Below are positions 1-64,000 of a stretch of DNA of 64,000 nt, piece after piece. Both the position numbers and the translations under genes were made by a program. The notes under the pieces were generated by a model. It was not told the origin of the DNA and ran no database searches. It worked only from the letters and a program-made list of their open reading frames with translations. Every line of letters begins with the position of its first letter. Position 1 is the first letter of the stretch. Location: positions 18,274 to 82,273 of the forward strand of contig JAEYWL010000062.1 of NCBI GenBank assembly GCA_023428915.1. Direction: 5' to 3'. The stretch is from Verrucomicrobiota bacterium (GTDB lineage: Bacteria > Chlamydiota > Chlamydiia > Chlamydiales > JAEYWL01).

Positions 1-244
1 TAATAGAAACCTGCCGCACTATCTCTTTAAGTTTTGAAATATGCTGGTCGAAATTTGCACGTAATTCTGGATGAAGACTGACAATCAGAGCTCTCGTTCT
101 TGCTATGGCCTCGCATTCTTGTTCAAGACTGCTTGCAATATTTTTGTTTAAATGAATTAATTCTTTGGCTTCTTCGCGATTTTGAGAAGGCAGCAGGCTT
201 GACCACAGACCAATATCTTGACTACGGTTATTTACAGAATCCAC
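1..244 (-). CDS. hypothetical protein, N-terminal ~81 codons only (gene runs off window start)
   Basis: Minus-strand frame is open from GTG (244..242) to position 1 (VDSVNNRSQDIGLWSSLLPSQNREEAKELIHLNKN...). GGAGAG Shine-Dalgarno-like motif at 248..253. No family recognised. Confidence 0.4.
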   Translation of the reverse strand, partial: MDSVNNRSQDIGLWSSLLPSQNREEAKELIHLNKNIASSLEQECEAIARTRALIVSLHPELRANFDQHISKLKEIVRQVSI

Positions 245-361
245 TTACTCTCCAAGTAAAATTTAATTGTTAATGTAATATTATTTATTATTAAGATTCA
301 TAAGGATATTATGATAATCAAAAAAATAAATGCAATGCTATTACAGAACTAAAAGTTATAT

Positions 362-1201
362 TTATAAAAGCTCATCATCTGGCTCTGGCTCGAAATCTTC
401 GAGCGCCTTAGTGCGTCGGCCGGCAATGACCCGGAATAGCGACAAGCACCAGGCCAAAATGACATAGGCCCAGGAAATAGCAAAAAAGACTGAAGAGAAG
501 TGGTGCAGGATGCCGTAAAAAATAAATACGGCCACAATAACCGTAATTAAAACAACTTGGAAAGTGGCGACGCGAAACTGCATGCGTTTGAGGCTGGGGA
601 ATTTCCAGCGGCTAATCATGAAATAGCCGATCAGCATTAGGGCGACGAATAGCACTAAGGCGCGATCATGGTCGCTGAGTTGAATGAATTTGGTAAAATC
701 ATTGCTGACCAAAAACATATTTAAAGACACGGCAGCAGCAGCTGCTGCTGGAATAGGCAGCCCGGTAAAATTTTTCTGGTTGGCTTGCTCCAACTCAACG
801 TTTTGTTTGGCATGCAAGGCCATCACATTGAAGCGCACCAGGCGCAACACTCCGCAAACCGTATACACAAGGCAAGCTGTCGTGATTAAAAAAGAGTAAA
901 TGGTGCCGGGGGCAACCGAAAGACTTTTCAAGATAATTACCGAAGGCGCCACTCCAAAGGTAATACCGTCCGCCAGGGAATCGAAAAGGCCGCCGAATTC
1001 GCTTTCTGCATTAAAGGCCCGGGCCACAGCCCCGTCGAGCAAGTCGAAAATTCCGGCCAGCAATAATAAGCCGGCAGTGACATAAAGCACAGACTGGTTG
1101 GCTTCGCCAACCTCAGTCATATTCAGTTTAAAAATTGCAAGCAGGCCGCAAGTGAGGCCGAATGCAGTTAATACGTTGGGGAGTAATTGAATTCTTTTCA
1201 T
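362..1201 (-). CDS. pssA: CDP-diacylglycerol--serine O-phosphatidyltransferase (CDP-alcohol phosphatidyltransferase family)
   Basis: Motif DLLDGAVARAFNAESEFGGLFDSLADG matches D-G-x2-A-R-x8-G-x3-D-x3-D. Multiple hydrophobic helices; 279 aa. Confidence 0.85.
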   Translation of the reverse strand: MKRIQLLPNVLTAFGLTCGLLAIFKLNMTEVGEANQSVLYVTAGLLLLAGIFDLLDGAVARAFNAESEFGGLFDSLADGITFGVAPSVIILKSLSVAPGTIYSFLITTACLVYTVCGVLRLVRFNVMALHAKQNVELEQANQKNFTGLPIPAAAAAAVSLNMFLVSNDFTKFIQLSDHDRALVLFVALMLIGYFMISRWKFPSLKRMQFRVATFQVVLITVIVAVFIFYGILHHFSSVFFAISWAYVILAWCLSLFRVIAGRRTKALEDFEPEPDDELL

Positions 1202-1234
1202 GCCGTTGATTATAAATAATTAGCGAAAAAAACG

Positions 1235-4189
1235 CTAAACAATCTCCAAATTTAACGAGGGGTACCCCTGAAGTCCCAGGAGCGGGTTTTCTTTTTCCAA
1301 TAATTCTTTACCGGCAAACACAATAGGCACGCCTGTTGAAATATTGCCGACGATATGCTTCATTACCGCCTCTTTTACTTCCTGGCTGGTCAGGGCCAAT
1401 AACCGATCACGGAAGGCTTGGCGGTTTTCTATTGTCCTGCCTTCCCGCCACCAGCCATAGGCCAGATCGCCGCGGCTTCCCGGCGCCACCGGTGAATCCA
1501 TGCCCTGAATCATCTCCAGCTTAGCTTCTTGAAGGTCCTCATCGTCAAAGCCTCCTTCAACAACGGTCTTTACGGCTTCGTCAAAGGCTTTAAGGGTTGC
1601 GGAAATGTTGGGGTCGCGGTAAGAATAAAAATAAAAAGTGCCCGCCATGGCATTATTAGAAGCCCCGCCGCCGTAGGCTCCGCCCTGCTCCCGAATACGG
1701 GTATGCAAAATCAGGTTATCAAATAAATGAGCAGCAACAGCCAGCGCAGGGGCATCGGGATGGGCATAAGAAATGGTGCTAAACACTTTTCCAATAAAGG
1801 AAACCGGGGAAGAAATAATTCTTCCTTGAGGGGCTAAAGGGGCCGGCTCATAATTTGCTTTCCAGGGCTCATACGCATTGGCTCTTAGCTCTTGCAGCCC
1901 GTAAAACCGCTCTGCAACCAGCCGATCGTACATCGGCCTTTCGCAAGTTAGCACTAAATGCGCACCCTCATTGCAAAGCAGCATTTTTTGCATTTGCTGC
2001 AGCTTAGCCGTTAACCGGTCGACATGCTCTTCAAAATTGAGCGCAATTTCCCGCACCTTCCAAAAATACTGCAGGCCATACCAAGCGTTGGCAATCATGC
2101 CGGGCTGACTCAAGCCGGAAGATGAGAGATTGATCGCATAGCGCAGCGCATTCTGGTTAAGGCCGCTTTGCAAGCCGGTATAGTGCTTGAGCAGAATCTC
2201 TTTTAAGCGCGGCACGTCAGTGAAGTCAGGGGCTTCTGACATCTCTTTGAGCAGCTTAAAGAGATGGCTGGCTTTGCGATGCAAAGCTTTGCCTTTTAAA
2301 TGAAATGCCGGAGCATATTGCTCATGATTGGACGCCTGAAGGTTTAAGCTTAACGCCGCCCCTATCCCGCCTGTATTGCCATGCATATATTCAAGGTTGG
2401 CACTATAATCGCGCCCGCTGCAGCCCACCTGCGGCAATAAATTGGAAAAAAGCCGCGCATAAGGAAGATCTTCCGCCTTTATGGAAGGCATCGGGAAAAC
2501 AAGATCGGCATAAATGATTTCATTGGTAAAGCAGCTGTGCTGGAATACTTCTAAATTGCCCTTTTTCTCAGTTGCAAGCAGATAATGGCGGCTCTTCTTA
2601 GGCACATCCGCCAAAGTCACTGTCGGCAATACATCGACATTTTCTTCGCTTTGCTTTGCCTGGAACTCTGCCAGCTCTGCACTTTTATGCAGGATGGCTT
2701 CCACTTGCCCGGGAGTTAAAGTCTTCTGCAATTGTTCGACAATAGCCTTTTCTTCTGCCAACTCTTTTGCGTCCAATGTTGGATCAGGCTTCATGACTAT
2801 GCGTACAAAATGCTGGTTTTCCAGCAGATGCTTCACTATCAACCCCTCCAAGAAGCGGGGGTCTTCCCGCAATTGGATGCGCAGCTGCTCAAAGTGGGTA
2901 TGGATCATCAATCCATCTTCAGGCATGCCGCCATGCTGCTTCAACAGGCAGGAACGCATAAATAATGACAAGCCGAAAGGGGAGCTATCCCCTGTAATTT
3001 CACTGCGATAGAATTCCAGCTGGTGCATCGCATTATCGATAAGCTGCTTTGGGATACCTTCTTCAACGACCTGGCGCAAAGTATTCTTGATCACAGCCTC
3101 CAGGGCATTGCCATCTTCCGGTTCACACCCTTTTGCCACAATCACAAAGGGCACTTCGCTAATTTCGGCTTCCAGATAGCTGTAAGTTTGCTTGCATAAT
3201 CCCGATTTCAGCAGGGCTTTTTTTAAAGGGGAGGCATCGGTGTCCATCAAAGCAATTTCGATCACATTTATAGCCAGCAGTTCAAGCTGCTCTAAAATAT
3301 GGCAGGTGAGCCAGGCAAACGCGACCATCGTTTTACTGGCAGGATCTTCTTCAGGAGAAATCGGGTAAGTAAGCTCGCGATAGACCGGCGCAATAAACCT
3401 TTTTTGCAAAGGGATGGCAGGCAAGGCAGGCACTGCCTCAACATGATCCAATAAATGTTCAGAAATAAAATCCAGGTGCCCCCTAATAGGCAGATTTCCA
3501 TAGAAGAAAAACAGGCAGCGGCTGGGATGGTAGAATTTTGCATGAAAGGCTTTCAGCTCTTCATAGCTCAGGGCAGGAATGACCCTGGGTTCGCCGCCGG
3601 AATTGTGCCCATAAGTCAGATCGGGAAATAGCTGCTGATTGATCGCCTCATTTAATCTGGAAGTCCCTGAAGCCATCACCCCTTTCATTTCATTGAACAC
3701 TATTCCCTTATATTCCAGGGGCGAATTGGGATCTGACGGATTAGTGTACTCCAGGCGCCAGCCTTCCTGCATAAAACTGAGCTCATTGAGCAAAGGATGG
3801 AACACAGCATCGAGGTAAACCTCGAGCAAGTTATAAAAATCTTTCGGCACTTGCGACGAGGCCGGGTAGCAGGTAAAGTCGGAACCGGTCAAGGCGTTCA
3901 TGAAGGTATTTAAACTGCGCCGGTTCATGGCAAAAAAAGGATCTTTGACCGGAAATTTCTTAGAGCCGCACAACACCGTATGTTCTAAAATGTGGGCCAC
4001 CCCGTTGGAACTTTCCGGCAAAGTCTGCAGCGACAAACAGAAAAGGTTCTCAGGGTCTTCATTAGCTATGTGCAGGACACGCGCACCTGTCGGCTCATGA
4101 ATGAGTTCCACCAGAAAGCTTTGCAGTTCAATGATCGGTAAAGCTTTTATGATTTTAAAATTGCGGTATGTTGATCCAATCTGCTCCAA
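1235..4189 (-). CDS. M16-family zinc metallopeptidase, PreP/insulinase-like (M16C)
   Basis: Inverted zinc motif HILEH (HxxEH) near the N-terminus. The 984-aa four-domain length is typical of PreP-like peptidases. Confidence 0.85.
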   Translation of the reverse strand: MEQIGSTYRNFKIIKALPIIELQSFLVELIHEPTGARVLHIANEDPENLFCLSLQTLPESSNGVAHILEHTVLCGSKKFPVKDPFFAMNRRSLNTFMNALTGSDFTCYPASSQVPKDFYNLLEVYLDAVFHPLLNELSFMQEGWRLEYTNPSDPNSPLEYKGIVFNEMKGVMASGTSRLNEAINQQLFPDLTYGHNSGGEPRVIPALSYEELKAFHAKFYHPSRCLFFFYGNLPIRGHLDFISEHLLDHVEAVPALPAIPLQKRFIAPVYRELTYPISPEEDPASKTMVAFAWLTCHILEQLELLAINVIEIALMDTDASPLKKALLKSGLCKQTYSYLEAEISEVPFVIVAKGCEPEDGNALEAVIKNTLRQVVEEGIPKQLIDNAMHQLEFYRSEITGDSSPFGLSLFMRSCLLKQHGGMPEDGLMIHTHFEQLRIQLREDPRFLEGLIVKHLLENQHFVRIVMKPDPTLDAKELAEEKAIVEQLQKTLTPGQVEAILHKSAELAEFQAKQSEENVDVLPTVTLADVPKKSRHYLLATEKKGNLEVFQHSCFTNEIIYADLVFPMPSIKAEDLPYARLFSNLLPQVGCSGRDYSANLEYMHGNTGGIGAALSLNLQASNHEQYAPAFHLKGKALHRKASHLFKLLKEMSEAPDFTDVPRLKEILLKHYTGLQSGLNQNALRYAINLSSSGLSQPGMIANAWYGLQYFWKVREIALNFEEHVDRLTAKLQQMQKMLLCNEGAHLVLTCERPMYDRLVAERFYGLQELRANAYEPWKANYEPAPLAPQGRIISSPVSFIGKVFSTISYAHPDAPALAVAAHLFDNLILHTRIREQGGAYGGGASNNAMAGTFYFYSYRDPNISATLKAFDEAVKTVVEGGFDDEDLQEAKLEMIQGMDSPVAPGSRGDLAYGWWREGRTIENRQAFRDRLLALTSQEVKEAVMKHIVGNISTGVPIVFAGKELLEKENPLLGLQGYPSLNLEIV

Positions 4190-4305
4190 ACGAAATCCTC
4201 TTTAAATTAATCAGCTATTATAAGATAGCAGTCCAGGTCTATGCTAGCCGATCCCCTCCATTATTGCAATCCTAACAGACTCTTCCCTCATTCCCATCCC
4301 TTGCC

Positions 4306-4429
4306 CGTGCCCGAAATACCGGCGAAGCCGGTACAGCATGTACCCCCATCCAAGCGAAGGAGCTCTGCGACTGAGCGCAGCTTGGGGTAAGAATTGCACA
4401 AGATTTGAGCCGTGAACACGGCGACAGAA
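4306..4429. repeat. ~125-bp repeat copy A, directly 3' of the tnpA stop codon
   Basis: Near-identical (a few mismatches, one 1-nt indel) to 5070..5195 in the same orientation. Contains short hairpins CCGGCGAAGCCGG, CTGCGACTGAGCGCAG and GCCGTGAACACGGC. Confidence 0.9.
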
Positions 4430-4894
4430 TTAGCCGTAATGTTCAGCTTCAAATAGATATCGGCGTTCAAAGTTGATGTCATGTAACTCTAGAAATTTAA
4501 TATACTCTTCCTCAAATGTCCTGGTTTGATGATGCTCCTGTTGATTTTGAATGTAATGACGAACTAATTCTATTTGAGAATAGCTGACTGAAAATGCTCC
4601 ATATCCTTTTTGCCATTCAAATCGACTCTTTTGACCCAACAACCCATTGCTCCATTTCGATGCATTGGCTTTGATTTCTCTAATTGAATCTGAAATAGCT
4701 TTTGTAGGAGATAGGTTTACTAACAAATGAACATGATCCTCAACCCCACCAATTTCCATAAGATAGCCATTTTGTGCACGAATAATTCCTCCAATATATT
4801 CATAGAGTTTTTTTTGCAACGCAGGTTGAATTAATGGATGACGATATTTTGTGCTAAATACCACATGATATGTCAGTTTGGTGAATGTGCTCAT
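4430..4894 (-). CDS. tnpA: IS200/IS605-family Y1 (HUH) transposase / REP-associated tyrosine transposase-like
   Basis: HUH motif in EDHVHLLVN and C-terminal catalytic Tyr region (VRHYIQNQQEHH). 154 aa with the typical YHVVFSTKYR N-terminus. Confidence 0.85.
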   Translation of the reverse strand: MSTFTKLTYHVVFSTKYRHPLIQPALQKKLYEYIGGIIRAQNGYLMEIGGVEDHVHLLVNLSPTKAISDSIREIKANASKWSNGLLGQKSRFEWQKGYGAFSVSYSQIELVRHYIQNQQEHHQTRTFEEEYIKFLELHDINFERRYLFEAEHYG

Positions 4895-5069
4895 AAATCT
4901 TTTCCTGTCGCAGCTACGCAGCTTGCAAATGTTTTTTTACTATACCACAGGCTCACGCCTGTGGCTACATGCTTCCGCCGCTTATCGCGGCTCTATTAAT
5001 AACCTTAGAATCTTGAAGCTCATGCAAATAAACTCAAAACGCAGTTTTATATCCATATTTTTTCACACT

Positions 5070-5195
5070 CGTGCCCGGAAAACCGGCGAAGCCGGTACAG
5101 CATGTAGCCCCATGCAAGCGAAGGAGCTCTGCGACTGAGCGCAGCTTGGGGTAAGAATTGCACAAAGATTTGAGCCGTGAACACGGCGACAGAAA
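5070..5195. repeat. ~125-bp repeat copy B, directly 3' of the dipeptidase stop codon
   Basis: Direct-orientation copy of 4306..4429. It ends one base before the stop codon of the 5196..6221 gene. Confidence 0.9.
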
Positions 5196-6221
5196 TCAAC
5201 GAGGAAGCTGGGCAAAATAATGGCGGTGGAGGAAGGCCAGCGCATTGCCATTGGCGATTTTACGCAGCTGGGCCTCGGGCAGCTTAAGTTTTTGCTGCAT
5301 GACGCCTAAAAGAGCGGGATAAACGCTGGCATCCTTGAGGTCTTCGCTGAAAAATGGCCCATGCCGCTGCGATTCAGGCGGCAAATCAGGCTCGTAGAAA
5401 AAATCAGCCCCGAAGCTTAGGTGTTCATGGGCCCGCATAGTTAAGCCATGGGCCACATGCCTGAGAAAAGAGTCAATGCCTTGAGGGCCTACAAAAGAGC
5501 GGATAAAATTGAGGCCGATAAGCCCCCTGTGTTCAAGCAATTCCCTCACCAAGCAGTCCGGCATATTGCGCGGCACGTCTGCTGCCTGGCGAAAGTTGGA
5601 GTGGCTGGCCATGACGGGAATCTGCAGCTGCCGCCTGTCGATATAAGATAACAGCTCGCCGGCCAGCTCGTCGGAAGCATGGCTTAAATCAACGGCAATC
5701 CCTCGTGCATCCAGATAGTCGAGCAGCTTACAGCCATCCGGCTTAAGTCCTGTTTTACTATGGACTCCCCCGCCAAAACGGTTTTCCTCATTCCAGGTCA
5801 AACCGATATAAAGGGGGCGTTCCTGCTGCCTTATTGCCAGCTCCAGCCTTTCCATTCCCTGGCTGAACGGCTCATGCTCTAACCAAAACAAGGAGGCGTT
5901 TTCTACCGCCCAAAGCAAGCGTATTTTAGGCTGTTCAAATAAAGACTCTAATTGCCACCTGCTGGTAAGCGCTTCATAGTGCTCAGCATATTTCTGGAGA
6001 ATTTTTTGATAACAGGCCAGCTGGGCAGCGCCGCGGCGCACTGATTCCTCTCCTGTGGTTGTGAAATGTGCCATGACTTGCAATTTCACCCCTCCGGCTT
6101 GGTGCTGCGGCAAAGCACAACGGGACTGCAGGTCAAGAGGCGTCCGGTTAGGATCGCGCTGCAAATAGAGCAATAAGTCGCAATGCAGGTCTATAACGGG
6201 AATTGATAGCTTAGGGTTCAT
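5196..6221 (-). CDS. membrane dipeptidase (peptidase M19 family)
   Basis: M19-like motifs VIDLHCDLL, VDLSHASD, ASHSNFR and FGADFF. 341 aa. Confidence 0.75.
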   Translation of the reverse strand: MNPKLSIPVIDLHCDLLLYLQRDPNRTPLDLQSRCALPQHQAGGVKLQVMAHFTTTGEESVRRGAAQLACYQKILQKYAEHYEALTSRWQLESLFEQPKIRLLWAVENASLFWLEHEPFSQGMERLELAIRQQERPLYIGLTWNEENRFGGGVHSKTGLKPDGCKLLDYLDARGIAVDLSHASDELAGELLSYIDRRQLQIPVMASHSNFRQAADVPRNMPDCLVRELLEHRGLIGLNFIRSFVGPQGIDSFLRHVAHGLTMRAHEHLSFGADFFYEPDLPPESQRHGPFFSEDLKDASVYPALLGVMQQKLKLPEAQLRKIANGNALAFLHRHYFAQLPR

Positions 6222-7104
6222 AACGGCTTAATACCTCTTGCTGGCCCTTGGAAGCATCAGCATCGCCTCTGGCAATGCGCAGCTCCCCCCACTTATGGCC
6301 GCGATAATAAGCCCAATAATAGACGATGCGGCGAAATGGAAGCAACCAGATGCCGCGCCATTCTTTATGTTTAATGTAATAGCATAGATCGGAAAAAGTG
6401 GAACCGGCTATGCGCCGGCAAATATGCCAAAAACTGACCGGCTTCCTGTAGATAAAGGCGTCAGCTTCGCCCTCTACAAACTTTCTGCCATACAATTGCT
6501 TGAAAGTATAATTATGCGAATGAATAGCCTGCGCTTCCGGCACGTACACAATGCGCCGCCCCGTTTGCCTGGCCCAATGCCCCCATTCGGTATCTTCTGA
6601 AGCCCAGGCAAGTTCATAAAAAGGGCGCTGCCGCCAAACAGAGAGGCGCATGGCAGCCAATGGCAGCGACCATTCCATCCAAGCGGGAGCCTCTCCGGCA
6701 GGAAATGAAGCCGCATAGTCTTTGCGCACCCAGGGCTCGGCGTCTGCCCGGGGCAGCTGCCGCGCGTAGGCAGCTGCTACATCAGGATCTTCAAAGGGCT
6801 TCAAGAGGTTTTCTAAAGCTTCAGGATGGTTCAAAACCGTGTCGGAGTTCAAAAAAATTACAACCCCGCTTTCTACACCGCGCAGGGCCTCATTCAATAC
6901 TTTACCCGGAAAATAAGCCTGAGCGGGAATCGTTATAATGACAGCCCCAAAACCGGCGGCAATCTCCCGCGTCCTGTCAGTCGAACTAGAATCGATCAGC
7001 AGGAGCCGGTAATCGCGCAAGGTTTGCTGCTGCAGCGCTTCCAACGCCTGTCTTATCGTCGCCTCACTATTTTTACTGCGCATGAGGATCGTGATCATCT
7101 GCAT
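6211..7104 (-). CDS. family 2 glycosyltransferase
   Basis: N-terminal GT-A pattern (ITILMRSKNSEATIRQALEAL...LLLIDSSSTDRT) and a later FLNSDT acidic motif. Overlaps the downstream dipeptidase gene by 11 nt. Confidence 0.75.
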   Translation of the reverse strand: MQMITILMRSKNSEATIRQALEALQQQTLRDYRLLLIDSSSTDRTREIAAGFGAVIITIPAQAYFPGKVLNEALRGVESGVVIFLNSDTVLNHPEALENLLKPFEDPDVAAAYARQLPRADAEPWVRKDYAASFPAGEAPAWMEWSLPLAAMRLSVWRQRPFYELAWASEDTEWGHWARQTGRRIVYVPEAQAIHSHNYTFKQLYGRKFVEGEADAFIYRKPVSFWHICRRIAGSTFSDLCYYIKHKEWRGIWLLPFRRIVYYWAYYRGHKWGELRIARGDADASKGQQEVLSRYEP

Positions 7105-7109
7105 AAATT

Positions 7110-10082
7110 CTAGGCGGCTTGTTGTCTTGGTTCAAGATCTTCTAACTTTGCTCCTGGCACACTTATATCTGGGTGATTTAAAGCAAATATCGCACGATTG
7201 TAATTATCAATAGATTGCTCAACAAATTTTTTTGCTGCTTGCTCTAATTTATTAAACTCTTCATCCGAAAACACTTTTAGGGTATTTTTTAACGTTTCCA
7301 CAGAGACTGTTGCTCCACTCGCTTTTAATTGACTCGTCATATAGTCTTCAACAAAAGCTATAGCAACGTGCGTCTTTCCAACTGAGGGTTCAGAAATAAA
7401 ACTTAAATCAAGATCAATGTCAAAATTGATTTTTTTGTTATTTTTCGATAATTCCACATGCCTTTTTCCATTTACAAAAGGACGTAAACGCTCTGTTTGA
7501 TTCCCGTTTGAGGTTTCAATCCATTCGCTTTTATAACTGAATCCCCCCGAAGCAGCTTTCATAAAACCATGCTCATCTATCAATTCAGGGTTAAGTACAT
7601 TATTGAAATGCCTGTCTATTGGCCCTTCAGAAGTTAAAGTTACACCAGTTTGCTCCTTAGTCAGAGTCAATAACTTTCCAAATTCAGCCTTAAGCTCCTG
7701 AGGAGGAGTATTGTTTAAAAGTGCTGTCTGCATAGAGTCTGTAATGGCTTGAAAGTTTTCCTGATAACTTAACAGTATAGCGTTTACAGAAAAATCCTTG
7801 CTTGCTCTCATGGCATCAGAATCATCCGGGTTAAAATTTGCAAAATACGTGGCAACCCTTTGGGCTCGTTCCTCTAAAGATGCAGGTGGACGCATGTCTA
7901 CAAATGTGCCGGAGGCATACATGTTTACTATTTGCTGCTCTGTATTAGCCAATTCATTTAAAAAATCATCAAGCACTATGGCAAATACACTATCCATTTC
8001 CACACATCTAATTAATTTCTGAAGCTCTTCAGGGGAATTAAAGGCTGGCGCCAAGAATGGAGAGCCCAATTTGCCCACTATCAGGTCCTTTGATTGTAAA
8101 TCAGCCTCTTGTTTTAAAGCAGTAAAAGCCTTTTCAATAAAGGCATCAACAGCTTTTCCAGATTCACTATTTTGCAACCCTGAATTATTAAGATTAACTG
8201 CCATGTCAACTAAGGCTATTGCTACTTGCTGCATATCTTCTTTAGAGACTGCCTCTTGATACTTAGCAAAGTTTTCTGCGATGTTAGGCGAAGACCTAAA
8301 AATTTCGTTAAAACTTTCTTTTTTTATCGCTTCTTTTATTTCGGGTGTCGCAAATTTAGATACAAGTTGACCAAATTTTTCAACAGCCGCCGTGCCATCA
8401 CTAATTACTTTTTCGTCGGCTTTAGTTTTTTCTTCCATTTTTGTTTTAACCGCTCGGTGGTAATCTTCTAAGATTTTTTTTGAATCTGGGTCAAGCAATG
8501 AAAGCATGCTTTCTAACTTGGTATTTACATTTTTTATTACATTGGCATTTGGATTTTTTAAATACGTTATAGACGTCATGTACTCATTAAAGGCCCGCTG
8601 TGCTTTAGGGTCCCTCATTAGTTTTTTTCCTATTTGAGCAATATCAAGGCGAGCATCTGAAGCTTGCAGCATTAAAAGCCCTTCACGCATTTTTTTATAA
8701 CCTCTACTCTCAGAAAAAGCTACAAGAGGCCCCTCTGCACCAAATAGGTTAAAATCGCCTTCTTTTTTAATAATAGCAACATAACCCTCCGAAACATTAA
8801 TAGCGTCTTTCATAGAAAGACCCTCTCCTCCTTTCACCATTTGTTTAAATAAAGGGAGTAAATCGGGGTTTGCTAAGAAAAACTGCACAAGTTTATGCAC
8901 CTGCTCTTGTGAAAACAAATTATCTGTATTGACTTCTTGAATGACACTGATCACATTCAAAACAAGTTTTACATCGTAATTTTTTTCTTTTAAGTTATTT
9001 TCTTCATTAAAGCTGGTCAAAATCCCAATGTTATTTTCAAACTTATTCCTGATATCTAAGTCATTTAAATCCAATCCTAAACCTTTTGCTAAACGGTTTT
9101 CCGATTCTCTTTGATCGACAAGATCTAACACTAAATTTTTTAATCCATTGTCATCAAAATGATGCACCTTCTGAATATCTATAAATGAGCTTTTTGTTTT
9201 TTGAATAAATGTTTCAATCATAGTATTTTCTCTCGGAACTTCATGCGCCCGAACTAAGGAGACTAAGGGCTGCCTTTTTTGATCGATAACATTTAAACCA
9301 TTCTTTGGGTTTAGATGAGCAAGAGGGGCATTTGCCCCGGTAAAAAGCTCTGGTAAAGTTCCTTTGAGATGTTCATAATATTTATTGAAGTTATGGCTAT
9401 CTTGACTGGTAATGCCTTTTTTTCCATATTTAAGCAGCCCTGTTAAGCTATCTTTAACAGCTTTGTCCTGTAATTTCTGATAATTTCCTGGTATATTAAA
9501 AAAATTATTTAAACCCTTCACCTGTGAATCGTTAAGGGATTTACCATAGTCAATAGCGCGAAGCTCTTTTGAGACAAATGACCTTCGAATAAAACGGCCA
9601 ATAGGGCCTAGGCTATCCCAATTATATGCCTTTTTTGCTGGTTTCTGATTTGTAAGGACGACTCTATCGCTCTCAGCCACAGGTTTTGTTTCCATAGTTT
9701 TTAGCGGCTGGACGGTCTTAAGAATTAAAGGACCAAGGGTAGCAAAACTTTGCAAATAATCGACGATTTGAGAAATAGAGGAATCTGTTTCTCCGCTATC
9801 TGCTTGAAAGGCAAGTGTTTTTATCGCTTCTCCCACCTGCACGTGAACTACTCCTTCTTTTAAGGAAACTTTTGCCTCTGGGTTTTCCTTGCTCAGATTT
9901 TCACTTAAAAACTCCTGCACTCCTTCCTTAGCCAGGAATTTTTGCACAGTATTATCTCCACCAGCACCACCCAAAAAAGTATAGTCTATGCCGTTGTGCT
10001 CTACTCTTTGCTGAATCCTTTTTGGTTGTGCAGGTTGATTAGGCAATGCTTTTGGACTAATGTTTATTGGGGATGCTTCCAT
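7110..10082 (-). CDS. large hypothetical protein (orphan 1, ~990 aa), no signal peptide
   Basis: Long uninterrupted ORF. Preferred start is ATG at 10082 (MEASPINISPK...) with AGGAGA 4-5 nt upstream, rather than the GTG at 10103. No TM segment or recognised catalytic motif. Confidence 0.8.
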   Translation of the reverse strand: MEASPINISPKALPNQPAQPKRIQQRVEHNGIDYTFLGGAGGDNTVQKFLAKEGVQEFLSENLSKENPEAKVSLKEGVVHVQVGEAIKTLAFQADSGETDSSISQIVDYLQSFATLGPLILKTVQPLKTMETKPVAESDRVVLTNQKPAKKAYNWDSLGPIGRFIRRSFVSKELRAIDYGKSLNDSQVKGLNNFFNIPGNYQKLQDKAVKDSLTGLLKYGKKGITSQDSHNFNKYYEHLKGTLPELFTGANAPLAHLNPKNGLNVIDQKRQPLVSLVRAHEVPRENTMIETFIQKTKSSFIDIQKVHHFDDNGLKNLVLDLVDQRESENRLAKGLGLDLNDLDIRNKFENNIGILTSFNEENNLKEKNYDVKLVLNVISVIQEVNTDNLFSQEQVHKLVQFFLANPDLLPLFKQMVKGGEGLSMKDAINVSEGYVAIIKKEGDFNLFGAEGPLVAFSESRGYKKMREGLLMLQASDARLDIAQIGKKLMRDPKAQRAFNEYMTSITYLKNPNANVIKNVNTKLESMLSLLDPDSKKILEDYHRAVKTKMEEKTKADEKVISDGTAAVEKFGQLVSKFATPEIKEAIKKESFNEIFRSSPNIAENFAKYQEAVSKEDMQQVAIALVDMAVNLNNSGLQNSESGKAVDAFIEKAFTALKQEADLQSKDLIVGKLGSPFLAPAFNSPEELQKLIRCVEMDSVFAIVLDDFLNELANTEQQIVNMYASGTFVDMRPPASLEERAQRVATYFANFNPDDSDAMRASKDFSVNAILLSYQENFQAITDSMQTALLNNTPPQELKAEFGKLLTLTKEQTGVTLTSEGPIDRHFNNVLNPELIDEHGFMKAASGGFSYKSEWIETSNGNQTERLRPFVNGKRHVELSKNNKKINFDIDLDLSFISEPSVGKTHVAIAFVEDYMTSQLKASGATVSVETLKNTLKVFSDEEFNKLEQAAKKFVEQSIDNYNRAIFALNHPDISVPGAKLEDLEPRQQAA

Positions 10083-10183
10083 AATTTCTCCTATTGACTT
10101 CACCAGGAAGTCTCTTGGAAAGACTCAAAAAGGACTTCAAAAATATTGCTTGATTTTTCGATTAACTTGTCCTTTTAGTAATT

Positions 10184-11308
10184 CTACTCTCCTAACACTG
10201 TCAGTCCTTGAGGGACTGGGATGCGAGTTTCTCTTTGCCATTCCTCTATAGCCTTTTGTAATTCTTCTTTCGCTGCTGATTGAGGGGTTTTAGAGGCTGA
10301 AGTAATAGCTGTAATTAGTCGTTGCAAAGCAAGGCTATTTAACTCTGCATTAGGATGCGTTGCAAGATGCTTGCCAATGGCAATACAATCCTCATTGGAA
10401 AAAACTCCTCCTTTATCCTCATTGCGTATTTCCTGGGTAATTACATTGACAAACATATCGGCAAACACAGAGTTGGCATCCCGCTCATTAAAAGTAGCAT
10501 TGGAGAATGCTTTTTTATCCTCTCGCTGCATGGGTGAAAGGAACTGGCTAAAGGCTGCTTTAAAAGCTGGAATATGTTCTTTTTTTCCTGAAAGGATAGC
10601 GGGGTAAAGATCTAGCATCGTTTCTATATGTTTTTTTATCTGCTGTCTTCCCAAAAGTTCTTTGCATTCAGGCTTATTGAGCAATACCGCTGCACGTAAA
10701 ATGACCTGATCTTTTTGCTTCCAGCTTGTGCCTAGCCACTTAATGCGTAAGGAAACTTCAGTGAAGAGGATTTTAAGGGTGTCGATAAATGAAAGGGATT
10801 TAGCAGGCAGACGATATTGATGCTCTTGCAAACTGCCCTCATTACGAGTGGAACGGACATTTTCAAATAAGGAAGGAGGGATGGCGACTGAACTTGGCCT
10901 GGAAAAATTCGGGGCGCGTGCAGGTTTGGCATCCGAGACGGCAAGACCCGGGAAGAGATACTCATTATCTGGGCCCACTACGCGCGCTGTAATTGCTTTT
11001 ATCTCTTTAGGTTGTTTTTCAGGCGGGTTCAAAGTGGGATTAGGCTTTAACTGATACACCGCATCTTTTTTTGGACGTCCCAGCAAGCTCAGTTGATTTT
11101 GTATAAACCCTTTAACTTTTTCGATGTCTGTGTTAGCTGGAGCATATAGGGTAATTTGAAAAACAACGCCATCTGCTCTTCGCATATTAAAGATACGAGA
11201 AGGGCCGCTATCGCATGCTTGCTCAGGTATATCGGTGTTTACAAATTCTGAAAACTCCCCTTTCCCGACGATTTCAGAAAAATCCCCGCTACTAGGCAAT
11301 GAATTCAT
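10184..11308 (-). CDS. hypothetical protein (orphan 2, 374 aa)
   Basis: ORF preceded by AGGAGAG. N-terminus MNSLPSSGDFSEIVGK has no signal peptide. No recognised family. Confidence 0.75.
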   Translation of the reverse strand: MNSLPSSGDFSEIVGKGEFSEFVNTDIPEQACDSGPSRIFNMRRADGVVFQITLYAPANTDIEKVKGFIQNQLSLLGRPKKDAVYQLKPNPTLNPPEKQPKEIKAITARVVGPDNEYLFPGLAVSDAKPARAPNFSRPSSVAIPPSLFENVRSTRNEGSLQEHQYRLPAKSLSFIDTLKILFTEVSLRIKWLGTSWKQKDQVILRAAVLLNKPECKELLGRQQIKKHIETMLDLYPAILSGKKEHIPAFKAAFSQFLSPMQREDKKAFSNATFNERDANSVFADMFVNVITQEIRNEDKGGVFSNEDCIAIGKHLATHPNAELNSLALQRLITAITSASKTPQSAAKEELQKAIEEWQRETRIPVPQGLTVLGE

Positions 11309-11323
11309 AAAATCTCTCCTAGT

Positions 11324-12616
11324 TTAAGAGGCTAAGTAATTTATTAAACCTCTAGCAAAAATTGTTATTGAAGCATTATCATCAAACTTATATTCTTTTA
11401 GGCAATTCTCTACTTCGATTCTAATTTTTTCTAATTCCTTTTTAAAATCTCCTTCATCTGTAAGATTTAAATTTACTGCCATTACTAATTGCTTACTAAC
11501 CTCTGAATAATCAAGTAATTCTTTTTTCAAATCTTCTATAATTAAAGGAGCTTGAAAAGACCAGTCTATGTTTTTCCAAGTAGACTGATCTGAAATCCCC
11601 TGCTGCATAATATCCTCTAGGACATTAAGAGCTAAGAAGCCGTTAAGCTGATTAATATTGGCTTGCTCCTTGATTGAATTGTTGACTGATGTTTTATTTA
11701 ACTTGCCAACTTCGCTAAAAGCATTCTGGCAAACTTCTTCAAGGTGATCCGGAATCTTGAATTGCTCTTTTAATTCTGATAAAATTTGTTTATATCCAGA
11801 TTTATGTTCTTTTATATCGCTTACTAGTTGCTTAATAAGTTCTAAGCCTTTAGGGATTTGACAAATATTATTAATGACTACTAAATCTTTGAGCGTTTTC
11901 TCTTCCCTTTCTTCTTTAGTTTTTGCTGAAGGAGGAGAAATGGAGTAAAAACCTTTTATATTAGATAATAATGCCTGCTTTCTTGCTGCATTGTCGTAAG
12001 GATCATTTGGATCATCCGGCTCTATATACAGGGGGGAGTCAATTTCATTTAGGATAAAAGAATTTTTTCCAAATACTTCTTGGAGCTCCTTGGCTTCTGG
12101 AGAATTCAAGGGTATAGGAGCTTCATTAGTTCCTCTAGCAGCTTTTTTGATAAGCAAAGAGTTATCGAGCAATTTTGTGGCATTCTGTGATGACCGGCTA
12201 AAAAAAACAGCCAAGATATCCTTGCCTTTATTCGTAATAGTAATTTTTAGATGATCTATAAAATTTAAAACTGCTTTTTTTATTGAACGGCTAAATTCCA
12301 AGTGTTCTGTGTCTTTGCTAGTTAACCTTCTTAAGGTCTCCTCTGCTGACTCGTGATTTATTATCGATTTATCCTGTTTTCCCCAAACACGTTTAGATTG
12401 ATTTACTATATTATTAGGTATGCTGGAATTCACGCGCGCCCCTTCTAAAGGAAGAGGGGGATTTTCTTGCGGCTTGGTTAAAATATCTAATGCTTGCTGG
12501 TTATTTTGCTGGAAATCGGGAGCCATGACTTTGTTTTCTATCCCATTTGGTGATTGCAAGTCTGATTGCTGCCCCAAATAGGGATTATTGTCATTTTTAC
12601 CTATTGCAAATCCCAT
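11324..12616 (-). CDS. hypothetical protein (orphan 3, 430 aa)
   Basis: ORF preceded by AAGGGGGG. The Asn/Gln/Ser-rich N-terminus has no signal peptide. No recognised family. Confidence 0.75.
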   Translation of the reverse strand: MGFAIGKNDNNPYLGQQSDLQSPNGIENKVMAPDFQQNNQQALDILTKPQENPPLPLEGARVNSSIPNNIVNQSKRVWGKQDKSIINHESAEETLRRLTSKDTEHLEFSRSIKKAVLNFIDHLKITITNKGKDILAVFFSRSSQNATKLLDNSLLIKKAARGTNEAPIPLNSPEAKELQEVFGKNSFILNEIDSPLYIEPDDPNDPYDNAARKQALLSNIKGFYSISPPSAKTKEEREEKTLKDLVVINNICQIPKGLELIKQLVSDIKEHKSGYKQILSELKEQFKIPDHLEEVCQNAFSEVGKLNKTSVNNSIKEQANINQLNGFLALNVLEDIMQQGISDQSTWKNIDWSFQAPLIIEDLKKELLDYSEVSKQLVMAVNLNLTDEGDFKKELEKIRIEVENCLKEYKFDDNASITIFARGLINYLAS

Positions 12617-12625
12617 GATCCCCCC

Positions 12626-14632
12626 TTATTCTTCCAAGCTGTTTTCTAAGATATAATTGTGCAGCATCCCGAACAGCTTTTTGAGATCATAACTTGCCTC
12701 CACAGATAATTTACGCTCTTCGGCTAAGTCTGCCAACGCATGAACATTGTCGCCAAAGATCCTCTGAAGGTCTGCTTCATCGAACTTTTTATCGTACTGG
12801 AATACGTTGTTGAACAAGGAAAAGACAACATCCTGCGGCACATTGATCTGACGGCGCTTTAGAAAATTTGCCATAAACTCATTGATCAGCCCTTTTTTGA
12901 TTTCAAAAATGACTTTTTGTGCAGCTGGATTAGCTTCAAACTTAAATCCTTGTTCAATTGTCGTAAATAAAGGCACTGGTTGAAGCAGTTGCTGATCTAC
13001 TTGCCTTATATGGTCGGCTAATTGGGAAGTTAATCCTATGTCGAGTAAAGGAGCTTGCACTCCGCCTAATTCCGATGGTTTAATTGCAGCATTCTCCAAT
13101 AGAGAAAATATCGTCTCTAAATTATCTAGAAAATGGACAAATGCCTGAAATTTGGCAGCTACCTGCGGTTGTTCTTTCCTTTGGTTTTCGGCAACCTTGA
13201 CAAGCGCCATCTTAACTTTATGCAGCTCGTCCAAGGAGATCTTCTTACTGTCTGCATGCAGCAGGGTATCTAACAGGTCGGCTAAAAGATTTTCCTGCTC
13301 TAAAGAAACATTTACCCCTAAAGAATTTATGGGAAGGGTCAAATCCGGATTTATCCCCGCCAATTTTTCGTTAGTTTCAATTAAGGTGCTGCGGGTACGC
13401 ACCCAGCTATCCATTACCCTTACAGCCTCTATAAAGGGAAGGTTTACGGAATTCTCGGCAGGAAGAAAATCCAACAGCTCTTGTTTTTTCCGGGTAAGCT
13501 CTGCAAGGGAGAGGGCTTGATGGTTGTGCAAATAAATGAGCACGCTGTTCATGTAAGTTTGCAAGGCTTTCCGTTTAGCAGGTGTATTAAAGATGCCTTG
13601 AAAATGTGCCTGGTCAATTTCCTTGTTGAAGAGCTTAAGATTGGAGAAAGTATCATTGTGAAAATGCCAAAGCTGAGCTACCGAAGCCAGCAACTGCTTA
13701 GCAGCTGGAAATTTCTCTTCCATAACCCCCAAGATTGCCCTTACGGTATTGATCAGGTATTTAACCGAATGGGCCTCGCTGTGCTTGGCATATTTTATTA
13801 GCAAAGTATTTAACACATGCAGATCGGCTACAGAATGCGTGCTTGAAAGTAATTCTTTAAGGACTTCCCCATCGCTTTGATGTCCGGCTAAGCCATTCAA
13901 CCTGTGGGCTGCATTTACAAACTGCGAAGCAATGCTGTTATTAAAAAGAGCGTCGGCAGCCTTTTTAGTGCTTTCATCACCGCTCTGGCTGATTTGCTGG
14001 CGGAGCTCGATCAACTGTGAAATATTGGCTTTAGCTGCGCCGCTGAGCTCCTGATGGCGATCTACGTGTTTTTCAGCTTCGATCAACTCTGAGAATGTTG
14101 CGAATTTAGGATTTTCACTGGCCTGGCGCACTAGCATATAATGCGCCTGGCTTGCAGAATGCAGGCCTGAACTGACTAATTCTTCAGAAACCACACTAGA
14201 TGTGTCACTATGGCTATCTTCCACACTGCTGAAAGAGTCCTCATCGCGCAAGCGCGGCAATTGCGGAGATTCTGATTCAGGCCCCTGCGAAATAAAAAGG
14301 GCGGCTACCTTAGGCACAGAAGTGTCAATAAAGTCCCCTGTAAATTCCCTCTCCCCTTGCCTGCCATTAAATCCGGTTCTGTCGATATTGACTTCATCAA
14401 ATTGCGCTGTATTCTTAACAATTTCCTTTACCACTTCGACTAATTCGGCCATTTTGGCCTTATCTTGCTGCCCAAGTTCGTGCTTGCTGCCTGTTTCATC
14501 TATAAGCGTCGCTTTAAATAGTTCGTTGCCGATCAGGATAAGGCCAGAGTTAGTCACTTCCACAGCAGGGAAATTTTGAGAAGCTGCAGGTTGAGCCACT
14601 GAAGAAAATGAGGAGAAATCTGCATTAGCCAT
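12626..14632 (-). CDS. hypothetical protein (orphan 4, 668 aa), paralog of 14871..16376 in the N-terminal ~75 aa
   Basis: AAGGAG precedes the ATG. The N-terminal block VEVTNSGLILIGNELFKATLIDETG...LVEVVKEIVKNTAQFDEVNI aligns to the neighbouring gene. The remainder looks helical and is unrecognised. Confidence 0.8.
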   Translation of the reverse strand: MANADFSSFSSVAQPAASQNFPAVEVTNSGLILIGNELFKATLIDETGSKHELGQQDKAKMAELVEVVKEIVKNTAQFDEVNIDRTGFNGRQGEREFTGDFIDTSVPKVAALFISQGPESESPQLPRLRDEDSFSSVEDSHSDTSSVVSEELVSSGLHSASQAHYMLVRQASENPKFATFSELIEAEKHVDRHQELSGAAKANISQLIELRQQISQSGDESTKKAADALFNNSIASQFVNAAHRLNGLAGHQSDGEVLKELLSSTHSVADLHVLNTLLIKYAKHSEAHSVKYLINTVRAILGVMEEKFPAAKQLLASVAQLWHFHNDTFSNLKLFNKEIDQAHFQGIFNTPAKRKALQTYMNSVLIYLHNHQALSLAELTRKKQELLDFLPAENSVNLPFIEAVRVMDSWVRTRSTLIETNEKLAGINPDLTLPINSLGVNVSLEQENLLADLLDTLLHADSKKISLDELHKVKMALVKVAENQRKEQPQVAAKFQAFVHFLDNLETIFSLLENAAIKPSELGGVQAPLLDIGLTSQLADHIRQVDQQLLQPVPLFTTIEQGFKFEANPAAQKVIFEIKKGLINEFMANFLKRRQINVPQDVVFSLFNNVFQYDKKFDEADLQRIFGDNVHALADLAEERKLSVEASYDLKKLFGMLHNYILENSLEE

Positions 14633-14656
14633 TTTACACTCCTTAAATTTACTTGC

Positions 14657-14671
14657 TATAATTATTATAAA
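14657..14671 (-). promoter_or_regulatory. shared AT-rich motif TATAATTATTATAAA upstream of orphan 4
   Basis: An identical 15-mer occurs at 16405..16419, at a similar distance upstream of the paralog's start (about 25 vs 29 nt). Confidence 0.35.
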
Positions 14672-14754
14672 ATTAATTTATTAATTATGTAATGTTAATT
14701 TAATAAATAAGAATTATTAGAAGTAAAATAGAAACGATCTCAAAAAAGCCTGAA

Positions 14755-14880
14755 TTAGGCGCGCTTAAATGGACAATAGGGACATCATGGACCATAGAGG
14801 CTTAACATACTAAGCTATAATATCTTATGTCTATATGGTCCCTATAGTCCATGCTGTCCCTATTGTCTATTTAGGCGCCG
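14755..14880. repeat. palindromic intergenic repeat element (GGCGC(G)CTTAAATGGACAATAGGGAC family), copy 1
   Basis: Left arm GGCGCGCTTAAATGGACAATAGGGACATCATGGAC. Reverse complement of right arm GGCGCCTAAATAGACAATAGGGACAGCATGGAC. The right end overlaps the stop codon of 14871..16376. Confidence 0.8.
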
Positions 14881-16376
14881 CTTAAGTTTTCTTGGATCTT
14901 TACTGCAGACTCAAGGCGAGCTGTCATCCTATACAGGATTTTGCTTTCCAGCTCGTTTGGAGGTTTTGAAAATGAACGTTTCAATTTTTCAATGAAATGG
15001 GCAACTTCGCCTGTAATTCCCGTTTGTTTCTTGTTTGCCAAAAATTGTTTGGCAACCGAAACGTAATCATTAAACACCATAAACTGTTCAATAGTATTAA
15101 AGACCTTTAAGAATTCCTCTAAAGAAACTTGGTCGGTATTACTAGTTTCATTTAAGAATTTTAAGTTGTCTTCTAACCTCCCTATGGCACTACTAAGGCT
15201 GGAATCGATGAGCGGCAAAGTTTTGTAGATTTCACGCTGCTCTTGCGGGATTAATTCTTTCAGCTTGCTGCCCTTGGTTGCAACTAAAGCCTTAATTCTG
15301 GCCGCTTTTTCTTCCGGGTGTATCTGCTCATTCAAAATAGCAGTAACTTCGGTTTGCAGTCCTCGTTGAATATCTTCGATGCTTTGCAAAAGTTCCGGAG
15401 CAGGAATATCTGCCGCAGATCTCAAGCTGTTTGTGATCTCTTTAAAACTATGCTTATTCTTATCGCCTCCATGCCGGATTAATAGAGCAGAAAGTTCCTC
15501 AACCTGCTTGACAGCACTTCCTGAATACAAAACTTCCACAGCTGTCTTAATCTCCCTTGGAAAATTTTCATTTTTTACTAAATCATATCTGCCTTTCAGA
15601 GCCATTATCCCATCCCGCACCTCTTGAATAGGTGGTTGATAGGCATGAGTCATCGAAGCTTTAACGGCCTGTTCCTTCTCTATGCCATCCAAAAATGGCT
15701 GTAACGTTTGCGATAAAGGCTGATTTGCTTTGATAAACTCCCTGAGAATTGTTTTAGCTGCAGAAACAGTCATTGAAGAATCAGTATTTTGATTTTCTGA
15801 AATTACTGCTGCATGAATATGAGGTTCAGGTGCGGAAGATCGGGGATGAATATGCAATTGCATAGGTATTAGCTCGTTACGTTCGGTTAGAGGCTGTGCA
15901 AGTGGTTGAGAAACAATAGTATGCGATTGTACATGTGTCAGCTGTGCAACAGAAGAAGGATTTTCTGCTAGGGGTGTGTCAAAATTAGGCATTGAAACAT
16001 TGCGGGCAGCTGCCGCTGTCGTAAAAATTGTCTCTATTTTTTTTGACAGGGCCTCATCATGCTTCCCCTGAGATTTTATTTTCCCCCCTTTTTTTACTTC
16101 AAAACCTGCGGCATTAATTTGCATCTCATCAAAATGGGTAGTGCTCTTCACGATTTCTTTCACCACTTCAACCAGGCCTTCTATTTTGTCTTGGGTCAAT
16201 TCGCTAAGCATTTTGCTATGGCCGCTTTCATCGATAACCGTAGCCCTATAATATTCGTTGCCTATTTTTATCAGCTTGGATTGTGTGACTTCAACTACAG
16301 GAGGTTTAGCAGGCGGGGAAGAGGCTGGGGGCGTGGGAACTCCAGGCATAAAAGGAGGGAATCCAGGATGTGCCAT
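14871..16376 (-). CDS. hypothetical protein (orphan 5, ~501 aa), paralog of 12626..14632 in the N-terminal module
   Basis: Preferred start is the second ATG (16376, MAHPGFPPF...) with GGAGG 4 nt upstream. The block VEVTQSKLIKIGNEYYRATVIDESG...LVEVVKEIVKSTTHFDEMQI aligns to orphan 4. Confidence 0.8.
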   Translation of the reverse strand: MAHPGFPPFMPGVPTPPASSPPAKPPVVEVTQSKLIKIGNEYYRATVIDESGHSKMLSELTQDKIEGLVEVVKEIVKSTTHFDEMQINAAGFEVKKGGKIKSQGKHDEALSKKIETIFTTAAAARNVSMPNFDTPLAENPSSVAQLTHVQSHTIVSQPLAQPLTERNELIPMQLHIHPRSSAPEPHIHAAVISENQNTDSSMTVSAAKTILREFIKANQPLSQTLQPFLDGIEKEQAVKASMTHAYQPPIQEVRDGIMALKGRYDLVKNENFPREIKTAVEVLYSGSAVKQVEELSALLIRHGGDKNKHSFKEITNSLRSAADIPAPELLQSIEDIQRGLQTEVTAILNEQIHPEEKAARIKALVATKGSKLKELIPQEQREIYKTLPLIDSSLSSAIGRLEDNLKFLNETSNTDQVSLEEFLKVFNTIEQFMVFNDYVSVAKQFLANKKQTGITGEVAHFIEKLKRSFSKPPNELESKILYRMTARLESAVKIQENLSGA

Positions 16377-16404
16377 AAAAACCTCCATTGCAATAATTAA
16401 CCTT

Positions 16405-16419
16405 TATAATTATTATAAA
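16405..16419 (-). promoter_or_regulatory. shared AT-rich motif TATAATTATTATAAA upstream of orphan 5 (divergent region with 16484 gene)
   Basis: Identical 15-mer to 14657..14671. Lies in a very AT-rich 107-bp divergent intergenic region. Confidence 0.35.
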
Positions 16420-16483
16420 TTCTATTTATATTTGATTAATATAATTATTAATAATAACAAATAAACTTACATAAGGATTAATA

Positions 16484-17200
16484 ATGGAAACAGTTGGTTT
16501 CAGCCCTAATATCCCAGTAACCGAAGAAAATTCTCCAGATGCGAAAACTCCCCAGGAACCTCATTGGATTACTGCTTTTACTCAAGACGCCCTTGCATTC
16601 AAAACGGAAGAGAGAATGGCTGCTATGGGAAAAAAAATAACGGAAGTAGTCCCCATTGAGAACATTACCATTCCTTCTTTTCAAACTCATACCATGGTTG
16701 GTTGGGATGCCGGCAAAGTAGTCGATGTAACCCAGCAGCCTCCTCTGTATACAAAAGAAATTGGGCCTTGTATTGGGATTTTAGCCAGACTGTTTGAAGG
16801 CGAAACTGTTACCCACACAGCCTTGCATCATGTATTTTGTAATCCGGAAGAGCTAAAAAACACTCTAAAAACCTTAATCGAAAAAACAAAAGAAGGAACA
16901 ATTGAATTTTTTATTACAGGTGGAGATGCTAGTTCTATCGGCAACTATAACAAAGTCATAAAGATTATCGAAAAACTTCGCGCAGAACACCTAAGTGTAA
17001 ACATGATTATACAAGAAGATCTCTTTAGGATAGCAGATCTGGGTCTGCCTTGTAAACTAACCCTGGATAACATGCTATATCGCGAATCATGCGGGTTGCA
17101 GTTTGCGGGTTTTGATGAGCAACATCGCCCCTATCAGATAGTTGATGTAAGCAGCGACCGTCCTTGTAAAGAAGAAAATTTTACCAGGGTTTGGCACTAA
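16484..17200 (+). CDS. hypothetical protein with CheD-like (Cys/His deamidase-fold) sequence pattern
   Basis: YTKEIGPCIGILARLFEGETVTHTALHHVF, then EFFITGGDASSIGNYNKVIKIIEKL. This resembles the CheD pattern T-x5-C...H, then GG...IGxRN. Remote similarity judged by eye only. Confidence 0.35.
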   Translation: METVGFSPNIPVTEENSPDAKTPQEPHWITAFTQDALAFKTEERMAAMGKKITEVVPIENITIPSFQTHTMVGWDAGKVVDVTQQPPLYTKEIGPCIGILARLFEGETVTHTALHHVFCNPEELKNTLKTLIEKTKEGTIEFFITGGDASSIGNYNKVIKIIEKLRAEHLSVNMIIQEDLFRIADLGLPCKLTLDNMLYRESCGLQFAGFDEQHRPYQIVDVSSDRPCKEENFTRVWH

Positions 17201-17262
17201 TTAGATTTTCTTTAGAGAAAAGAGCAAAAAATTTAGTATGCACATGCACATAGGAGATTGCA

Positions 17263-19059
17263 TTGTTTACCGGGCTCTTTTTTCTACTTCTGCTTTTGCT
17301 GATTATTGGCTCAACGCCTGACCAGATCCAAAATACTTGGGAAAACTATCCTAAAGAAGCTTTTGCTGCAGGAATGGCCCTTTATGGCGCTGTCCTGCTG
17401 CTGATTATTTTACAAAACCTTATCTGGCGCGCCAGGGGAAGAACGGCCCCCGCCTGGATGGAATACGTCGCCAATATCGAATTGCTCATCTTTTTTACCT
17501 GCTTCAATTTATATCTAAATTCCCCGCGCTGGCTTGCAGGTTCTGTTATGCAGAATTCTTCCCAGCTGGTTTTGGGAATTTTAAATCTTAGCCTATATTT
17601 CATAGCTTTATTTCTGCACCACGCCACTTCCCAACTGGTCTATGGCTGGCGATTGGGAGTTAAAAAAGCAAAACGGCAATTTATTTTAGTTGTCCCCTTT
17701 ATACTTCCTTTCCTGCTGTTTGCCTTCCTGGTAGATTTGGTGGGTATTATCCCCACGAATCCCCATATCGATACCAATTGGCTCAACACCGGGTTGTTTC
17801 TGGCCTTATTGCTGCTGCTGCTGCTTTGCATGCTATTTTTACCCATCATAGTGACGAGTATTTGGAAGTGTGCGCCATTAAAAGAGGGTGTTCTTAAAGA
17901 ACGGCTCGATGCCATTTGCCGGAAAGCCAATTTTAGGCATGGAGGGATGCAAGTTTGGGGCGCTATGGAAGGCGGCTATACGGCAGCAATTATTGGACTT
18001 TTGCCCAATTACCGCTATGTGATGTTCACCAGGAATTTGCTGCACACTTTTCCGCAAGAAGAAGTTGAGGCTATTTTAGCCCATGAAATCGGGCATAACA
18101 AACATCGCCACCTATGGCTTTATCCATTGATATTCTTAGGACTCATAGTGCTTCTTGAGCTATTCTGGCAATTAATGGGTTTGCCGCTTACCAACTATAT
18201 CCAGCTATTAAACCTGATCGCGACTCCCAGCTACACTGATATTTTACAGCCGCTGCTTATAGTACTGCCCTATGTCGTGATAGGTGGGCTCTATTTTCGC
18301 TTTGTCTTCGGCTTTTTTTCCCGCTTATTCGAAAGGCAAGCAGACCTGTCAGTACTGGAATTGGGTTTGCCGGCTGAACCTTTAGCATCGGCTTTAGACC
18401 GTATTGGGCTGCTTTCAGGCGGCACTCACGAGCAGCCTAATTGGCACCATTATAGCCTGGCCCGGCGGATCCGCACGGTGCTGCGAGCAGCGGCGCAGCC
18501 TGAAATGATCCGGCGGCAGCGCACCAAAGTGATCACTTGCACCCTTCTCTATAGCGTTCTCTTATTTTTGGGGTCTATGTGGGTGATGGCGCCCTACTTT
18601 CCCGGCATGCCCTTTTTTAAGAACATAAGCAGCCAGACCGCAAAAATGAGTGAACGGATCGACACTTGGCTGAACACCCCCTACCGTTTAGAATTTGCAG
18701 AGCACTACGCTGCGCAAAACGAGCTGCCGGCGCCAAAAGACACTGTAATTCAAGCTGTGGCCGCGGCCCTTAAACAAAGCGGCAGTAAGGAACAGCCGGG
18801 CATATTGGAATTCTACAGTGCGCAAAACCTTTACAATGCAGGTGAATATGCCTCAAGCGGATATCTAATGACAGATCTTTGGAGCCATATTTCAGAGCGC
18901 GAAATCAATCCTGTTCTAGGGCGCGAGTACCGCCGTTTGACGATTAAAATCCTCAATAAACTCTCCGGTAGCCGGCAAGATGAGCAGTTGCGCGCCAGCC
19001 TGGCAGATGCTATCTTAAGTGCAAAACGCAATGAAACTATTTATCAAAACGATGACTAA
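17263..19059 (+). CDS. M48-family zinc metalloprotease, integral membrane
   Basis: HEIGHNKHRH (HExxH) motif and many hydrophobic helices. TTG start with AGGAGA 5 nt upstream. Confidence 0.75.
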   Translation: MFTGLFFLLLLLLIIGSTPDQIQNTWENYPKEAFAAGMALYGAVLLLIILQNLIWRARGRTAPAWMEYVANIELLIFFTCFNLYLNSPRWLAGSVMQNSSQLVLGILNLSLYFIALFLHHATSQLVYGWRLGVKKAKRQFILVVPFILPFLLFAFLVDLVGIIPTNPHIDTNWLNTGLFLALLLLLLLCMLFLPIIVTSIWKCAPLKEGVLKERLDAICRKANFRHGGMQVWGAMEGGYTAAIIGLLPNYRYVMFTRNLLHTFPQEEVEAILAHEIGHNKHRHLWLYPLIFLGLIVLLELFWQLMGLPLTNYIQLLNLIATPSYTDILQPLLIVLPYVVIGGLYFRFVFGFFSRLFERQADLSVLELGLPAEPLASALDRIGLLSGGTHEQPNWHHYSLARRIRTVLRAAAQPEMIRRQRTKVITCTLLYSVLLFLGSMWVMAPYFPGMPFFKNISSQTAKMSERIDTWLNTPYRLEFAEHYAAQNELPAPKDTVIQAVAAALKQSGSKEQPGILEFYSAQNLYNAGEYASSGYLMTDLWSHISEREINPVLGREYRRLTIKILNKLSGSRQDEQLRASLADAILSAKRNETIYQNDD

Positions 19060-19130
19060 AAAAGTCTATTGAAAACCGTAGGCCTAATCCCTATGATGCA
19101 AACTTGGAACATGAAAAGGAGTAACGAAAA

Positions 19131-20558
19131 ATGAACAAGCGATTTATTTTAAGTAGTTTACTTATTATGATTGCAAAAATGGTGTTTGCAGCTTCTGTGA
19201 TCTATTTACCGATGTTGTATGCAGAAGAAAAAAAGGAAGTTAAAATCGTTCAGCTTCCCGACTTTTCCAGCGTGGCTGAAAAAGTTATCCCTGCAGTTGT
19301 GTCGGTTAGAATTCAATACTCTTCCAAAGCCAGCCTGGATGACAGCGAACAAATCGACATGCTTGGCGATGAATTCTGGCAGCGATTTTTCGGCTATAAG
19401 CGCAGCGAACGGGCTGCTCCCCAAATAGTAGGACAAGGTTCCGGCGTCATCATCAGTCCCGACGGCTATATCCTCACCAACAACCACATTGTAAAAGACG
19501 CCGATAAGCTTCTGGTGACCACTAATGACGGGCTGGAATTTACCGGAAAGGTGATCGGACAGGATGAAAATACCGATTTGGCTGTAATTAAAGTGCCGGC
19601 AGAAAACCTCCCTTTCATTAAACTCGGCAATTCCGACGACATTAAAGTGGGGCAGTGGGTATTGGCGATTGGCAACCCCTTGGGCTTGCAGGCCACTATG
19701 ACTTCAGGCATCGTAAGCGCTAAAGACCGCAGCAACCTCGGTTTAGCCCAGTTTGAAGACTTTATCCAGACCGATGCTTCCATCAATAAAGGCAATTCAG
19801 GCGGCGCCCTTGTCAACCTCGATGGAGAACTGATTGGCGTCCCGACAGCCATTGCAACCAGCACTGGCGGGTATATGGGCATCGGTTTTGCCATCCCCAG
19901 CAATATGGCTGGCCAAATCCTCGACCAGCTCATCCATGATGGAGCCGTCACTCGCGGCTTTTTAGGAATTGCTATGCAGAAAATCGACCGCAATTTAGCC
20001 AAGGCCCTAGACCTTGAAAATGCTTCAGGAGCATTGGTGGCTGAGGTGACGCGCGACTCGGCTGCAGACAAAGCGGGCATTTTACCGGGAGACATCCTGT
20101 TGCGCTACAATGGAACCGCCATAGACAACATCTCGCACTTCCGCAACGCCGTTTCCTTCATGAAACCAGGCCAGCAAATCACCCTGGATATTTTGCGCAA
20201 CAAGTCTCCTATGACCTTGAAACTTGAAGTGGGCAAGCATCCCGATAGTTTAACGGCAGCTGCGGCCGGCTCCATCAATAAGCTTGGCCTTCAGGTCGAA
20301 TCCTTGACAACTGAAGCGGCCCAAAAATATGGCTATGAAAGCGACAAGGGTGTTCTTGTGTCTAAAGTATCTCCGAATAGCTTCGGGGAATTGGCCGGCA
20401 TAAAAAAAGGCAGTTTGATTTTAGAGATCAACAAGCAAAAGATCACAACGCCCGAGCAGTTTAATAATGCCATTGCCGGAGTGGAAAGCGGCAGGCCGAT
20501 GCTGATCTATCTAAAGCAGGGCAGCTCTTATCGGTTTATTTCAATCCAAACAGAATAA
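19131..20558 (+). CDS. htrA: periplasmic serine endoprotease DegP/HtrA with two PDZ domains
   Basis: Catalytic motifs TNNHIV (His), DLAVIKV (Asp) and GNSGGALVN (Ser). N-terminal signal/anchor and two PDZ-like C-terminal regions. Confidence 0.9.
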   Translation: MNKRFILSSLLIMIAKMVFAASVIYLPMLYAEEKKEVKIVQLPDFSSVAEKVIPAVVSVRIQYSSKASLDDSEQIDMLGDEFWQRFFGYKRSERAAPQIVGQGSGVIISPDGYILTNNHIVKDADKLLVTTNDGLEFTGKVIGQDENTDLAVIKVPAENLPFIKLGNSDDIKVGQWVLAIGNPLGLQATMTSGIVSAKDRSNLGLAQFEDFIQTDASINKGNSGGALVNLDGELIGVPTAIATSTGGYMGIGFAIPSNMAGQILDQLIHDGAVTRGFLGIAMQKIDRNLAKALDLENASGALVAEVTRDSAADKAGILPGDILLRYNGTAIDNISHFRNAVSFMKPGQQITLDILRNKSPMTLKLEVGKHPDSLTAAAAGSINKLGLQVESLTTEAAQKYGYESDKGVLVSKVSPNSFGELAGIKKGSLILEINKQKITTPEQFNNAIAGVESGRPMLIYLKQGSSYRFISIQTE

Positions 20559-20564
20559 GGCATT

Positions 20565-22121
20565 ATGCTTGAGCATGTAAAAACTATCCATGCCCTCCAC
20601 GCTAATGAGGTGGGCATGGATTTTGTGATCATTTCCACAGCTTCTCCCCAGCAGCAATTGTTTTGGCAGAAGCGGCTGAATAAAACCCGCAATTATTTTC
20701 TCAAGCCCGCCTGTAAAATATTGGTTGTTTTAGAAGACTGGGAAGGCGGTGCAGGCAATGGCCTGGGCACTTTCTATGCATTCATAGAGGCCCGGGAACT
20801 GGCAAAAACAACGCTTGGCATAAATCTCGATGAAGAGATCCGCAAGGGCAAGAGCGTAGCCATTTACCACACTTCGGGATATGGGCAGCGCCTCGCCCCT
20901 TTAACTATTTGCGAGTATAACAACAAATCAGCCATCCGCCTGCCTTCCGTACTTACCGCTGAAGGAGAGCTGCTGACAATACTAGAAGCTGTAATCAAGC
21001 AAACCTCCCTCTATGCAGAATATGGCCGCGGCCGCCTGTCTGTTTTTTGGGGCGATCAGGTATTCATTCCCGCAACTCTGCCTCAAGGATCCCCCAAAAG
21101 CCATGTGGAAATTTTTGCGATCTTCTCGCCCCCGGCCAGCAAGGAAGAGTGGGAGCATAAAGAGCTGCACAACTACGGCATGGTGACCATGGGCGCTCCT
21201 GAGAACAATGAGGGTAAGCCTGCAACCCAGATGATAGAAAAAGTGCACTTTGAGTACTTTCACCGGCTCGTCGGCGAGAAAAAACTAACTATCGAAAGCG
21301 GCATAGGCAAAAGTCTGGGTCATTTCACCATATCATACCTGGCATTAGAGCTGCTTTTAAAGACATTTTCATCCGAGCTAAATAACCGCCAAGGGAGAAT
21401 GGATATAGACCCTTATCTATGGATGGCTGCAACGCTTGATAAAGATGCTTATATTGCAAGCATGACAAAAAAAGGTTTGCCTGAAGAGCAAGCTTCGCGC
21501 CACCATGAGCGAATAGCCCGATTCTTAGCCGAAATTCATGCACATGATCCCGGCAAACATTTTTTTGGCGCCCATGACGTTGGCGGGGATAGCTATTGGT
21601 GGGATTACGGCAATATTGCCCATTACTATTTAAACAACATGAAGCTCTTGAATGACAGCCTTGAAGGGGCTTGCATGAGGGAGTTCTTTCAACTGCCTAA
21701 AGAAGGGCTGGAGCACTCTAACTTGCTCATAAATAGCCGGATTGAAGAAGGCGCAGTTCGCAACAGCATACTAGTCAATGTACATGCCAAGCACCTTCAT
21801 GCGGAGAATTGCCTCATGCTTAATACGGCTTGCTTCGAAATACATGCGCATGATGCGCTATGTTATAACGTACTTGAAAAAGATAAGCAAATCTTGCCTG
21901 CAAGTAGCGTACGAGCTGACTTAATGACCCAGGAATATGGGATTGTCCCGTTTTATTCCCGTATTGGCAGCAATGGCAAAGAAGATTGGGGCGAGCGATT
22001 AGCCGGCAATCAGTTTTCCTACAAAGAAGCCTATGAACTAAATCGCGCTTCAAATAAAGAAGCGCTGCAGCATTCCTTCAGGGAAGAATTCCGGTTATTC
22101 ACCACCCTCCAAAACATCTAA
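20565..22121 (+). CDS. hypothetical protein, possible sugar-1-phosphate nucleotidyltransferase (fucokinase N-terminal-domain-like)
   Basis: FVIISTASPQQQLFWQKRL ... EDWEGGAGNGLGTFYAF resembles the N-terminal pyrophosphorylase region of L-fucokinase/GDP-fucose pyrophosphorylase proteins. Weak, judged by eye. Confidence 0.3.
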   Translation: MLEHVKTIHALHANEVGMDFVIISTASPQQQLFWQKRLNKTRNYFLKPACKILVVLEDWEGGAGNGLGTFYAFIEARELAKTTLGINLDEEIRKGKSVAIYHTSGYGQRLAPLTICEYNNKSAIRLPSVLTAEGELLTILEAVIKQTSLYAEYGRGRLSVFWGDQVFIPATLPQGSPKSHVEIFAIFSPPASKEEWEHKELHNYGMVTMGAPENNEGKPATQMIEKVHFEYFHRLVGEKKLTIESGIGKSLGHFTISYLALELLLKTFSSELNNRQGRMDIDPYLWMAATLDKDAYIASMTKKGLPEEQASRHHERIARFLAEIHAHDPGKHFFGAHDVGGDSYWWDYGNIAHYYLNNMKLLNDSLEGACMREFFQLPKEGLEHSNLLINSRIEEGAVRNSILVNVHAKHLHAENCLMLNTACFEIHAHDALCYNVLEKDKQILPASSVRADLMTQEYGIVPFYSRIGSNGKEDWGERLAGNQFSYKEAYELNRASNKEALQHSFREEFRLFTTLQNI

Positions 22122-22793
22122 AAAATTGTTGAAGTGGCGGGCGCCGAGGGCCACAAACTGCGGAATTTCCGGATAGGGAATATCTGAAATCCAGACAGCA
22201 TCGACAGGCGCCTGCGACAAAGCTGCCATGCCGCGCGGAGTGTCCTCAAAACCAATAATTCGATCCCCTGGCTTGCTGAGTATGCGCACTGCTGCAAAGT
22301 AACATTCCGGGCTGGGCTTGGCTTTCGTATAATGCTCTCGTGTAATCCAGTGGGGAATGGTATTTAATACAGGAAGTTTCTCGCGGATCGAATCAACCAG
22401 CTCTTGCATTGAATGCGTCACGACAGCCCTATTGATCCCTTGGGCCTGCAATTCAATAAGGAGCCGTTCTACGCCGGGCATTAGCTGCACCCCGCCCTGG
22501 CTGACCAGGTCCAGAAAGGCGCGTTTTTTTTCCTGGTAAAGCACTTTCCAATCCGGTTCTTGCGCTTGAAGAGCCGGAATATCGGCATAAATATGCCTTT
22601 TTAATTCGTCATGATAATGGGCCACTGTGCAGTATTTTTCCATATTCCAGGGCAATTCAAAGCCGCGGTTGCGGCACATTGCTTGGTATGCCTGGTAATG
22701 AAGGTGCTCTGTATTGACTAAGAGACCGTCTAAATCAAATAAAAATAGCTGATAGTTTTTTAGCCATTGCATAACATACCTCTTGCGAAACAA
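22095..22793 (-). CDS. HAD-superfamily hydrolase (beta-phosphoglucomutase-like subfamily)
   Basis: Motif I LFLFDLDGLLVNTE, motif II VVTHS, and a C-terminal FEDTPRG acidic motif. The start may be the internal Met (MQWLKNY). Confidence 0.75.
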   Translation of the reverse strand: MFRKRYVMQWLKNYQLFLFDLDGLLVNTEHLHYQAYQAMCRNRGFELPWNMEKYCTVAHYHDELKRHIYADIPALQAQEPDWKVLYQEKKRAFLDLVSQGGVQLMPGVERLLIELQAQGINRAVVTHSMQELVDSIREKLPVLNTIPHWITREHYTKAKPSPECYFAAVRILSKPGDRIIGFEDTPRGMAALSQAPVDAVWISDIPYPEIPQFVALGARHFNNFLDVLEGGE

Positions 22794-22809
22794 AGGAAGT
22801 ATACTCTAA

Positions 22810-23655
22810 ATGCGCGCAATTGCAAAAACCTTTCCCTTTTTCCTCCCTATTTTTTTTCTGCTGTATCTCGGCAGCTGTCAAACCGAACCCTTGCAGATGC
22901 GGAAAAAACGGATCGCCAGGCCAGAGGCCATTACCCGCAAGCATGAGGATAAGCTCTACGTGTTTCAAGAACCGCAGTGGCAAGAGAATGTGCGCTACCC
23001 ATGGGAAAATTCCCATCAACTTAACTTTCCCAAGATCACAAAAGAATTTTTTAGATGCCGCGGTTCAGCTTTAAACCCAGTACGGATAGCTCAGGAAGGG
23101 AATGGACTGATGCGCTATTACGACTGCAGCGGCACTAGCCGGCACAGCCTGCCCTTGCGCGAAGGCAAAGAGTTTGTATACCCGATATTGATCGACCTCC
23201 TCAATTATCTGCAGATCGCTACAGGCAAGAAGGTTGTAATTACTTCCGGCCACCGCTGTCCGGAGCACCATGACTATGTAGATCAAAACCGCGAAGACAG
23301 ATGCTCAAAACATATGGTGGGGGCTGAAGTTGCTTTTTATGTGCAGGGAATGGAAGCGGAACCATTGCGGATTATCGAATTGATCATGGCCTACTATAGA
23401 CAGGAAGCCCGTTATCAGGGGCAGCCGGCATTTACCGATTTTTTGCGCTATGATACCTCTAAAACAAATGTGTCAACGCCTCCGTGGTACAACAAGGAAA
23501 TTTTCATAAAACTCTACCAAAAACACGAGGGGCGAAATTTGGACAATCGCCATCCTTTTGCCTATATAAGCCTGCAAGTAAGGTACGATTGGGAGACTCA
23601 AGAAAAAGTATCCTTTAGCTGGGACGCCGCGCAAAAGAATTTTCTCCGTTGGTAG
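22810..23655 (+). CDS. lipoprotein, peptidase M15A/DUF882-like
   Basis: Signal peptide with lipobox (LYLGSC). ITSGHRCPEHHDYV...SKHMVGAEVAF resembles the SGYR...H...G.A.D pattern of M15A/YcbK-type proteins, imperfectly. Confidence 0.4.
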   Translation: MRAIAKTFPFFLPIFFLLYLGSCQTEPLQMRKKRIARPEAITRKHEDKLYVFQEPQWQENVRYPWENSHQLNFPKITKEFFRCRGSALNPVRIAQEGNGLMRYYDCSGTSRHSLPLREGKEFVYPILIDLLNYLQIATGKKVVITSGHRCPEHHDYVDQNREDRCSKHMVGAEVAFYVQGMEAEPLRIIELIMAYYRQEARYQGQPAFTDFLRYDTSKTNVSTPPWYNKEIFIKLYQKHEGRNLDNRHPFAYISLQVRYDWETQEKVSFSWDAAQKNFLRW

Positions 23656-23823
23656 AGGCTGTGAAAAATTTAGAATTCTGGCGATTTTTGATGAAATTCT
23701 CTGCAGACTTCAAATTTTATCCCCGACCAAAACGTTCTAGTGCCGTTTTGAGAGGGGATAAAATCTTGGAAGATGCGATAATTTCGCAAAAAGCGAGATG
23801 AATCTCTATTTTTTCACAGGCTC
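23655..23823. repeat. ~170-bp long imperfect palindrome (MITE-like element or structured RNA)
   Basis: Left arm GAGGCTGTGAAAAA...TTTTATCCCCGACCAAAACG pairs with right arm CGTTTTGAGAGGGGATAAAA...TTTTTTCACAGGCTC. Matched blocks are separated by internal mismatches; the apex is near 23735..23743. Confidence 0.6.
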
Positions 23824-23834
23824 TTAAGAATAGT

Positions 23835-23864
23835 TTGGTATTAATTGCGGCAATCCAGTATATT
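23835..23864 (+). promoter_or_regulatory. candidate sigma-70-type promoter for the tRNA-Leu pair
   Basis: TTGGTA (23835..23840), 17-18 nt spacer, then GTATATT (23858..23864), about 18 nt upstream of the first tRNA. Confidence 0.3.
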
Positions 23865-23881
23865 TTCCGTTAAGTTTATGT

Positions 23882-23964
23882 GCCGATGTGGCGAAATGGT
23901 AGACGCGGTAGACTCAAAATCTACTTCTGGCAACAGAGTGCTGGTTCGAGTCCTGCCATCGGCA
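23882..23964 (+). tRNA. tRNA-Leu (anticodon CAA)
   Basis: Acceptor stem GCCGATG/CATCGGC and anticodon stem-loop GTAGA-CTCAAAA-TCTAC. Long variable arm, GGTTCGAGTCC T-arm, discriminator A, no encoded CCA. Confidence 0.9.
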
Positions 23965-23993
23965 CACTTTTTTCCTTTTAATTATTTTCAAAT

Positions 23994-24077
23994 GCGGCCA
24001 TGGCGGAATTGGTAGACGCGCTAGATTCAGGTTCTAGTCAAGGCAACTTGGTGGATGTTCGAGTCATCTTGGCCGCA
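23994..24077 (+). tRNA. tRNA-Leu (anticodon CAG)
   Basis: Acceptor stem GCGGCCA/TGGCCGC and anticodon stem-loop CTAGA-TTCAGGT-TCTAG. Long variable arm, TGTTCGAGTCA T-arm, discriminator A. Confidence 0.9.
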
Positions 24078-24122
24078 ATCCTATTCCTGCTGTTTGCAAG
24101 CTTCAATTGCAGTGCTGAAACT

Positions 24123-24752
24123 ATGGAATTAACTTACCCAAAAGTTGCCCTGGTGGCTAATGGCGTAATTCGCGACTACCCTGCTGTCTTAAAAGAAATT
24201 GCGAAATACGATCGTATCATTGCCGTTGATGGAGGCGTCAATCACTGTTTAGCAATGGAATTGCGGCCTGACCTTATTGTCGGCGACCTTGACTCTGCGA
24301 ATTGCCAAGCATTGGCTGCTTTTAAAGATGTTCCTGTAAGATCTTACCCGACAGAAAAAGATGAAACTGATTTAGAGCTGGCTATTGAAGCTGCAAAGGA
24401 ATGGGGAGCGCAAGAGCTCGGGCTATTCGGCTGTACAGAGGGGCGCACCGATCATCTGCTATACAACCTGCATATCTTATACCGGCTGCCGGCAATCCGA
24501 ATTGAATCGCAAAATGAAACCATATTTTTGCTGGAAAACAGCCAAACTGTAACAACTTGCCCAGGACAAACTGTTTCGCTTATTCCTATAGCTGGTCCCT
24601 GCGAAGGCATCACGACCAAAGGCCTGCGCTGGGAGCTCAATAACCACACCTTTGACTCTCATTTTATGAGCCTCTCCAACATCGCCCTCGGCAACTCTTT
24701 TGAGATCGCCATCGCCAAAGGCCGGCTGCTCTGCATCCTGCAAAAGCTATAA
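24123..24752 (+). CDS. thiamine pyrophosphokinase
   Basis: Motifs IAVDGG, VGDLDS, EKDETDLELA and GRTDH. Start moved to ATG 24123 because the 24000 ORF start lies inside tRNA-Leu(CAG). Confidence 0.8.
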   Translation: MELTYPKVALVANGVIRDYPAVLKEIAKYDRIIAVDGGVNHCLAMELRPDLIVGDLDSANCQALAAFKDVPVRSYPTEKDETDLELAIEAAKEWGAQELGLFGCTEGRTDHLLYNLHILYRLPAIRIESQNETIFLLENSQTVTTCPGQTVSLIPIAGPCEGITTKGLRWELNNHTFDSHFMSLSNIALGNSFEIAIAKGRLLCILQKL

Positions 24753-24763
24753 TTAACTACTAA

Positions 24764-24881
24764 TTAGGCGCTTAAATGGACAATGGACTTTAACGGCCCC
24801 ATCGACCTTATGGACTCAATGAACTAAGCGCCAGCTATTTAGATTATGGCTTTATTAAAGTCCATTGTCCATTTTAAGCAC
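24764..24881. repeat. palindromic intergenic repeat element, copy 2
   Basis: GGCGCTTAAATGGACAATGGACTTTAA ... TTAAAGTCCATTGTCCATTTTAAGCAC (inverted), with an internal ACTAAGCGCCAG half-site. Lies 12 nt after the stop of the 24123..24752 gene. Confidence 0.8.
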
Positions 24882-25003
24882 TTTAAAAGAGAGGAAAGCA
24901 CAAGCATGAAAAGGAAATGGTAAGGAACCTTTACTTCTTTCCTTTTTGCCTTATTTCAATATTCTTGCTATATTGATTTGCTAATCCCCGTTTTAAGGTG
25001 TAA

Positions 25004-26812
<1,809 letters not shown>

Positions 26813-26822
26813 GAAGCAAGAA

Positions 26823-28130
26823 ATGACAGCAGTTGTAGTCGTCGGTGGACAGTGGGGCGATGAAGGCAAAGGGAAAATTATCGACGCCTGTGCCAAACGC
26901 GTCCGCCACGTCGTACGGGCCCAAGGCGGTAATAATGCCGGGCATACAATTATTATTGGCGATACCGAATACAAGCTTCACCTTACCCCTTCCGGAATAC
27001 TTCAAAGCCACACACTTTGCTACATAGGTGCAGGCACCGTCATCGACCTGCATGTACTGGCCGCCGAATGGGAGATGCTGCAAAAAAAAGGCATCCAATT
27101 ACATAATCGCATTTGGATAGCTCCTGAAGCCCACATCATTATGCCTTTCCACAAGCTGCAAGACCGCTTGGCGGAAGAACGTAAAGGCGCGCTAGCCATC
27201 GGCACAACCGGCAGAGGAATTGGCCCAAGTTATTCCGATAAGATCAATCGGATTGGCATACGCATTGGCGACCTTATAGATCGCCCTAGACTGCATCAAT
27301 TAATCGAACAAAGTTTGGTGGTTAAAAATCAGGAATTAGAGGGAGTATACGGGCTTCCTCCCCTGGACTTTCAGCAAATCATCGCCGAAATCGAAATGTA
27401 CCGCGAAAAGATCATCCCTTACATCGGCCCGGTAGATGAGCTCCTGTATAAAGCCTGGAAAGCCGGTGAAGACATTCTATTGGAAGGGGCCCAGGGGACT
27501 TTTTTGGATGTTTCTTTCGGCACTTACCCTTACGCTACGTCTTCGAATACTGTCGCAGCTGGAATTTGCGCTGGCGCGGGCCTTGGGCCTACTGCAATCA
27601 ATTCAGTACTTGGCATCTTTAAATGCTACCTTACAAGGGTCGGCAACGGTCCTTTTCCAACGGAACAAAAGGACGACGGCTGCTTTTTGGATCATAAGGC
27701 TGCCCGTGAATTCGGCACCACTACAGGCCGTAAAAGACGCTGCGGCTGGTTTGATGCCGTTCTGGCCCGAAAAGCTGTGCAGGTGAACGGCTGCACAAGC
27801 TTTGCCCTTACCAAGCTAGATATCCTTGACCCGCTTGAGACCATACAGGTCTGCACAGCTTACCGCATGCGAGGCGAGCAAACAATCCTTCCTCCAACTG
27901 TCATTGAAGACTGGGAGCATATAGAGCCTGTCTATCAAATGCTGCCCGGCTGGCAATGCGCCACTCAGCATATTAAAGATCTCGACGCCCTCCCTAAAGA
28001 GCTGCTAGACTATGTTAAATTCTTGGAAAATCTGCTGGGCATACCTTGCACCTTGCTGTCAGTCGGACCTGAAAGGGAGCAGACGCTTCAACTTGATGAG
28101 CTATTTTCCACCACCGAGGCGATGCAATGA
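26823..28130 (+). CDS. purA: adenylosuccinate synthetase
   Basis: GGQWGDEGKGK P-loop, GGNNAGHT, TTGRGIGP and GTTTGRKRRCGW motifs. Confidence 0.95.
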   Translation: MTAVVVVGGQWGDEGKGKIIDACAKRVRHVVRAQGGNNAGHTIIIGDTEYKLHLTPSGILQSHTLCYIGAGTVIDLHVLAAEWEMLQKKGIQLHNRIWIAPEAHIIMPFHKLQDRLAEERKGALAIGTTGRGIGPSYSDKINRIGIRIGDLIDRPRLHQLIEQSLVVKNQELEGVYGLPPLDFQQIIAEIEMYREKIIPYIGPVDELLYKAWKAGEDILLEGAQGTFLDVSFGTYPYATSSNTVAAGICAGAGLGPTAINSVLGIFKCYLTRVGNGPFPTEQKDDGCFLDHKAAREFGTTTGRKRRCGWFDAVLARKAVQVNGCTSFALTKLDILDPLETIQVCTAYRMRGEQTILPPTVIEDWEHIEPVYQMLPGWQCATQHIKDLDALPKELLDYVKFLENLLGIPCTLLSVGPEREQTLQLDELFSTTEAMQ

Positions 28131-28873
28131 CTCACCCCCCTCTGTTCAGCCCTCAACAGCTGACAGCATTGGACCCGCAGCGCATTCCGCAACACATCGC
28201 CATCATTCCTGATGGCAATAGGCGCTGGGCAAAAATGCATGAGCTCGACACTGGGCTGGGGCATAAACAGGGCGGCGACAATCTTTTAAATATTGTGAAG
28301 GCTGCCGCAGAAATGGGTGTCAAGACCTTAACCTTTTACACTTTTTCCACAGAAAATTGGCTTCGCCCCAAAGATGAGGTGGACTGCATCATGGCTCTAC
28401 TAGAAAGCTATCTCGTGGATCAATGCAGCGCCATGGTGCATAATGGAATCCGTTTAGAGACTGTAGGCTCGCTTGAAGCGCTTCCTCAAAATGTGCAGCA
28501 AGAGCTGGCGAATGCTAAAAATGCCACAGCGCAAGGCAAAAAAATTGACTTGGTATTAGCCGTCAATTATGGTGCAAGGGACGATATAGTTCGCGCAGTA
28601 AAAAAGCTGGCGGCGGATTGCAGCAAGAAGAACCTCAAAGCAGAAGATATATCTGAAACTCTGCTTGGCTCTTATTTAGACACGCATCGCTGGCCTGATC
28701 CGGACCTCTTAATCAGAACGAGCGGAGAAAACCGGATTAGCAATTTTTTATTATGGGAAATGTCCTATACGGAACTTTATTTTACAGAGACCCTTTGGCC
28801 AGACTTTTCTCCAACCTGTCTATACCATGCGGTCCTGAACTATCAAAAAAGAATTAGGCGGCTTGGAGAATAA
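28127..28873 (+). CDS. uppS: di-trans,poly-cis-undecaprenyl-diphosphate synthase
   Basis: HIAIIPDGNRRWA, FSTENW and RTSGENRISNFLLWE motifs. 4-nt overlap with purA. Confidence 0.9.
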   Translation: MTHPPLFSPQQLTALDPQRIPQHIAIIPDGNRRWAKMHELDTGLGHKQGGDNLLNIVKAAAEMGVKTLTFYTFSTENWLRPKDEVDCIMALLESYLVDQCSAMVHNGIRLETVGSLEALPQNVQQELANAKNATAQGKKIDLVLAVNYGARDDIVRAVKKLAADCSKKNLKAEDISETLLGSYLDTHRWPDPDLLIRTSGENRISNFLLWEMSYTELYFTETLWPDFSPTCLYHAVLNYQKRIRRLGE

Positions 28874-29754
28874 TGTTCGCAAAACTTAGTCATACTTATC
28901 AGAGAATTACAGTCAGTTTAATTTTTTCAGTACTTCTCATTTTAGTCATTTGGTTCTCCTATTACCCCTTAACCAAACCGGTATTTGTCCTAACTGTAAT
29001 GGGATTTGTTTCTGTTGCGATTTGGGAATATTACCAAATTACAAAAGCTAAAGAATATAAGCCCTTAGTCTCCATAGGAGTAGCCACCGCAAGCCTCTAT
29101 GTATTGGCCGTCTTTTTAGATACGCAATATCCCAATTTTTCCGTTTTGCCCTTTGCTGTTTTTGCCTCGGGGTTTCTCGTGCTATTTGTGCGGCTCTTTG
29201 CCCAAGAGCGCGAGCCTCTGTCTAATTTAGCTGTTACTGTATTTGGCTGGGCCTATCTGGCTATCCCTTTAAGTTTGCTTATCCATATTAATTATTTTTT
29301 CCCCTCAGATAGCCTGCAGCAAGGGCGCTTTTGGCTGCTCTATATCCTCATTGTCACTAAGATGACAGATACCGGCGGATACTTTATTGGCAAATACTTC
29401 GGCAAACACAAACTGGCAAAGCAAATCAGCCCTAAAAAAACTATCGAAGGTGCAGCCGGCGGCCTTATATTTGCTGTCATTGCCAGCTTGCTTTTCCCTC
29501 TGCTAGCTAATGCCGGCATGGGCCAGCCAGTCATTCAACTGAGCATCCTGCAAAGCTTATTGCTCGGCGGCCTGATCAGTGTTTTAGGCCAAATCGGCGA
29601 CTTAGGCGAATCACTGCTCAAACGGGATGCGGGCGTAAAAGATAGCAATCAGCTGCCAGGCTTAGGCGGCATCCTCGATATCGTTGATTCATTAGTATTT
29701 ACTATTCCTTTGTTATATATTTTTATGAAAATAGAAGCGGGGGTCTCCCTATGA
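28873..29754 (+). CDS. cdsA: phosphatidate cytidylyltransferase
   Basis: Polytopic membrane protein with the C-terminal CdsA signature SLLKRDAGVKDSNQLPGLGGILDIVDS. Confidence 0.9.
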   Translation: MFAKLSHTYQRITVSLIFSVLLILVIWFSYYPLTKPVFVLTVMGFVSVAIWEYYQITKAKEYKPLVSIGVATASLYVLAVFLDTQYPNFSVLPFAVFASGFLVLFVRLFAQEREPLSNLAVTVFGWAYLAIPLSLLIHINYFFPSDSLQQGRFWLLYILIVTKMTDTGGYFIGKYFGKHKLAKQISPKKTIEGAAGGLIFAVIASLLFPLLANAGMGQPVIQLSILQSLLLGGLISVLGQIGDLGESLLKRDAGVKDSNQLPGLGGILDIVDSLVFTIPLLYIFMKIEAGVSL

Positions 29755-30428
29755 TTATTACAATTGACGGTAAAGTCGGAACAGGTAAAAGCTCTGTCGC
29801 CCAAAGTTTAGCAAAAGCTTTAGGTTTTATTTACTTCGATACCGGAGCTATGTATCGGGCTGTCACCTGGGGCATCATTAAGCACCAGATCGACATTCAC
29901 AATGAAACCCAGCTTAAGGAGTATTTAGACCGCTTTAATTTTAAGATTAAAATCGACAGGGGCGACAAACACTATCTTGTCGACGAGCAGGATATCACCT
30001 TGGCCATACGCGGAGCTCAGGTCACAAGCCGGGTCTCTGAAGTTTCTGCGCTGCCTGTCGTGCGGGAGAAACTAGTGCATATACAACGGGAGCTCGCTAA
30101 GGGAGTAAATGCCATCTTTGAAGGCCGCGATATGGGCACAGTCGTGTTCCCCAATGCAAACCTTAAAGTCTTTTTAACAGCTGATCCTGCAGTCCGTGCG
30201 CAACGCCGCTATGAAGAGCTCAAGCAAAAGTTTCCCGATGAAGCCGCAGCCCTTAGCCTTGAACAGGTATTAGAGACCATCAATCAACGCGATGAATACG
30301 ACTCAAACCGTGCACTTTCCCCCTTGCGCCAGGCAGACGATGCCAAATTGATCGACACCTCCGATATGGGCATTGAAGATGTCGTAGAAGCCATCCTGGA
30401 ATATAAGGATTCCCTTAAGAAAAAGTAG
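29751..30428 (+). CDS. cmk: cytidylate kinase
   Basis: ITIDGKVGTGKSS P-loop, YFDTGAMYRA and EGRDMGTVVFP motifs. 4-nt overlap with cdsA. Confidence 0.9.
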   Translation: MIITIDGKVGTGKSSVAQSLAKALGFIYFDTGAMYRAVTWGIIKHQIDIHNETQLKEYLDRFNFKIKIDRGDKHYLVDEQDITLAIRGAQVTSRVSEVSALPVVREKLVHIQRELAKGVNAIFEGRDMGTVVFPNANLKVFLTADPAVRAQRRYEELKQKFPDEAAALSLEQVLETINQRDEYDSNRALSPLRQADDAKLIDTSDMGIEDVVEAILEYKDSLKKK

Positions 30429-30466
30429 TAGAGGATAAAGTGAAAGGGTTAAATATCTAAGCGAAT

Positions 30467-31054
30467 TCAACCCTCAACCCACTTGCCATTGCAGAGGCTG
30501 AATTGAAAATCAGGAATGCCTAACTGCTCAAAGGTTTCTTCAATTGGCGGTTCCTGCAAGGCCTGTGTGTTGGGGTCGGCATAATAGTACTTAACAACCC
30601 TGTTGACCACCAGAATTTGCGCTAAATAAGGTGCAAGCGGCCTATCCATATTCTCATCCCAAAAACCAATCTTAATACCCAGCCTGCCAGGATTAATATC
30701 TGCATCCCATTTTGAATCCCTTTTCGTCATAAAAATTACCCATTGTCTGTATACAGGCTGAGTTTTGATCTCAGCAATAAATTCGCAGATAATATTTTTT
30801 ACCAAAGGTCTTGCTTGCTCTATTGTCATGCGGTTGCGGTTCGAAAATAAAATAGACCAATTATTGTAGTTATCATCAACAATCCACTTATTGCCAATTA
30901 CTAAAAATTCCATATTGTATTTTTTGGCTATGCTGCAGCTAAAACGATCTAAACGAGAGCTTTTAGCAACATCTTCTTTAGGTCCTTGATATTTAGCCGA
31001 CATGCAGACCGCACTAATAAAAACTGCGAATAAGAATCTTAGAGTCAATTTCAT
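30467..31054 (-). CDS. exported small protein, paralog of 31051..31581 (candidate RHS immunity protein 2)
   Basis: N-terminal signal peptide (MKLTLRFLFAVFISAVCMSA). Shares the IEQAR and FWDENMDRPLAPYLA motifs with the upstream ORF. ATGA overlap with it. Confidence 0.7.
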   Translation of the reverse strand: MKLTLRFLFAVFISAVCMSAKYQGPKEDVAKSSRLDRFSCSIAKKYNMEFLVIGNKWIVDDNYNNWSILFSNRNRMTIEQARPLVKNIICEFIAEIKTQPVYRQWVIFMTKRDSKWDADINPGRLGIKIGFWDENMDRPLAPYLAQILVVNRVVKYYYADPNTQALQEPPIEETFEQLGIPDFQFSLCNGKWVEG

Positions 31055-31581
31055 TTTGGCTTCCTTAGTAAATTAATAGCAGATTCTTTAGACACAATTT
31101 GAATAGCTTCTTCAAGCGTTTCTTGATGCACGACTATAAATTTAAAGGGATCATCTTTAGGTTTTATTTCGTATTCTATTATATCTTTTGAATTCATGAC
31201 TCTTGCAATTAGCGGGGGTTTGGGGTCGTCAGAATTGCAATCTAAAAAATGAATAGAGAGAGTGAAAAAATTTTTAAGTTTAAAAGGGTAATTATGAAGG
31301 TAGGGCCTTAAAACTTTATTTGCATTTACTGTATTTAAAGCTATCAATGCCGTTGTGACATAATACACCCTGGCCTGATCAATATCCACAAGATCTTTTT
31401 TAATAAAGGATAAGTCGAGCTCTTTTACGTCACAGGCCATGGCACCACCACTGCCAAATGCGCGTAACCCCGTTTGCTTACAAACTTCAGCTGAAATTTT
31501 CTTAAGAGTCCTATTGGCCTCCTCCACGTAGGTAAAGCTCGAAAACAATAATAATAAAAATATAGGTATAAACTGCTTCAC
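31051..31581 (-). CDS. exported small protein (candidate RHS immunity protein 1)
   Basis: GTG start overlapping the RHS stop (TAGTG). Signal peptide MKQFIPIFLLLLFSSFTYV. Carries the IDQAR and FLDCNSDDPKPPLIA motifs shared with 30467..31054. Confidence 0.7.
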   Translation of the reverse strand: MKQFIPIFLLLLFSSFTYVEEANRTLKKISAEVCKQTGLRAFGSGGAMACDVKELDLSFIKKDLVDIDQARVYYVTTALIALNTVNANKVLRPYLHNYPFKLKNFFTLSIHFLDCNSDDPKPPLIARVMNSKDIIEYEIKPKDDPFKFIVVHQETLEEAIQIVSKESAINLLRKPK

Positions 31582-34500
31582 TATTTTCTTGCCCTTTCAT
31601 GAAATTTTCTAGCTTCTTTTTGAATCGCAGCCTCGTAAGTCTTGGCAACCAATTTATGGTCGCAGTAATCTTCGCCGCTCGGCCATAAAAATTCAATGTT
31701 CACTTTATCGGTAAATATACCCATCAAAATTCCTATAGGATCGCATAGAAAAGGAACGGGATCCAGCAAACTCACGTAATTTGTTACACTTCCGTATTTA
31801 TCATTTGGAATCATTTTAGCTGATCCAAAAGTAGCTATGTGCAGCATTTGTTTTTCATCATCCGACATATCTTTGGTTGCGTTATGGGTTACAATTCCCC
31901 CTCTACTAAAACAGGTTACGGTAACTGTACCATCTGACTTAGTTCCTCCAACGTTACCAATTAAACCGGTAATTAAATTTCTGAGTTGGCCGGTACAAGG
32001 AAACTCTATGCCGAGTTTTTGTAAAAAAGCCCCGAAAATATCTGCAAAAACACCGCAGGTGGAACTATACACATTATTGCAAACAACTCCGCCAAACTGG
32101 CCTTGAAGGTACCGTGCATTGTATTTTGCGTCATCTTCAACGTTATTCATCCCATTTACATTGCACCAGGCGTGCTTAGTGTAAGAAGAGGAGCCGGGCA
32201 TAACAGAAGTATAAGACGGAGAGTAATCGCCTGTGTGCATGCTGAAGCCTTCTCCAGCCATGACACGGCCAATCCCTGAACAGATGTCGTTTACAATGGG
32301 TATTGGGATAAGATGATGGCACAAGTACTCAACAGCTTTTCCGATAAAGTAGGATGACGCTTTAAAATGGCGCGGCCCAAAATGAAATGCGGGTTTGTGG
32401 CCGGACTCAGGATAAAGCCCGTAAAGGTCGACGCGCATGAGGGGATTGTTGAGGACATAGGCGTAGAGGTTAGGGCCGCCTTCAAAACCTATGGGGTCGG
32501 CTGTGACCCAGCGCGCAAATTGCGGAGAGTAGTAGCGCCGCCCAAAGTAGACAAGCCCGGTTTCTTCATCGGTGCGTTTACTGGAGAAGCGCCAAGGATT
32601 TATAGGCTTGCATGGGGATCCCTTATAGTTGGTGACAGTTTCCTCGCCATAGGCTGTGTAACTGTAGGATTCTACGGTGCATCCTTTTAAATCGACTATG
32701 CGAATAATACTGCCGATATGGTTATGAATGGGGATATAGGGAGTTTGATCAATTTCCAGCAAAACACTGGCGCCTATCTCTGCGCCTTTGCCGCGGCCAA
32801 TTAAGCGCAGGTTGACAATCTTACCCTCTTGGCAAGCTCCGGTTTCATCCTGCCCTTGGTAAAAAAAGGTGGTAATTTTATCTTTTCCAGACTCAAGGAG
32901 GCTTGCAGCCTCTTGTGTTTTGCTAAGGCGACGGTTAAAGGAGTCATAGCAGTAAGTGGTTGCCGTTTTGCCGGAGACTTTGATTAGGCGATCAAGAGCG
33001 TCGTAGGTATAGTGCGTACTGCCTTGCCTAATGAGGTTGCCATTAAAGTCATACTCCAGGTCATCACTGACAATCTGATTTAAGCCGTTATAGGTAAAAT
33101 TTTCTTCATCCTTGCTTACACGGTTGTGCAAGGAATCAAACTGGTAGGCATGGTCCTTTTCTTTATTGAGCTGGTATAGATCGTCATAGCCAAAATTTAA
33201 AACTTCCCCTTCTTGCTGGTAGCTGATTAAGTTTCCGGCTTGATCGTAGCAGATGCCGCTCTGCAGAGGCGTGCTCAAGGCTCGTCCAAGCAAATCATAG
33301 CTGGTAGCAAGGGCATTGCCATTAAAGCATTGTTCCTCGAGGAGATTGCCTGACAGGTCGTAAGTTTTATAATGGTGTGCAAGGCCATTGCGCGTTATTT
33401 GGCGCAAGTAGCAAGCATCGTAGGTATACTCAACAACAGTTTGATCAGGAAATATAACCTTTGTGGGACGTCCTATGCGGTCATATTCATAACCGATAGC
33501 AAGGCCGTTGCCTAAAGTTTCTTGCTGCAATCTGCCTTTATAATAGGTTCTTGTTGTGACGGTATTGTTCACCAGGTCGTCAACCTGAAGAGGCAGCCCT
33601 GAAGGTGAATAGGTGTATTGGTAATGGATGGAACCGTCGCTAGAAGCAAGTGCTTGCAGCAAGCCCAATGCATTATAGGTATGGGTCAAGACGATGCCGT
33701 CAGGCTTTACAATTGTTTCCCTTTCCCCATTGGCATTGTAAGCATAGCGAGTGATTTTTTGTTCCGGCAGGCCGGATGCTTCAATTTGTGTTATCACGCG
33801 ATTTAAACTGTCATATTCCCAGCAGTTCTTGACTATGCGCGGGCCATTTTTGCTGTAAATGGTGTCAATAGAGGCAATGCAGTTGCCGCATGGGTCATAC
33901 TGTTTTTCTACTTTTGCAAGTTCATAGTTAATCGAATTCTTCTTAACTATGCTGGCAACCCTTCCCATTGCATCAAAGGTAGTGATTGTCTGCTGTCCTA
34001 GCGGGTCGGTCTCTATATGCTGTTGAACATATAGTCCGTTCGCGTCTTTATGCTTGTAGTTATAAGCGATGTGCTTAGTATGGCCTAATGAGTCGGTGAT
34101 AAGGGTTGGTTGATTGAATAGGTTGTACTCCGTCTTGGTAATCGCCAGCCCGGCAGCTGTATGCTTTATTTCTTGGGTTTGGTTGCCGCGTGCGTCGTAT
34201 AAATAACAGACTTTCTTCAGCACATTGCCTTGAAGGTCTTCAAGCCTTTCTTCTATTTTCCGATCTAAGCTGTCAAACTCGTAGCAAGTAACAGCAGCTT
34301 CCTGATCTGCTGTGTAATTAGTGATTTTATGCTGCCTGCCAAGTGTATCATAAGCATATTCTGTAACTTCGTCATGCTTGCTTACGCGTATAAGCCTGCC
34401 TGCAAAGTCGTAGTCATAACTCGTAACGTTCCCTTCAGGATCTATTGAATTAAGCAAATGCAAAGCATTATAGGTGTTGGCAGTGGTTTTTAAGCATGTG

Positions 34501-36875
34501 CCGCTAGCATCATAGACGGTTTCTGAAAGAATGCGGTGCTGATGGTCGCGGGTGTACTTGGTTACAGTGCCATTTTTAGCAGTATGGCTGACAACGGCAC
34601 CCCATAGGTTATAGATATACGATTCAGCAGTGCCATCAGGATAAGTAATATAAACAGGCTGGCCGCGGGCGTTGTATTGCTTATGGATGGTCAGGCCTCG
34701 TTGATTTGCGGCCGCAATTTGATTGCCCGCAGAATCATAAACAAAGGTTTCTTTGCTGCCGTCAGGATAATTTTTTGCAAGAATGTTTCCATGGTAATCA
34801 ACTTGCATCAGAGTAGGGTTGCCGCAGACATCATATTCAGCTATGCATTGGCTCAGATAGTTATACTGAAACGCTGAACCTAATACCTCTCCCCCTGGGG
34901 TTTGGATATTCTCCCGTATTTTTCGGTTGCAGCGGTCGTAGCAGCATATTTTTTTAAAGCCGGAGGAAAGCGACTCCTCTTCAAGCATGTTGCGGTTTTC
35001 GTCAAACTGCCTGACAATCACATTGCCCAAGGCATCGACTTCTCTAATGACATCGCCTATGTCATTATAGGCCCAAGTATGCGTATAGGCATATTGGCCG
35101 TCGCTGCCGTATACTTTTTGGCTGAGCATCCGTCCATAACCGTCAAAGTCTTGGACTAATTTTTTAAGCAAGCATTCTTGCCCTGAAACTAAATCTAAAT
35201 AACTTTCTTCGATAACTAAGGGTACGCCCCAGCAAGGAATGCTGTTTTTTCGGACATAGCGGGTAATTGTTCTTACTGTGACCCCTGCAAGATCGTCTTT
35301 TTCAAGTGAAGTGCCATCGTCTTTGATTTGACAAAGCAAGCAGCTGCTGCGGTCGTATTCATAAAATTCTCTGCATACGATCTGTTTATTCACTAAGATA
35401 AATTTCGCAGCGAGAAGGTTCGTGCCAGGCACATATTGGTATTGGTGCTGCTCTAAACCATTATCCAGAGTCAGCATAAGATTGAAGCCATCATCAGAGT
35501 ATGTGTAGTGCTGCGAAAACTCTTCTACTCGCAGCCCTGTAATATTTCCCCTAAAAGTATCTTTAAGCACATTTCCGCGATCATCATAACTATAATGCCT
35601 GCTGAAGAGTACATTTCCGCTGCTGCTATCGTCAAAAAAGTGATCGACTAAATTACCCTCATTTTGTCCTGAACCCCAATGAAAGCGCTCTATTTGGCCT
35701 GGCTTTGCAATCTGCAACAAGCGATGGTTAGTATCGTAAATGTACTTTGCCAAGTTCCCTAAGGCATCGTAGACATATGTAGTGCCGCCTTCGTCATTTT
35801 TTGCTTTATTTGGGCAGTAGACAAATTGGTAAGCTGTGACTGGCGTGCCATCCGAGCCTAAAGGTGCTTTTTGTTTTCTAATTCTGTGTTCTCGAATATC
35901 CCCTTTAGGGATAACTAAAGAGACTCCAACTATATCGTTATCTCCCGAAGAGTAGTACTCATTAATCAAAAACTGCCCTTCAGGCCAGGTTTTATAAGTT
36001 ATACGGCCATCAGGAGAATCCTTTTGAAAAAAATCGTATTCGTAGCCCTCTATTGTGCGTCCACCCCTTATTACCTTGTTTAGATAGAAGCGTTTGTCTT
36101 TTTTATTCTTCCTGTTTAAAAAGTTGTAGCGGATAATGCGCTGGTCGCTTGAAACTATCTCTATATATGGATGCAGATTAAAGTGTTCATTATTGGCCTT
36201 TTCTATAGAAAACCAGGCCATTTTTTCGCCGTCTTGATTGAACAACTCAATAGTCTTTAAACGGCCGTTATCGAATGAATAGGTAATTTCATTGCCGCTA
36301 GGTTTCACTTCTTTAGCTAAAAAATCGCCCAAACTTGTGTGCTTGTACGTGCGTTTAGTGCCGTCCGGCATTAAGTAATGGTTTGTTTTGCCCTCAGGAA
36401 GAATGGCACCGTTCTTCATATTGGTCCGAGCACTGAGAACTCCGCCCCCAAGATTGCTCACACCTTTATTGTCCTCTGCCCTAAAGGGAATGACATATTT
36501 GTTAATTTTGGAATCGTAGGCAGGCTTACTGAAGGTCAGCCAAGAGCCAAGCTTGTCGTACATGTAGTACTTGGCATTTCTCTTTCCGGTGTTGGGGTCC
36601 TTCAGTATGTAACTCCACCAATTATGGCTCCAGGAGTGATATAAAGAGTTCAAACCGAAATCTTTGCTGCAGTAATGCCGTTCAAAATTGAAGTCTTCAG
36701 GACACACAATCGCTAAATCTGCGGCATGTTCTAGATAATGGCCTGAAATGACGTTTACAGTGCCATTAACAATTGCCGAAATCCCGCTGCCTTGATTGGC
36801 TAAGGGAAGATCTTTCATTTCCACTTCAGTTGCAAACAAAGGAACAAAAAACAGCAAAGAAAAAAGCCAGCGCAT
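31581..36875 (-). CDS. RHS/YD-repeat protein with N-terminal signal peptide and unrecognised C-terminal domain
   Basis: Signal peptide MRWLFSLLFFVPLFA and dozens of YD-type repeats (YxYDxxGNxxx). The core ends in RRYYSPQFARWVTADPIGFEGGPNLYAYVLNNPLMRVDLYGL, followed by a 277-aa tail. Confidence 0.9.
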   Translation of the reverse strand: MRWLFSLLFFVPLFATEVEMKDLPLANQGSGISAIVNGTVNVISGHYLEHAADLAIVCPEDFNFERHYCSKDFGLNSLYHSWSHNWWSYILKDPNTGKRNAKYYMYDKLGSWLTFSKPAYDSKINKYVIPFRAEDNKGVSNLGGGVLSARTNMKNGAILPEGKTNHYLMPDGTKRTYKHTSLGDFLAKEVKPSGNEITYSFDNGRLKTIELFNQDGEKMAWFSIEKANNEHFNLHPYIEIVSSDQRIIRYNFLNRKNKKDKRFYLNKVIRGGRTIEGYEYDFFQKDSPDGRITYKTWPEGQFLINEYYSSGDNDIVGVSLVIPKGDIREHRIRKQKAPLGSDGTPVTAYQFVYCPNKAKNDEGGTTYVYDALGNLAKYIYDTNHRLLQIAKPGQIERFHWGSGQNEGNLVDHFFDDSSSGNVLFSRHYSYDDRGNVLKDTFRGNITGLRVEEFSQHYTYSDDGFNLMLTLDNGLEQHQYQYVPGTNLLAAKFILVNKQIVCREFYEYDRSSCLLCQIKDDGTSLEKDDLAGVTVRTITRYVRKNSIPCWGVPLVIEESYLDLVSGQECLLKKLVQDFDGYGRMLSQKVYGSDGQYAYTHTWAYNDIGDVIREVDALGNVIVRQFDENRNMLEEESLSSGFKKICCYDRCNRKIRENIQTPGGEVLGSAFQYNYLSQCIAEYDVCGNPTLMQVDYHGNILAKNYPDGSKETFVYDSAGNQIAAANQRGLTIHKQYNARGQPVYITYPDGTAESYIYNLWGAVVSHTAKNGTVTKYTRDHQHRILSETVYDASGTCLKTTANTYNALHLLNSIDPEGNVTSYDYDFAGRLIRVSKHDEVTEYAYDTLGRQHKITNYTADQEAAVTCYEFDSLDRKIEERLEDLQGNVLKKVCYLYDARGNQTQEIKHTAAGLAITKTEYNLFNQPTLITDSLGHTKHIAYNYKHKDANGLYVQQHIETDPLGQQTITTFDAMGRVASIVKKNSINYELAKVEKQYDPCGNCIASIDTIYSKNGPRIVKNCWEYDSLNRVITQIEASGLPEQKITRYAYNANGERETIVKPDGIVLTHTYNALGLLQALASSDGSIHYQYTYSPSGLPLQVDDLVNNTVTTRTYYKGRLQQETLGNGLAIGYEYDRIGRPTKVIFPDQTVVEYTYDACYLRQITRNGLAHHYKTYDLSGNLLEEQCFNGNALATSYDLLGRALSTPLQSGICYDQAGNLISYQQEGEVLNFGYDDLYQLNKEKDHAYQFDSLHNRVSKDEENFTYNGLNQIVSDDLEYDFNGNLIRQGSTHYTYDALDRLIKVSGKTATTYCYDSFNRRLSKTQEAASLLESGKDKITTFFYQGQDETGACQEGKIVNLRLIGRGKGAEIGASVLLEIDQTPYIPIHNHIGSIIRIVDLKGCTVESYSYTAYGEETVTNYKGSPCKPINPWRFSSKRTDEETGLVYFGRRYYSPQFARWVTADPIGFEGGPNLYAYVLNNPLMRVDLYGLYPESGHKPAFHFGPRHFKASSYFIGKAVEYLCHHLIPIPIVNDICSGIGRVMAGEGFSMHTGDYSPSYTSVMPGSSSYTKHAWCNVNGMNNVEDDAKYNARYLQGQFGGVVCNNVYSSTCGVFADIFGAFLQKLGIEFPCTGQLRNLITGLIGNVGGTKSDGTVTVTCFSRGGIVTHNATKDMSDDEKQMLHIATFGSAKMIPNDKYGSVTNYVSLLDPVPFLCDPIGILMGIFTDKVNIEFLWPSGEDYCDHKLVAKTYEAAIQKEARKFHERARK
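31584..32414 (-). other. C-terminal variable (toxin-candidate) domain of the RHS protein, possible alpha/beta-hydrolase-like
   Basis: Follows the PxxxxDxxGL core end. Cys-rich; TVTVTCFSRGGIV resembles a strand plus nucleophile elbow (small-x-S-x-small-small). Later LLDPVPF and CDHKL are candidate Asp and His. No named toxin family recognised. Confidence 0.4.
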
Positions 36876-37189
36876 AACAAACCTTATTTTTTAATATGGC
36901 TGTGACGTATAGCGGCATTTAACTAAACTGACAACAATTAATTTTATTTTTTTATTTTCAGAGGGAAATTTCATGATTAAACCATGTTCATTCATAAGGC
37001 TTGGCTCATCATGCAAATAAAACTTTAGACGGTGTTTTTTTAGTTATTTGCCTTAACCGCTTGTTTGACAAGTCGAACGTGGTGAAAGCTGCGACGAGTC
37101 GCAGCACTCCAAATCTAAAACAAAACTGACTCCATTTTTCACAACCTCTACACATCGTTATAAAACTAACGTGATGAAATAAGAAAGCT

Positions 37190-37396
37190 ATGAAAACCTT
37201 AAACTCATTGGAAGAAGAAGGCATTATTGTAGAATCAGCATTTCTGGACAAACAAGGAGAAGACCTGTATTTAATTTATTATATGAAAGCTAAAAATATT
37301 ACCTATACTTAGGAAATATTAATAATTCCAATCTGACAATTGATTATTATTATAAAAATTGTTGGAAAAAGTACTATGAAGGTCGAATTGCATTAG
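37190..37396 (+). pseudogene. possible remnant of a small gene, broken into two frames
   Basis: A 40-codon ORF (MKTLNSLEEEGIIVESAFLDKQGEDLYLIYYMKAKNITYT*) is followed in another frame by NSNLTIDYYYKNCWKKYYEGRIALEEC*. Lies in a 760-bp non-coding gap. Family uncertain. Confidence 0.25.
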
Positions 37397-37638
37397 AAGA
37401 GTGTTGATCTTGATCACGATCTTAATCTTTCTTCTCAGACATTTCGATAAGAGTAAGCGTTTCGCGACCGAGCTGATCAAGCCGGAAAGATGCAGCCGAG
37501 GTATTAGGAAGGAATATGCCTTGCGTTAACTTTTCTTCCTTTTTGCCGCAAACTGCGCAGCACAAAATTCTTTATTTTACAATTATCATTTTTTAAGTTA
37601 TACTTTTAAAATCCAAACAATTTAATTATGAGTTTAAT

Positions 37639-39384
37639 TTGAGTAAAAATTCAAATACAACAGTTTCTTTTGATCATCTCCAACTAGATGACCGTCTTTT
37701 AAAAGCAATTAAAGAAGAGGGTTTTCAGGAGCCGACAGCTATTCAGCAATCTGCCATACCGGCAATCCTTAACGGCAGCGACATTCGCGCTTCTGCCCAG
37801 ACAGGAACCGGCAAAACAGCTGCCTTTTTGTTGCCGTCGCTGCATAAAATGACGCAAGAAGCTCAAAAAGGACGCGGCCCCCGGGTGCTGGTGTTAACAC
37901 CTACCCGCGAGCTTGCACTGCAAGTGGCTCAAGAAGCAGATAAGTATAGCCGTAATTTATCAAAAGTAAAAACTGTGTGTATTTATGGCGGAGCTCCCTA
38001 CCCGATCCAGAAACGGCAGTTAGCCAGGCATTATGAAATTTTAGTTGCCACTCCGGGAAGATTGATCGACTTTTTAGAACAAAAAGTGATCGACTTGTCG
38101 CGCGTGGAAGTCTTGATTCTCGATGAAGCCGACCGCATGCTGGATATGGGCTTTATTGGCCCGGTAGAGCAAATTGCTGAGCTTACACCCGAAAACCGCC
38201 AAACTCTGCTTTTTTCTGCTACTTTGAAAAAACAAGTCTTGCAGCTTTCCGAAAAGTTAATGAAAGACCCGATTGAAATCAATGTCATCCCCTCTCATGA
38301 AAAACATGAATGCATTGAGCAGCAGCTTTACTTTGCCGACAATCTCGGACATAAGCTAGACCTTCTGCAAGAGCTATTAACGGACGATGCTATCGATCAA
38401 GCCCTGGTATTTACTTCCACTAAGAGCTATGCCGAAGAATTAGCCGAAAAGCTGATTGAAATCGGCCATGCGGCAGGAGCATTGCACGGCGATATGAATC
38501 AGAGGCAGCGCCTCCGCACCTTATCTAAACTGCGCGAAGGCCGCTTAAAGGTTCTCGTAGCCACAGATGTTGCGGCTAGAGGCATCGATATCTCCTCAAT
38601 CACCCACGTCTACAATTTTGATTTGCCGCGTTGTGTAGAAGATTATACCCATAGAATTGGCAGAACAGGACGGGCAGGGGCTGCAGGAATAGCAGTTTCA
38701 TTGGTGACCCCTAAAGAACGGCAATTGTTAAGGGAAATTGAATCCTTTACCAAACAGCAAATTACCGTAAAAGTTATTCCAGGCATGGAACCTAAGGAAA
38801 AAGCGGCTCCGGCGCGAAAAACAAGGACCAGACAAAGAGATTTTGCTCCCAAAAAATCCTTTGCCCCCAGAGAAAACTTTGCCCCAAGAAACAAGCCTAA
38901 AAAAGAACATTATAAAGAGGAAGGCTTCGAGACTCCGAGCGAGTACTCTCCAAAAAGCAGACCTTTTAAAAGAGAATTTACTCCAAAAGAAGACTTTCCT
39001 TCAAAAAAGAAATTTGCAAAAAGGGACTTCCCTTCTAAGGAAGAATATTCTTCCAAAAAGGAAGGATTCGCTCCAAGAAAAGAAGGCTTTGCATCAAGAA
39101 CGCGCAATAAAGATGGATTTTCCCCTAAAAAGGAAGGATTCGTCCCGCGCACTCGCGATAAAGAGGAATTTTCTTCTAAAAGAGATGGCTTTGCTCCAAG
39201 GTTTCGCGATAAAGAGGAATTTCCCCCCAGAACTCGCACTGAAAAATCAGACTATCCGGCTGCAAAGGGCTCTTTTGGCAGAAAAGGCCCCTCAACCGGT
39301 AAAGGTTTCAAGCCTAACGGCCCTAAGAAAGAAACCGGTTTTAAATTTAAGCAATTTTTCACACCGAAAAAAAGAGAAACATAG
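37639..39384 (+). CDS. DEAD-box ATP-dependent RNA helicase with repetitive basic C-terminal tail
   Basis: Q-motif (GFQEPTAIQ), AQTGTGKT, PTRELA, DEAD, SAT and HRIGRTGRAG. A TTG start is required to retain the Q-motif region. Confidence 0.9.
   Translation: MSKNSNTTVSFDHLQLDDRLLKAIKEEGFQEPTAIQQSAIPAILNGSDIRASAQTGTGKTAAFLLPSLHKMTQEAQKGRGPRVLVLTPTRELALQVAQEADKYSRNLSKVKTVCIYGGAPYPIQKRQLARHYEILVATPGRLIDFLEQKVIDLSRVEVLILDEADRMLDMGFIGPVEQIAELTPENRQTLLFSATLKKQVLQLSEKLMKDPIEINVIPSHEKHECIEQQLYFADNLGHKLDLLQELLTDDAIDQALVFTSTKSYAEELAEKLIEIGHAAGALHGDMNQRQRLRTLSKLREGRLKVLVATDVAARGIDISSITHVYNFDLPRCVEDYTHRIGRTGRAGAAGIAVSLVTPKERQLLREIESFTKQQITVKVIPGMEPKEKAAPARKTRTRQRDFAPKKSFAPRENFAPRNKPKKEHYKEEGFETPSEYSPKSRPFKREFTPKEDFPSKKKFAKRDFPSKEEYSSKKEGFAPRKEGFASRTRNKDGFSPKKEGFVPRTRDKEEFSSKRDGFAPRFRDKEEFPPRTRTEKSDYPAAKGSFGRKGPSTGKGFKPNGPKKETGFKFKQFFTPKKRET
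38821..39381 (+). repeat. coding tandem degenerate repeats (K/R-E/D-G/E-F-x-P-K/R units) in the helicase tail
   Basis: DFAPKKSFAPRENFAPR...KEGFAPRKEGFASRTRNKDGFSPKKEGFVPRTRDKEEFSSKRDGFAPRFRDKEEFPPRTR. Spurious ORFs appear in other frames. Confidence 0.8.
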
Positions 39385-39405
39385 CCGTAAAAATTTTCTA
39401 AATAA

Positions 39406-39473
39406 CTAGCGCTTAGTCCTTTGTCTCTAAGGTCCCTGGCGTCCCCAAGGTCCATTGTCCATTTAAGCGCTAA
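39406..39473. repeat. palindromic intergenic repeat element, copy 3
   Basis: AGCGCTTAGTCC...GGTCCATTGTCCATTTAAGCGCTAA has the same terminal GCGCTTA/TAAGCGC inverted ends and GTCC/GGAC-rich interior. Lies 22 nt after the helicase stop. Confidence 0.75.
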
Positions 39474-39491
39474 CTCTGGCTTTTAAAATAA

Positions 39492-39524
39492 AAGAGGCTG
39501 TAGATTTCCTCACTACAGCCTCTT
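39492..39524. terminator. bidirectional hairpin terminator between convergent genes
   Basis: AAGAGGCTGTAG-atttcctca-CTACAGCCTCTT is a perfect 12-bp stem flanked by A/T runs. Confidence 0.6.
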
Positions 39525-39560
39525 CTATTTAGATATTTAAAAAGGCAGCAAGTCGGGGTT

Positions 39561-40085
39561 TTAAGCTTGCACTGCCTGGGCATTGATGCCTGTTGTCAAC
39601 CATCCGCCTTCTGCAATTGATGTGAGCAACTCATTGGCGTTGCTTTCTTCATCTAATGTTGTGTCTAAAAGGTCTTCTACTTGATCAAAATTTAAATGAT
39701 GGGCAAAGGTTTTTAAGGTACCGTAGGCAGCAATTTCATAGTGCTCAATGCGCTGTGCTTTGTTGATTAACTCAGCATCTACGATAAAATCGGGATGTTT
39801 ATGATTGATAACTTCTTCACATTCGGCAATCAAGCCCTGCATGCCTTTGCATACTTCACCGCTAGGCTGTTCACCCAAGATTGAAAAAATCTCCTCAAGT
39901 CTTCTCACTTGATTTTTGGTTTCGGATAAGTGAGCCCTAAACGCTTCTTTTAAGTCTTTAGTGGTTGATGCCTGCGCCATTTTTGGCAACGCTTCTACTA
40001 TCTGATTTTCTGCACTGTAGAGATCGCGCAGTTCATCTACAAACATTTCATAAAATTGATCATGATTGGATTTTCTAGTAGCCAT
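39561..40085 (-). CDS. ferritin-like DUF892 (YciE/YciF family) protein
   Basis: ELRDLYSAENQIVEALPKMAQ...HLSETKNQVRRLEEIF is typical of DUF892. Start set at ATG 40085 (MATRKSN), which has AAGGAGG 5 nt upstream. Confidence 0.75.
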   Translation of the reverse strand: MATRKSNHDQFYEMFVDELRDLYSAENQIVEALPKMAQASTTKDLKEAFRAHLSETKNQVRRLEEIFSILGEQPSGEVCKGMQGLIAECEEVINHKHPDFIVDAELINKAQRIEHYEIAAYGTLKTFAHHLNFDQVEDLLDTTLDEESNANELLTSIAEGGWLTTGINAQAVQA

Positions 40086-40293
40086 GACAACCTCCTTGAT
40101 GGGGTTTGACAACTATCTATTATCACGTAATAAGTATGCGGCGTCTTAAAAACAAGCCGCATTAGTGAGATATATCGACTACGAGTAAGAAACGAAAAGC
40201 TATACGCTCTCCTAGTTTCAATTTAACATAACGGCAAAGAAAATGTAATAGAAAAGAGTTAATTATTTCCTCAAGTTAATAACCATTAACTAC

Positions 40294-41712
40294 TTAAAGA
40301 CTATTAAAATATTGTCCATGCAAACTGGGAGGGATGGCTTGGCTTATTTCAGCCCTGGCAATTTCTTTCATCTCTTTTGCCTCTAATATTAAAAGAAATG
40401 AAATTTTAGATTGCAGGTTGTAGACAACAGTGGCCACGATGCCGTCATCCTCATGCACAGCATCGGGTGCTTCAATAAATACCGGCTCGCCTGGATAACA
40501 GAACTCCTCGCGCCAATAATGCACGGTTCTTTTATGCAAATCGAGTTTCTTGATGGGCCGTATATCAGCGAAAACTTCGGGCCTGCGTATGTCAGCCAGA
40601 TAAAGATACTGATAGTGTTTGCCATCAAAGCGCCCATTAATGCGCGGAAATTCCATCGGCTCATGGTACAATTTTTCCCGCTGCACCTCGGATGTAGCCA
40701 GGTCGATGGTAAAGCGGCATAGCTTTTGATCATAAACAACGTCTTCAGAGGCTGCCATAACAGCCGGCCTATAATAGCGGCCTAAGCCCATAACAATTGA
40801 AGCGTCCGGATAGCAGACAATGTCGGCACTCACTTTACCTTCACTTTCAAAGGCGTTGGCATGATGAAACGCAAAAAAAGGATCGGTAACTGCGCGGCAA
40901 ATAACTTTGCCGCTGGAGCGTTCGATCACGAGAATCTCTGTGCCTTTTTCAGGATGCCAAGTAAAGTTGTCTATGAACGGCTTGCCCGAAAGCAGAAAGT
41001 TTAGCGGTTTGACTATCAGGGGGTATTGCGTCAGTATGATGTAATTGTCTGTTAAGGAAAAGCTGTGCATATATGAAGGTTCTGCGACAGGTATTTCAGC
41101 AAAAGGCACTCTCGCAGTATCTTTTAGAGTATAAATTACATATTTACTTTCTCTGCCGTAGTGAATGAGATAATTGACTGCCTGCTGTGTGTTTGGATCC
41201 GTGTGAGGGTGCGCTGACTCCCAGCAACTATCTTTAGGCAAAGCATCCGCATAATCTAATACGCCTAAGGTCTCAAGCGTTTCAGGGTCGAACCGTACGG
41301 GCAGGGGGATTTCAGTTAAAGCAACGAACTGCCCGGCATATTTGGCGACATTGATATTGGCATTATGCAGATGGTGCTTTTCTAAATGAAATAGGGCTGT
41401 AAAAAACCGGCCAAATAAGGTACGGCAGGGATCTGAGGCAAATCCAAGGTAATTTAGTGTTTTTTTCTGAAATACAGCATTGTAGGCATCTGTACGCAAA
41501 AATTTATTCGAATACCTAACTTCTCCATTTGCAAAAGAGAAAGCATGCAGCATGGCCAAACCATCAAACCAATGGGCATTGCTCTCTGTTCCAATTGTTG
41601 CATTTACAGGACCATTGCGCATGAGAACTCCGGAAAGCCAATTCGGAACGCTTCCTTTGACTTCCAGTTTGACATTTTCAAGCTCTTTCCTAACTTCTGC
41701 TACCGGTTCCAT
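40294..41712 (-). CDS. carotenoid/apocarotenoid (stilbene) cleavage oxygenase family protein
   Basis: Four conserved iron-ligand His contexts (ESAHPH, YMHSFS, FAFHHANAFE, PPSLHGQYF). The length of 472 aa fits the RPE65/CCO fold. Confidence 0.8.
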   Translation of the reverse strand: MEPVAEVRKELENVKLEVKGSVPNWLSGVLMRNGPVNATIGTESNAHWFDGLAMLHAFSFANGEVRYSNKFLRTDAYNAVFQKKTLNYLGFASDPCRTLFGRFFTALFHLEKHHLHNANINVAKYAGQFVALTEIPLPVRFDPETLETLGVLDYADALPKDSCWESAHPHTDPNTQQAVNYLIHYGRESKYVIYTLKDTARVPFAEIPVAEPSYMHSFSLTDNYIILTQYPLIVKPLNFLLSGKPFIDNFTWHPEKGTEILVIERSSGKVICRAVTDPFFAFHHANAFESEGKVSADIVCYPDASIVMGLGRYYRPAVMAASEDVVYDQKLCRFTIDLATSEVQREKLYHEPMEFPRINGRFDGKHYQYLYLADIRRPEVFADIRPIKKLDLHKRTVHYWREEFCYPGEPVFIEAPDAVHEDDGIVATVVYNLQSKISFLLILEAKEMKEIARAEISQAIPPSLHGQYFNSL

Positions 41713-41739
41713 TACTATTTTATACCGCCATTATGGGAT

Positions 41740-42954
41740 TTATTTTGTCCGTTGCAGATATAAGGCATCCCAGTCTGTTTGTACATGAAAAAACTTATCC
41801 AGGATCTGATAGGCTAACGAATGCACAAATTGGGTAGATTCCACATTGGCTAAGACGACAATGCCGAGATCCATGGCCGGCACATAGAGCATGACTGCGG
41901 CATACCCATCTGTAATTCCAGGGGCGTGGCAAATGAGCATCCCGCGATAGTCGTGAATAAACCAGCCATACCCGTAAGTAAAAAATTGCGCATCGGGAAA
42001 TAGCTGCTCTTTCTGACGCTCAGAAGCTTGTCCAAAAAAACCTTCAGCCGCAGCCAGACATTGGGGCTGCATAGCCTTTTTGCAAGTCCCCACTTTAAGC
42101 AAAGGTTCGTTAGAACGGGTATTTAAGGAAATCGCCTGCAAAAACTTGGCCATGTCTTCGGCTGTAGAATATACACCTGCTCCCGGAGCAATATTCTCCA
42201 GGCTTTCATAACCTGCCGGTTTAATCTGCCCCAGAACGACCTGATAAGGCAGGGCGTGGTTGAAATCATGCTGGAATTTCTGCCCTGAGGCACAGCTTCG
42301 ATCCATTTTAAGGGGCGAAAAGATTTCTTTTGCCACCATTTTTTCCCAAGAGCTGCCATACACTGTCTCCAGCAATTTCCCCGCTAAAACATAATGCAGG
42401 TTTTGATAGCCAAACAGTCCTCGAAAGCCATTCAAAAAGGGAAAAGTTGGCAGCAGCTCGAGCAGCTGCTTACGGCTTGCGGCAGGTTTGCCCTCTAGCT
42501 CTCTGCTAATCTCAGGCCCCTGCAACCCGCTATGCATGCACAGGCAATCATGCAGGGTTAAATGTTCGTAAGCATATTCGTTGCTGAGTTTAAAGAGCGG
42601 ATAATGCTTCGCAATAGGGTCCTCCCATTGCACTGCTTGTTTATCGACGAGAATACCTGCCAGAACAGCGGTAAAAGGTTTAGTCAGGGAGGCAATAGGA
42701 AAAAGTGTATGGGCATTCACATTATTGTGCATTTTCTTGGGATCTAAAGACTTAGTGCCATAACCCTTGCAGTGCAGCACTTGCCCCTCTTTAACTATAG
42801 CAACAGAACATCCGCAAATTTTCCAAAAGGACATGCTTTTATTAACGATGCTATCAAATGGATTGACGCTAGGCATCTCTTTAGCCTCTATGGTAAGGTT
42901 ATGTATGAGCAAAAAAGTTAAAATAAAAGCTATAATATTTGACATACAGGGCAA
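41740..42954 (-). CDS. serine hydrolase, beta-lactamase/PBP4*-like (class C family)
   Basis: SxxK motif (ASLTKPFT) after an N-terminal signal/anchor. A YxN-like region follows and the length is ~400 aa. Confidence 0.7.
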   Translation of the reverse strand: MPCMSNIIAFILTFLLIHNLTIEAKEMPSVNPFDSIVNKSMSFWKICGCSVAIVKEGQVLHCKGYGTKSLDPKKMHNNVNAHTLFPIASLTKPFTAVLAGILVDKQAVQWEDPIAKHYPLFKLSNEYAYEHLTLHDCLCMHSGLQGPEISRELEGKPAASRKQLLELLPTFPFLNGFRGLFGYQNLHYVLAGKLLETVYGSSWEKMVAKEIFSPLKMDRSCASGQKFQHDFNHALPYQVVLGQIKPAGYESLENIAPGAGVYSTAEDMAKFLQAISLNTRSNEPLLKVGTCKKAMQPQCLAAAEGFFGQASERQKEQLFPDAQFFTYGYGWFIHDYRGMLICHAPGITDGYAAVMLYVPAMDLGIVVLANVESTQFVHSLAYQILDKFFHVQTDWDALYLQRTK

Positions 42955-43760
42955 AAATGGGTGCCGCGCTGGGCGACTACTGTTTTACTGATAGGGCTTA
43001 GGCACCGCTCGCAGCTTTTGCCCTTGTTTCCATAGACTTTCAAGTGGTGCTGATTGCCTCCGCGGGTACCGGAAACTGTCTGGTAGTTGGGCTTGCCCTC
43101 GCCTAGGGAAGTGCCCCTATAAAGAATACTCTGCTCCAACACTTGCCGGATGGCATGATGCAAAGCTTGCATTTCTTTTTTAGTCAGGCTCGCAGCAGGC
43201 CGTAAAGGATGGATTTTAGCAAGCCACAGGGCTTCATCCACATAGATATTGCCTAAACCCGCAATTAGTGTTTGATCTAGCAGCAAAGGCTTAATGGCAC
43301 GCGACCTCGTGCTTAAAACTTTTTGCAGATATGCAATGGTAAAATCAGGAGATAAAGGTTCAAGGCCTAACTTTGCGGAAATGCTTTCACTGTCTTTGAC
43401 TAAATACCAGCGGCCAAATTTGCGCGTGTCATCAAAGCTTAGCGCTAGTCCACCTTTAAAAGTTATGCGCAATCTTTCATGTTTGCCGATCTCAGCAGGT
43501 TTTTGGCTGCTTAGCAAAAATTTTCCGGTCATGCGCAAGTGAACGAAGACTACATAGGGTGGAATTACCAGCTGAATGTATTTTCCCCGGCGGTGAACCT
43601 CCGTTACTTTTTTACCCAGTATGGCTTTGGAAAATACTTCAACTGGCACTTCAGCTATGGTCGAAGGATTAAAAACCTCAATGGCTTCAATCTCTTTACC
43701 CACTAGCCCAAATGCCAGAAGTTCATTCTTGATCGTTTCAACTTCCGGCAGCTCTGGCAT
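42930..43760 (-). CDS. mutM: formamidopyrimidine-DNA glycosylase
   Basis: N-terminal MPELPEVE catalytic Pro/Glu, an H2TH region, and a C-terminal zinc finger CERC...CPVCQ. Confidence 0.9.
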   Translation of the reverse strand: MPELPEVETIKNELLAFGLVGKEIEAIEVFNPSTIAEVPVEVFSKAILGKKVTEVHRRGKYIQLVIPPYVVFVHLRMTGKFLLSSQKPAEIGKHERLRITFKGGLALSFDDTRKFGRWYLVKDSESISAKLGLEPLSPDFTIAYLQKVLSTRSRAIKPLLLDQTLIAGLGNIYVDEALWLAKIHPLRPAASLTKKEMQALHHAIRQVLEQSILYRGTSLGEGKPNYQTVSGTRGGNQHHLKVYGNKGKSCERCLSPISKTVVAQRGTHFCPVCQIL

Positions 43761-43764
43761 AGGA

Positions 43765-44259
43765 TTACAACTGCTTTAAAGGTAATTGAGGCAAAATAAT
43801 TTCTTTAACTGTCTTAAAGACCATTTTTACTTCAGGCTGGGCAGGGCCGAAGCTCGGCATTTGCATTAAAAGCTCAACATCGCAATCCCCTTTAGCAACA
43901 GGGCGCTTTGCTGTAAAAGTGATTGTCGACTTTGTCGGATCTTTTTCAGAAAAAATCATTAATTCAATACCTTTATCTGCAATATCTGCTTTCTTAATGT
44001 CGGAAATGATGGCCGGGTATTCATACACCCATACAGAATCGCTTTTCACAAAGAAAAAGGTGATGTTGAGATCTTTAATTTTTCCATCTGCAACTTGTAA
44101 AAATCCAATGCCATAGTTTGGCAAAGGATTTTTTGCGTCATCTAATTTTACAGTGAATTTGAGCCGGTAGTTAGCCCCGTCGCCTTCCCATTGGCATTCG
44201 GCGCATAGTGGGGCAATAACCAGTAGCATAAGGGCAAAAAGCGCAAGGAATTGTTTCAT
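43765..44259 (-). CDS. exported hypothetical protein
   Basis: Signal peptide MKQFLALFALMLLVIAPLCA. 164 aa, no recognised family. Confidence 0.6.
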   Translation of the reverse strand: MKQFLALFALMLLVIAPLCAECQWEGDGANYRLKFTVKLDDAKNPLPNYGIGFLQVADGKIKDLNITFFFVKSDSVWVYEYPAIISDIKKADIADKGIELMIFSEKDPTKSTITFTAKRPVAKGDCDVELLMQMPSFGPAQPEVKMVFKTVKEIILPQLPLKQL

Positions 44260-44480
44260 TGTATATCTCCAGTAGTGTGTTTTGAACTAGCTGATATTAC
44301 CGTAAATCTTCCGGTTTATGAAGTCTTTTTTGTTAAAAATCTCACTCCCGGACCCTACCATAAAACCATATTCCTGCATAATAAAATGGAGTGAGGAACT
44401 GCTATGCAAAAACATCAAAATAACAGTGAAAATAATATCTCCTCTGACTTATACCTAAAATTGTTACCAAGGAGGTATTT

Positions 44481-45167
44481 ATGGCTAAAAAGTATTTCAC
44501 AGCTCTCGCTGCCGCTATGGCTATCCCATTCAGCTTATCAGCATTCTATCTCGATTTTGGACCTTTTGAGATGATTACAGATAGTCATGGAAATGCTAGC
44601 TACTATAATACGCAAGGTCAGCCTGCTGATCTCAGCGGCCCGGTATGTTATGCCATAAGACAGCAACGGTTATTAAGAATCATTGCTGAACGCCCTCCGG
44701 CTGACAAAAATGACACGCCTGATTTTTATCAAATAACTTTTGAACCTTATGCTGTAGGTCTTAACGATAACAATGAGCTTATGATTCGAGGATTTGCTGT
44801 GGGTGTACAGCAGATAAACGAAAAACCAACTCCGAAAGATGTGTCTATCCAAGGACAAGTCATTGAAAGAAATGGCCAAAAAACAATCATTATCAAAGAT
44901 TACCAGGAAAAGACCCCTGAAGGCTATGATCCTGAAAAAGACCGCAAGTATTTTAAAGACTATTTTGGGATTCCCCATGCAGAGGACAATTGGGATCAAT
45001 TCCGCCTTAAGAATATCCGCCGCATAGAAGTCCTCGACAACATGCCTTTCAATCCCAGAAAGGATTATAAGCCAGAAATCTACAACGATTTTGCGGAGCT
45101 CATTTGCAGGGTGAGAGTGGCAACCCCGCCGCCTCCATCGGAAGAAGCCCCTAATCCGCAAGAATAG
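44481..45167 (+). CDS. exported hypothetical protein
   Basis: AAGGAGG 5 nt upstream of the ATG and signal peptide MAKKYFTALAAAMAIPFSLSA. The antisense ORF 44673..45161 looks non-coding. Confidence 0.65.
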   Translation: MAKKYFTALAAAMAIPFSLSAFYLDFGPFEMITDSHGNASYYNTQGQPADLSGPVCYAIRQQRLLRIIAERPPADKNDTPDFYQITFEPYAVGLNDNNELMIRGFAVGVQQINEKPTPKDVSIQGQVIERNGQKTIIIKDYQEKTPEGYDPEKDRKYFKDYFGIPHAEDNWDQFRLKNIRRIEVLDNMPFNPRKDYKPEIYNDFAELICRVRVATPPPPSEEAPNPQE

Positions 45168-46509
45168 GGCGTTTCACTAGTTTGACAATGGTTTCTACGT
45201 GCGCGGTTTGCGGGAACATATCGTAAGGGGCTGCAACTTCTACGTTATAACCGCCCTGCTCGATAAGCACGAGCAGGTCCCGCGCTAATGTGCCTGGATC
45301 GCATGAAACATAAACCACTGTAGCCGGAGCCAAGCGGCAAATAGCCGCTAAGAAACTCGGCTCGCAGCCCTTGCGGGGCGGATTGACAAACAGGACATCT
45401 ATTTCTTCAAGCGTTTGAATGTACTCTTCAGCCAAAGCACACACAAACTCGGCATTATGAATGCCGTTCATGGAGGCATTTATCCTGGCATCTTCAATAG
45501 CCTCAGGAACAGCTTCAACGCCGATTACCTTTCTTGCAGCTTTTGCGGCATGCAGCGATAATGTGCCAACTCCGCAGAACGCATCTAAAACTATCTCATT
45601 CCCTTTGAGCGCGGCTAGCTCTACCGCATGCTTAAACAGCTTTTGAGCTTGATAAGGGTTGACTTGGAAAAAAGAAGCTGAAGAGATTTTAAAACAGAGC
45701 CCGTTCAACTCTTCAACAATAGATTCGCTGCCTCCAAGCAAGAGGTATTCGGGGCCTAGCACCGTATTGCCCGGCTCGCGGTTGATATTGACTACAAGCC
45801 CTGTTACATGCTGCAGGGCAAGAATTGCTTGAGCCAGCTCACGCGCCCCGGCCGGCCACTCAGCGGCAACCAGGGTGACCAACACTTGAGAGGTATTTAC
45901 AGCTGTTTTAATAAGCAGGTAGCGCAATATGCCGGAGGCTGTTTTCGGATCATAAGCAGCCAGGCCGGACTGAAGCAAAAGCTCTTTAACCGCAGTAAAT
46001 ATTTGATCTCCTAAAGAGCAATGGACAGGGCAGCTATTTATGGGAACCAACTCATGGGAGCCCCTTTCATAAAGGCCTATTTGCAGCTTGCCTTCTTTGT
46101 TTACTATCGGGAGCTGGATTTTATTGCGGTATTGGAATTGTTGAGGCGAAGGCTGGCAAGCAGATATAGGCAGCCCGCGTAAATTGGCTAATTTAGCAAA
46201 GCTATTTACAACAAGCTCTCGTTTGTAGCTAAGCTGCTGCTCATAGCTCATATGCATAATCTGGCAGCCGCCGCAGGTTTCAAAGGATTGGCATGGAGGG
46301 GATATTCTGTGGGGGGACGGGTTCAGAATTGCTGCCAGCTTGGCCCTGCCATGCCTTTTGCCTTTATCCGAAAAACGCGCTTCAATGACTTCTCCCGGTA
46401 AAGTACGGTCGGCAAAGATAGTATACCCATGCCATTTGCCTACTCCCTCGCCATTAATGCCTAGATTAAGTATAGTTAAGTTGATTTTTTGTTTGATTCG
46501 AGGCTTCAT
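45151..46509 (-). CDS. rlmD: 23S rRNA (uracil-5-)-methyltransferase, RlmD/RumA family
   Basis: N-terminal TRAM-like domain, Fe-S Cys cluster (CQSFETCGGCQ...C), SAM motif DAFCGVGT and catalytic region VSCDPGTLARD. Confidence 0.85.
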   Translation of the reverse strand: MKPRIKQKINLTILNLGINGEGVGKWHGYTIFADRTLPGEVIEARFSDKGKRHGRAKLAAILNPSPHRISPPCQSFETCGGCQIMHMSYEQQLSYKRELVVNSFAKLANLRGLPISACQPSPQQFQYRNKIQLPIVNKEGKLQIGLYERGSHELVPINSCPVHCSLGDQIFTAVKELLLQSGLAAYDPKTASGILRYLLIKTAVNTSQVLVTLVAAEWPAGARELAQAILALQHVTGLVVNINREPGNTVLGPEYLLLGGSESIVEELNGLCFKISSASFFQVNPYQAQKLFKHAVELAALKGNEIVLDAFCGVGTLSLHAAKAARKVIGVEAVPEAIEDARINASMNGIHNAEFVCALAEEYIQTLEEIDVLFVNPPRKGCEPSFLAAICRLAPATVVYVSCDPGTLARDLLVLIEQGGYNVEVAAPYDMFPQTAHVETIVKLVKRPILAD

Positions 46510-46559
46510 TTAACTTCCTTAAAATTAGATAGATTGAACATTATAGCAGGAAAAAGAAC

Positions 46560-47525
46560 ATGAAAACACTTTTTATTTGTTTCCTCAGCTTTTTTCTAGC
46601 ATTTGCAATCAATGCTGCAGAAGAACAGGCCCCAGCCCCGCTTCTGGTTTGGGATGGCATCAATCATACAGATGGTTTGCCGATAAACTTTCGCTCCACT
46701 AACTCCTCATTACCCACAATATCCCTGGAAAACCCTTCTCCCGAAGGGCTTAAAGCCCTGCACATCTCCGGCAGCAGCCAGTTTTCAAAACAGGAACTAT
46801 TAAAGATTATCGAAACCGTCGGAACTGCAAACGGCAAACTGTATATCATCGATTTGCGCAATGAATCGCATGGTTTTTTAAATGATTTGCCTGTCAGCTG
46901 GTATGGAGTTAAAAATTGGGCCAATGCCAGTTTGAGCTCTAAGGCTATCGAGCGGCAGGAGGAATTGCTGCTGGCAAACCTGGCAAAAGAAAAAGAAGTA
47001 CAGGTCTATACCATTTTAAAAAAGAATGATAATGGGCAGATCGAAAACACTTCAGCCGAAAAGGTAGTTGTCAGCAAAGTCTATAGCGAACGGGAGCTTG
47101 CCAATCAGCTTGCCCTCCCTTATCTGCGTTTCTATGTTAAAGATGAAACATTCCCTTCCCACGAAGAAATTGATGCTTTTATCCAATTTGTAAAAGATTT
47201 ACCGGAAAAACACTGGCTGCATTTTCATTGCCGCGCAGGCAAAGGGCGTACCACAACCATGATGGCGGTTTATGACATTTTGCAGAATGCCAAAAAAGTC
47301 TCGCTTGAAGATATTATTACCCGGCAATATCTTTTGGGCGGAGTTAATTTGGCGGAAGTAGATCGAGGCCAAAACTACAAAACTGAGAATTTTAAAGCCA
47401 GGCTCGCTTTTATCAAAAACTTTTACGAGTATGCTAAAACCAATGATGACGATTACGACACCTTGTGGAGCGACTACCTCAAAGGCGAGCTCGTCAGCCT
47501 GAGAGAAATCCGCGCTAAAAATTAA
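46560..47525 (+). CDS. secreted protein-tyrosine-phosphatase-like phytase (inositol polyphosphate phosphatase)
   Basis: Signal peptide, then P-loop HFHCRAGKGRTTTMMA (HCxxGxGRT). An upstream FYVKDETFPS is a candidate general-acid loop. Resembles PTP-like phytases. Confidence 0.7.
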   Translation: MKTLFICFLSFFLAFAINAAEEQAPAPLLVWDGINHTDGLPINFRSTNSSLPTISLENPSPEGLKALHISGSSQFSKQELLKIIETVGTANGKLYIIDLRNESHGFLNDLPVSWYGVKNWANASLSSKAIERQEELLLANLAKEKEVQVYTILKKNDNGQIENTSAEKVVVSKVYSERELANQLALPYLRFYVKDETFPSHEEIDAFIQFVKDLPEKHWLHFHCRAGKGRTTTMMAVYDILQNAKKVSLEDIITRQYLLGGVNLAEVDRGQNYKTENFKARLAFIKNFYEYAKTNDDDYDTLWSDYLKGELVSLREIRAKN

Positions 47526-47722
47526 GCAAAATTTAAACGCAAAGACGCTAACATACTTTTACGCGCATCTTTTTCATTTAAAAATAACACTCATAAATAC
47601 AATACTTTATTTCAAAATCCTCTGTGTCTCCGCGGCTCTGCGTTAATCACTTATAAAGATAGTTGTTTATCCTATAATGCTTGCTGTTTATCTTTGCGTT
47701 TAATTAATAACATCAGTAGAGC

Positions 47723-48010
47723 TTATCTGGGCTTCGGATTGTCGAAGGTGACGTTAAATTTAGCGGGCCCAGGCCTTGTGGCAGGCTCAGTGATTATGTG
47801 TGCCTGAAGGGTGTTTTTATTGGTTACGATCAAAAAGCCATCCTGCGACCGTTCAATAGATTCAATATAATCAGCGCTTGTCAATCTTTTAGATAATTCC
47901 GGGCTTTGCAATACGGCCTGCAACTCAGCCAGGCTTTGATAAAGCGGGGGCAGCGCTGCCTCGCCATAGCAAGTAATAGCCATGAGGATCCCGATTAATC
48001 TCGCTTTCAT
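47723..48010 (-). CDS. small exported hypothetical protein
   Basis: Signal peptide MKARLIGILMAITCYGEA. 95 aa, no recognised family. Confidence 0.5.
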   Translation of the reverse strand: MKARLIGILMAITCYGEAALPPLYQSLAELQAVLQSPELSKRLTSADYIESIERSQDGFLIVTNKNTLQAHIITEPATRPGPAKFNVTFDNPKPR

Positions 48011-48122
48011 AATGCCTCCTAAAATTTTTGCATGATGATACCTAAGTTTCGAATGTACTTCGGTATAAATAAATATTTATTATATACATATTTTGGAGAC
48101 AAAACACCAGAAGGGACATGCC

Positions 48123-50687
48123 ATGGATGAGGACTTTTTAGACTATCAGGCCGAAATGCTAGCGGCCAAAATCAAGCACTATTTAATCACCACCATGAGC
48201 AAAACAAGTGATGAGGCGGATGACGAGGAATTCTACCGCGCCTTCTCTTATGCATTAAGGGAAGAAGTCATGATTAACTGGCTGGCCACCTATCGCACAA
48301 TTACTAAAGCAAAAGCGCGCACCATCTACTACCTCTCCATGGAGTACTTGCCCGGGCGCATTATGAGCAATAACTGCATCAACATTGGCGCTATCGATAT
48401 TGTCCGGTTGGTCATGAATAAAATGAACCGCTCTTTCAACCGCATTATTTCCCGTGAACCAGATCCAGGCCTTGGCAATGGCGGTTTAGGCAGGCTGGCT
48501 TCCTGCCTTCTGGATTCATTAGCTACGCAGCAATACCCCGCAATGGCCTATGGCTTGCGCTACCAATATGGAATTTTTGAACAGCAAATCTGGGGCGGTG
48601 AACAAATCGAAGCTCCTGATGTTTGGCTGTTAAACGAGAACCCATGGGAATTCCGCAAAGATAATGGCCGAGTCTATGTTAAGTTAGGCGGCAAGGTTAA
48701 CCCTGCCACGAATATTCACGGCGATGAAATCTATTTTTTACAGGATTTCGAAGGAGTCGGGGCCTTGCCCTTTGACCTCCCGATTGTAGGCTATAATCGC
48801 GACCACAATTTTTCAGTCATATCACTGCGGCTTTGGACTACAAAGGAATCCCCTAGAAACTTCCAATTGCAGCGCTACAATGCCGGCAGGCTCGATCAAG
48901 CTGCTGAAAATACTGCCTTGACCGATGTTCTCTACCCTAGCGATCACCATGAGACCGGTAAGCGCATCCGCCTCAAGCAAGAATACTTACTAGTATCAGC
49001 TTCTTTGCAAGACATCATCCGTAATTATCTGCGCAATCATGAAAACTTTAGAGGCTTCGCCGATAAAGTACGCATCCAAATCAACGACACCCACCCCGCC
49101 CTGGTAATCCCCGAGCTAATCCGGCTGCTGACTAAAGACTACGATTTGCCCTGGAAAACTGCGGTTGAAATGACGCAAACATGTGTAGGTTATACTAACC
49201 ACACAGTGTTGGCAGAAGCACTGGAACAATGGGATCAAAACCTGTTTCAATACCTTTTGCCGCGGCAATACAAAATCATCGAACGCCTGAATTTAGAGTT
49301 TTGCAATGCTGTCAGGGCTAAAAACCCTGGCAATGAAGAGCTCATACGCAAGGTATCCATCCTTGAAAATGGGCAAGTGCGGATGGCCAATCTTGCCATT
49401 GTAGGTTCCCATAGTGTGAATGGCGTGGCGCAACTGCATTCAAAAATTTTGAAAGAGCGGGTATTTAAGGAGTATTACCAGCTCTTCCCTGAAAAATTTA
49501 ATAATGTGACTAACGGAGTGACCCAGCGCCGCTGGCTGCTGTTATGCAATCCTGAGCTGGCCCATTTTGTGACTAGGTTAATTGGAGATGGCTGGATAAC
49601 CGATTTTTCGCAAATAGCCAAGCTAAGAGAGCATGCAAAGAACCCGGCAAATCAAAAAGAATTTTTAGACATCAAGCGCAGAAACAAGCAGCGCCTAATT
49701 GATTTTATTAACCACACAAATAAAATCCGGGATAAGCATGGCGACATCATAAGCGACCCGCCGATCATAGATGATGACTCCCTATTCGACATGCAAATTA
49801 AGCGTATACACGAGTATAAACGGCAGCAGCTCAATTTGCTGCATATCATCATGCTTTACAACGAGATCTGTGAAAACCCCAAAACGGATCGCATTAAGCG
49901 CACCTTCTTCTTTGCAGGAAAAGCTGCAGCAGGTTATCTCGTGGCCAAGCAGATCATACAAGCTATTCAATGTGTCGCAAGACGCATCAACAAAGACCCT
50001 AAAGTGCACCACTTGCTGAAAGTCATTTTTGTAGAGAATTACAATGTGTCTAAAGCAGAAGTGATGATTCCAGCTGCAGATCTTTCTGAGCAGATTTCTA
50101 CGGCCGGAATGGAAGCTTCGGGCACCGGCAATATGAAATTGAGCATTAATGGCGCCCTGACAATCGGCACGGATGATGGCGCCAATATCGAAATGAAAGA
50201 AGAAGTCACGCCGGAATGGTGGCCTTTTACTTTTGGAGCCAGCGCAAGCGAAATTGCTGCCATGCAGGCTAGCCATAGCTATAATGCCTGGGAGATTTTA
50301 GCCAAGTACCCGGAAATTCGCAAAGCCTTAGAAATGCTAAGGGACCGGTCGTTTGCCCAGGATGACAACGAGCATCAAGCTCTTTCTAACGTCTACGATA
50401 AAATTATGAACGGAGTCTATGGCGAACCGGCAGACAGGTATTTTGTGCTGTATGACTTGCCCGCCTATTATGAAACCCATAAACGGGTGGAAAAACTTTA
50501 CCAGGACCCGTTAAAGTGGGCTGAATACGCCATTCACAACATGACAATGGCCAGATTTTCCACTGACCGCTCTATCCACGACTACGCAAAACTCATTTGG
50601 GGCATCGAACCATGCCCTCCTGATGAGGAAATATTAGAACGCGTCCGTCAGGAATACAGCGAGCATGATAAGTGCCGTATTTATTAA
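48123..50687 (+). CDS. glgP: glycogen/maltodextrin phosphorylase
   Basis: GNGGLGRLA, the PLP-lysine region EASGTGNMKLSINGALTIGTDDGANIEM, and TNHT. ATG 48123 is preferred over the TTG at 48093. Confidence 0.95.
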   Translation: MDEDFLDYQAEMLAAKIKHYLITTMSKTSDEADDEEFYRAFSYALREEVMINWLATYRTITKAKARTIYYLSMEYLPGRIMSNNCINIGAIDIVRLVMNKMNRSFNRIISREPDPGLGNGGLGRLASCLLDSLATQQYPAMAYGLRYQYGIFEQQIWGGEQIEAPDVWLLNENPWEFRKDNGRVYVKLGGKVNPATNIHGDEIYFLQDFEGVGALPFDLPIVGYNRDHNFSVISLRLWTTKESPRNFQLQRYNAGRLDQAAENTALTDVLYPSDHHETGKRIRLKQEYLLVSASLQDIIRNYLRNHENFRGFADKVRIQINDTHPALVIPELIRLLTKDYDLPWKTAVEMTQTCVGYTNHTVLAEALEQWDQNLFQYLLPRQYKIIERLNLEFCNAVRAKNPGNEELIRKVSILENGQVRMANLAIVGSHSVNGVAQLHSKILKERVFKEYYQLFPEKFNNVTNGVTQRRWLLLCNPELAHFVTRLIGDGWITDFSQIAKLREHAKNPANQKEFLDIKRRNKQRLIDFINHTNKIRDKHGDIISDPPIIDDDSLFDMQIKRIHEYKRQQLNLLHIIMLYNEICENPKTDRIKRTFFFAGKAAAGYLVAKQIIQAIQCVARRINKDPKVHHLLKVIFVENYNVSKAEVMIPAADLSEQISTAGMEASGTGNMKLSINGALTIGTDDGANIEMKEEVTPEWWPFTFGASASEIAAMQASHSYNAWEILAKYPEIRKALEMLRDRSFAQDDNEHQALSNVYDKIMNGVYGEPADRYFVLYDLPAYYETHKRVEKLYQDPLKWAEYAIHNMTMARFSTDRSIHDYAKLIWGIEPCPPDEEILERVRQEYSEHDKCRIY

Positions 50688-50705
50688 TCTTGGGTTTAAA
50701 AAGGA

Positions 50706-51461
50706 TTATTTATTGGGATTATAGACATTCCATTTTTTCATCAAGTTGCTGTAGGAGCTTTCAGACATGGCCTGCTTTAAACCGGTATTGAATAGTTCGA
50801 TGAGTTTTTGGCCATTTTCTGTTTTCTTTGCCACCATGCGAAACCCCTCTTTAGTGAGGGGTTTGGAAGCTATCTTGAGTTGATTATTGAATATTGAGGG
50901 GATATAGATATGGGCAGCAAGCGGTCCCATAATCACCCCGTCAAGCTGGTAGTTACTCAGTTTTTCCAAGGCATCAAATACATTTTCATAAGGGAAAATC
51001 AATAGCGAAGGGTATTTTTCAACATCAAATACCATAGAAGTTCCCGTTTCAATCCCAACAGTTTTTCCATCCATTTCCTCGATTGAAGTTACAGGCGAAT
51101 CTTTGCGCACCACTAAAACCGGACCTAAAAACAGGTATACATCGGAAAAAACATATTTTTCTTCCAGCTGTCCTGTAGGGCGCATATCGGTTAACATGGC
51201 ATCATAAAACCCCTGGTCCAGCCCTTCGATCAAATTGGCTGTAGAAGAAGCCAGAAATTGCACGTAAAAGCCTTCTTTATCGGCAATTGTTACGATTAAT
51301 TCATCGCTAAAACCAAGCAGGTTTTTTTCACGGTCGGCTAACTGGTAGGTGTGGATGTCGATATCCCTGGCAATACGGTAGACATAGTTAGTCAAAGGCC
51401 TGGCACAGCTATAGATGCCGCATAGGAACAAGGCCAACAATAAAAACAGCTTTCTAGGCAT
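50706..51461 (-). CDS. amino-acid ABC-type substrate-binding lipoprotein (SBP family 3-like)
   Basis: Signal peptide with lipobox-like GIYSC. Bilobate SBP_bac_3-like pattern (DGKTVGIETGTS...). No transporter partner genes are adjacent. Confidence 0.55.
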   Translation of the reverse strand: MPRKLFLLLALFLCGIYSCARPLTNYVYRIARDIDIHTYQLADREKNLLGFSDELIVTIADKEGFYVQFLASSTANLIEGLDQGFYDAMLTDMRPTGQLEEKYVFSDVYLFLGPVLVVRKDSPVTSIEEMDGKTVGIETGTSMVFDVEKYPSLLIFPYENVFDALEKLSNYQLDGVIMGPLAAHIYIPSIFNNQLKIASKPLTKEGFRMVAKKTENGQKLIELFNTGLKQAMSESSYSNLMKKWNVYNPNK

Positions 51462-52641
51462 GAGACACTTCCCTATTATAACATTCTACCCACAGCCCAG
51501 CCATAGCCAAAAGCGGATTATTTCCTAAATGATTCTTAATTGGCATATTTTCTTCCCAATCTTCTTCAGCGAGTATACCTGCCGGATGATAATATTCCCA
51601 GATCGACCTGGTTTTTGCAAAATTTTCCATTGTCGCATTTATCGCTTTTTCCAATAACAGGCGCGCAGCAGCAAATCTGCCATATTGATAACAGCCTCTT
51701 GCAGCCCAGTAAGCTAGTGCATTGCACGCAGGCCCGCGCCAGGCACGCAATTCATGCTTCGGATCTTCTAAAGCTACGCTTGCTAAAGGATGGGCTGTTA
51801 AAAAACGGCGCGGGTTTAGCAAATGTTCGTTAATATAGGCATGCGCTTGCTGGGGAGATGCGGCCTTAGAGACGAGCGGCCAAATCGACTCGAAAGAATT
51901 GCAAGGAGCTTGCTGTCTTTCCACCCGCCATTCATCTTGAAACAAATGGCAAGCAGGGCAAAATAGTTTCGTTTGAATAAAGGTTTCTAACTGCTCCGCC
52001 CTTTCTTGCCATTCACACTCCTCTTGCCTATTTAAGCGCTTAGCCCAAAGAAATGCCATAGAATACAGAAGATGCAGATGGGCTGTGGCATCAAGACAGG
52101 CGCCTTCTTGCAAACTCTCGTCCGAATCAAAGCGTATTCCCTCCACAACCCCGCTCTCCCATACTCTATCCATGACATCTAAATAATAAAAGCCGGCTCC
52201 AATGCTGCGCTCTTGCTCGAACCAGCGAAGCTGCCTGCATAACTTTGGATAGCACTCTTCAAGGGTTTTTATTTGTTTAGCCTGCTGAAAATAGTCTTCA
52301 ACAAAAACACACCAGAGAGGCGGCGCAGAGCTTGTTTTGCTGGTGTGCAGCCGTCCATCAACACATGCCACCCAGCCTGGTATCAAACCGTCTGCTTGCT
52401 GCAATGAGAGCATATTGGCAATTTGCTGATAGCCGAAGGCAGGATCTATTGCAAGCCAATCAAGCGCAACCTGCACTGTTTCCAGATGGCCGAACAGTAT
52501 TTTTTTTTCCGCATAGGGCGCCGATTCCACCCAGCTATAAGGCAAAGGAGGGTAAGGAGGATGCACCGCATCCTTATGCAGGCTGGCGTGAAATGTCAAT
52601 AAGGGTTCCCATGCCCCTTTGCCTAGTTCTTTAAAAGACAT
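51454..52641 (-). CDS. (alpha/alpha)6-barrel glycoside hydrolase-like protein (GH63/GH37/MGH1-like)
   Basis: WESGVVEGIRFD and WRGPACNALAYW resemble the W-x-SG-x-D and WRGP-x-W signatures of GH63/trehalase-like enzymes. Located between glgP and glgC. Confidence 0.5.
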   Translation of the reverse strand: MSFKELGKGAWEPLLTFHASLHKDAVHPPYPPLPYSWVESAPYAEKKILFGHLETVQVALDWLAIDPAFGYQQIANMLSLQQADGLIPGWVACVDGRLHTSKTSSAPPLWCVFVEDYFQQAKQIKTLEECYPKLCRQLRWFEQERSIGAGFYYLDVMDRVWESGVVEGIRFDSDESLQEGACLDATAHLHLLYSMAFLWAKRLNRQEECEWQERAEQLETFIQTKLFCPACHLFQDEWRVERQQAPCNSFESIWPLVSKAASPQQAHAYINEHLLNPRRFLTAHPLASVALEDPKHELRAWRGPACNALAYWAARGCYQYGRFAAARLLLEKAINATMENFAKTRSIWEYYHPAGILAEEDWEENMPIKNHLGNNPLLAMAGLWVECYNREVSHA

Positions 52642-52738
52642 TTAAAATTCCGATTAACGCTTGCGGTAAATAAATAATTTACATTAGAGTACAAACATCT
52701 ATTCGTATAAAGAGTATATTGGTGTTGATCAAGATAAA

Positions 52739-54073
52739 ATGACGAGCTTACTACCCAACATAATTGAATCCAGTCCTAAAAAGCGTCTCAAAAAACCGAT
52801 AGAGATGAAACAGGTGGGGTGCGTTATCTTGGGGGGTGGACAAGGAACCCGTCTTTACCCATTGACTGCCTCGCGTTGTAAACCTGCCATTAGTTTTGGC
52901 GGCCGCTACCGCCTCATCGACATTCCCATATCCAACGCCATTAATTCCGGCTGCAAAAACATCTATATCATTACGCAGTTCCTCTCTGCATCACTGCATA
53001 AACACATTTTTAATACCTATCCGGCATCTTTCTACCAGGGCGGTTCAATTGAAATTTTATCTGCGGAGCAAAAAGTAACCACTGCCAGCTGGTTTCAAGG
53101 CCCGGCTGATGCAGTGCGGCAAAACTTAGAATATCTGCTGGAAACACCCGTCGAATACTTTCTTATACTTTCAGGCGACCAGCTATATAATATTGATTTT
53201 TGCCAGTTCGCCCAATTCGCCCAGGACACAGATGCCGACTTAGCGATAGCTTCTTTGCCTGTGGATGAAAATAACGCCAAGCGCATGGGAATCCTAAAGG
53301 TCGATAAACAATCTAAAATCATCGATTTTTTTGAAAAACCTCAAGAGAAAAAAGACCTCGATGCTTTTAAATCGCCGGCCTCTATCTTTAGTAAATGCAA
53401 TTTAATTCCAGGCACCAAAAAGCAATATCTCGGCTCAATGGGCATCTACCTGTTTAAAAAACAGGCTTTAGTCGACCTTTTAATGCAAGATACCCGTGAA
53501 GATTTCGGCAAGCATTTAATTCCAACCAAAGTCAGGCAGGGCCGCGCAGCGGCATTTTTATACGATGGATATTGGGAGGATATCGGGACTATCGAATCTT
53601 TTTACCATGCCAATATGGCCCTCACGCAATGCGATCCCGTATTTAATTTATATGACAATATATCCCCCATCTACACTAATTCGCTAAACTTGCCAGGCCC
53701 CAAAATCGCCAACGCCCATATCAGCCATTCCATTATCTGTGAAGGTTCTGTGGTGGAAGCGAATGAAGTTACAAATTCTATTTTAGGCCCCCGTTCAGTC
53801 ATCCACACCGGTTCTGAAATAAAAAATTCCTATTTAATGGGAAATGATTTTTACACTTCTCCAGTTAAAAAATGCCTGCCAAATGAGCCTTTTATCGGTA
53901 AGAATTGCAAGATTCACAGAACCATCGTTGATGAAAACGTCTGCATCGGCAATAATGTCCAGCTCATAAATAAACAGGGCCTGTCCCATTTTGACAGCGA
54001 AACTGTGTATATTCGCGAGGGGATCATCATTGTCACTCGCGGTGCACAGATCCCTGATGGATTTATCCTTTAA
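52739..54073 (+). CDS. glgC: glucose-1-phosphate adenylyltransferase
   Basis: GGGQGTRLYPLTASRCKPAISFGGRYRLIDIPISN N-terminal signature and a C-terminal left-handed beta-helix region. Confidence 0.9.
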   Translation: MTSLLPNIIESSPKKRLKKPIEMKQVGCVILGGGQGTRLYPLTASRCKPAISFGGRYRLIDIPISNAINSGCKNIYIITQFLSASLHKHIFNTYPASFYQGGSIEILSAEQKVTTASWFQGPADAVRQNLEYLLETPVEYFLILSGDQLYNIDFCQFAQFAQDTDADLAIASLPVDENNAKRMGILKVDKQSKIIDFFEKPQEKKDLDAFKSPASIFSKCNLIPGTKKQYLGSMGIYLFKKQALVDLLMQDTREDFGKHLIPTKVRQGRAAAFLYDGYWEDIGTIESFYHANMALTQCDPVFNLYDNISPIYTNSLNLPGPKIANAHISHSIICEGSVVEANEVTNSILGPRSVIHTGSEIKNSYLMGNDFYTSPVKKCLPNEPFIGKNCKIHRTIVDENVCIGNNVQLINKQGLSHFDSETVYIREGIIIVTRGAQIPDGFIL

Positions 54074-54087
54074 CCTCTTTAAGACTT

Positions 54088-54825
54088 ATGGCAATTTGGG
54101 CTATCGCCGACCTACACTTGTCCTTTGGCGTTCCTGATAAGGAAATGGACATTTTTGGCGCTCATTGGAAAAACCATCCGGAAAAAATCGCCGTCCATTG
54201 GAAAGAAATCGTAAAAGATGATGACTTAGTCCTTATTCCAGGCGATATCTCCTGGGCCTTGCGCCTTGCCGATGTACAAACTGACCTCGACTGGATCGGT
54301 TCTTTACCTGGCACTAAAGTGATGATCAAAGGCAATCACGACCTTTGGTGGCCTTCTCAAGCCAAACTACAGCAAGCGCTGCCTCCTTCCCTGCACGCCC
54401 TGCACAATAACGTCTTTTACTGGAAGGACTGGGCCATCGCCGGCAGCAGGCTATGGGACTCCAATGAATACAATTTTGACATCCTATTCCCCGATATGCC
54501 TGAAGAAGAAAACAATCCGCAAAAAACAGCTGAAAATGAAAAAATCTTTGTGCGCGAATTGCAGCGTTTGGAGCTAAGCTTAAAAGCGATCAAACCTCAA
54601 GTGCAAAAGCGCATTGCCATGACCCATTATCCGCCTATCGGCTTGGATCTAACCCCTTCACGTGTTTCTAAACTGCTGGAACAATACGGCATTAACTATT
54701 GCGTCTTTGGCCATATGCACAACGTGCCGCAAGACAAAGCCCCTTTCGGCAAAGCTAGAGGAATAGAATACCATCTAACCGCTGCCGACCACCTGGATTT
54801 CAAGCCCCTGCTGATCGTCGAATAA
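54088..54825 (+). CDS. calcineurin-like metallophosphoesterase
   Basis: ADLHL, GDISW, GNHDLWW and GHMH metal-binding motifs in canonical order. Confidence 0.8.
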   Translation: MAIWAIADLHLSFGVPDKEMDIFGAHWKNHPEKIAVHWKEIVKDDDLVLIPGDISWALRLADVQTDLDWIGSLPGTKVMIKGNHDLWWPSQAKLQQALPPSLHALHNNVFYWKDWAIAGSRLWDSNEYNFDILFPDMPEEENNPQKTAENEKIFVRELQRLELSLKAIKPQVQKRIAMTHYPPIGLDLTPSRVSKLLEQYGINYCVFGHMHNVPQDKAPFGKARGIEYHLTAADHLDFKPLLIVE

Positions 54826-54866
54826 AGCCCGAATTAGCGGCTTGTTTTTTTGGATAATGGAAAATA

Positions 54867-54910
54867 CTGGCGCTTAGTCTCTTAAGTCCTTAAAGTCCAT
54901 TTAAGCGCCT
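54867..54910. repeat. palindromic intergenic repeat element, short copy 4
   Basis: CTGGCGCTTAGTCTCTTAAGTCCTTAAAGTCCATTTAAGCGCC has GGCGCTTA/TAAGCGCC termini and a GTCC-rich interior. Lies 42 nt after the stop of 54088..54825. Confidence 0.7.
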
Positions 54911-54925
54911 TATTCTGATTTTAGG

Positions 54926-54955
54926 AAGGCCCCTTTAGACTGCTAAAGGGGCCTT
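54926..54955. terminator. bidirectional hairpin terminator between convergent genes
   Basis: AAGGCCCCTTTAG-actg-CTAAAGGGGCCTT is a perfect 13-bp GC-rich stem followed by TTTT. Confidence 0.7.
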
Positions 54956-54968
54956 TTAACCAGAATGG

Positions 54969-56981
54969 TTATCTGACTGGGCAGGCGCCGGTGGCGCAGG
55001 CGGCTTCCAGCTCATCATCGCAGAATTCGATGCCTGCATAATCGATTTCGCTTAAGCGGGAGACATACTCTTCATAAGCCTCTTTAGTGACGACTTCTTG
55101 CGGCAAGTAGGCATAGCCCAAGTCTTCTGCGTTTTTAGTGGGGTCGTTGCGGTAAAGGAAGGACACGCCTACATAGGAATCCCAATTTGCTTCCAGCCAA
55201 TCAATAATGGCCGGCACTTCAGAAGGATCATACGAGACTGTATTGGATACGTTTTGCTCGCTCCATGTTTCTTGCAGCAGTCTGTAGCGCTCTAACTGAG
55301 TCACCGCAGCCTCCTGGTTCACTTCCACTTCTTCTTTTTTGCCATTTTTACGGGTCACTGTCGTGCAGGTGAACGGCACGTTGTCGTACTTCACCGGAAA
55401 CTTCACCAATACCGATTCCGGCTCGTAAGGCTTATCGATTACGGCATAACCGGCTGCTTTAAAACGGGCCACTAATGGATCGTGCTTGGAGTAAGTAATA
55501 TTGTTAAATATGTACTTACCTAAAGGCATGTGGATCCCCTCAGGCACCTCACCCCATTGCTCTGTCCCCATAATCTTGCTAATGGTGCCGCTGGGCTTAA
55601 TGCAAGTCACGTTTTTAGGCAGCGGGGCATTCAGCTCATTGGCCATGCTGTAAGCTGCGCTGACAGTAATGTTGCGCATCCTCTTGTAATCATAAGCGCG
55701 CAGTTCCGGGCGGGCCGCTACGCCGGTTAGTCCGACACCGCAAAGGTGCAGGAAGTCATTGTTCAAGTGCCAGGCTTCTTGCAGGATTTCATCGCGCAAA
55801 TCGACCATGGTTTGGCGGTAGTTCATGCGGCCGGCTAAGTATAGGGCGCGTTCCAGGCCTACTTTATCGCCTCTGAAGGCCAATAAGTTGACCTCAGTTA
55901 GATTGCAGAAGCTCTTATTGCCCAGCAAAATTTCCACGCAAGGGTTGCAGCCTTTAAACCAAGGGGCGCGGCGCTCCGCTTCCTGAGCGTTAATGCAGCC
56001 GGGCTCGGAACCGCCGGCCTCAAGCATAATTTGGAACAGCTTTTCTAATTCGTCTCTGGAAGGCTTATTGTAGAATAACAGGCTATTGTTGGACTGTTGG
56101 CGGTGCGCATTATCCTTTAACCACCACTCTTTTTTAGCTAAAGCAAAATCTTCCCATTCCGGCTGTCCATATTCAAATAAGGCAATCTGAGCCGAACGGC
56201 GGCTTGAAAGCACTGTACCCAGCCAGTTGACGATATCCAAAATATCGACACGGCTAAGCAGCTGATCGGCGCGATCGGATAAAATTTTTGCAATCGCCTT
56301 AAAAGCTTTTGCTATTTGCTCATCGCCTGAGCAGATCCACCCATAACCTTTTAAGCGAATGCCTGCCGGGCGAATTTCAGAAAAATCTAATACTAAAGTG
56401 CGGGCAGGGAACTTTCCGGCAATTAACTTGCCGAGGGCTTTGGCCCAAGCCACTGCTGAATCGCCGACTTTAATCGTCCAGGTTTCAGTTTCAGAGTTGT
56501 AAGTTTCAATGTTGTGGGTGCAGCCCCCTTTTTCCTGCCGGTTGGAGCGGATCACTTTAATTTCTTGCAAAGGCCTTCTAAATCCATTCAAAGTCCCTGT
56601 AATAGGTCTGAATCCGACACCGCACCCTTGAAGCAACAACCAAAGAGCATCAACTAAATCGTATACGGTTTCAATATGAGTGTAAGCGCAGTTAAACATG
56701 CTGGATTCGCGAATGCGGCTAAGCTCTGTACCGCCTAACCATAATGTACGGCCGGCAGGTGCTATATATCTTCCGGTGATCAGCCTTCTGATCTCTTCAA
56801 GCTCTGCAAGTTCCTTTTCAATAAGACCTCTTCCTAAAGCTCTTTCCCATAACCAGCGCTGGTGGCTGACCACACGGTCTACCACTTGATCCCAGCTTTC
56901 TAGTAAGGTACTGCCTTCACGAATTGGACGATGATAGGTTCTAAGCGAAGTGGCCATGGCCCGCGAAGTAGGTCTTGTCAT
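54969..56981 (-). CDS. nrdJ: class II (adenosylcobalamin-dependent) ribonucleotide reductase, monomeric RTPR-like
   Basis: RNR barrel motifs SSMFNCAY, GCNPCVEILL (thiyl-radical Cys loop) and IKPSGTISK, plus a C-terminal redox Cys pair CATGAC. No adjacent beta-subunit gene. Confidence 0.75.
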   Translation of the reverse strand: MTRPTSRAMATSLRTYHRPIREGSTLLESWDQVVDRVVSHQRWLWERALGRGLIEKELAELEEIRRLITGRYIAPAGRTLWLGGTELSRIRESSMFNCAYTHIETVYDLVDALWLLLQGCGVGFRPITGTLNGFRRPLQEIKVIRSNRQEKGGCTHNIETYNSETETWTIKVGDSAVAWAKALGKLIAGKFPARTLVLDFSEIRPAGIRLKGYGWICSGDEQIAKAFKAIAKILSDRADQLLSRVDILDIVNWLGTVLSSRRSAQIALFEYGQPEWEDFALAKKEWWLKDNAHRQQSNNSLLFYNKPSRDELEKLFQIMLEAGGSEPGCINAQEAERRAPWFKGCNPCVEILLGNKSFCNLTEVNLLAFRGDKVGLERALYLAGRMNYRQTMVDLRDEILQEAWHLNNDFLHLCGVGLTGVAARPELRAYDYKRMRNITVSAAYSMANELNAPLPKNVTCIKPSGTISKIMGTEQWGEVPEGIHMPLGKYIFNNITYSKHDPLVARFKAAGYAVIDKPYEPESVLVKFPVKYDNVPFTCTTVTRKNGKKEEVEVNQEAAVTQLERYRLLQETWSEQNVSNTVSYDPSEVPAIIDWLEANWDSYVGVSFLYRNDPTKNAEDLGYAYLPQEVVTKEAYEEYVSRLSEIDYAGIEFCDDELEAACATGACPVR

Positions 56982-57036
56982 GATTACTTTTTTCCCCCAA
57001 TGATACTTAAATTATAGCATGCTAACGATTTGAAAA

Positions 57037-57084
57037 ACACAAGATATGGTATTTTCTTTGCCAAAAAAACACAACCTGTTGTGT
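57037..57084 (-). promoter_or_regulatory. two NrdR-box-like 16-bp palindromes upstream of nrdJ
   Basis: ACACAAGATATGGTAT (57037..57052) and ACACAACCTGTTGTGT (57069..57084; the extended 18-bp AACACAAC-CT-GTTGTGTT is a perfect inverted repeat). Centres are 32 bp apart, 56-100 bp upstream of the start codon. Confidence 0.55.
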
Positions 57085-57286
57085 TAGGTCGCTTATGATA
57101 TCGTTTTTTCTCCAATTAAAGTCAACGGAGAAAAAAGCGCAAATTGGCTAACCAATTAACGTTGAGAAGACTAAAAAATTCTGCTGAAAAAACGAAATTT
57201 TTCTCTCTCTGCTTTCCCTTTATATTTTCTTAACACTGATTATTTATAATCATTATATTAATTTTTTTTACACGCGAGATTTAATC

Positions 57287-64000: not shown

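Follow-up and report, generated by a model that had tools for sequence, protein, structure and literature searches.

A lineage-specific gene block between the M19 and M48 genes of an environmental chlamydial genome, encoding candidate type III effectors

The window studied here, by which we mean the whole 64-kb stretch of DNA that was analysed, carries an insertion between M19 dipeptidase and M48 protease genes that are otherwise adjacent, and the five long genes at its core, O1 to O5, are real genes under purifying selection. [quoted passage not shown]

The locus and its insertion site

The initial annotation had guessed at a chlamydia-like bacterium, and this is borne out by the best matches of PreP, CDP-OH transferase, M19, M48 and HtrA, which lie in Parachlamydiaceae and other Chlamydiota MAGs and identify the source as an environmental member of the Chlamydiota related to the Parachlamydiaceae. 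The five co-directional minus-strand ORFs that it had described (990, 374, 430, 668 and 501 aa) are all present, each with a Shine-Dalgarno motif upstream of its start. The features considered here are as follows.

4430-4894, IS200-type transposase, outside the block, beyond M19 and 2.2 kb away
5196-6221, minus strand, M19 dipeptidase, co-oriented, overlapping the GT2 gene by 11 nt
6211-7104, minus strand, GT2 glycosyltransferase, co-oriented, 5 nt downstream of O1
7110-10082, minus strand, O1, 990 aa, soluble, ATG at 10082 preceded by an AGGAG Shine-Dalgarno motif
10184-11308, minus strand, O2, 374 aa, soluble
11324-12616, minus strand, O3, 430 aa, soluble
12626-14632, minus strand, O4, 668 aa
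14657-14670, minus strand, AT-rich promoter-like motif TTATAATAATTATA, 25 nt upstream of the O4 start
14761-14878, palindromic REP/MITE-like element (inverted repeat I3) between O5 and O4, overlapping the O5 stop codon
14871-16376, minus strand, O5, 501 aa, Pro-rich N-terminus, ATG at 16376 fitting a GGAGG motif
16405-16418, minus strand, promoter-like motif TTATAATAATTATA, 29 nt upstream of the O5 start, in the divergent O5/O6 intergenic region
16484-17200, plus strand, O6, 238 aa, acidic, divergent from O5 and adjoining the five-gene block

Two of these starts lie inside a longer ORF. For O1 (longest ORF 7110-10103 from a GTG, 997 aa) the conserved AGGAG motif, kept together with the ATG in a sister genome, favours the ATG at 10082, and for O5 (longest ORF 14871-16388, 505 aa) the GGAGG motif favours the ATG at 16376. 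The gaps O1/O2, O2/O3, O3/O4 and O4/O5 measure 101 nt (80 nt from the O1 GTG), 15, 9 and 238 nt. The repeat element said to fill one of them proves to be a real palindrome inside the 238-nt gap, with relatives at three other window sites (24768-24847, 39423-39470 and 54854-54908); it is missing from the matching intergenic region of the sister genome. Its predicted RNA fold is strong (-61.8 kcal/mol, z = -9.8), and because of this hairpin the element may act as a terminator, an attenuator or an mRNA stabiliser. The motif TTATAATAATTATA has four matches in the 64 kb against 0.05 expected, and about 75 nt around the copy upstream of O4 are conserved in the sister genome. The GT2 and M19 genes, which have a GC content like that of the core genome, probably share a transcript with O4-O1.

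The closest reference genomes have the M19 and M48 genes side by side in divergent orientation, separated by about 200 bp, and the two adjoin each other in L003 and L006. Here the same junction holds GT2, O1-O5 and O6, of which O6 is missing from the junction of the relatives and GT2 does not adjoin M19 there. In the MAG L024, another member of the Parachlamydiaceae, the junction holds a gene for a eukaryote-type tyrosine phosphatase (PTP). Composition also sets the block apart, since it is AT-richer than its surroundings, as had been judged by eye (GC 0.34-0.44 against 0.47-0.53 in the flanks), and GC3 is low too, at 0.29-0.45 in its ORFs where the median of the window is 0.47 (p = 0.006). 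The term island stands as regards composition and insertion but not as regards mobility: the block has neither an integrase or recombinase nor any gene of phage or plasmid type, and its borders have neither tRNA genes nor direct repeats. Elsewhere in the window, tRNAs lie at 23882-24078, which is 7.5 kb from the block, and an RHS/YD-repeat toxin-like protein is also encoded. O6 has its low GC3 and polar N-terminus in common with the block ORFs and probably belongs to the insertion as its sixth member.

Protein features, homology and rates of divergence

None of O1-O5 has a signal peptide or a transmembrane (TM) segment, the maximum 19-residue Kyte-Doolittle hydropathy being at most 1.34 in each, and the initial impression that Inc-like bilobed hydrophobic domains are missing holds as well (maxima 0.68-1.34, no window above 1.6). 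Their N-termini are indeed polar: S, T, P, N and Q account for 36-56% of residues 1-25, and the 37 other ORFs of the window have a median of 20% (Mann-Whitney p = 0.001), a comparison that carries a selection bias as the ORFs were partly picked on that trait. Such a composition agrees with a type III secretion signal but does not diagnose one. The N-terminus of O2 is acidic, with five D/E in 25 residues. The mostly helical look of the proteins is seen again solely in AlphaFold secondary structure of low confidence; confidence is very low for the block proteins as a whole and the models are not usable. With the same low confidence, O4 would comprise an N-terminal alpha/beta domain (residues ~24-116) and a linker that is acidic and rich in Ser (~117-160), with helices alone in the remainder. 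O5 has O4's N-terminal domain in common, and the two are paralogs (blastp E = 2e-21) that arose by tandem duplication.

Profile and structure searches left the proteins without a recognisable family, as first suspected. O1-O5 have no match in Pfam, NCBIfam, PDB sequence or Foldseek searches, known effector families and folds included (O2 was likewise without a match in Pfam, NCBIfam and PDB), and the block has none in PHROGs, PADLOC or plasmid searches. Beyond one sister assembly no homolog of O1-O5 was found, including when 1.84 billion proteins were searched exhaustively with HMMER; for O1 the same holds among 5.8e9 proteins, and no donor sequence for the block turned up anywhere in 15 billion proteins. 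The proteins are thus lineage-restricted, as had been proposed, but they are not five unrelated orphans, given the paralogy of O4 and O5, and they are not orphans in the strict sense, given that the sister genome carries all five.

In that sister assembly O1-O5 are intact and recur in the same order, at a synonymous divergence of 0.7-1.4. The dN/dS of the block is 0.15-0.23 (0.02-0.08 in neighbours), from which it follows that O1-O5 are real genes, and dN is 0.11-0.93 against 0.016-0.063. In amino acids they diverge 3-50 times faster than their neighbours HtrA, M48 and h518, HtrA being 97% identical between the two genomes. This divergence is uneven. The O1 ortholog, on L048 (E = 1e-112), is a mosaic relative to O1, with 50-78% identity over the N-terminal ~300 aa (dN/dS 0.19) and a hypervariable stretch at residues ~300-850 with 14-28% identity (dN/dS ~0.5, saturated, in the rest of the protein). 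O5 is 89% conserved over its first 47 aa and ~60% thereafter. O4 (80% identity to P0002, dN/dS 0.15) and O2 (73% identity to P0012, dN/dS 0.19) also have sister orthologs, and O3 is the fastest-diverging member (~31% identity to the syntenic gene), the C-terminal 109 aa of its counterpart resembling no part of O3. The N-termini of O1 and O3 differ between the genomes. O6 is 92.8% identical and its dS, at 0.13, is unusually low, and the O5/O6 intergenic region is 95-96% identical.

What the block may do

Transcription would start from the AT-rich TTATAATAATTATA promoters upstream of O5 and O4, with O4-O3-O2-O1 forming one transcription unit that continues into GT2-M19. If the proteins are T3SS effectors, the polar, Ser/Pro/Asn/Gln-rich N-termini would be putative secretion signals. 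Delivery or anchoring would then fall to the conserved N-terminal parts of O1 and O5, and the fast-diverging helical C-terminal parts would each engage host targets that are not the same in both lineages. The T3SS is part of the chlamydial core genome (PMC8242063), and secreted proteins are reported to evolve fast in both sequence and repertoire (PMC3506625). The insertion between M19 and M48, fast evolution under purifying selection, the kept N-termini of O1 and O5 and the PTP of L024 are consistent with such a role, and we would also count for it the chlamydial origin, the lack of Sec, TM and Inc features, the polar N-termini, the narrow distribution and the shared, conserved promoter motif. 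Other observations argue against it. O1-O5 resemble no effector family or fold on record, the N-terminus of O2 is acidic and those of O1 and O3 are not kept between the sister genomes, a putative operon link to ordinary enzymes such as GT2 and M19 is unusual for effector genes, and accessory genes whose products are not secreted can also be orphans of low GC3 that evolve fast. The bias in the N-terminal comparison counts here as well. No T3SS genes lie within the 64-kb window. An adjacent gene for a small acidic class I chaperone is frequent with T3SS effectors but not obligatory, and the block has no chaperone-like gene: the ORFs of at least 80 aa in 7110-16400 other than O1-O5 are antisense and embedded in the large genes, and O6, though acidic, has 238 aa, which is more than in typical chaperones.

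A bolder version of the effector reading, which we consider doubtful, would take O1-O5 as new folds or families of host-targeting effectors with a two-part plan: a conserved N-terminal module for delivery or anchoring, followed by a helical C-terminal one whose sequence is being rewritten from one sister lineage to the other (residues 300-850 of O1, and O3, have about 20-30% identity, set against the 97% of HtrA). There would then be an ongoing arms race with protist hosts, and the M19/M48 junction would be a recurrent effector landing site across the Parachlamydiaceae.

The main alternative, to which we give a lesser though real chance, is that the proteins are lineage-specific but stay inside the cell as cytoplasmic scaffolds, regulators or developmental-cycle proteins, perhaps functionally tied to GT2 and M19. 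The tight co-orientation with these genes (5-nt gap, 11-nt overlap) speaks for this, as do the purifying selection, the lack of secretion-related homology and of a chaperone gene in the block, and the abundance of orphans of all kinds in chlamydial pangenomes, which hold 25,886 singleton gene families (PMC8242063). Set against it are the 3-50 times faster divergence and the hypervariable two-thirds of O1, which would be unusual for internal scaffolds, together with the polar N-termini; moreover, the operon link to M19 is secondary because M19 stands alone in the relatives.

That the block came in horizontally as the cargo of a mobile element (plasmid, phage or integrative element), or is what remains of one, and persists under weak selection with no specific host-directed role, seems improbable to us. 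GC and GC3 below those of core genes, the insertion relative to the relatives' junction, the nearby transposase and MITE-like elements and the near-identity of the O6-region DNA in both lineages, as a recent exchange would produce, could all be read this way. Such cargo would, however, sit poorly with the lack of mobility genes, database matches, border features and any donor sequence reported above, and with gene order and reading frames kept in both genomes at a dN/dS well below 1. Slimmer still is the chance of export or surface exposure by a route other than the T3SS (lysis, vesicles or an unrecognised pathway), with divergence driven by host or microbe recognition: the fast, mosaic divergence would suit it, and the RHS/YD-repeat protein places antagonistic exported proteins in this genome's repertoire, but O1-O5 have no Sec or lipoprotein signal, no TM segment and no domain tying them to T2SS, T5SS or T6SS substrates. 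Decaying or spurious ORFs, as AT-richness, orphan status and very low AlphaFold confidence might suggest, are largely refuted by dN/dS, and by five long ORFs with Shine-Dalgarno motifs that are intact and syntenic at such synonymous divergence, and are scarcely credible.

Relation to known systems

Soluble, non-Inc T3SS effectors of chlamydiae occur in small clusters, examples being TarP, TmeA/TmeB and the DUF582 proteins of Chlamydia trachomatis. O1-O5 resemble these in their chlamydial context, in lacking a Sec signal, in having polar N-termini without a consensus and in their apparently helical or disordered character, as well as in the confinement of homologs to a narrow lineage, the tandem paralogs and the rapid divergence. 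As candidates they differ in that neither sequence nor profile comparison links them to any of these proteins (the Pfam search, which presumably covers the DUF582 family, was empty for O1-O5), in having no adjacent chaperone gene and in their position upstream of two ordinary enzyme genes. For O6 alone, residues 55-149 align weakly with NCBIfam NF041406, the XopAK/HopK1-C family of T3SS effectors from plant pathogens (E = 3.8e-4, 20 bits). Membership was rejected, the score lying far below the curated cut-off of 150, and Pfam, PDB and plasmid tblastn searches give no support, so the likeness is a weak lead.

Inc proteins are specific to chlamydiae, vary between lineages, depend on the T3SS and often occur in clusters, and their hallmark is a bilobed hydrophobic domain of 40-60 residues, two TM helices with a short loop between them (PMC3048545). 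This domain is missing from all of O1-O5, as their hydropathy maxima show.

As the sequences of O1-O5 have no recognisable chemistry, their value hinges on experiments. If they and O6 are secreted effectors, the effector repertoire of environmental chlamydiae, which is poorly charted, would gain five or six new protein families, and the two sister genomes would form a clean pair for following effector divergence in which N-terminal parts are kept and C-terminal parts rewritten; if they are not, they would be one more case from the phylum's very large pool of unannotated, lineage-restricted genes. Orphan clusters of this sort are ordinary and common in chlamydial pangenomes. The block resembles the accessory ('cloud') and singleton genes of environmental chlamydiae, which occur in one or two genomes, without annotation, in large-genome Parachlamydiaceae-like lineages (PMC8242063). 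It is an instance of that class and does not differ from it in kind, here with a precise insertion site and measured rates.

Gene organisation and putative expression signals of the orphan block

Five minus-strand open reading frames lacking export signals had been proposed as a candidate effector island by the initial annotation. All five (O1-O5) are present where they had been placed, and the good Shine-Dalgarno motif claimed for each was found before every start codon. A sixth orphan, O6, is divergent from O5.

7110-10103, minus: O1, 997 aa from a GTG; 990 aa from an ATG at 10082
10184-11308, minus: O2, 374 aa
11324-12616, minus: O3, 430 aa
12626-14632, minus: O4, 668 aa
14871-16388, minus: O5, 505 aa; 501 aa from a second ATG at 16376
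16484-17200, plus: O6, 238 aa

The ATG start of O1 is preferred because AGGAG sits 7 nt upstream of it, an arrangement kept in a sister genome (GCA_048222815.1), and the second ATG of O5 is preferred because it is preceded by GGAGG. The gaps within the block measure 9 (O4-O3), 15 (O3-O2), 101 (O2-O1) and 238 nt (O5-O4), and beyond O1 a further 5 nt lead to a glycosyltransferase gene (GT2), which overlaps a dipeptidase gene (M19) by 11 nt. This tight spacing, together with the lack of any convincing minus-strand terminator inside the O4-to-M19 stretch, makes it likely, as far as sequence signals can indicate, that O4-O3-O2-O1-GT2-M19 would form one transcription unit. Consistent placement of a putative promoter element was seen upstream of both paralogous genes of the block: the motif TTATAATAATTATA, which contains a consensus -10 hexamer, occurs exactly twice in the 64 kb, once 25 nt before the start codon of O4 and once 29 nt before that of O5, and when one mismatch is allowed there are four matches against 0.05 expected. 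Conservation in the sister genome extends to both of these upstream regions.

The repeat that had been noticed in one of the gaps proved to be a genuine palindromic element (14761-14878, in the 238-nt gap) with an RNA fold of -61.8 kcal/mol (z = -9.8), and this hairpin may separate O5 from the O4-M19 unit. It overlaps the O5 stop codon and in fact supplies it; the sister genome is without the element at this site, and the C-terminus of O5 differs there. The element is one of a REP/MITE-like intergenic family with termini GCGCTTAAATGGAC, of which the window holds three other copies.

24768-24847: palindromic repeat copy
39423-39470: palindromic repeat copy
54854-54908: palindromic repeat copy

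Insertion site and distribution

When GTDB species representatives were scanned with the PreP-like M16 peptidase of the window, the best matches (55-63% identity) all came from MAGs labelled Parachlamydiaceae, Chlamydiae or Chlamydiota, and the same loci also match the neighbouring CDP-alcohol transferase, M19, M48 (protease) and HtrA genes. The window therefore belongs to an environmental chlamydia that is only distant kin to any reference species, and the chlamydia-like context assumed at the outset is correct. Its contig corresponds exactly to scaffold_67 (119,878 bp) of the metagenomic record ENA ERZ28594556. In the two closest reference MAGs, M19 and M48 stand next to each other in divergent orientation, with about 200 bp between them; the window has GT2, O1-O5 (each on the minus strand) and O6 (plus) in between, which marks the block as an insertion at the M19|M48 junction. 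A third MAG (Parachlamydiaceae) carries two genes at this junction (14040-15668 of its locus, minus strand), one encoding a protein tyrosine phosphatase of eukaryotic type (PF00102, E = 5e-35; its active-site motif reads HCRAGVGRTG) that has a single hydrophobic segment and the other a 154-aa hydrophobic orphan. Both are candidates for secreted or Inc-like proteins, and this gene content indicates that the junction is a recurrent site of accessory genes of host-interaction type.

That the block is the cargo of a mobile element is one of the less likely explanations. There is an IS200-type transposase at a distance of 2.2 kb, adjoining PreP, and PreP has the opposite orientation to that seen in all related chlamydial loci; the block itself carries no integrase, its borders have neither tRNA genes nor direct repeats, and PHROGs, PADLOC and plasmid searches (tblastn) of it returned no match. 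In the region 4306-5194, an IS200/IS605-type Y1 transposase gene (4430-4894, GC3 0.27) is bracketed by two nearly identical direct repeats, each about 125 nt long (4306-4429 and 5070-5194).

A word-indexed search of 5.8 billion clustered proteins yielded a single homolog each for O4 (80% identity) and O2 (73% identity), and nothing besides itself for O1. Both homologs come from one NCBI assembly, the sister genome GCA_048222815.1. An exhaustive HMMER search of 1.84e9 representative proteins with a profile of O4, its sister ortholog and O5 recovered O4 and O5 only, and no relative was encoded in the GTDB genomes or JGI metagenomes that were pattern-scanned with the O4/O5 and O1 N-terminal alignments. 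Examined for presence/absence and synteny, the O1-O5 order recurs in this one sister assembly, where three contigs jointly rebuild the same gene order, which is therefore conserved in the sister lineage.

Sister contig L047: first 47 codons of O5, then O6, M48, HtrA and the neighbour gene h518
Sister contig L002: remainder of O5, O4, beginning of an O3-like gene
Sister contig L048: end of the O3-like gene, O2, an O1-like gene of which 855 aa are present (E = 1e-112 against O1)

The sister locus is broken into contigs of 4-6 kb, one break cutting through the N-terminal domain of O5, of which O4 carries a duplicate, and contig numbers in the assembly exceed 13,000. This fragmentation suggests that a chlamydial symbiont was co-assembled within a larger project on a host, possibly a eukaryote, or on a metagenome.

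Divergence and composition of the orphan genes

Nei-Gojobori estimates between the window and the sister genome establish that O1-O5 are protein-coding genes under purifying selection, in which amino-acid change runs 3-50 times faster than in their neighbours. Non-functional ORFs, a reading that their AT-richness and orphan status might invite, are accordingly among the less likely explanations.

Table. Divergence between window and sister genome (gene, amino-acid identity, dN, dN/dS)
HtrA, 96.6%, 0.016, 0.024
M48, 91%, 0.044, 0.06
h518, 88.6%, 0.063, 0.076
O4, 80%, 0.112, 0.15
O2, 73.7%, 0.165, 0.19
O5, 60%, 0.257, 0.23
O1 residues 1-300, 62%, 0.271, 0.19
O1 residues 300-850, 23%, 0.93, about 0.5 (saturated)
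O3, 31%, 0.73, dS saturated

Divergence is also uneven within proteins. Over its first 47 residues O5 matches the sister at 89% identity, and O1, compared in blocks of 50 aa, is 50-78% identical over its first 300 residues and 14-28% beyond; the N-termini of O1 and O3 are poorly conserved between the two genomes. Across the O5|O6 intergenic region and O6 (16330-17200), DNA identity to the sister contig is 95-99%, compared with 84-90% in the flanking housekeeping genes, and dS in O6 is 0.13 against 0.65-0.83 in its neighbours, which points to sequence having been exchanged recently between the lineages or, alternatively, to nucleotide-level constraint.

The compositional claims made for the block also held. 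GC falls to 0.34-0.44 across it, compared with 0.47-0.53 on either side, and the drop extends to third codon positions, where GC3 is 0.29-0.45 and the window median 0.47 (p = 0.006). Residues S/T/P/N/Q make up 36-56% of the first 25 positions against a median of 20% (p = 0.001), a test that is not independent since the ORFs had been picked partly on their polar N-termini. A hydropathy scan of O1-O5 likewise bore out the reported absence of signal peptides, transmembrane segments and Inc-like bilobed domains: the maximum 19-residue mean is 0.68-1.34, where M48, HtrA and the CDP-alcohol transferase reach 2.3-3.2 in the same window.

Relationships and possible roles

O4 and O5 are paralogous by blastp (E = 2e-21) and by Smith-Waterman comparison (z = 32), with a common N-terminal domain of ~70 residues (VEVTxSxLIxIGNE...ATxIDExG...EVVKEIVK..FDE), and no other pair among O1-O5 is significantly related. 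A single diverged family uniting all five was considered on the strength of an O1/O4 motif (hhalign E = 0.011) and rejected, as Smith-Waterman comparison gave z = 2.8 against shuffles, some of which scored higher. Scanning O1-O6 against Pfam, NCBIfam, PHROGs and PADLOC produced zero matches for O1-O5, and PDB sequence searches with O1, O2, O3 and an O4/O5 profile gave no credible match. The AlphaFold2 models were unusable (O4, pLDDT 50 from a three-sequence alignment; O1, pLDDT 37 from a single sequence). At that pLDDT of 50, the secondary structure of the O4 model hints at an alpha/beta domain near the N-terminus (24-116), followed by an acidic, Ser-rich linker that is disordered and by some 500 residues of helix; Foldseek matched it in the PDB only to generic weak helical-repeat noise (best E = 0.09, TM below 0.17). 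O6 has a sub-threshold match (20 bits, cut-off 150) to the type III effector family XopAK; XopAK itself is a Xanthomonas effector homologous to the HopK1 C-terminus (PMC11116571). Pfam, PDB and tblastn searches lent this no support, and we set aside the idea that O6 is a XopAK-like effector, the similarity serving as a lead only.

[quoted passage not shown] The initial annotation had inferred secretion from the clustering of orphan proteins that lack export signals. We tentatively regard O1-O5 as candidate T3SS substrates, a reading we would place somewhat short of even. It fits best because the proteins are soluble, lack a Sec signal, have polar N-termini, are restricted to one lineage, lie in an insertion at a junction that elsewhere bears a tyrosine phosphatase, include tandem paralogs and show fast, mosaic divergence. 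It is held back by the lack of a chaperone gene in the block, by family and PDB searches that revealed no effector homology for O1-O5, and by the poor conservation of the N-termini of O1 and O3. The main rival, that O1-O5 are lineage-specific proteins that are not secreted, is in our estimation only somewhat less likely; the rapid divergence and the polar N-termini weigh against it. Export by another route, given the missing Sec signal, is less likely still.

Other loci of the window were noted alongside the block.

23882-24078: two tandem tRNA-Leu genes (CAA, CAG)
24000-24752: mechanically called thiamine diphosphokinase ORF beginning within the second tRNA-Leu; since the family match covers the protein only from residue 50 on, translation probably begins further downstream
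30467-36875, minus: RHS/YD-repeat protein, 1764 aa, with a signal-peptide-like N-terminus and RHS-associated core domain, followed by two small ORFs of low GC (176, 195 aa) whose N-termini are hydrophobic; resembles, in a chlamydial genome, the locus of a polymorphic toxin, possibly with immunity genes
46560-47525, plus: PTP-like phytase/dual-specificity phosphatase (PF14566) with signal-peptide-like N-terminal sequence MKTLFICFLSFFLAFAINA; possibly an exported inositol-phosphate or protein phosphatase
57287-63606, plus: second cluster of large orphans (536, 877, 600 aa), no Pfam match

This second cluster seems to be a block of the O1-O5 kind: a Smith-Waterman score of 1221 marks its 536- and 600-aa members as strong paralogs, the 877- and 600-aa ORFs have a GC3 of 0.25-0.28, polar N-termini occur in the 536- and 877-aa ORFs, and its first gene is preceded, at 30 nt, by the AT-rich motif TTATAATCATTATA.

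The useful additions made here are the precise insertion site, the contrast in rates with the sister genome and the mosaic divergence of O1. O1-O5 are new families in the sense of having no detectable relatives, and their kind is familiar: 25,886 of the 37,380 gene families in one chlamydial pangenome were singletons (PMC8242063), and an orphan cluster such as this one is no surprise to a specialist.
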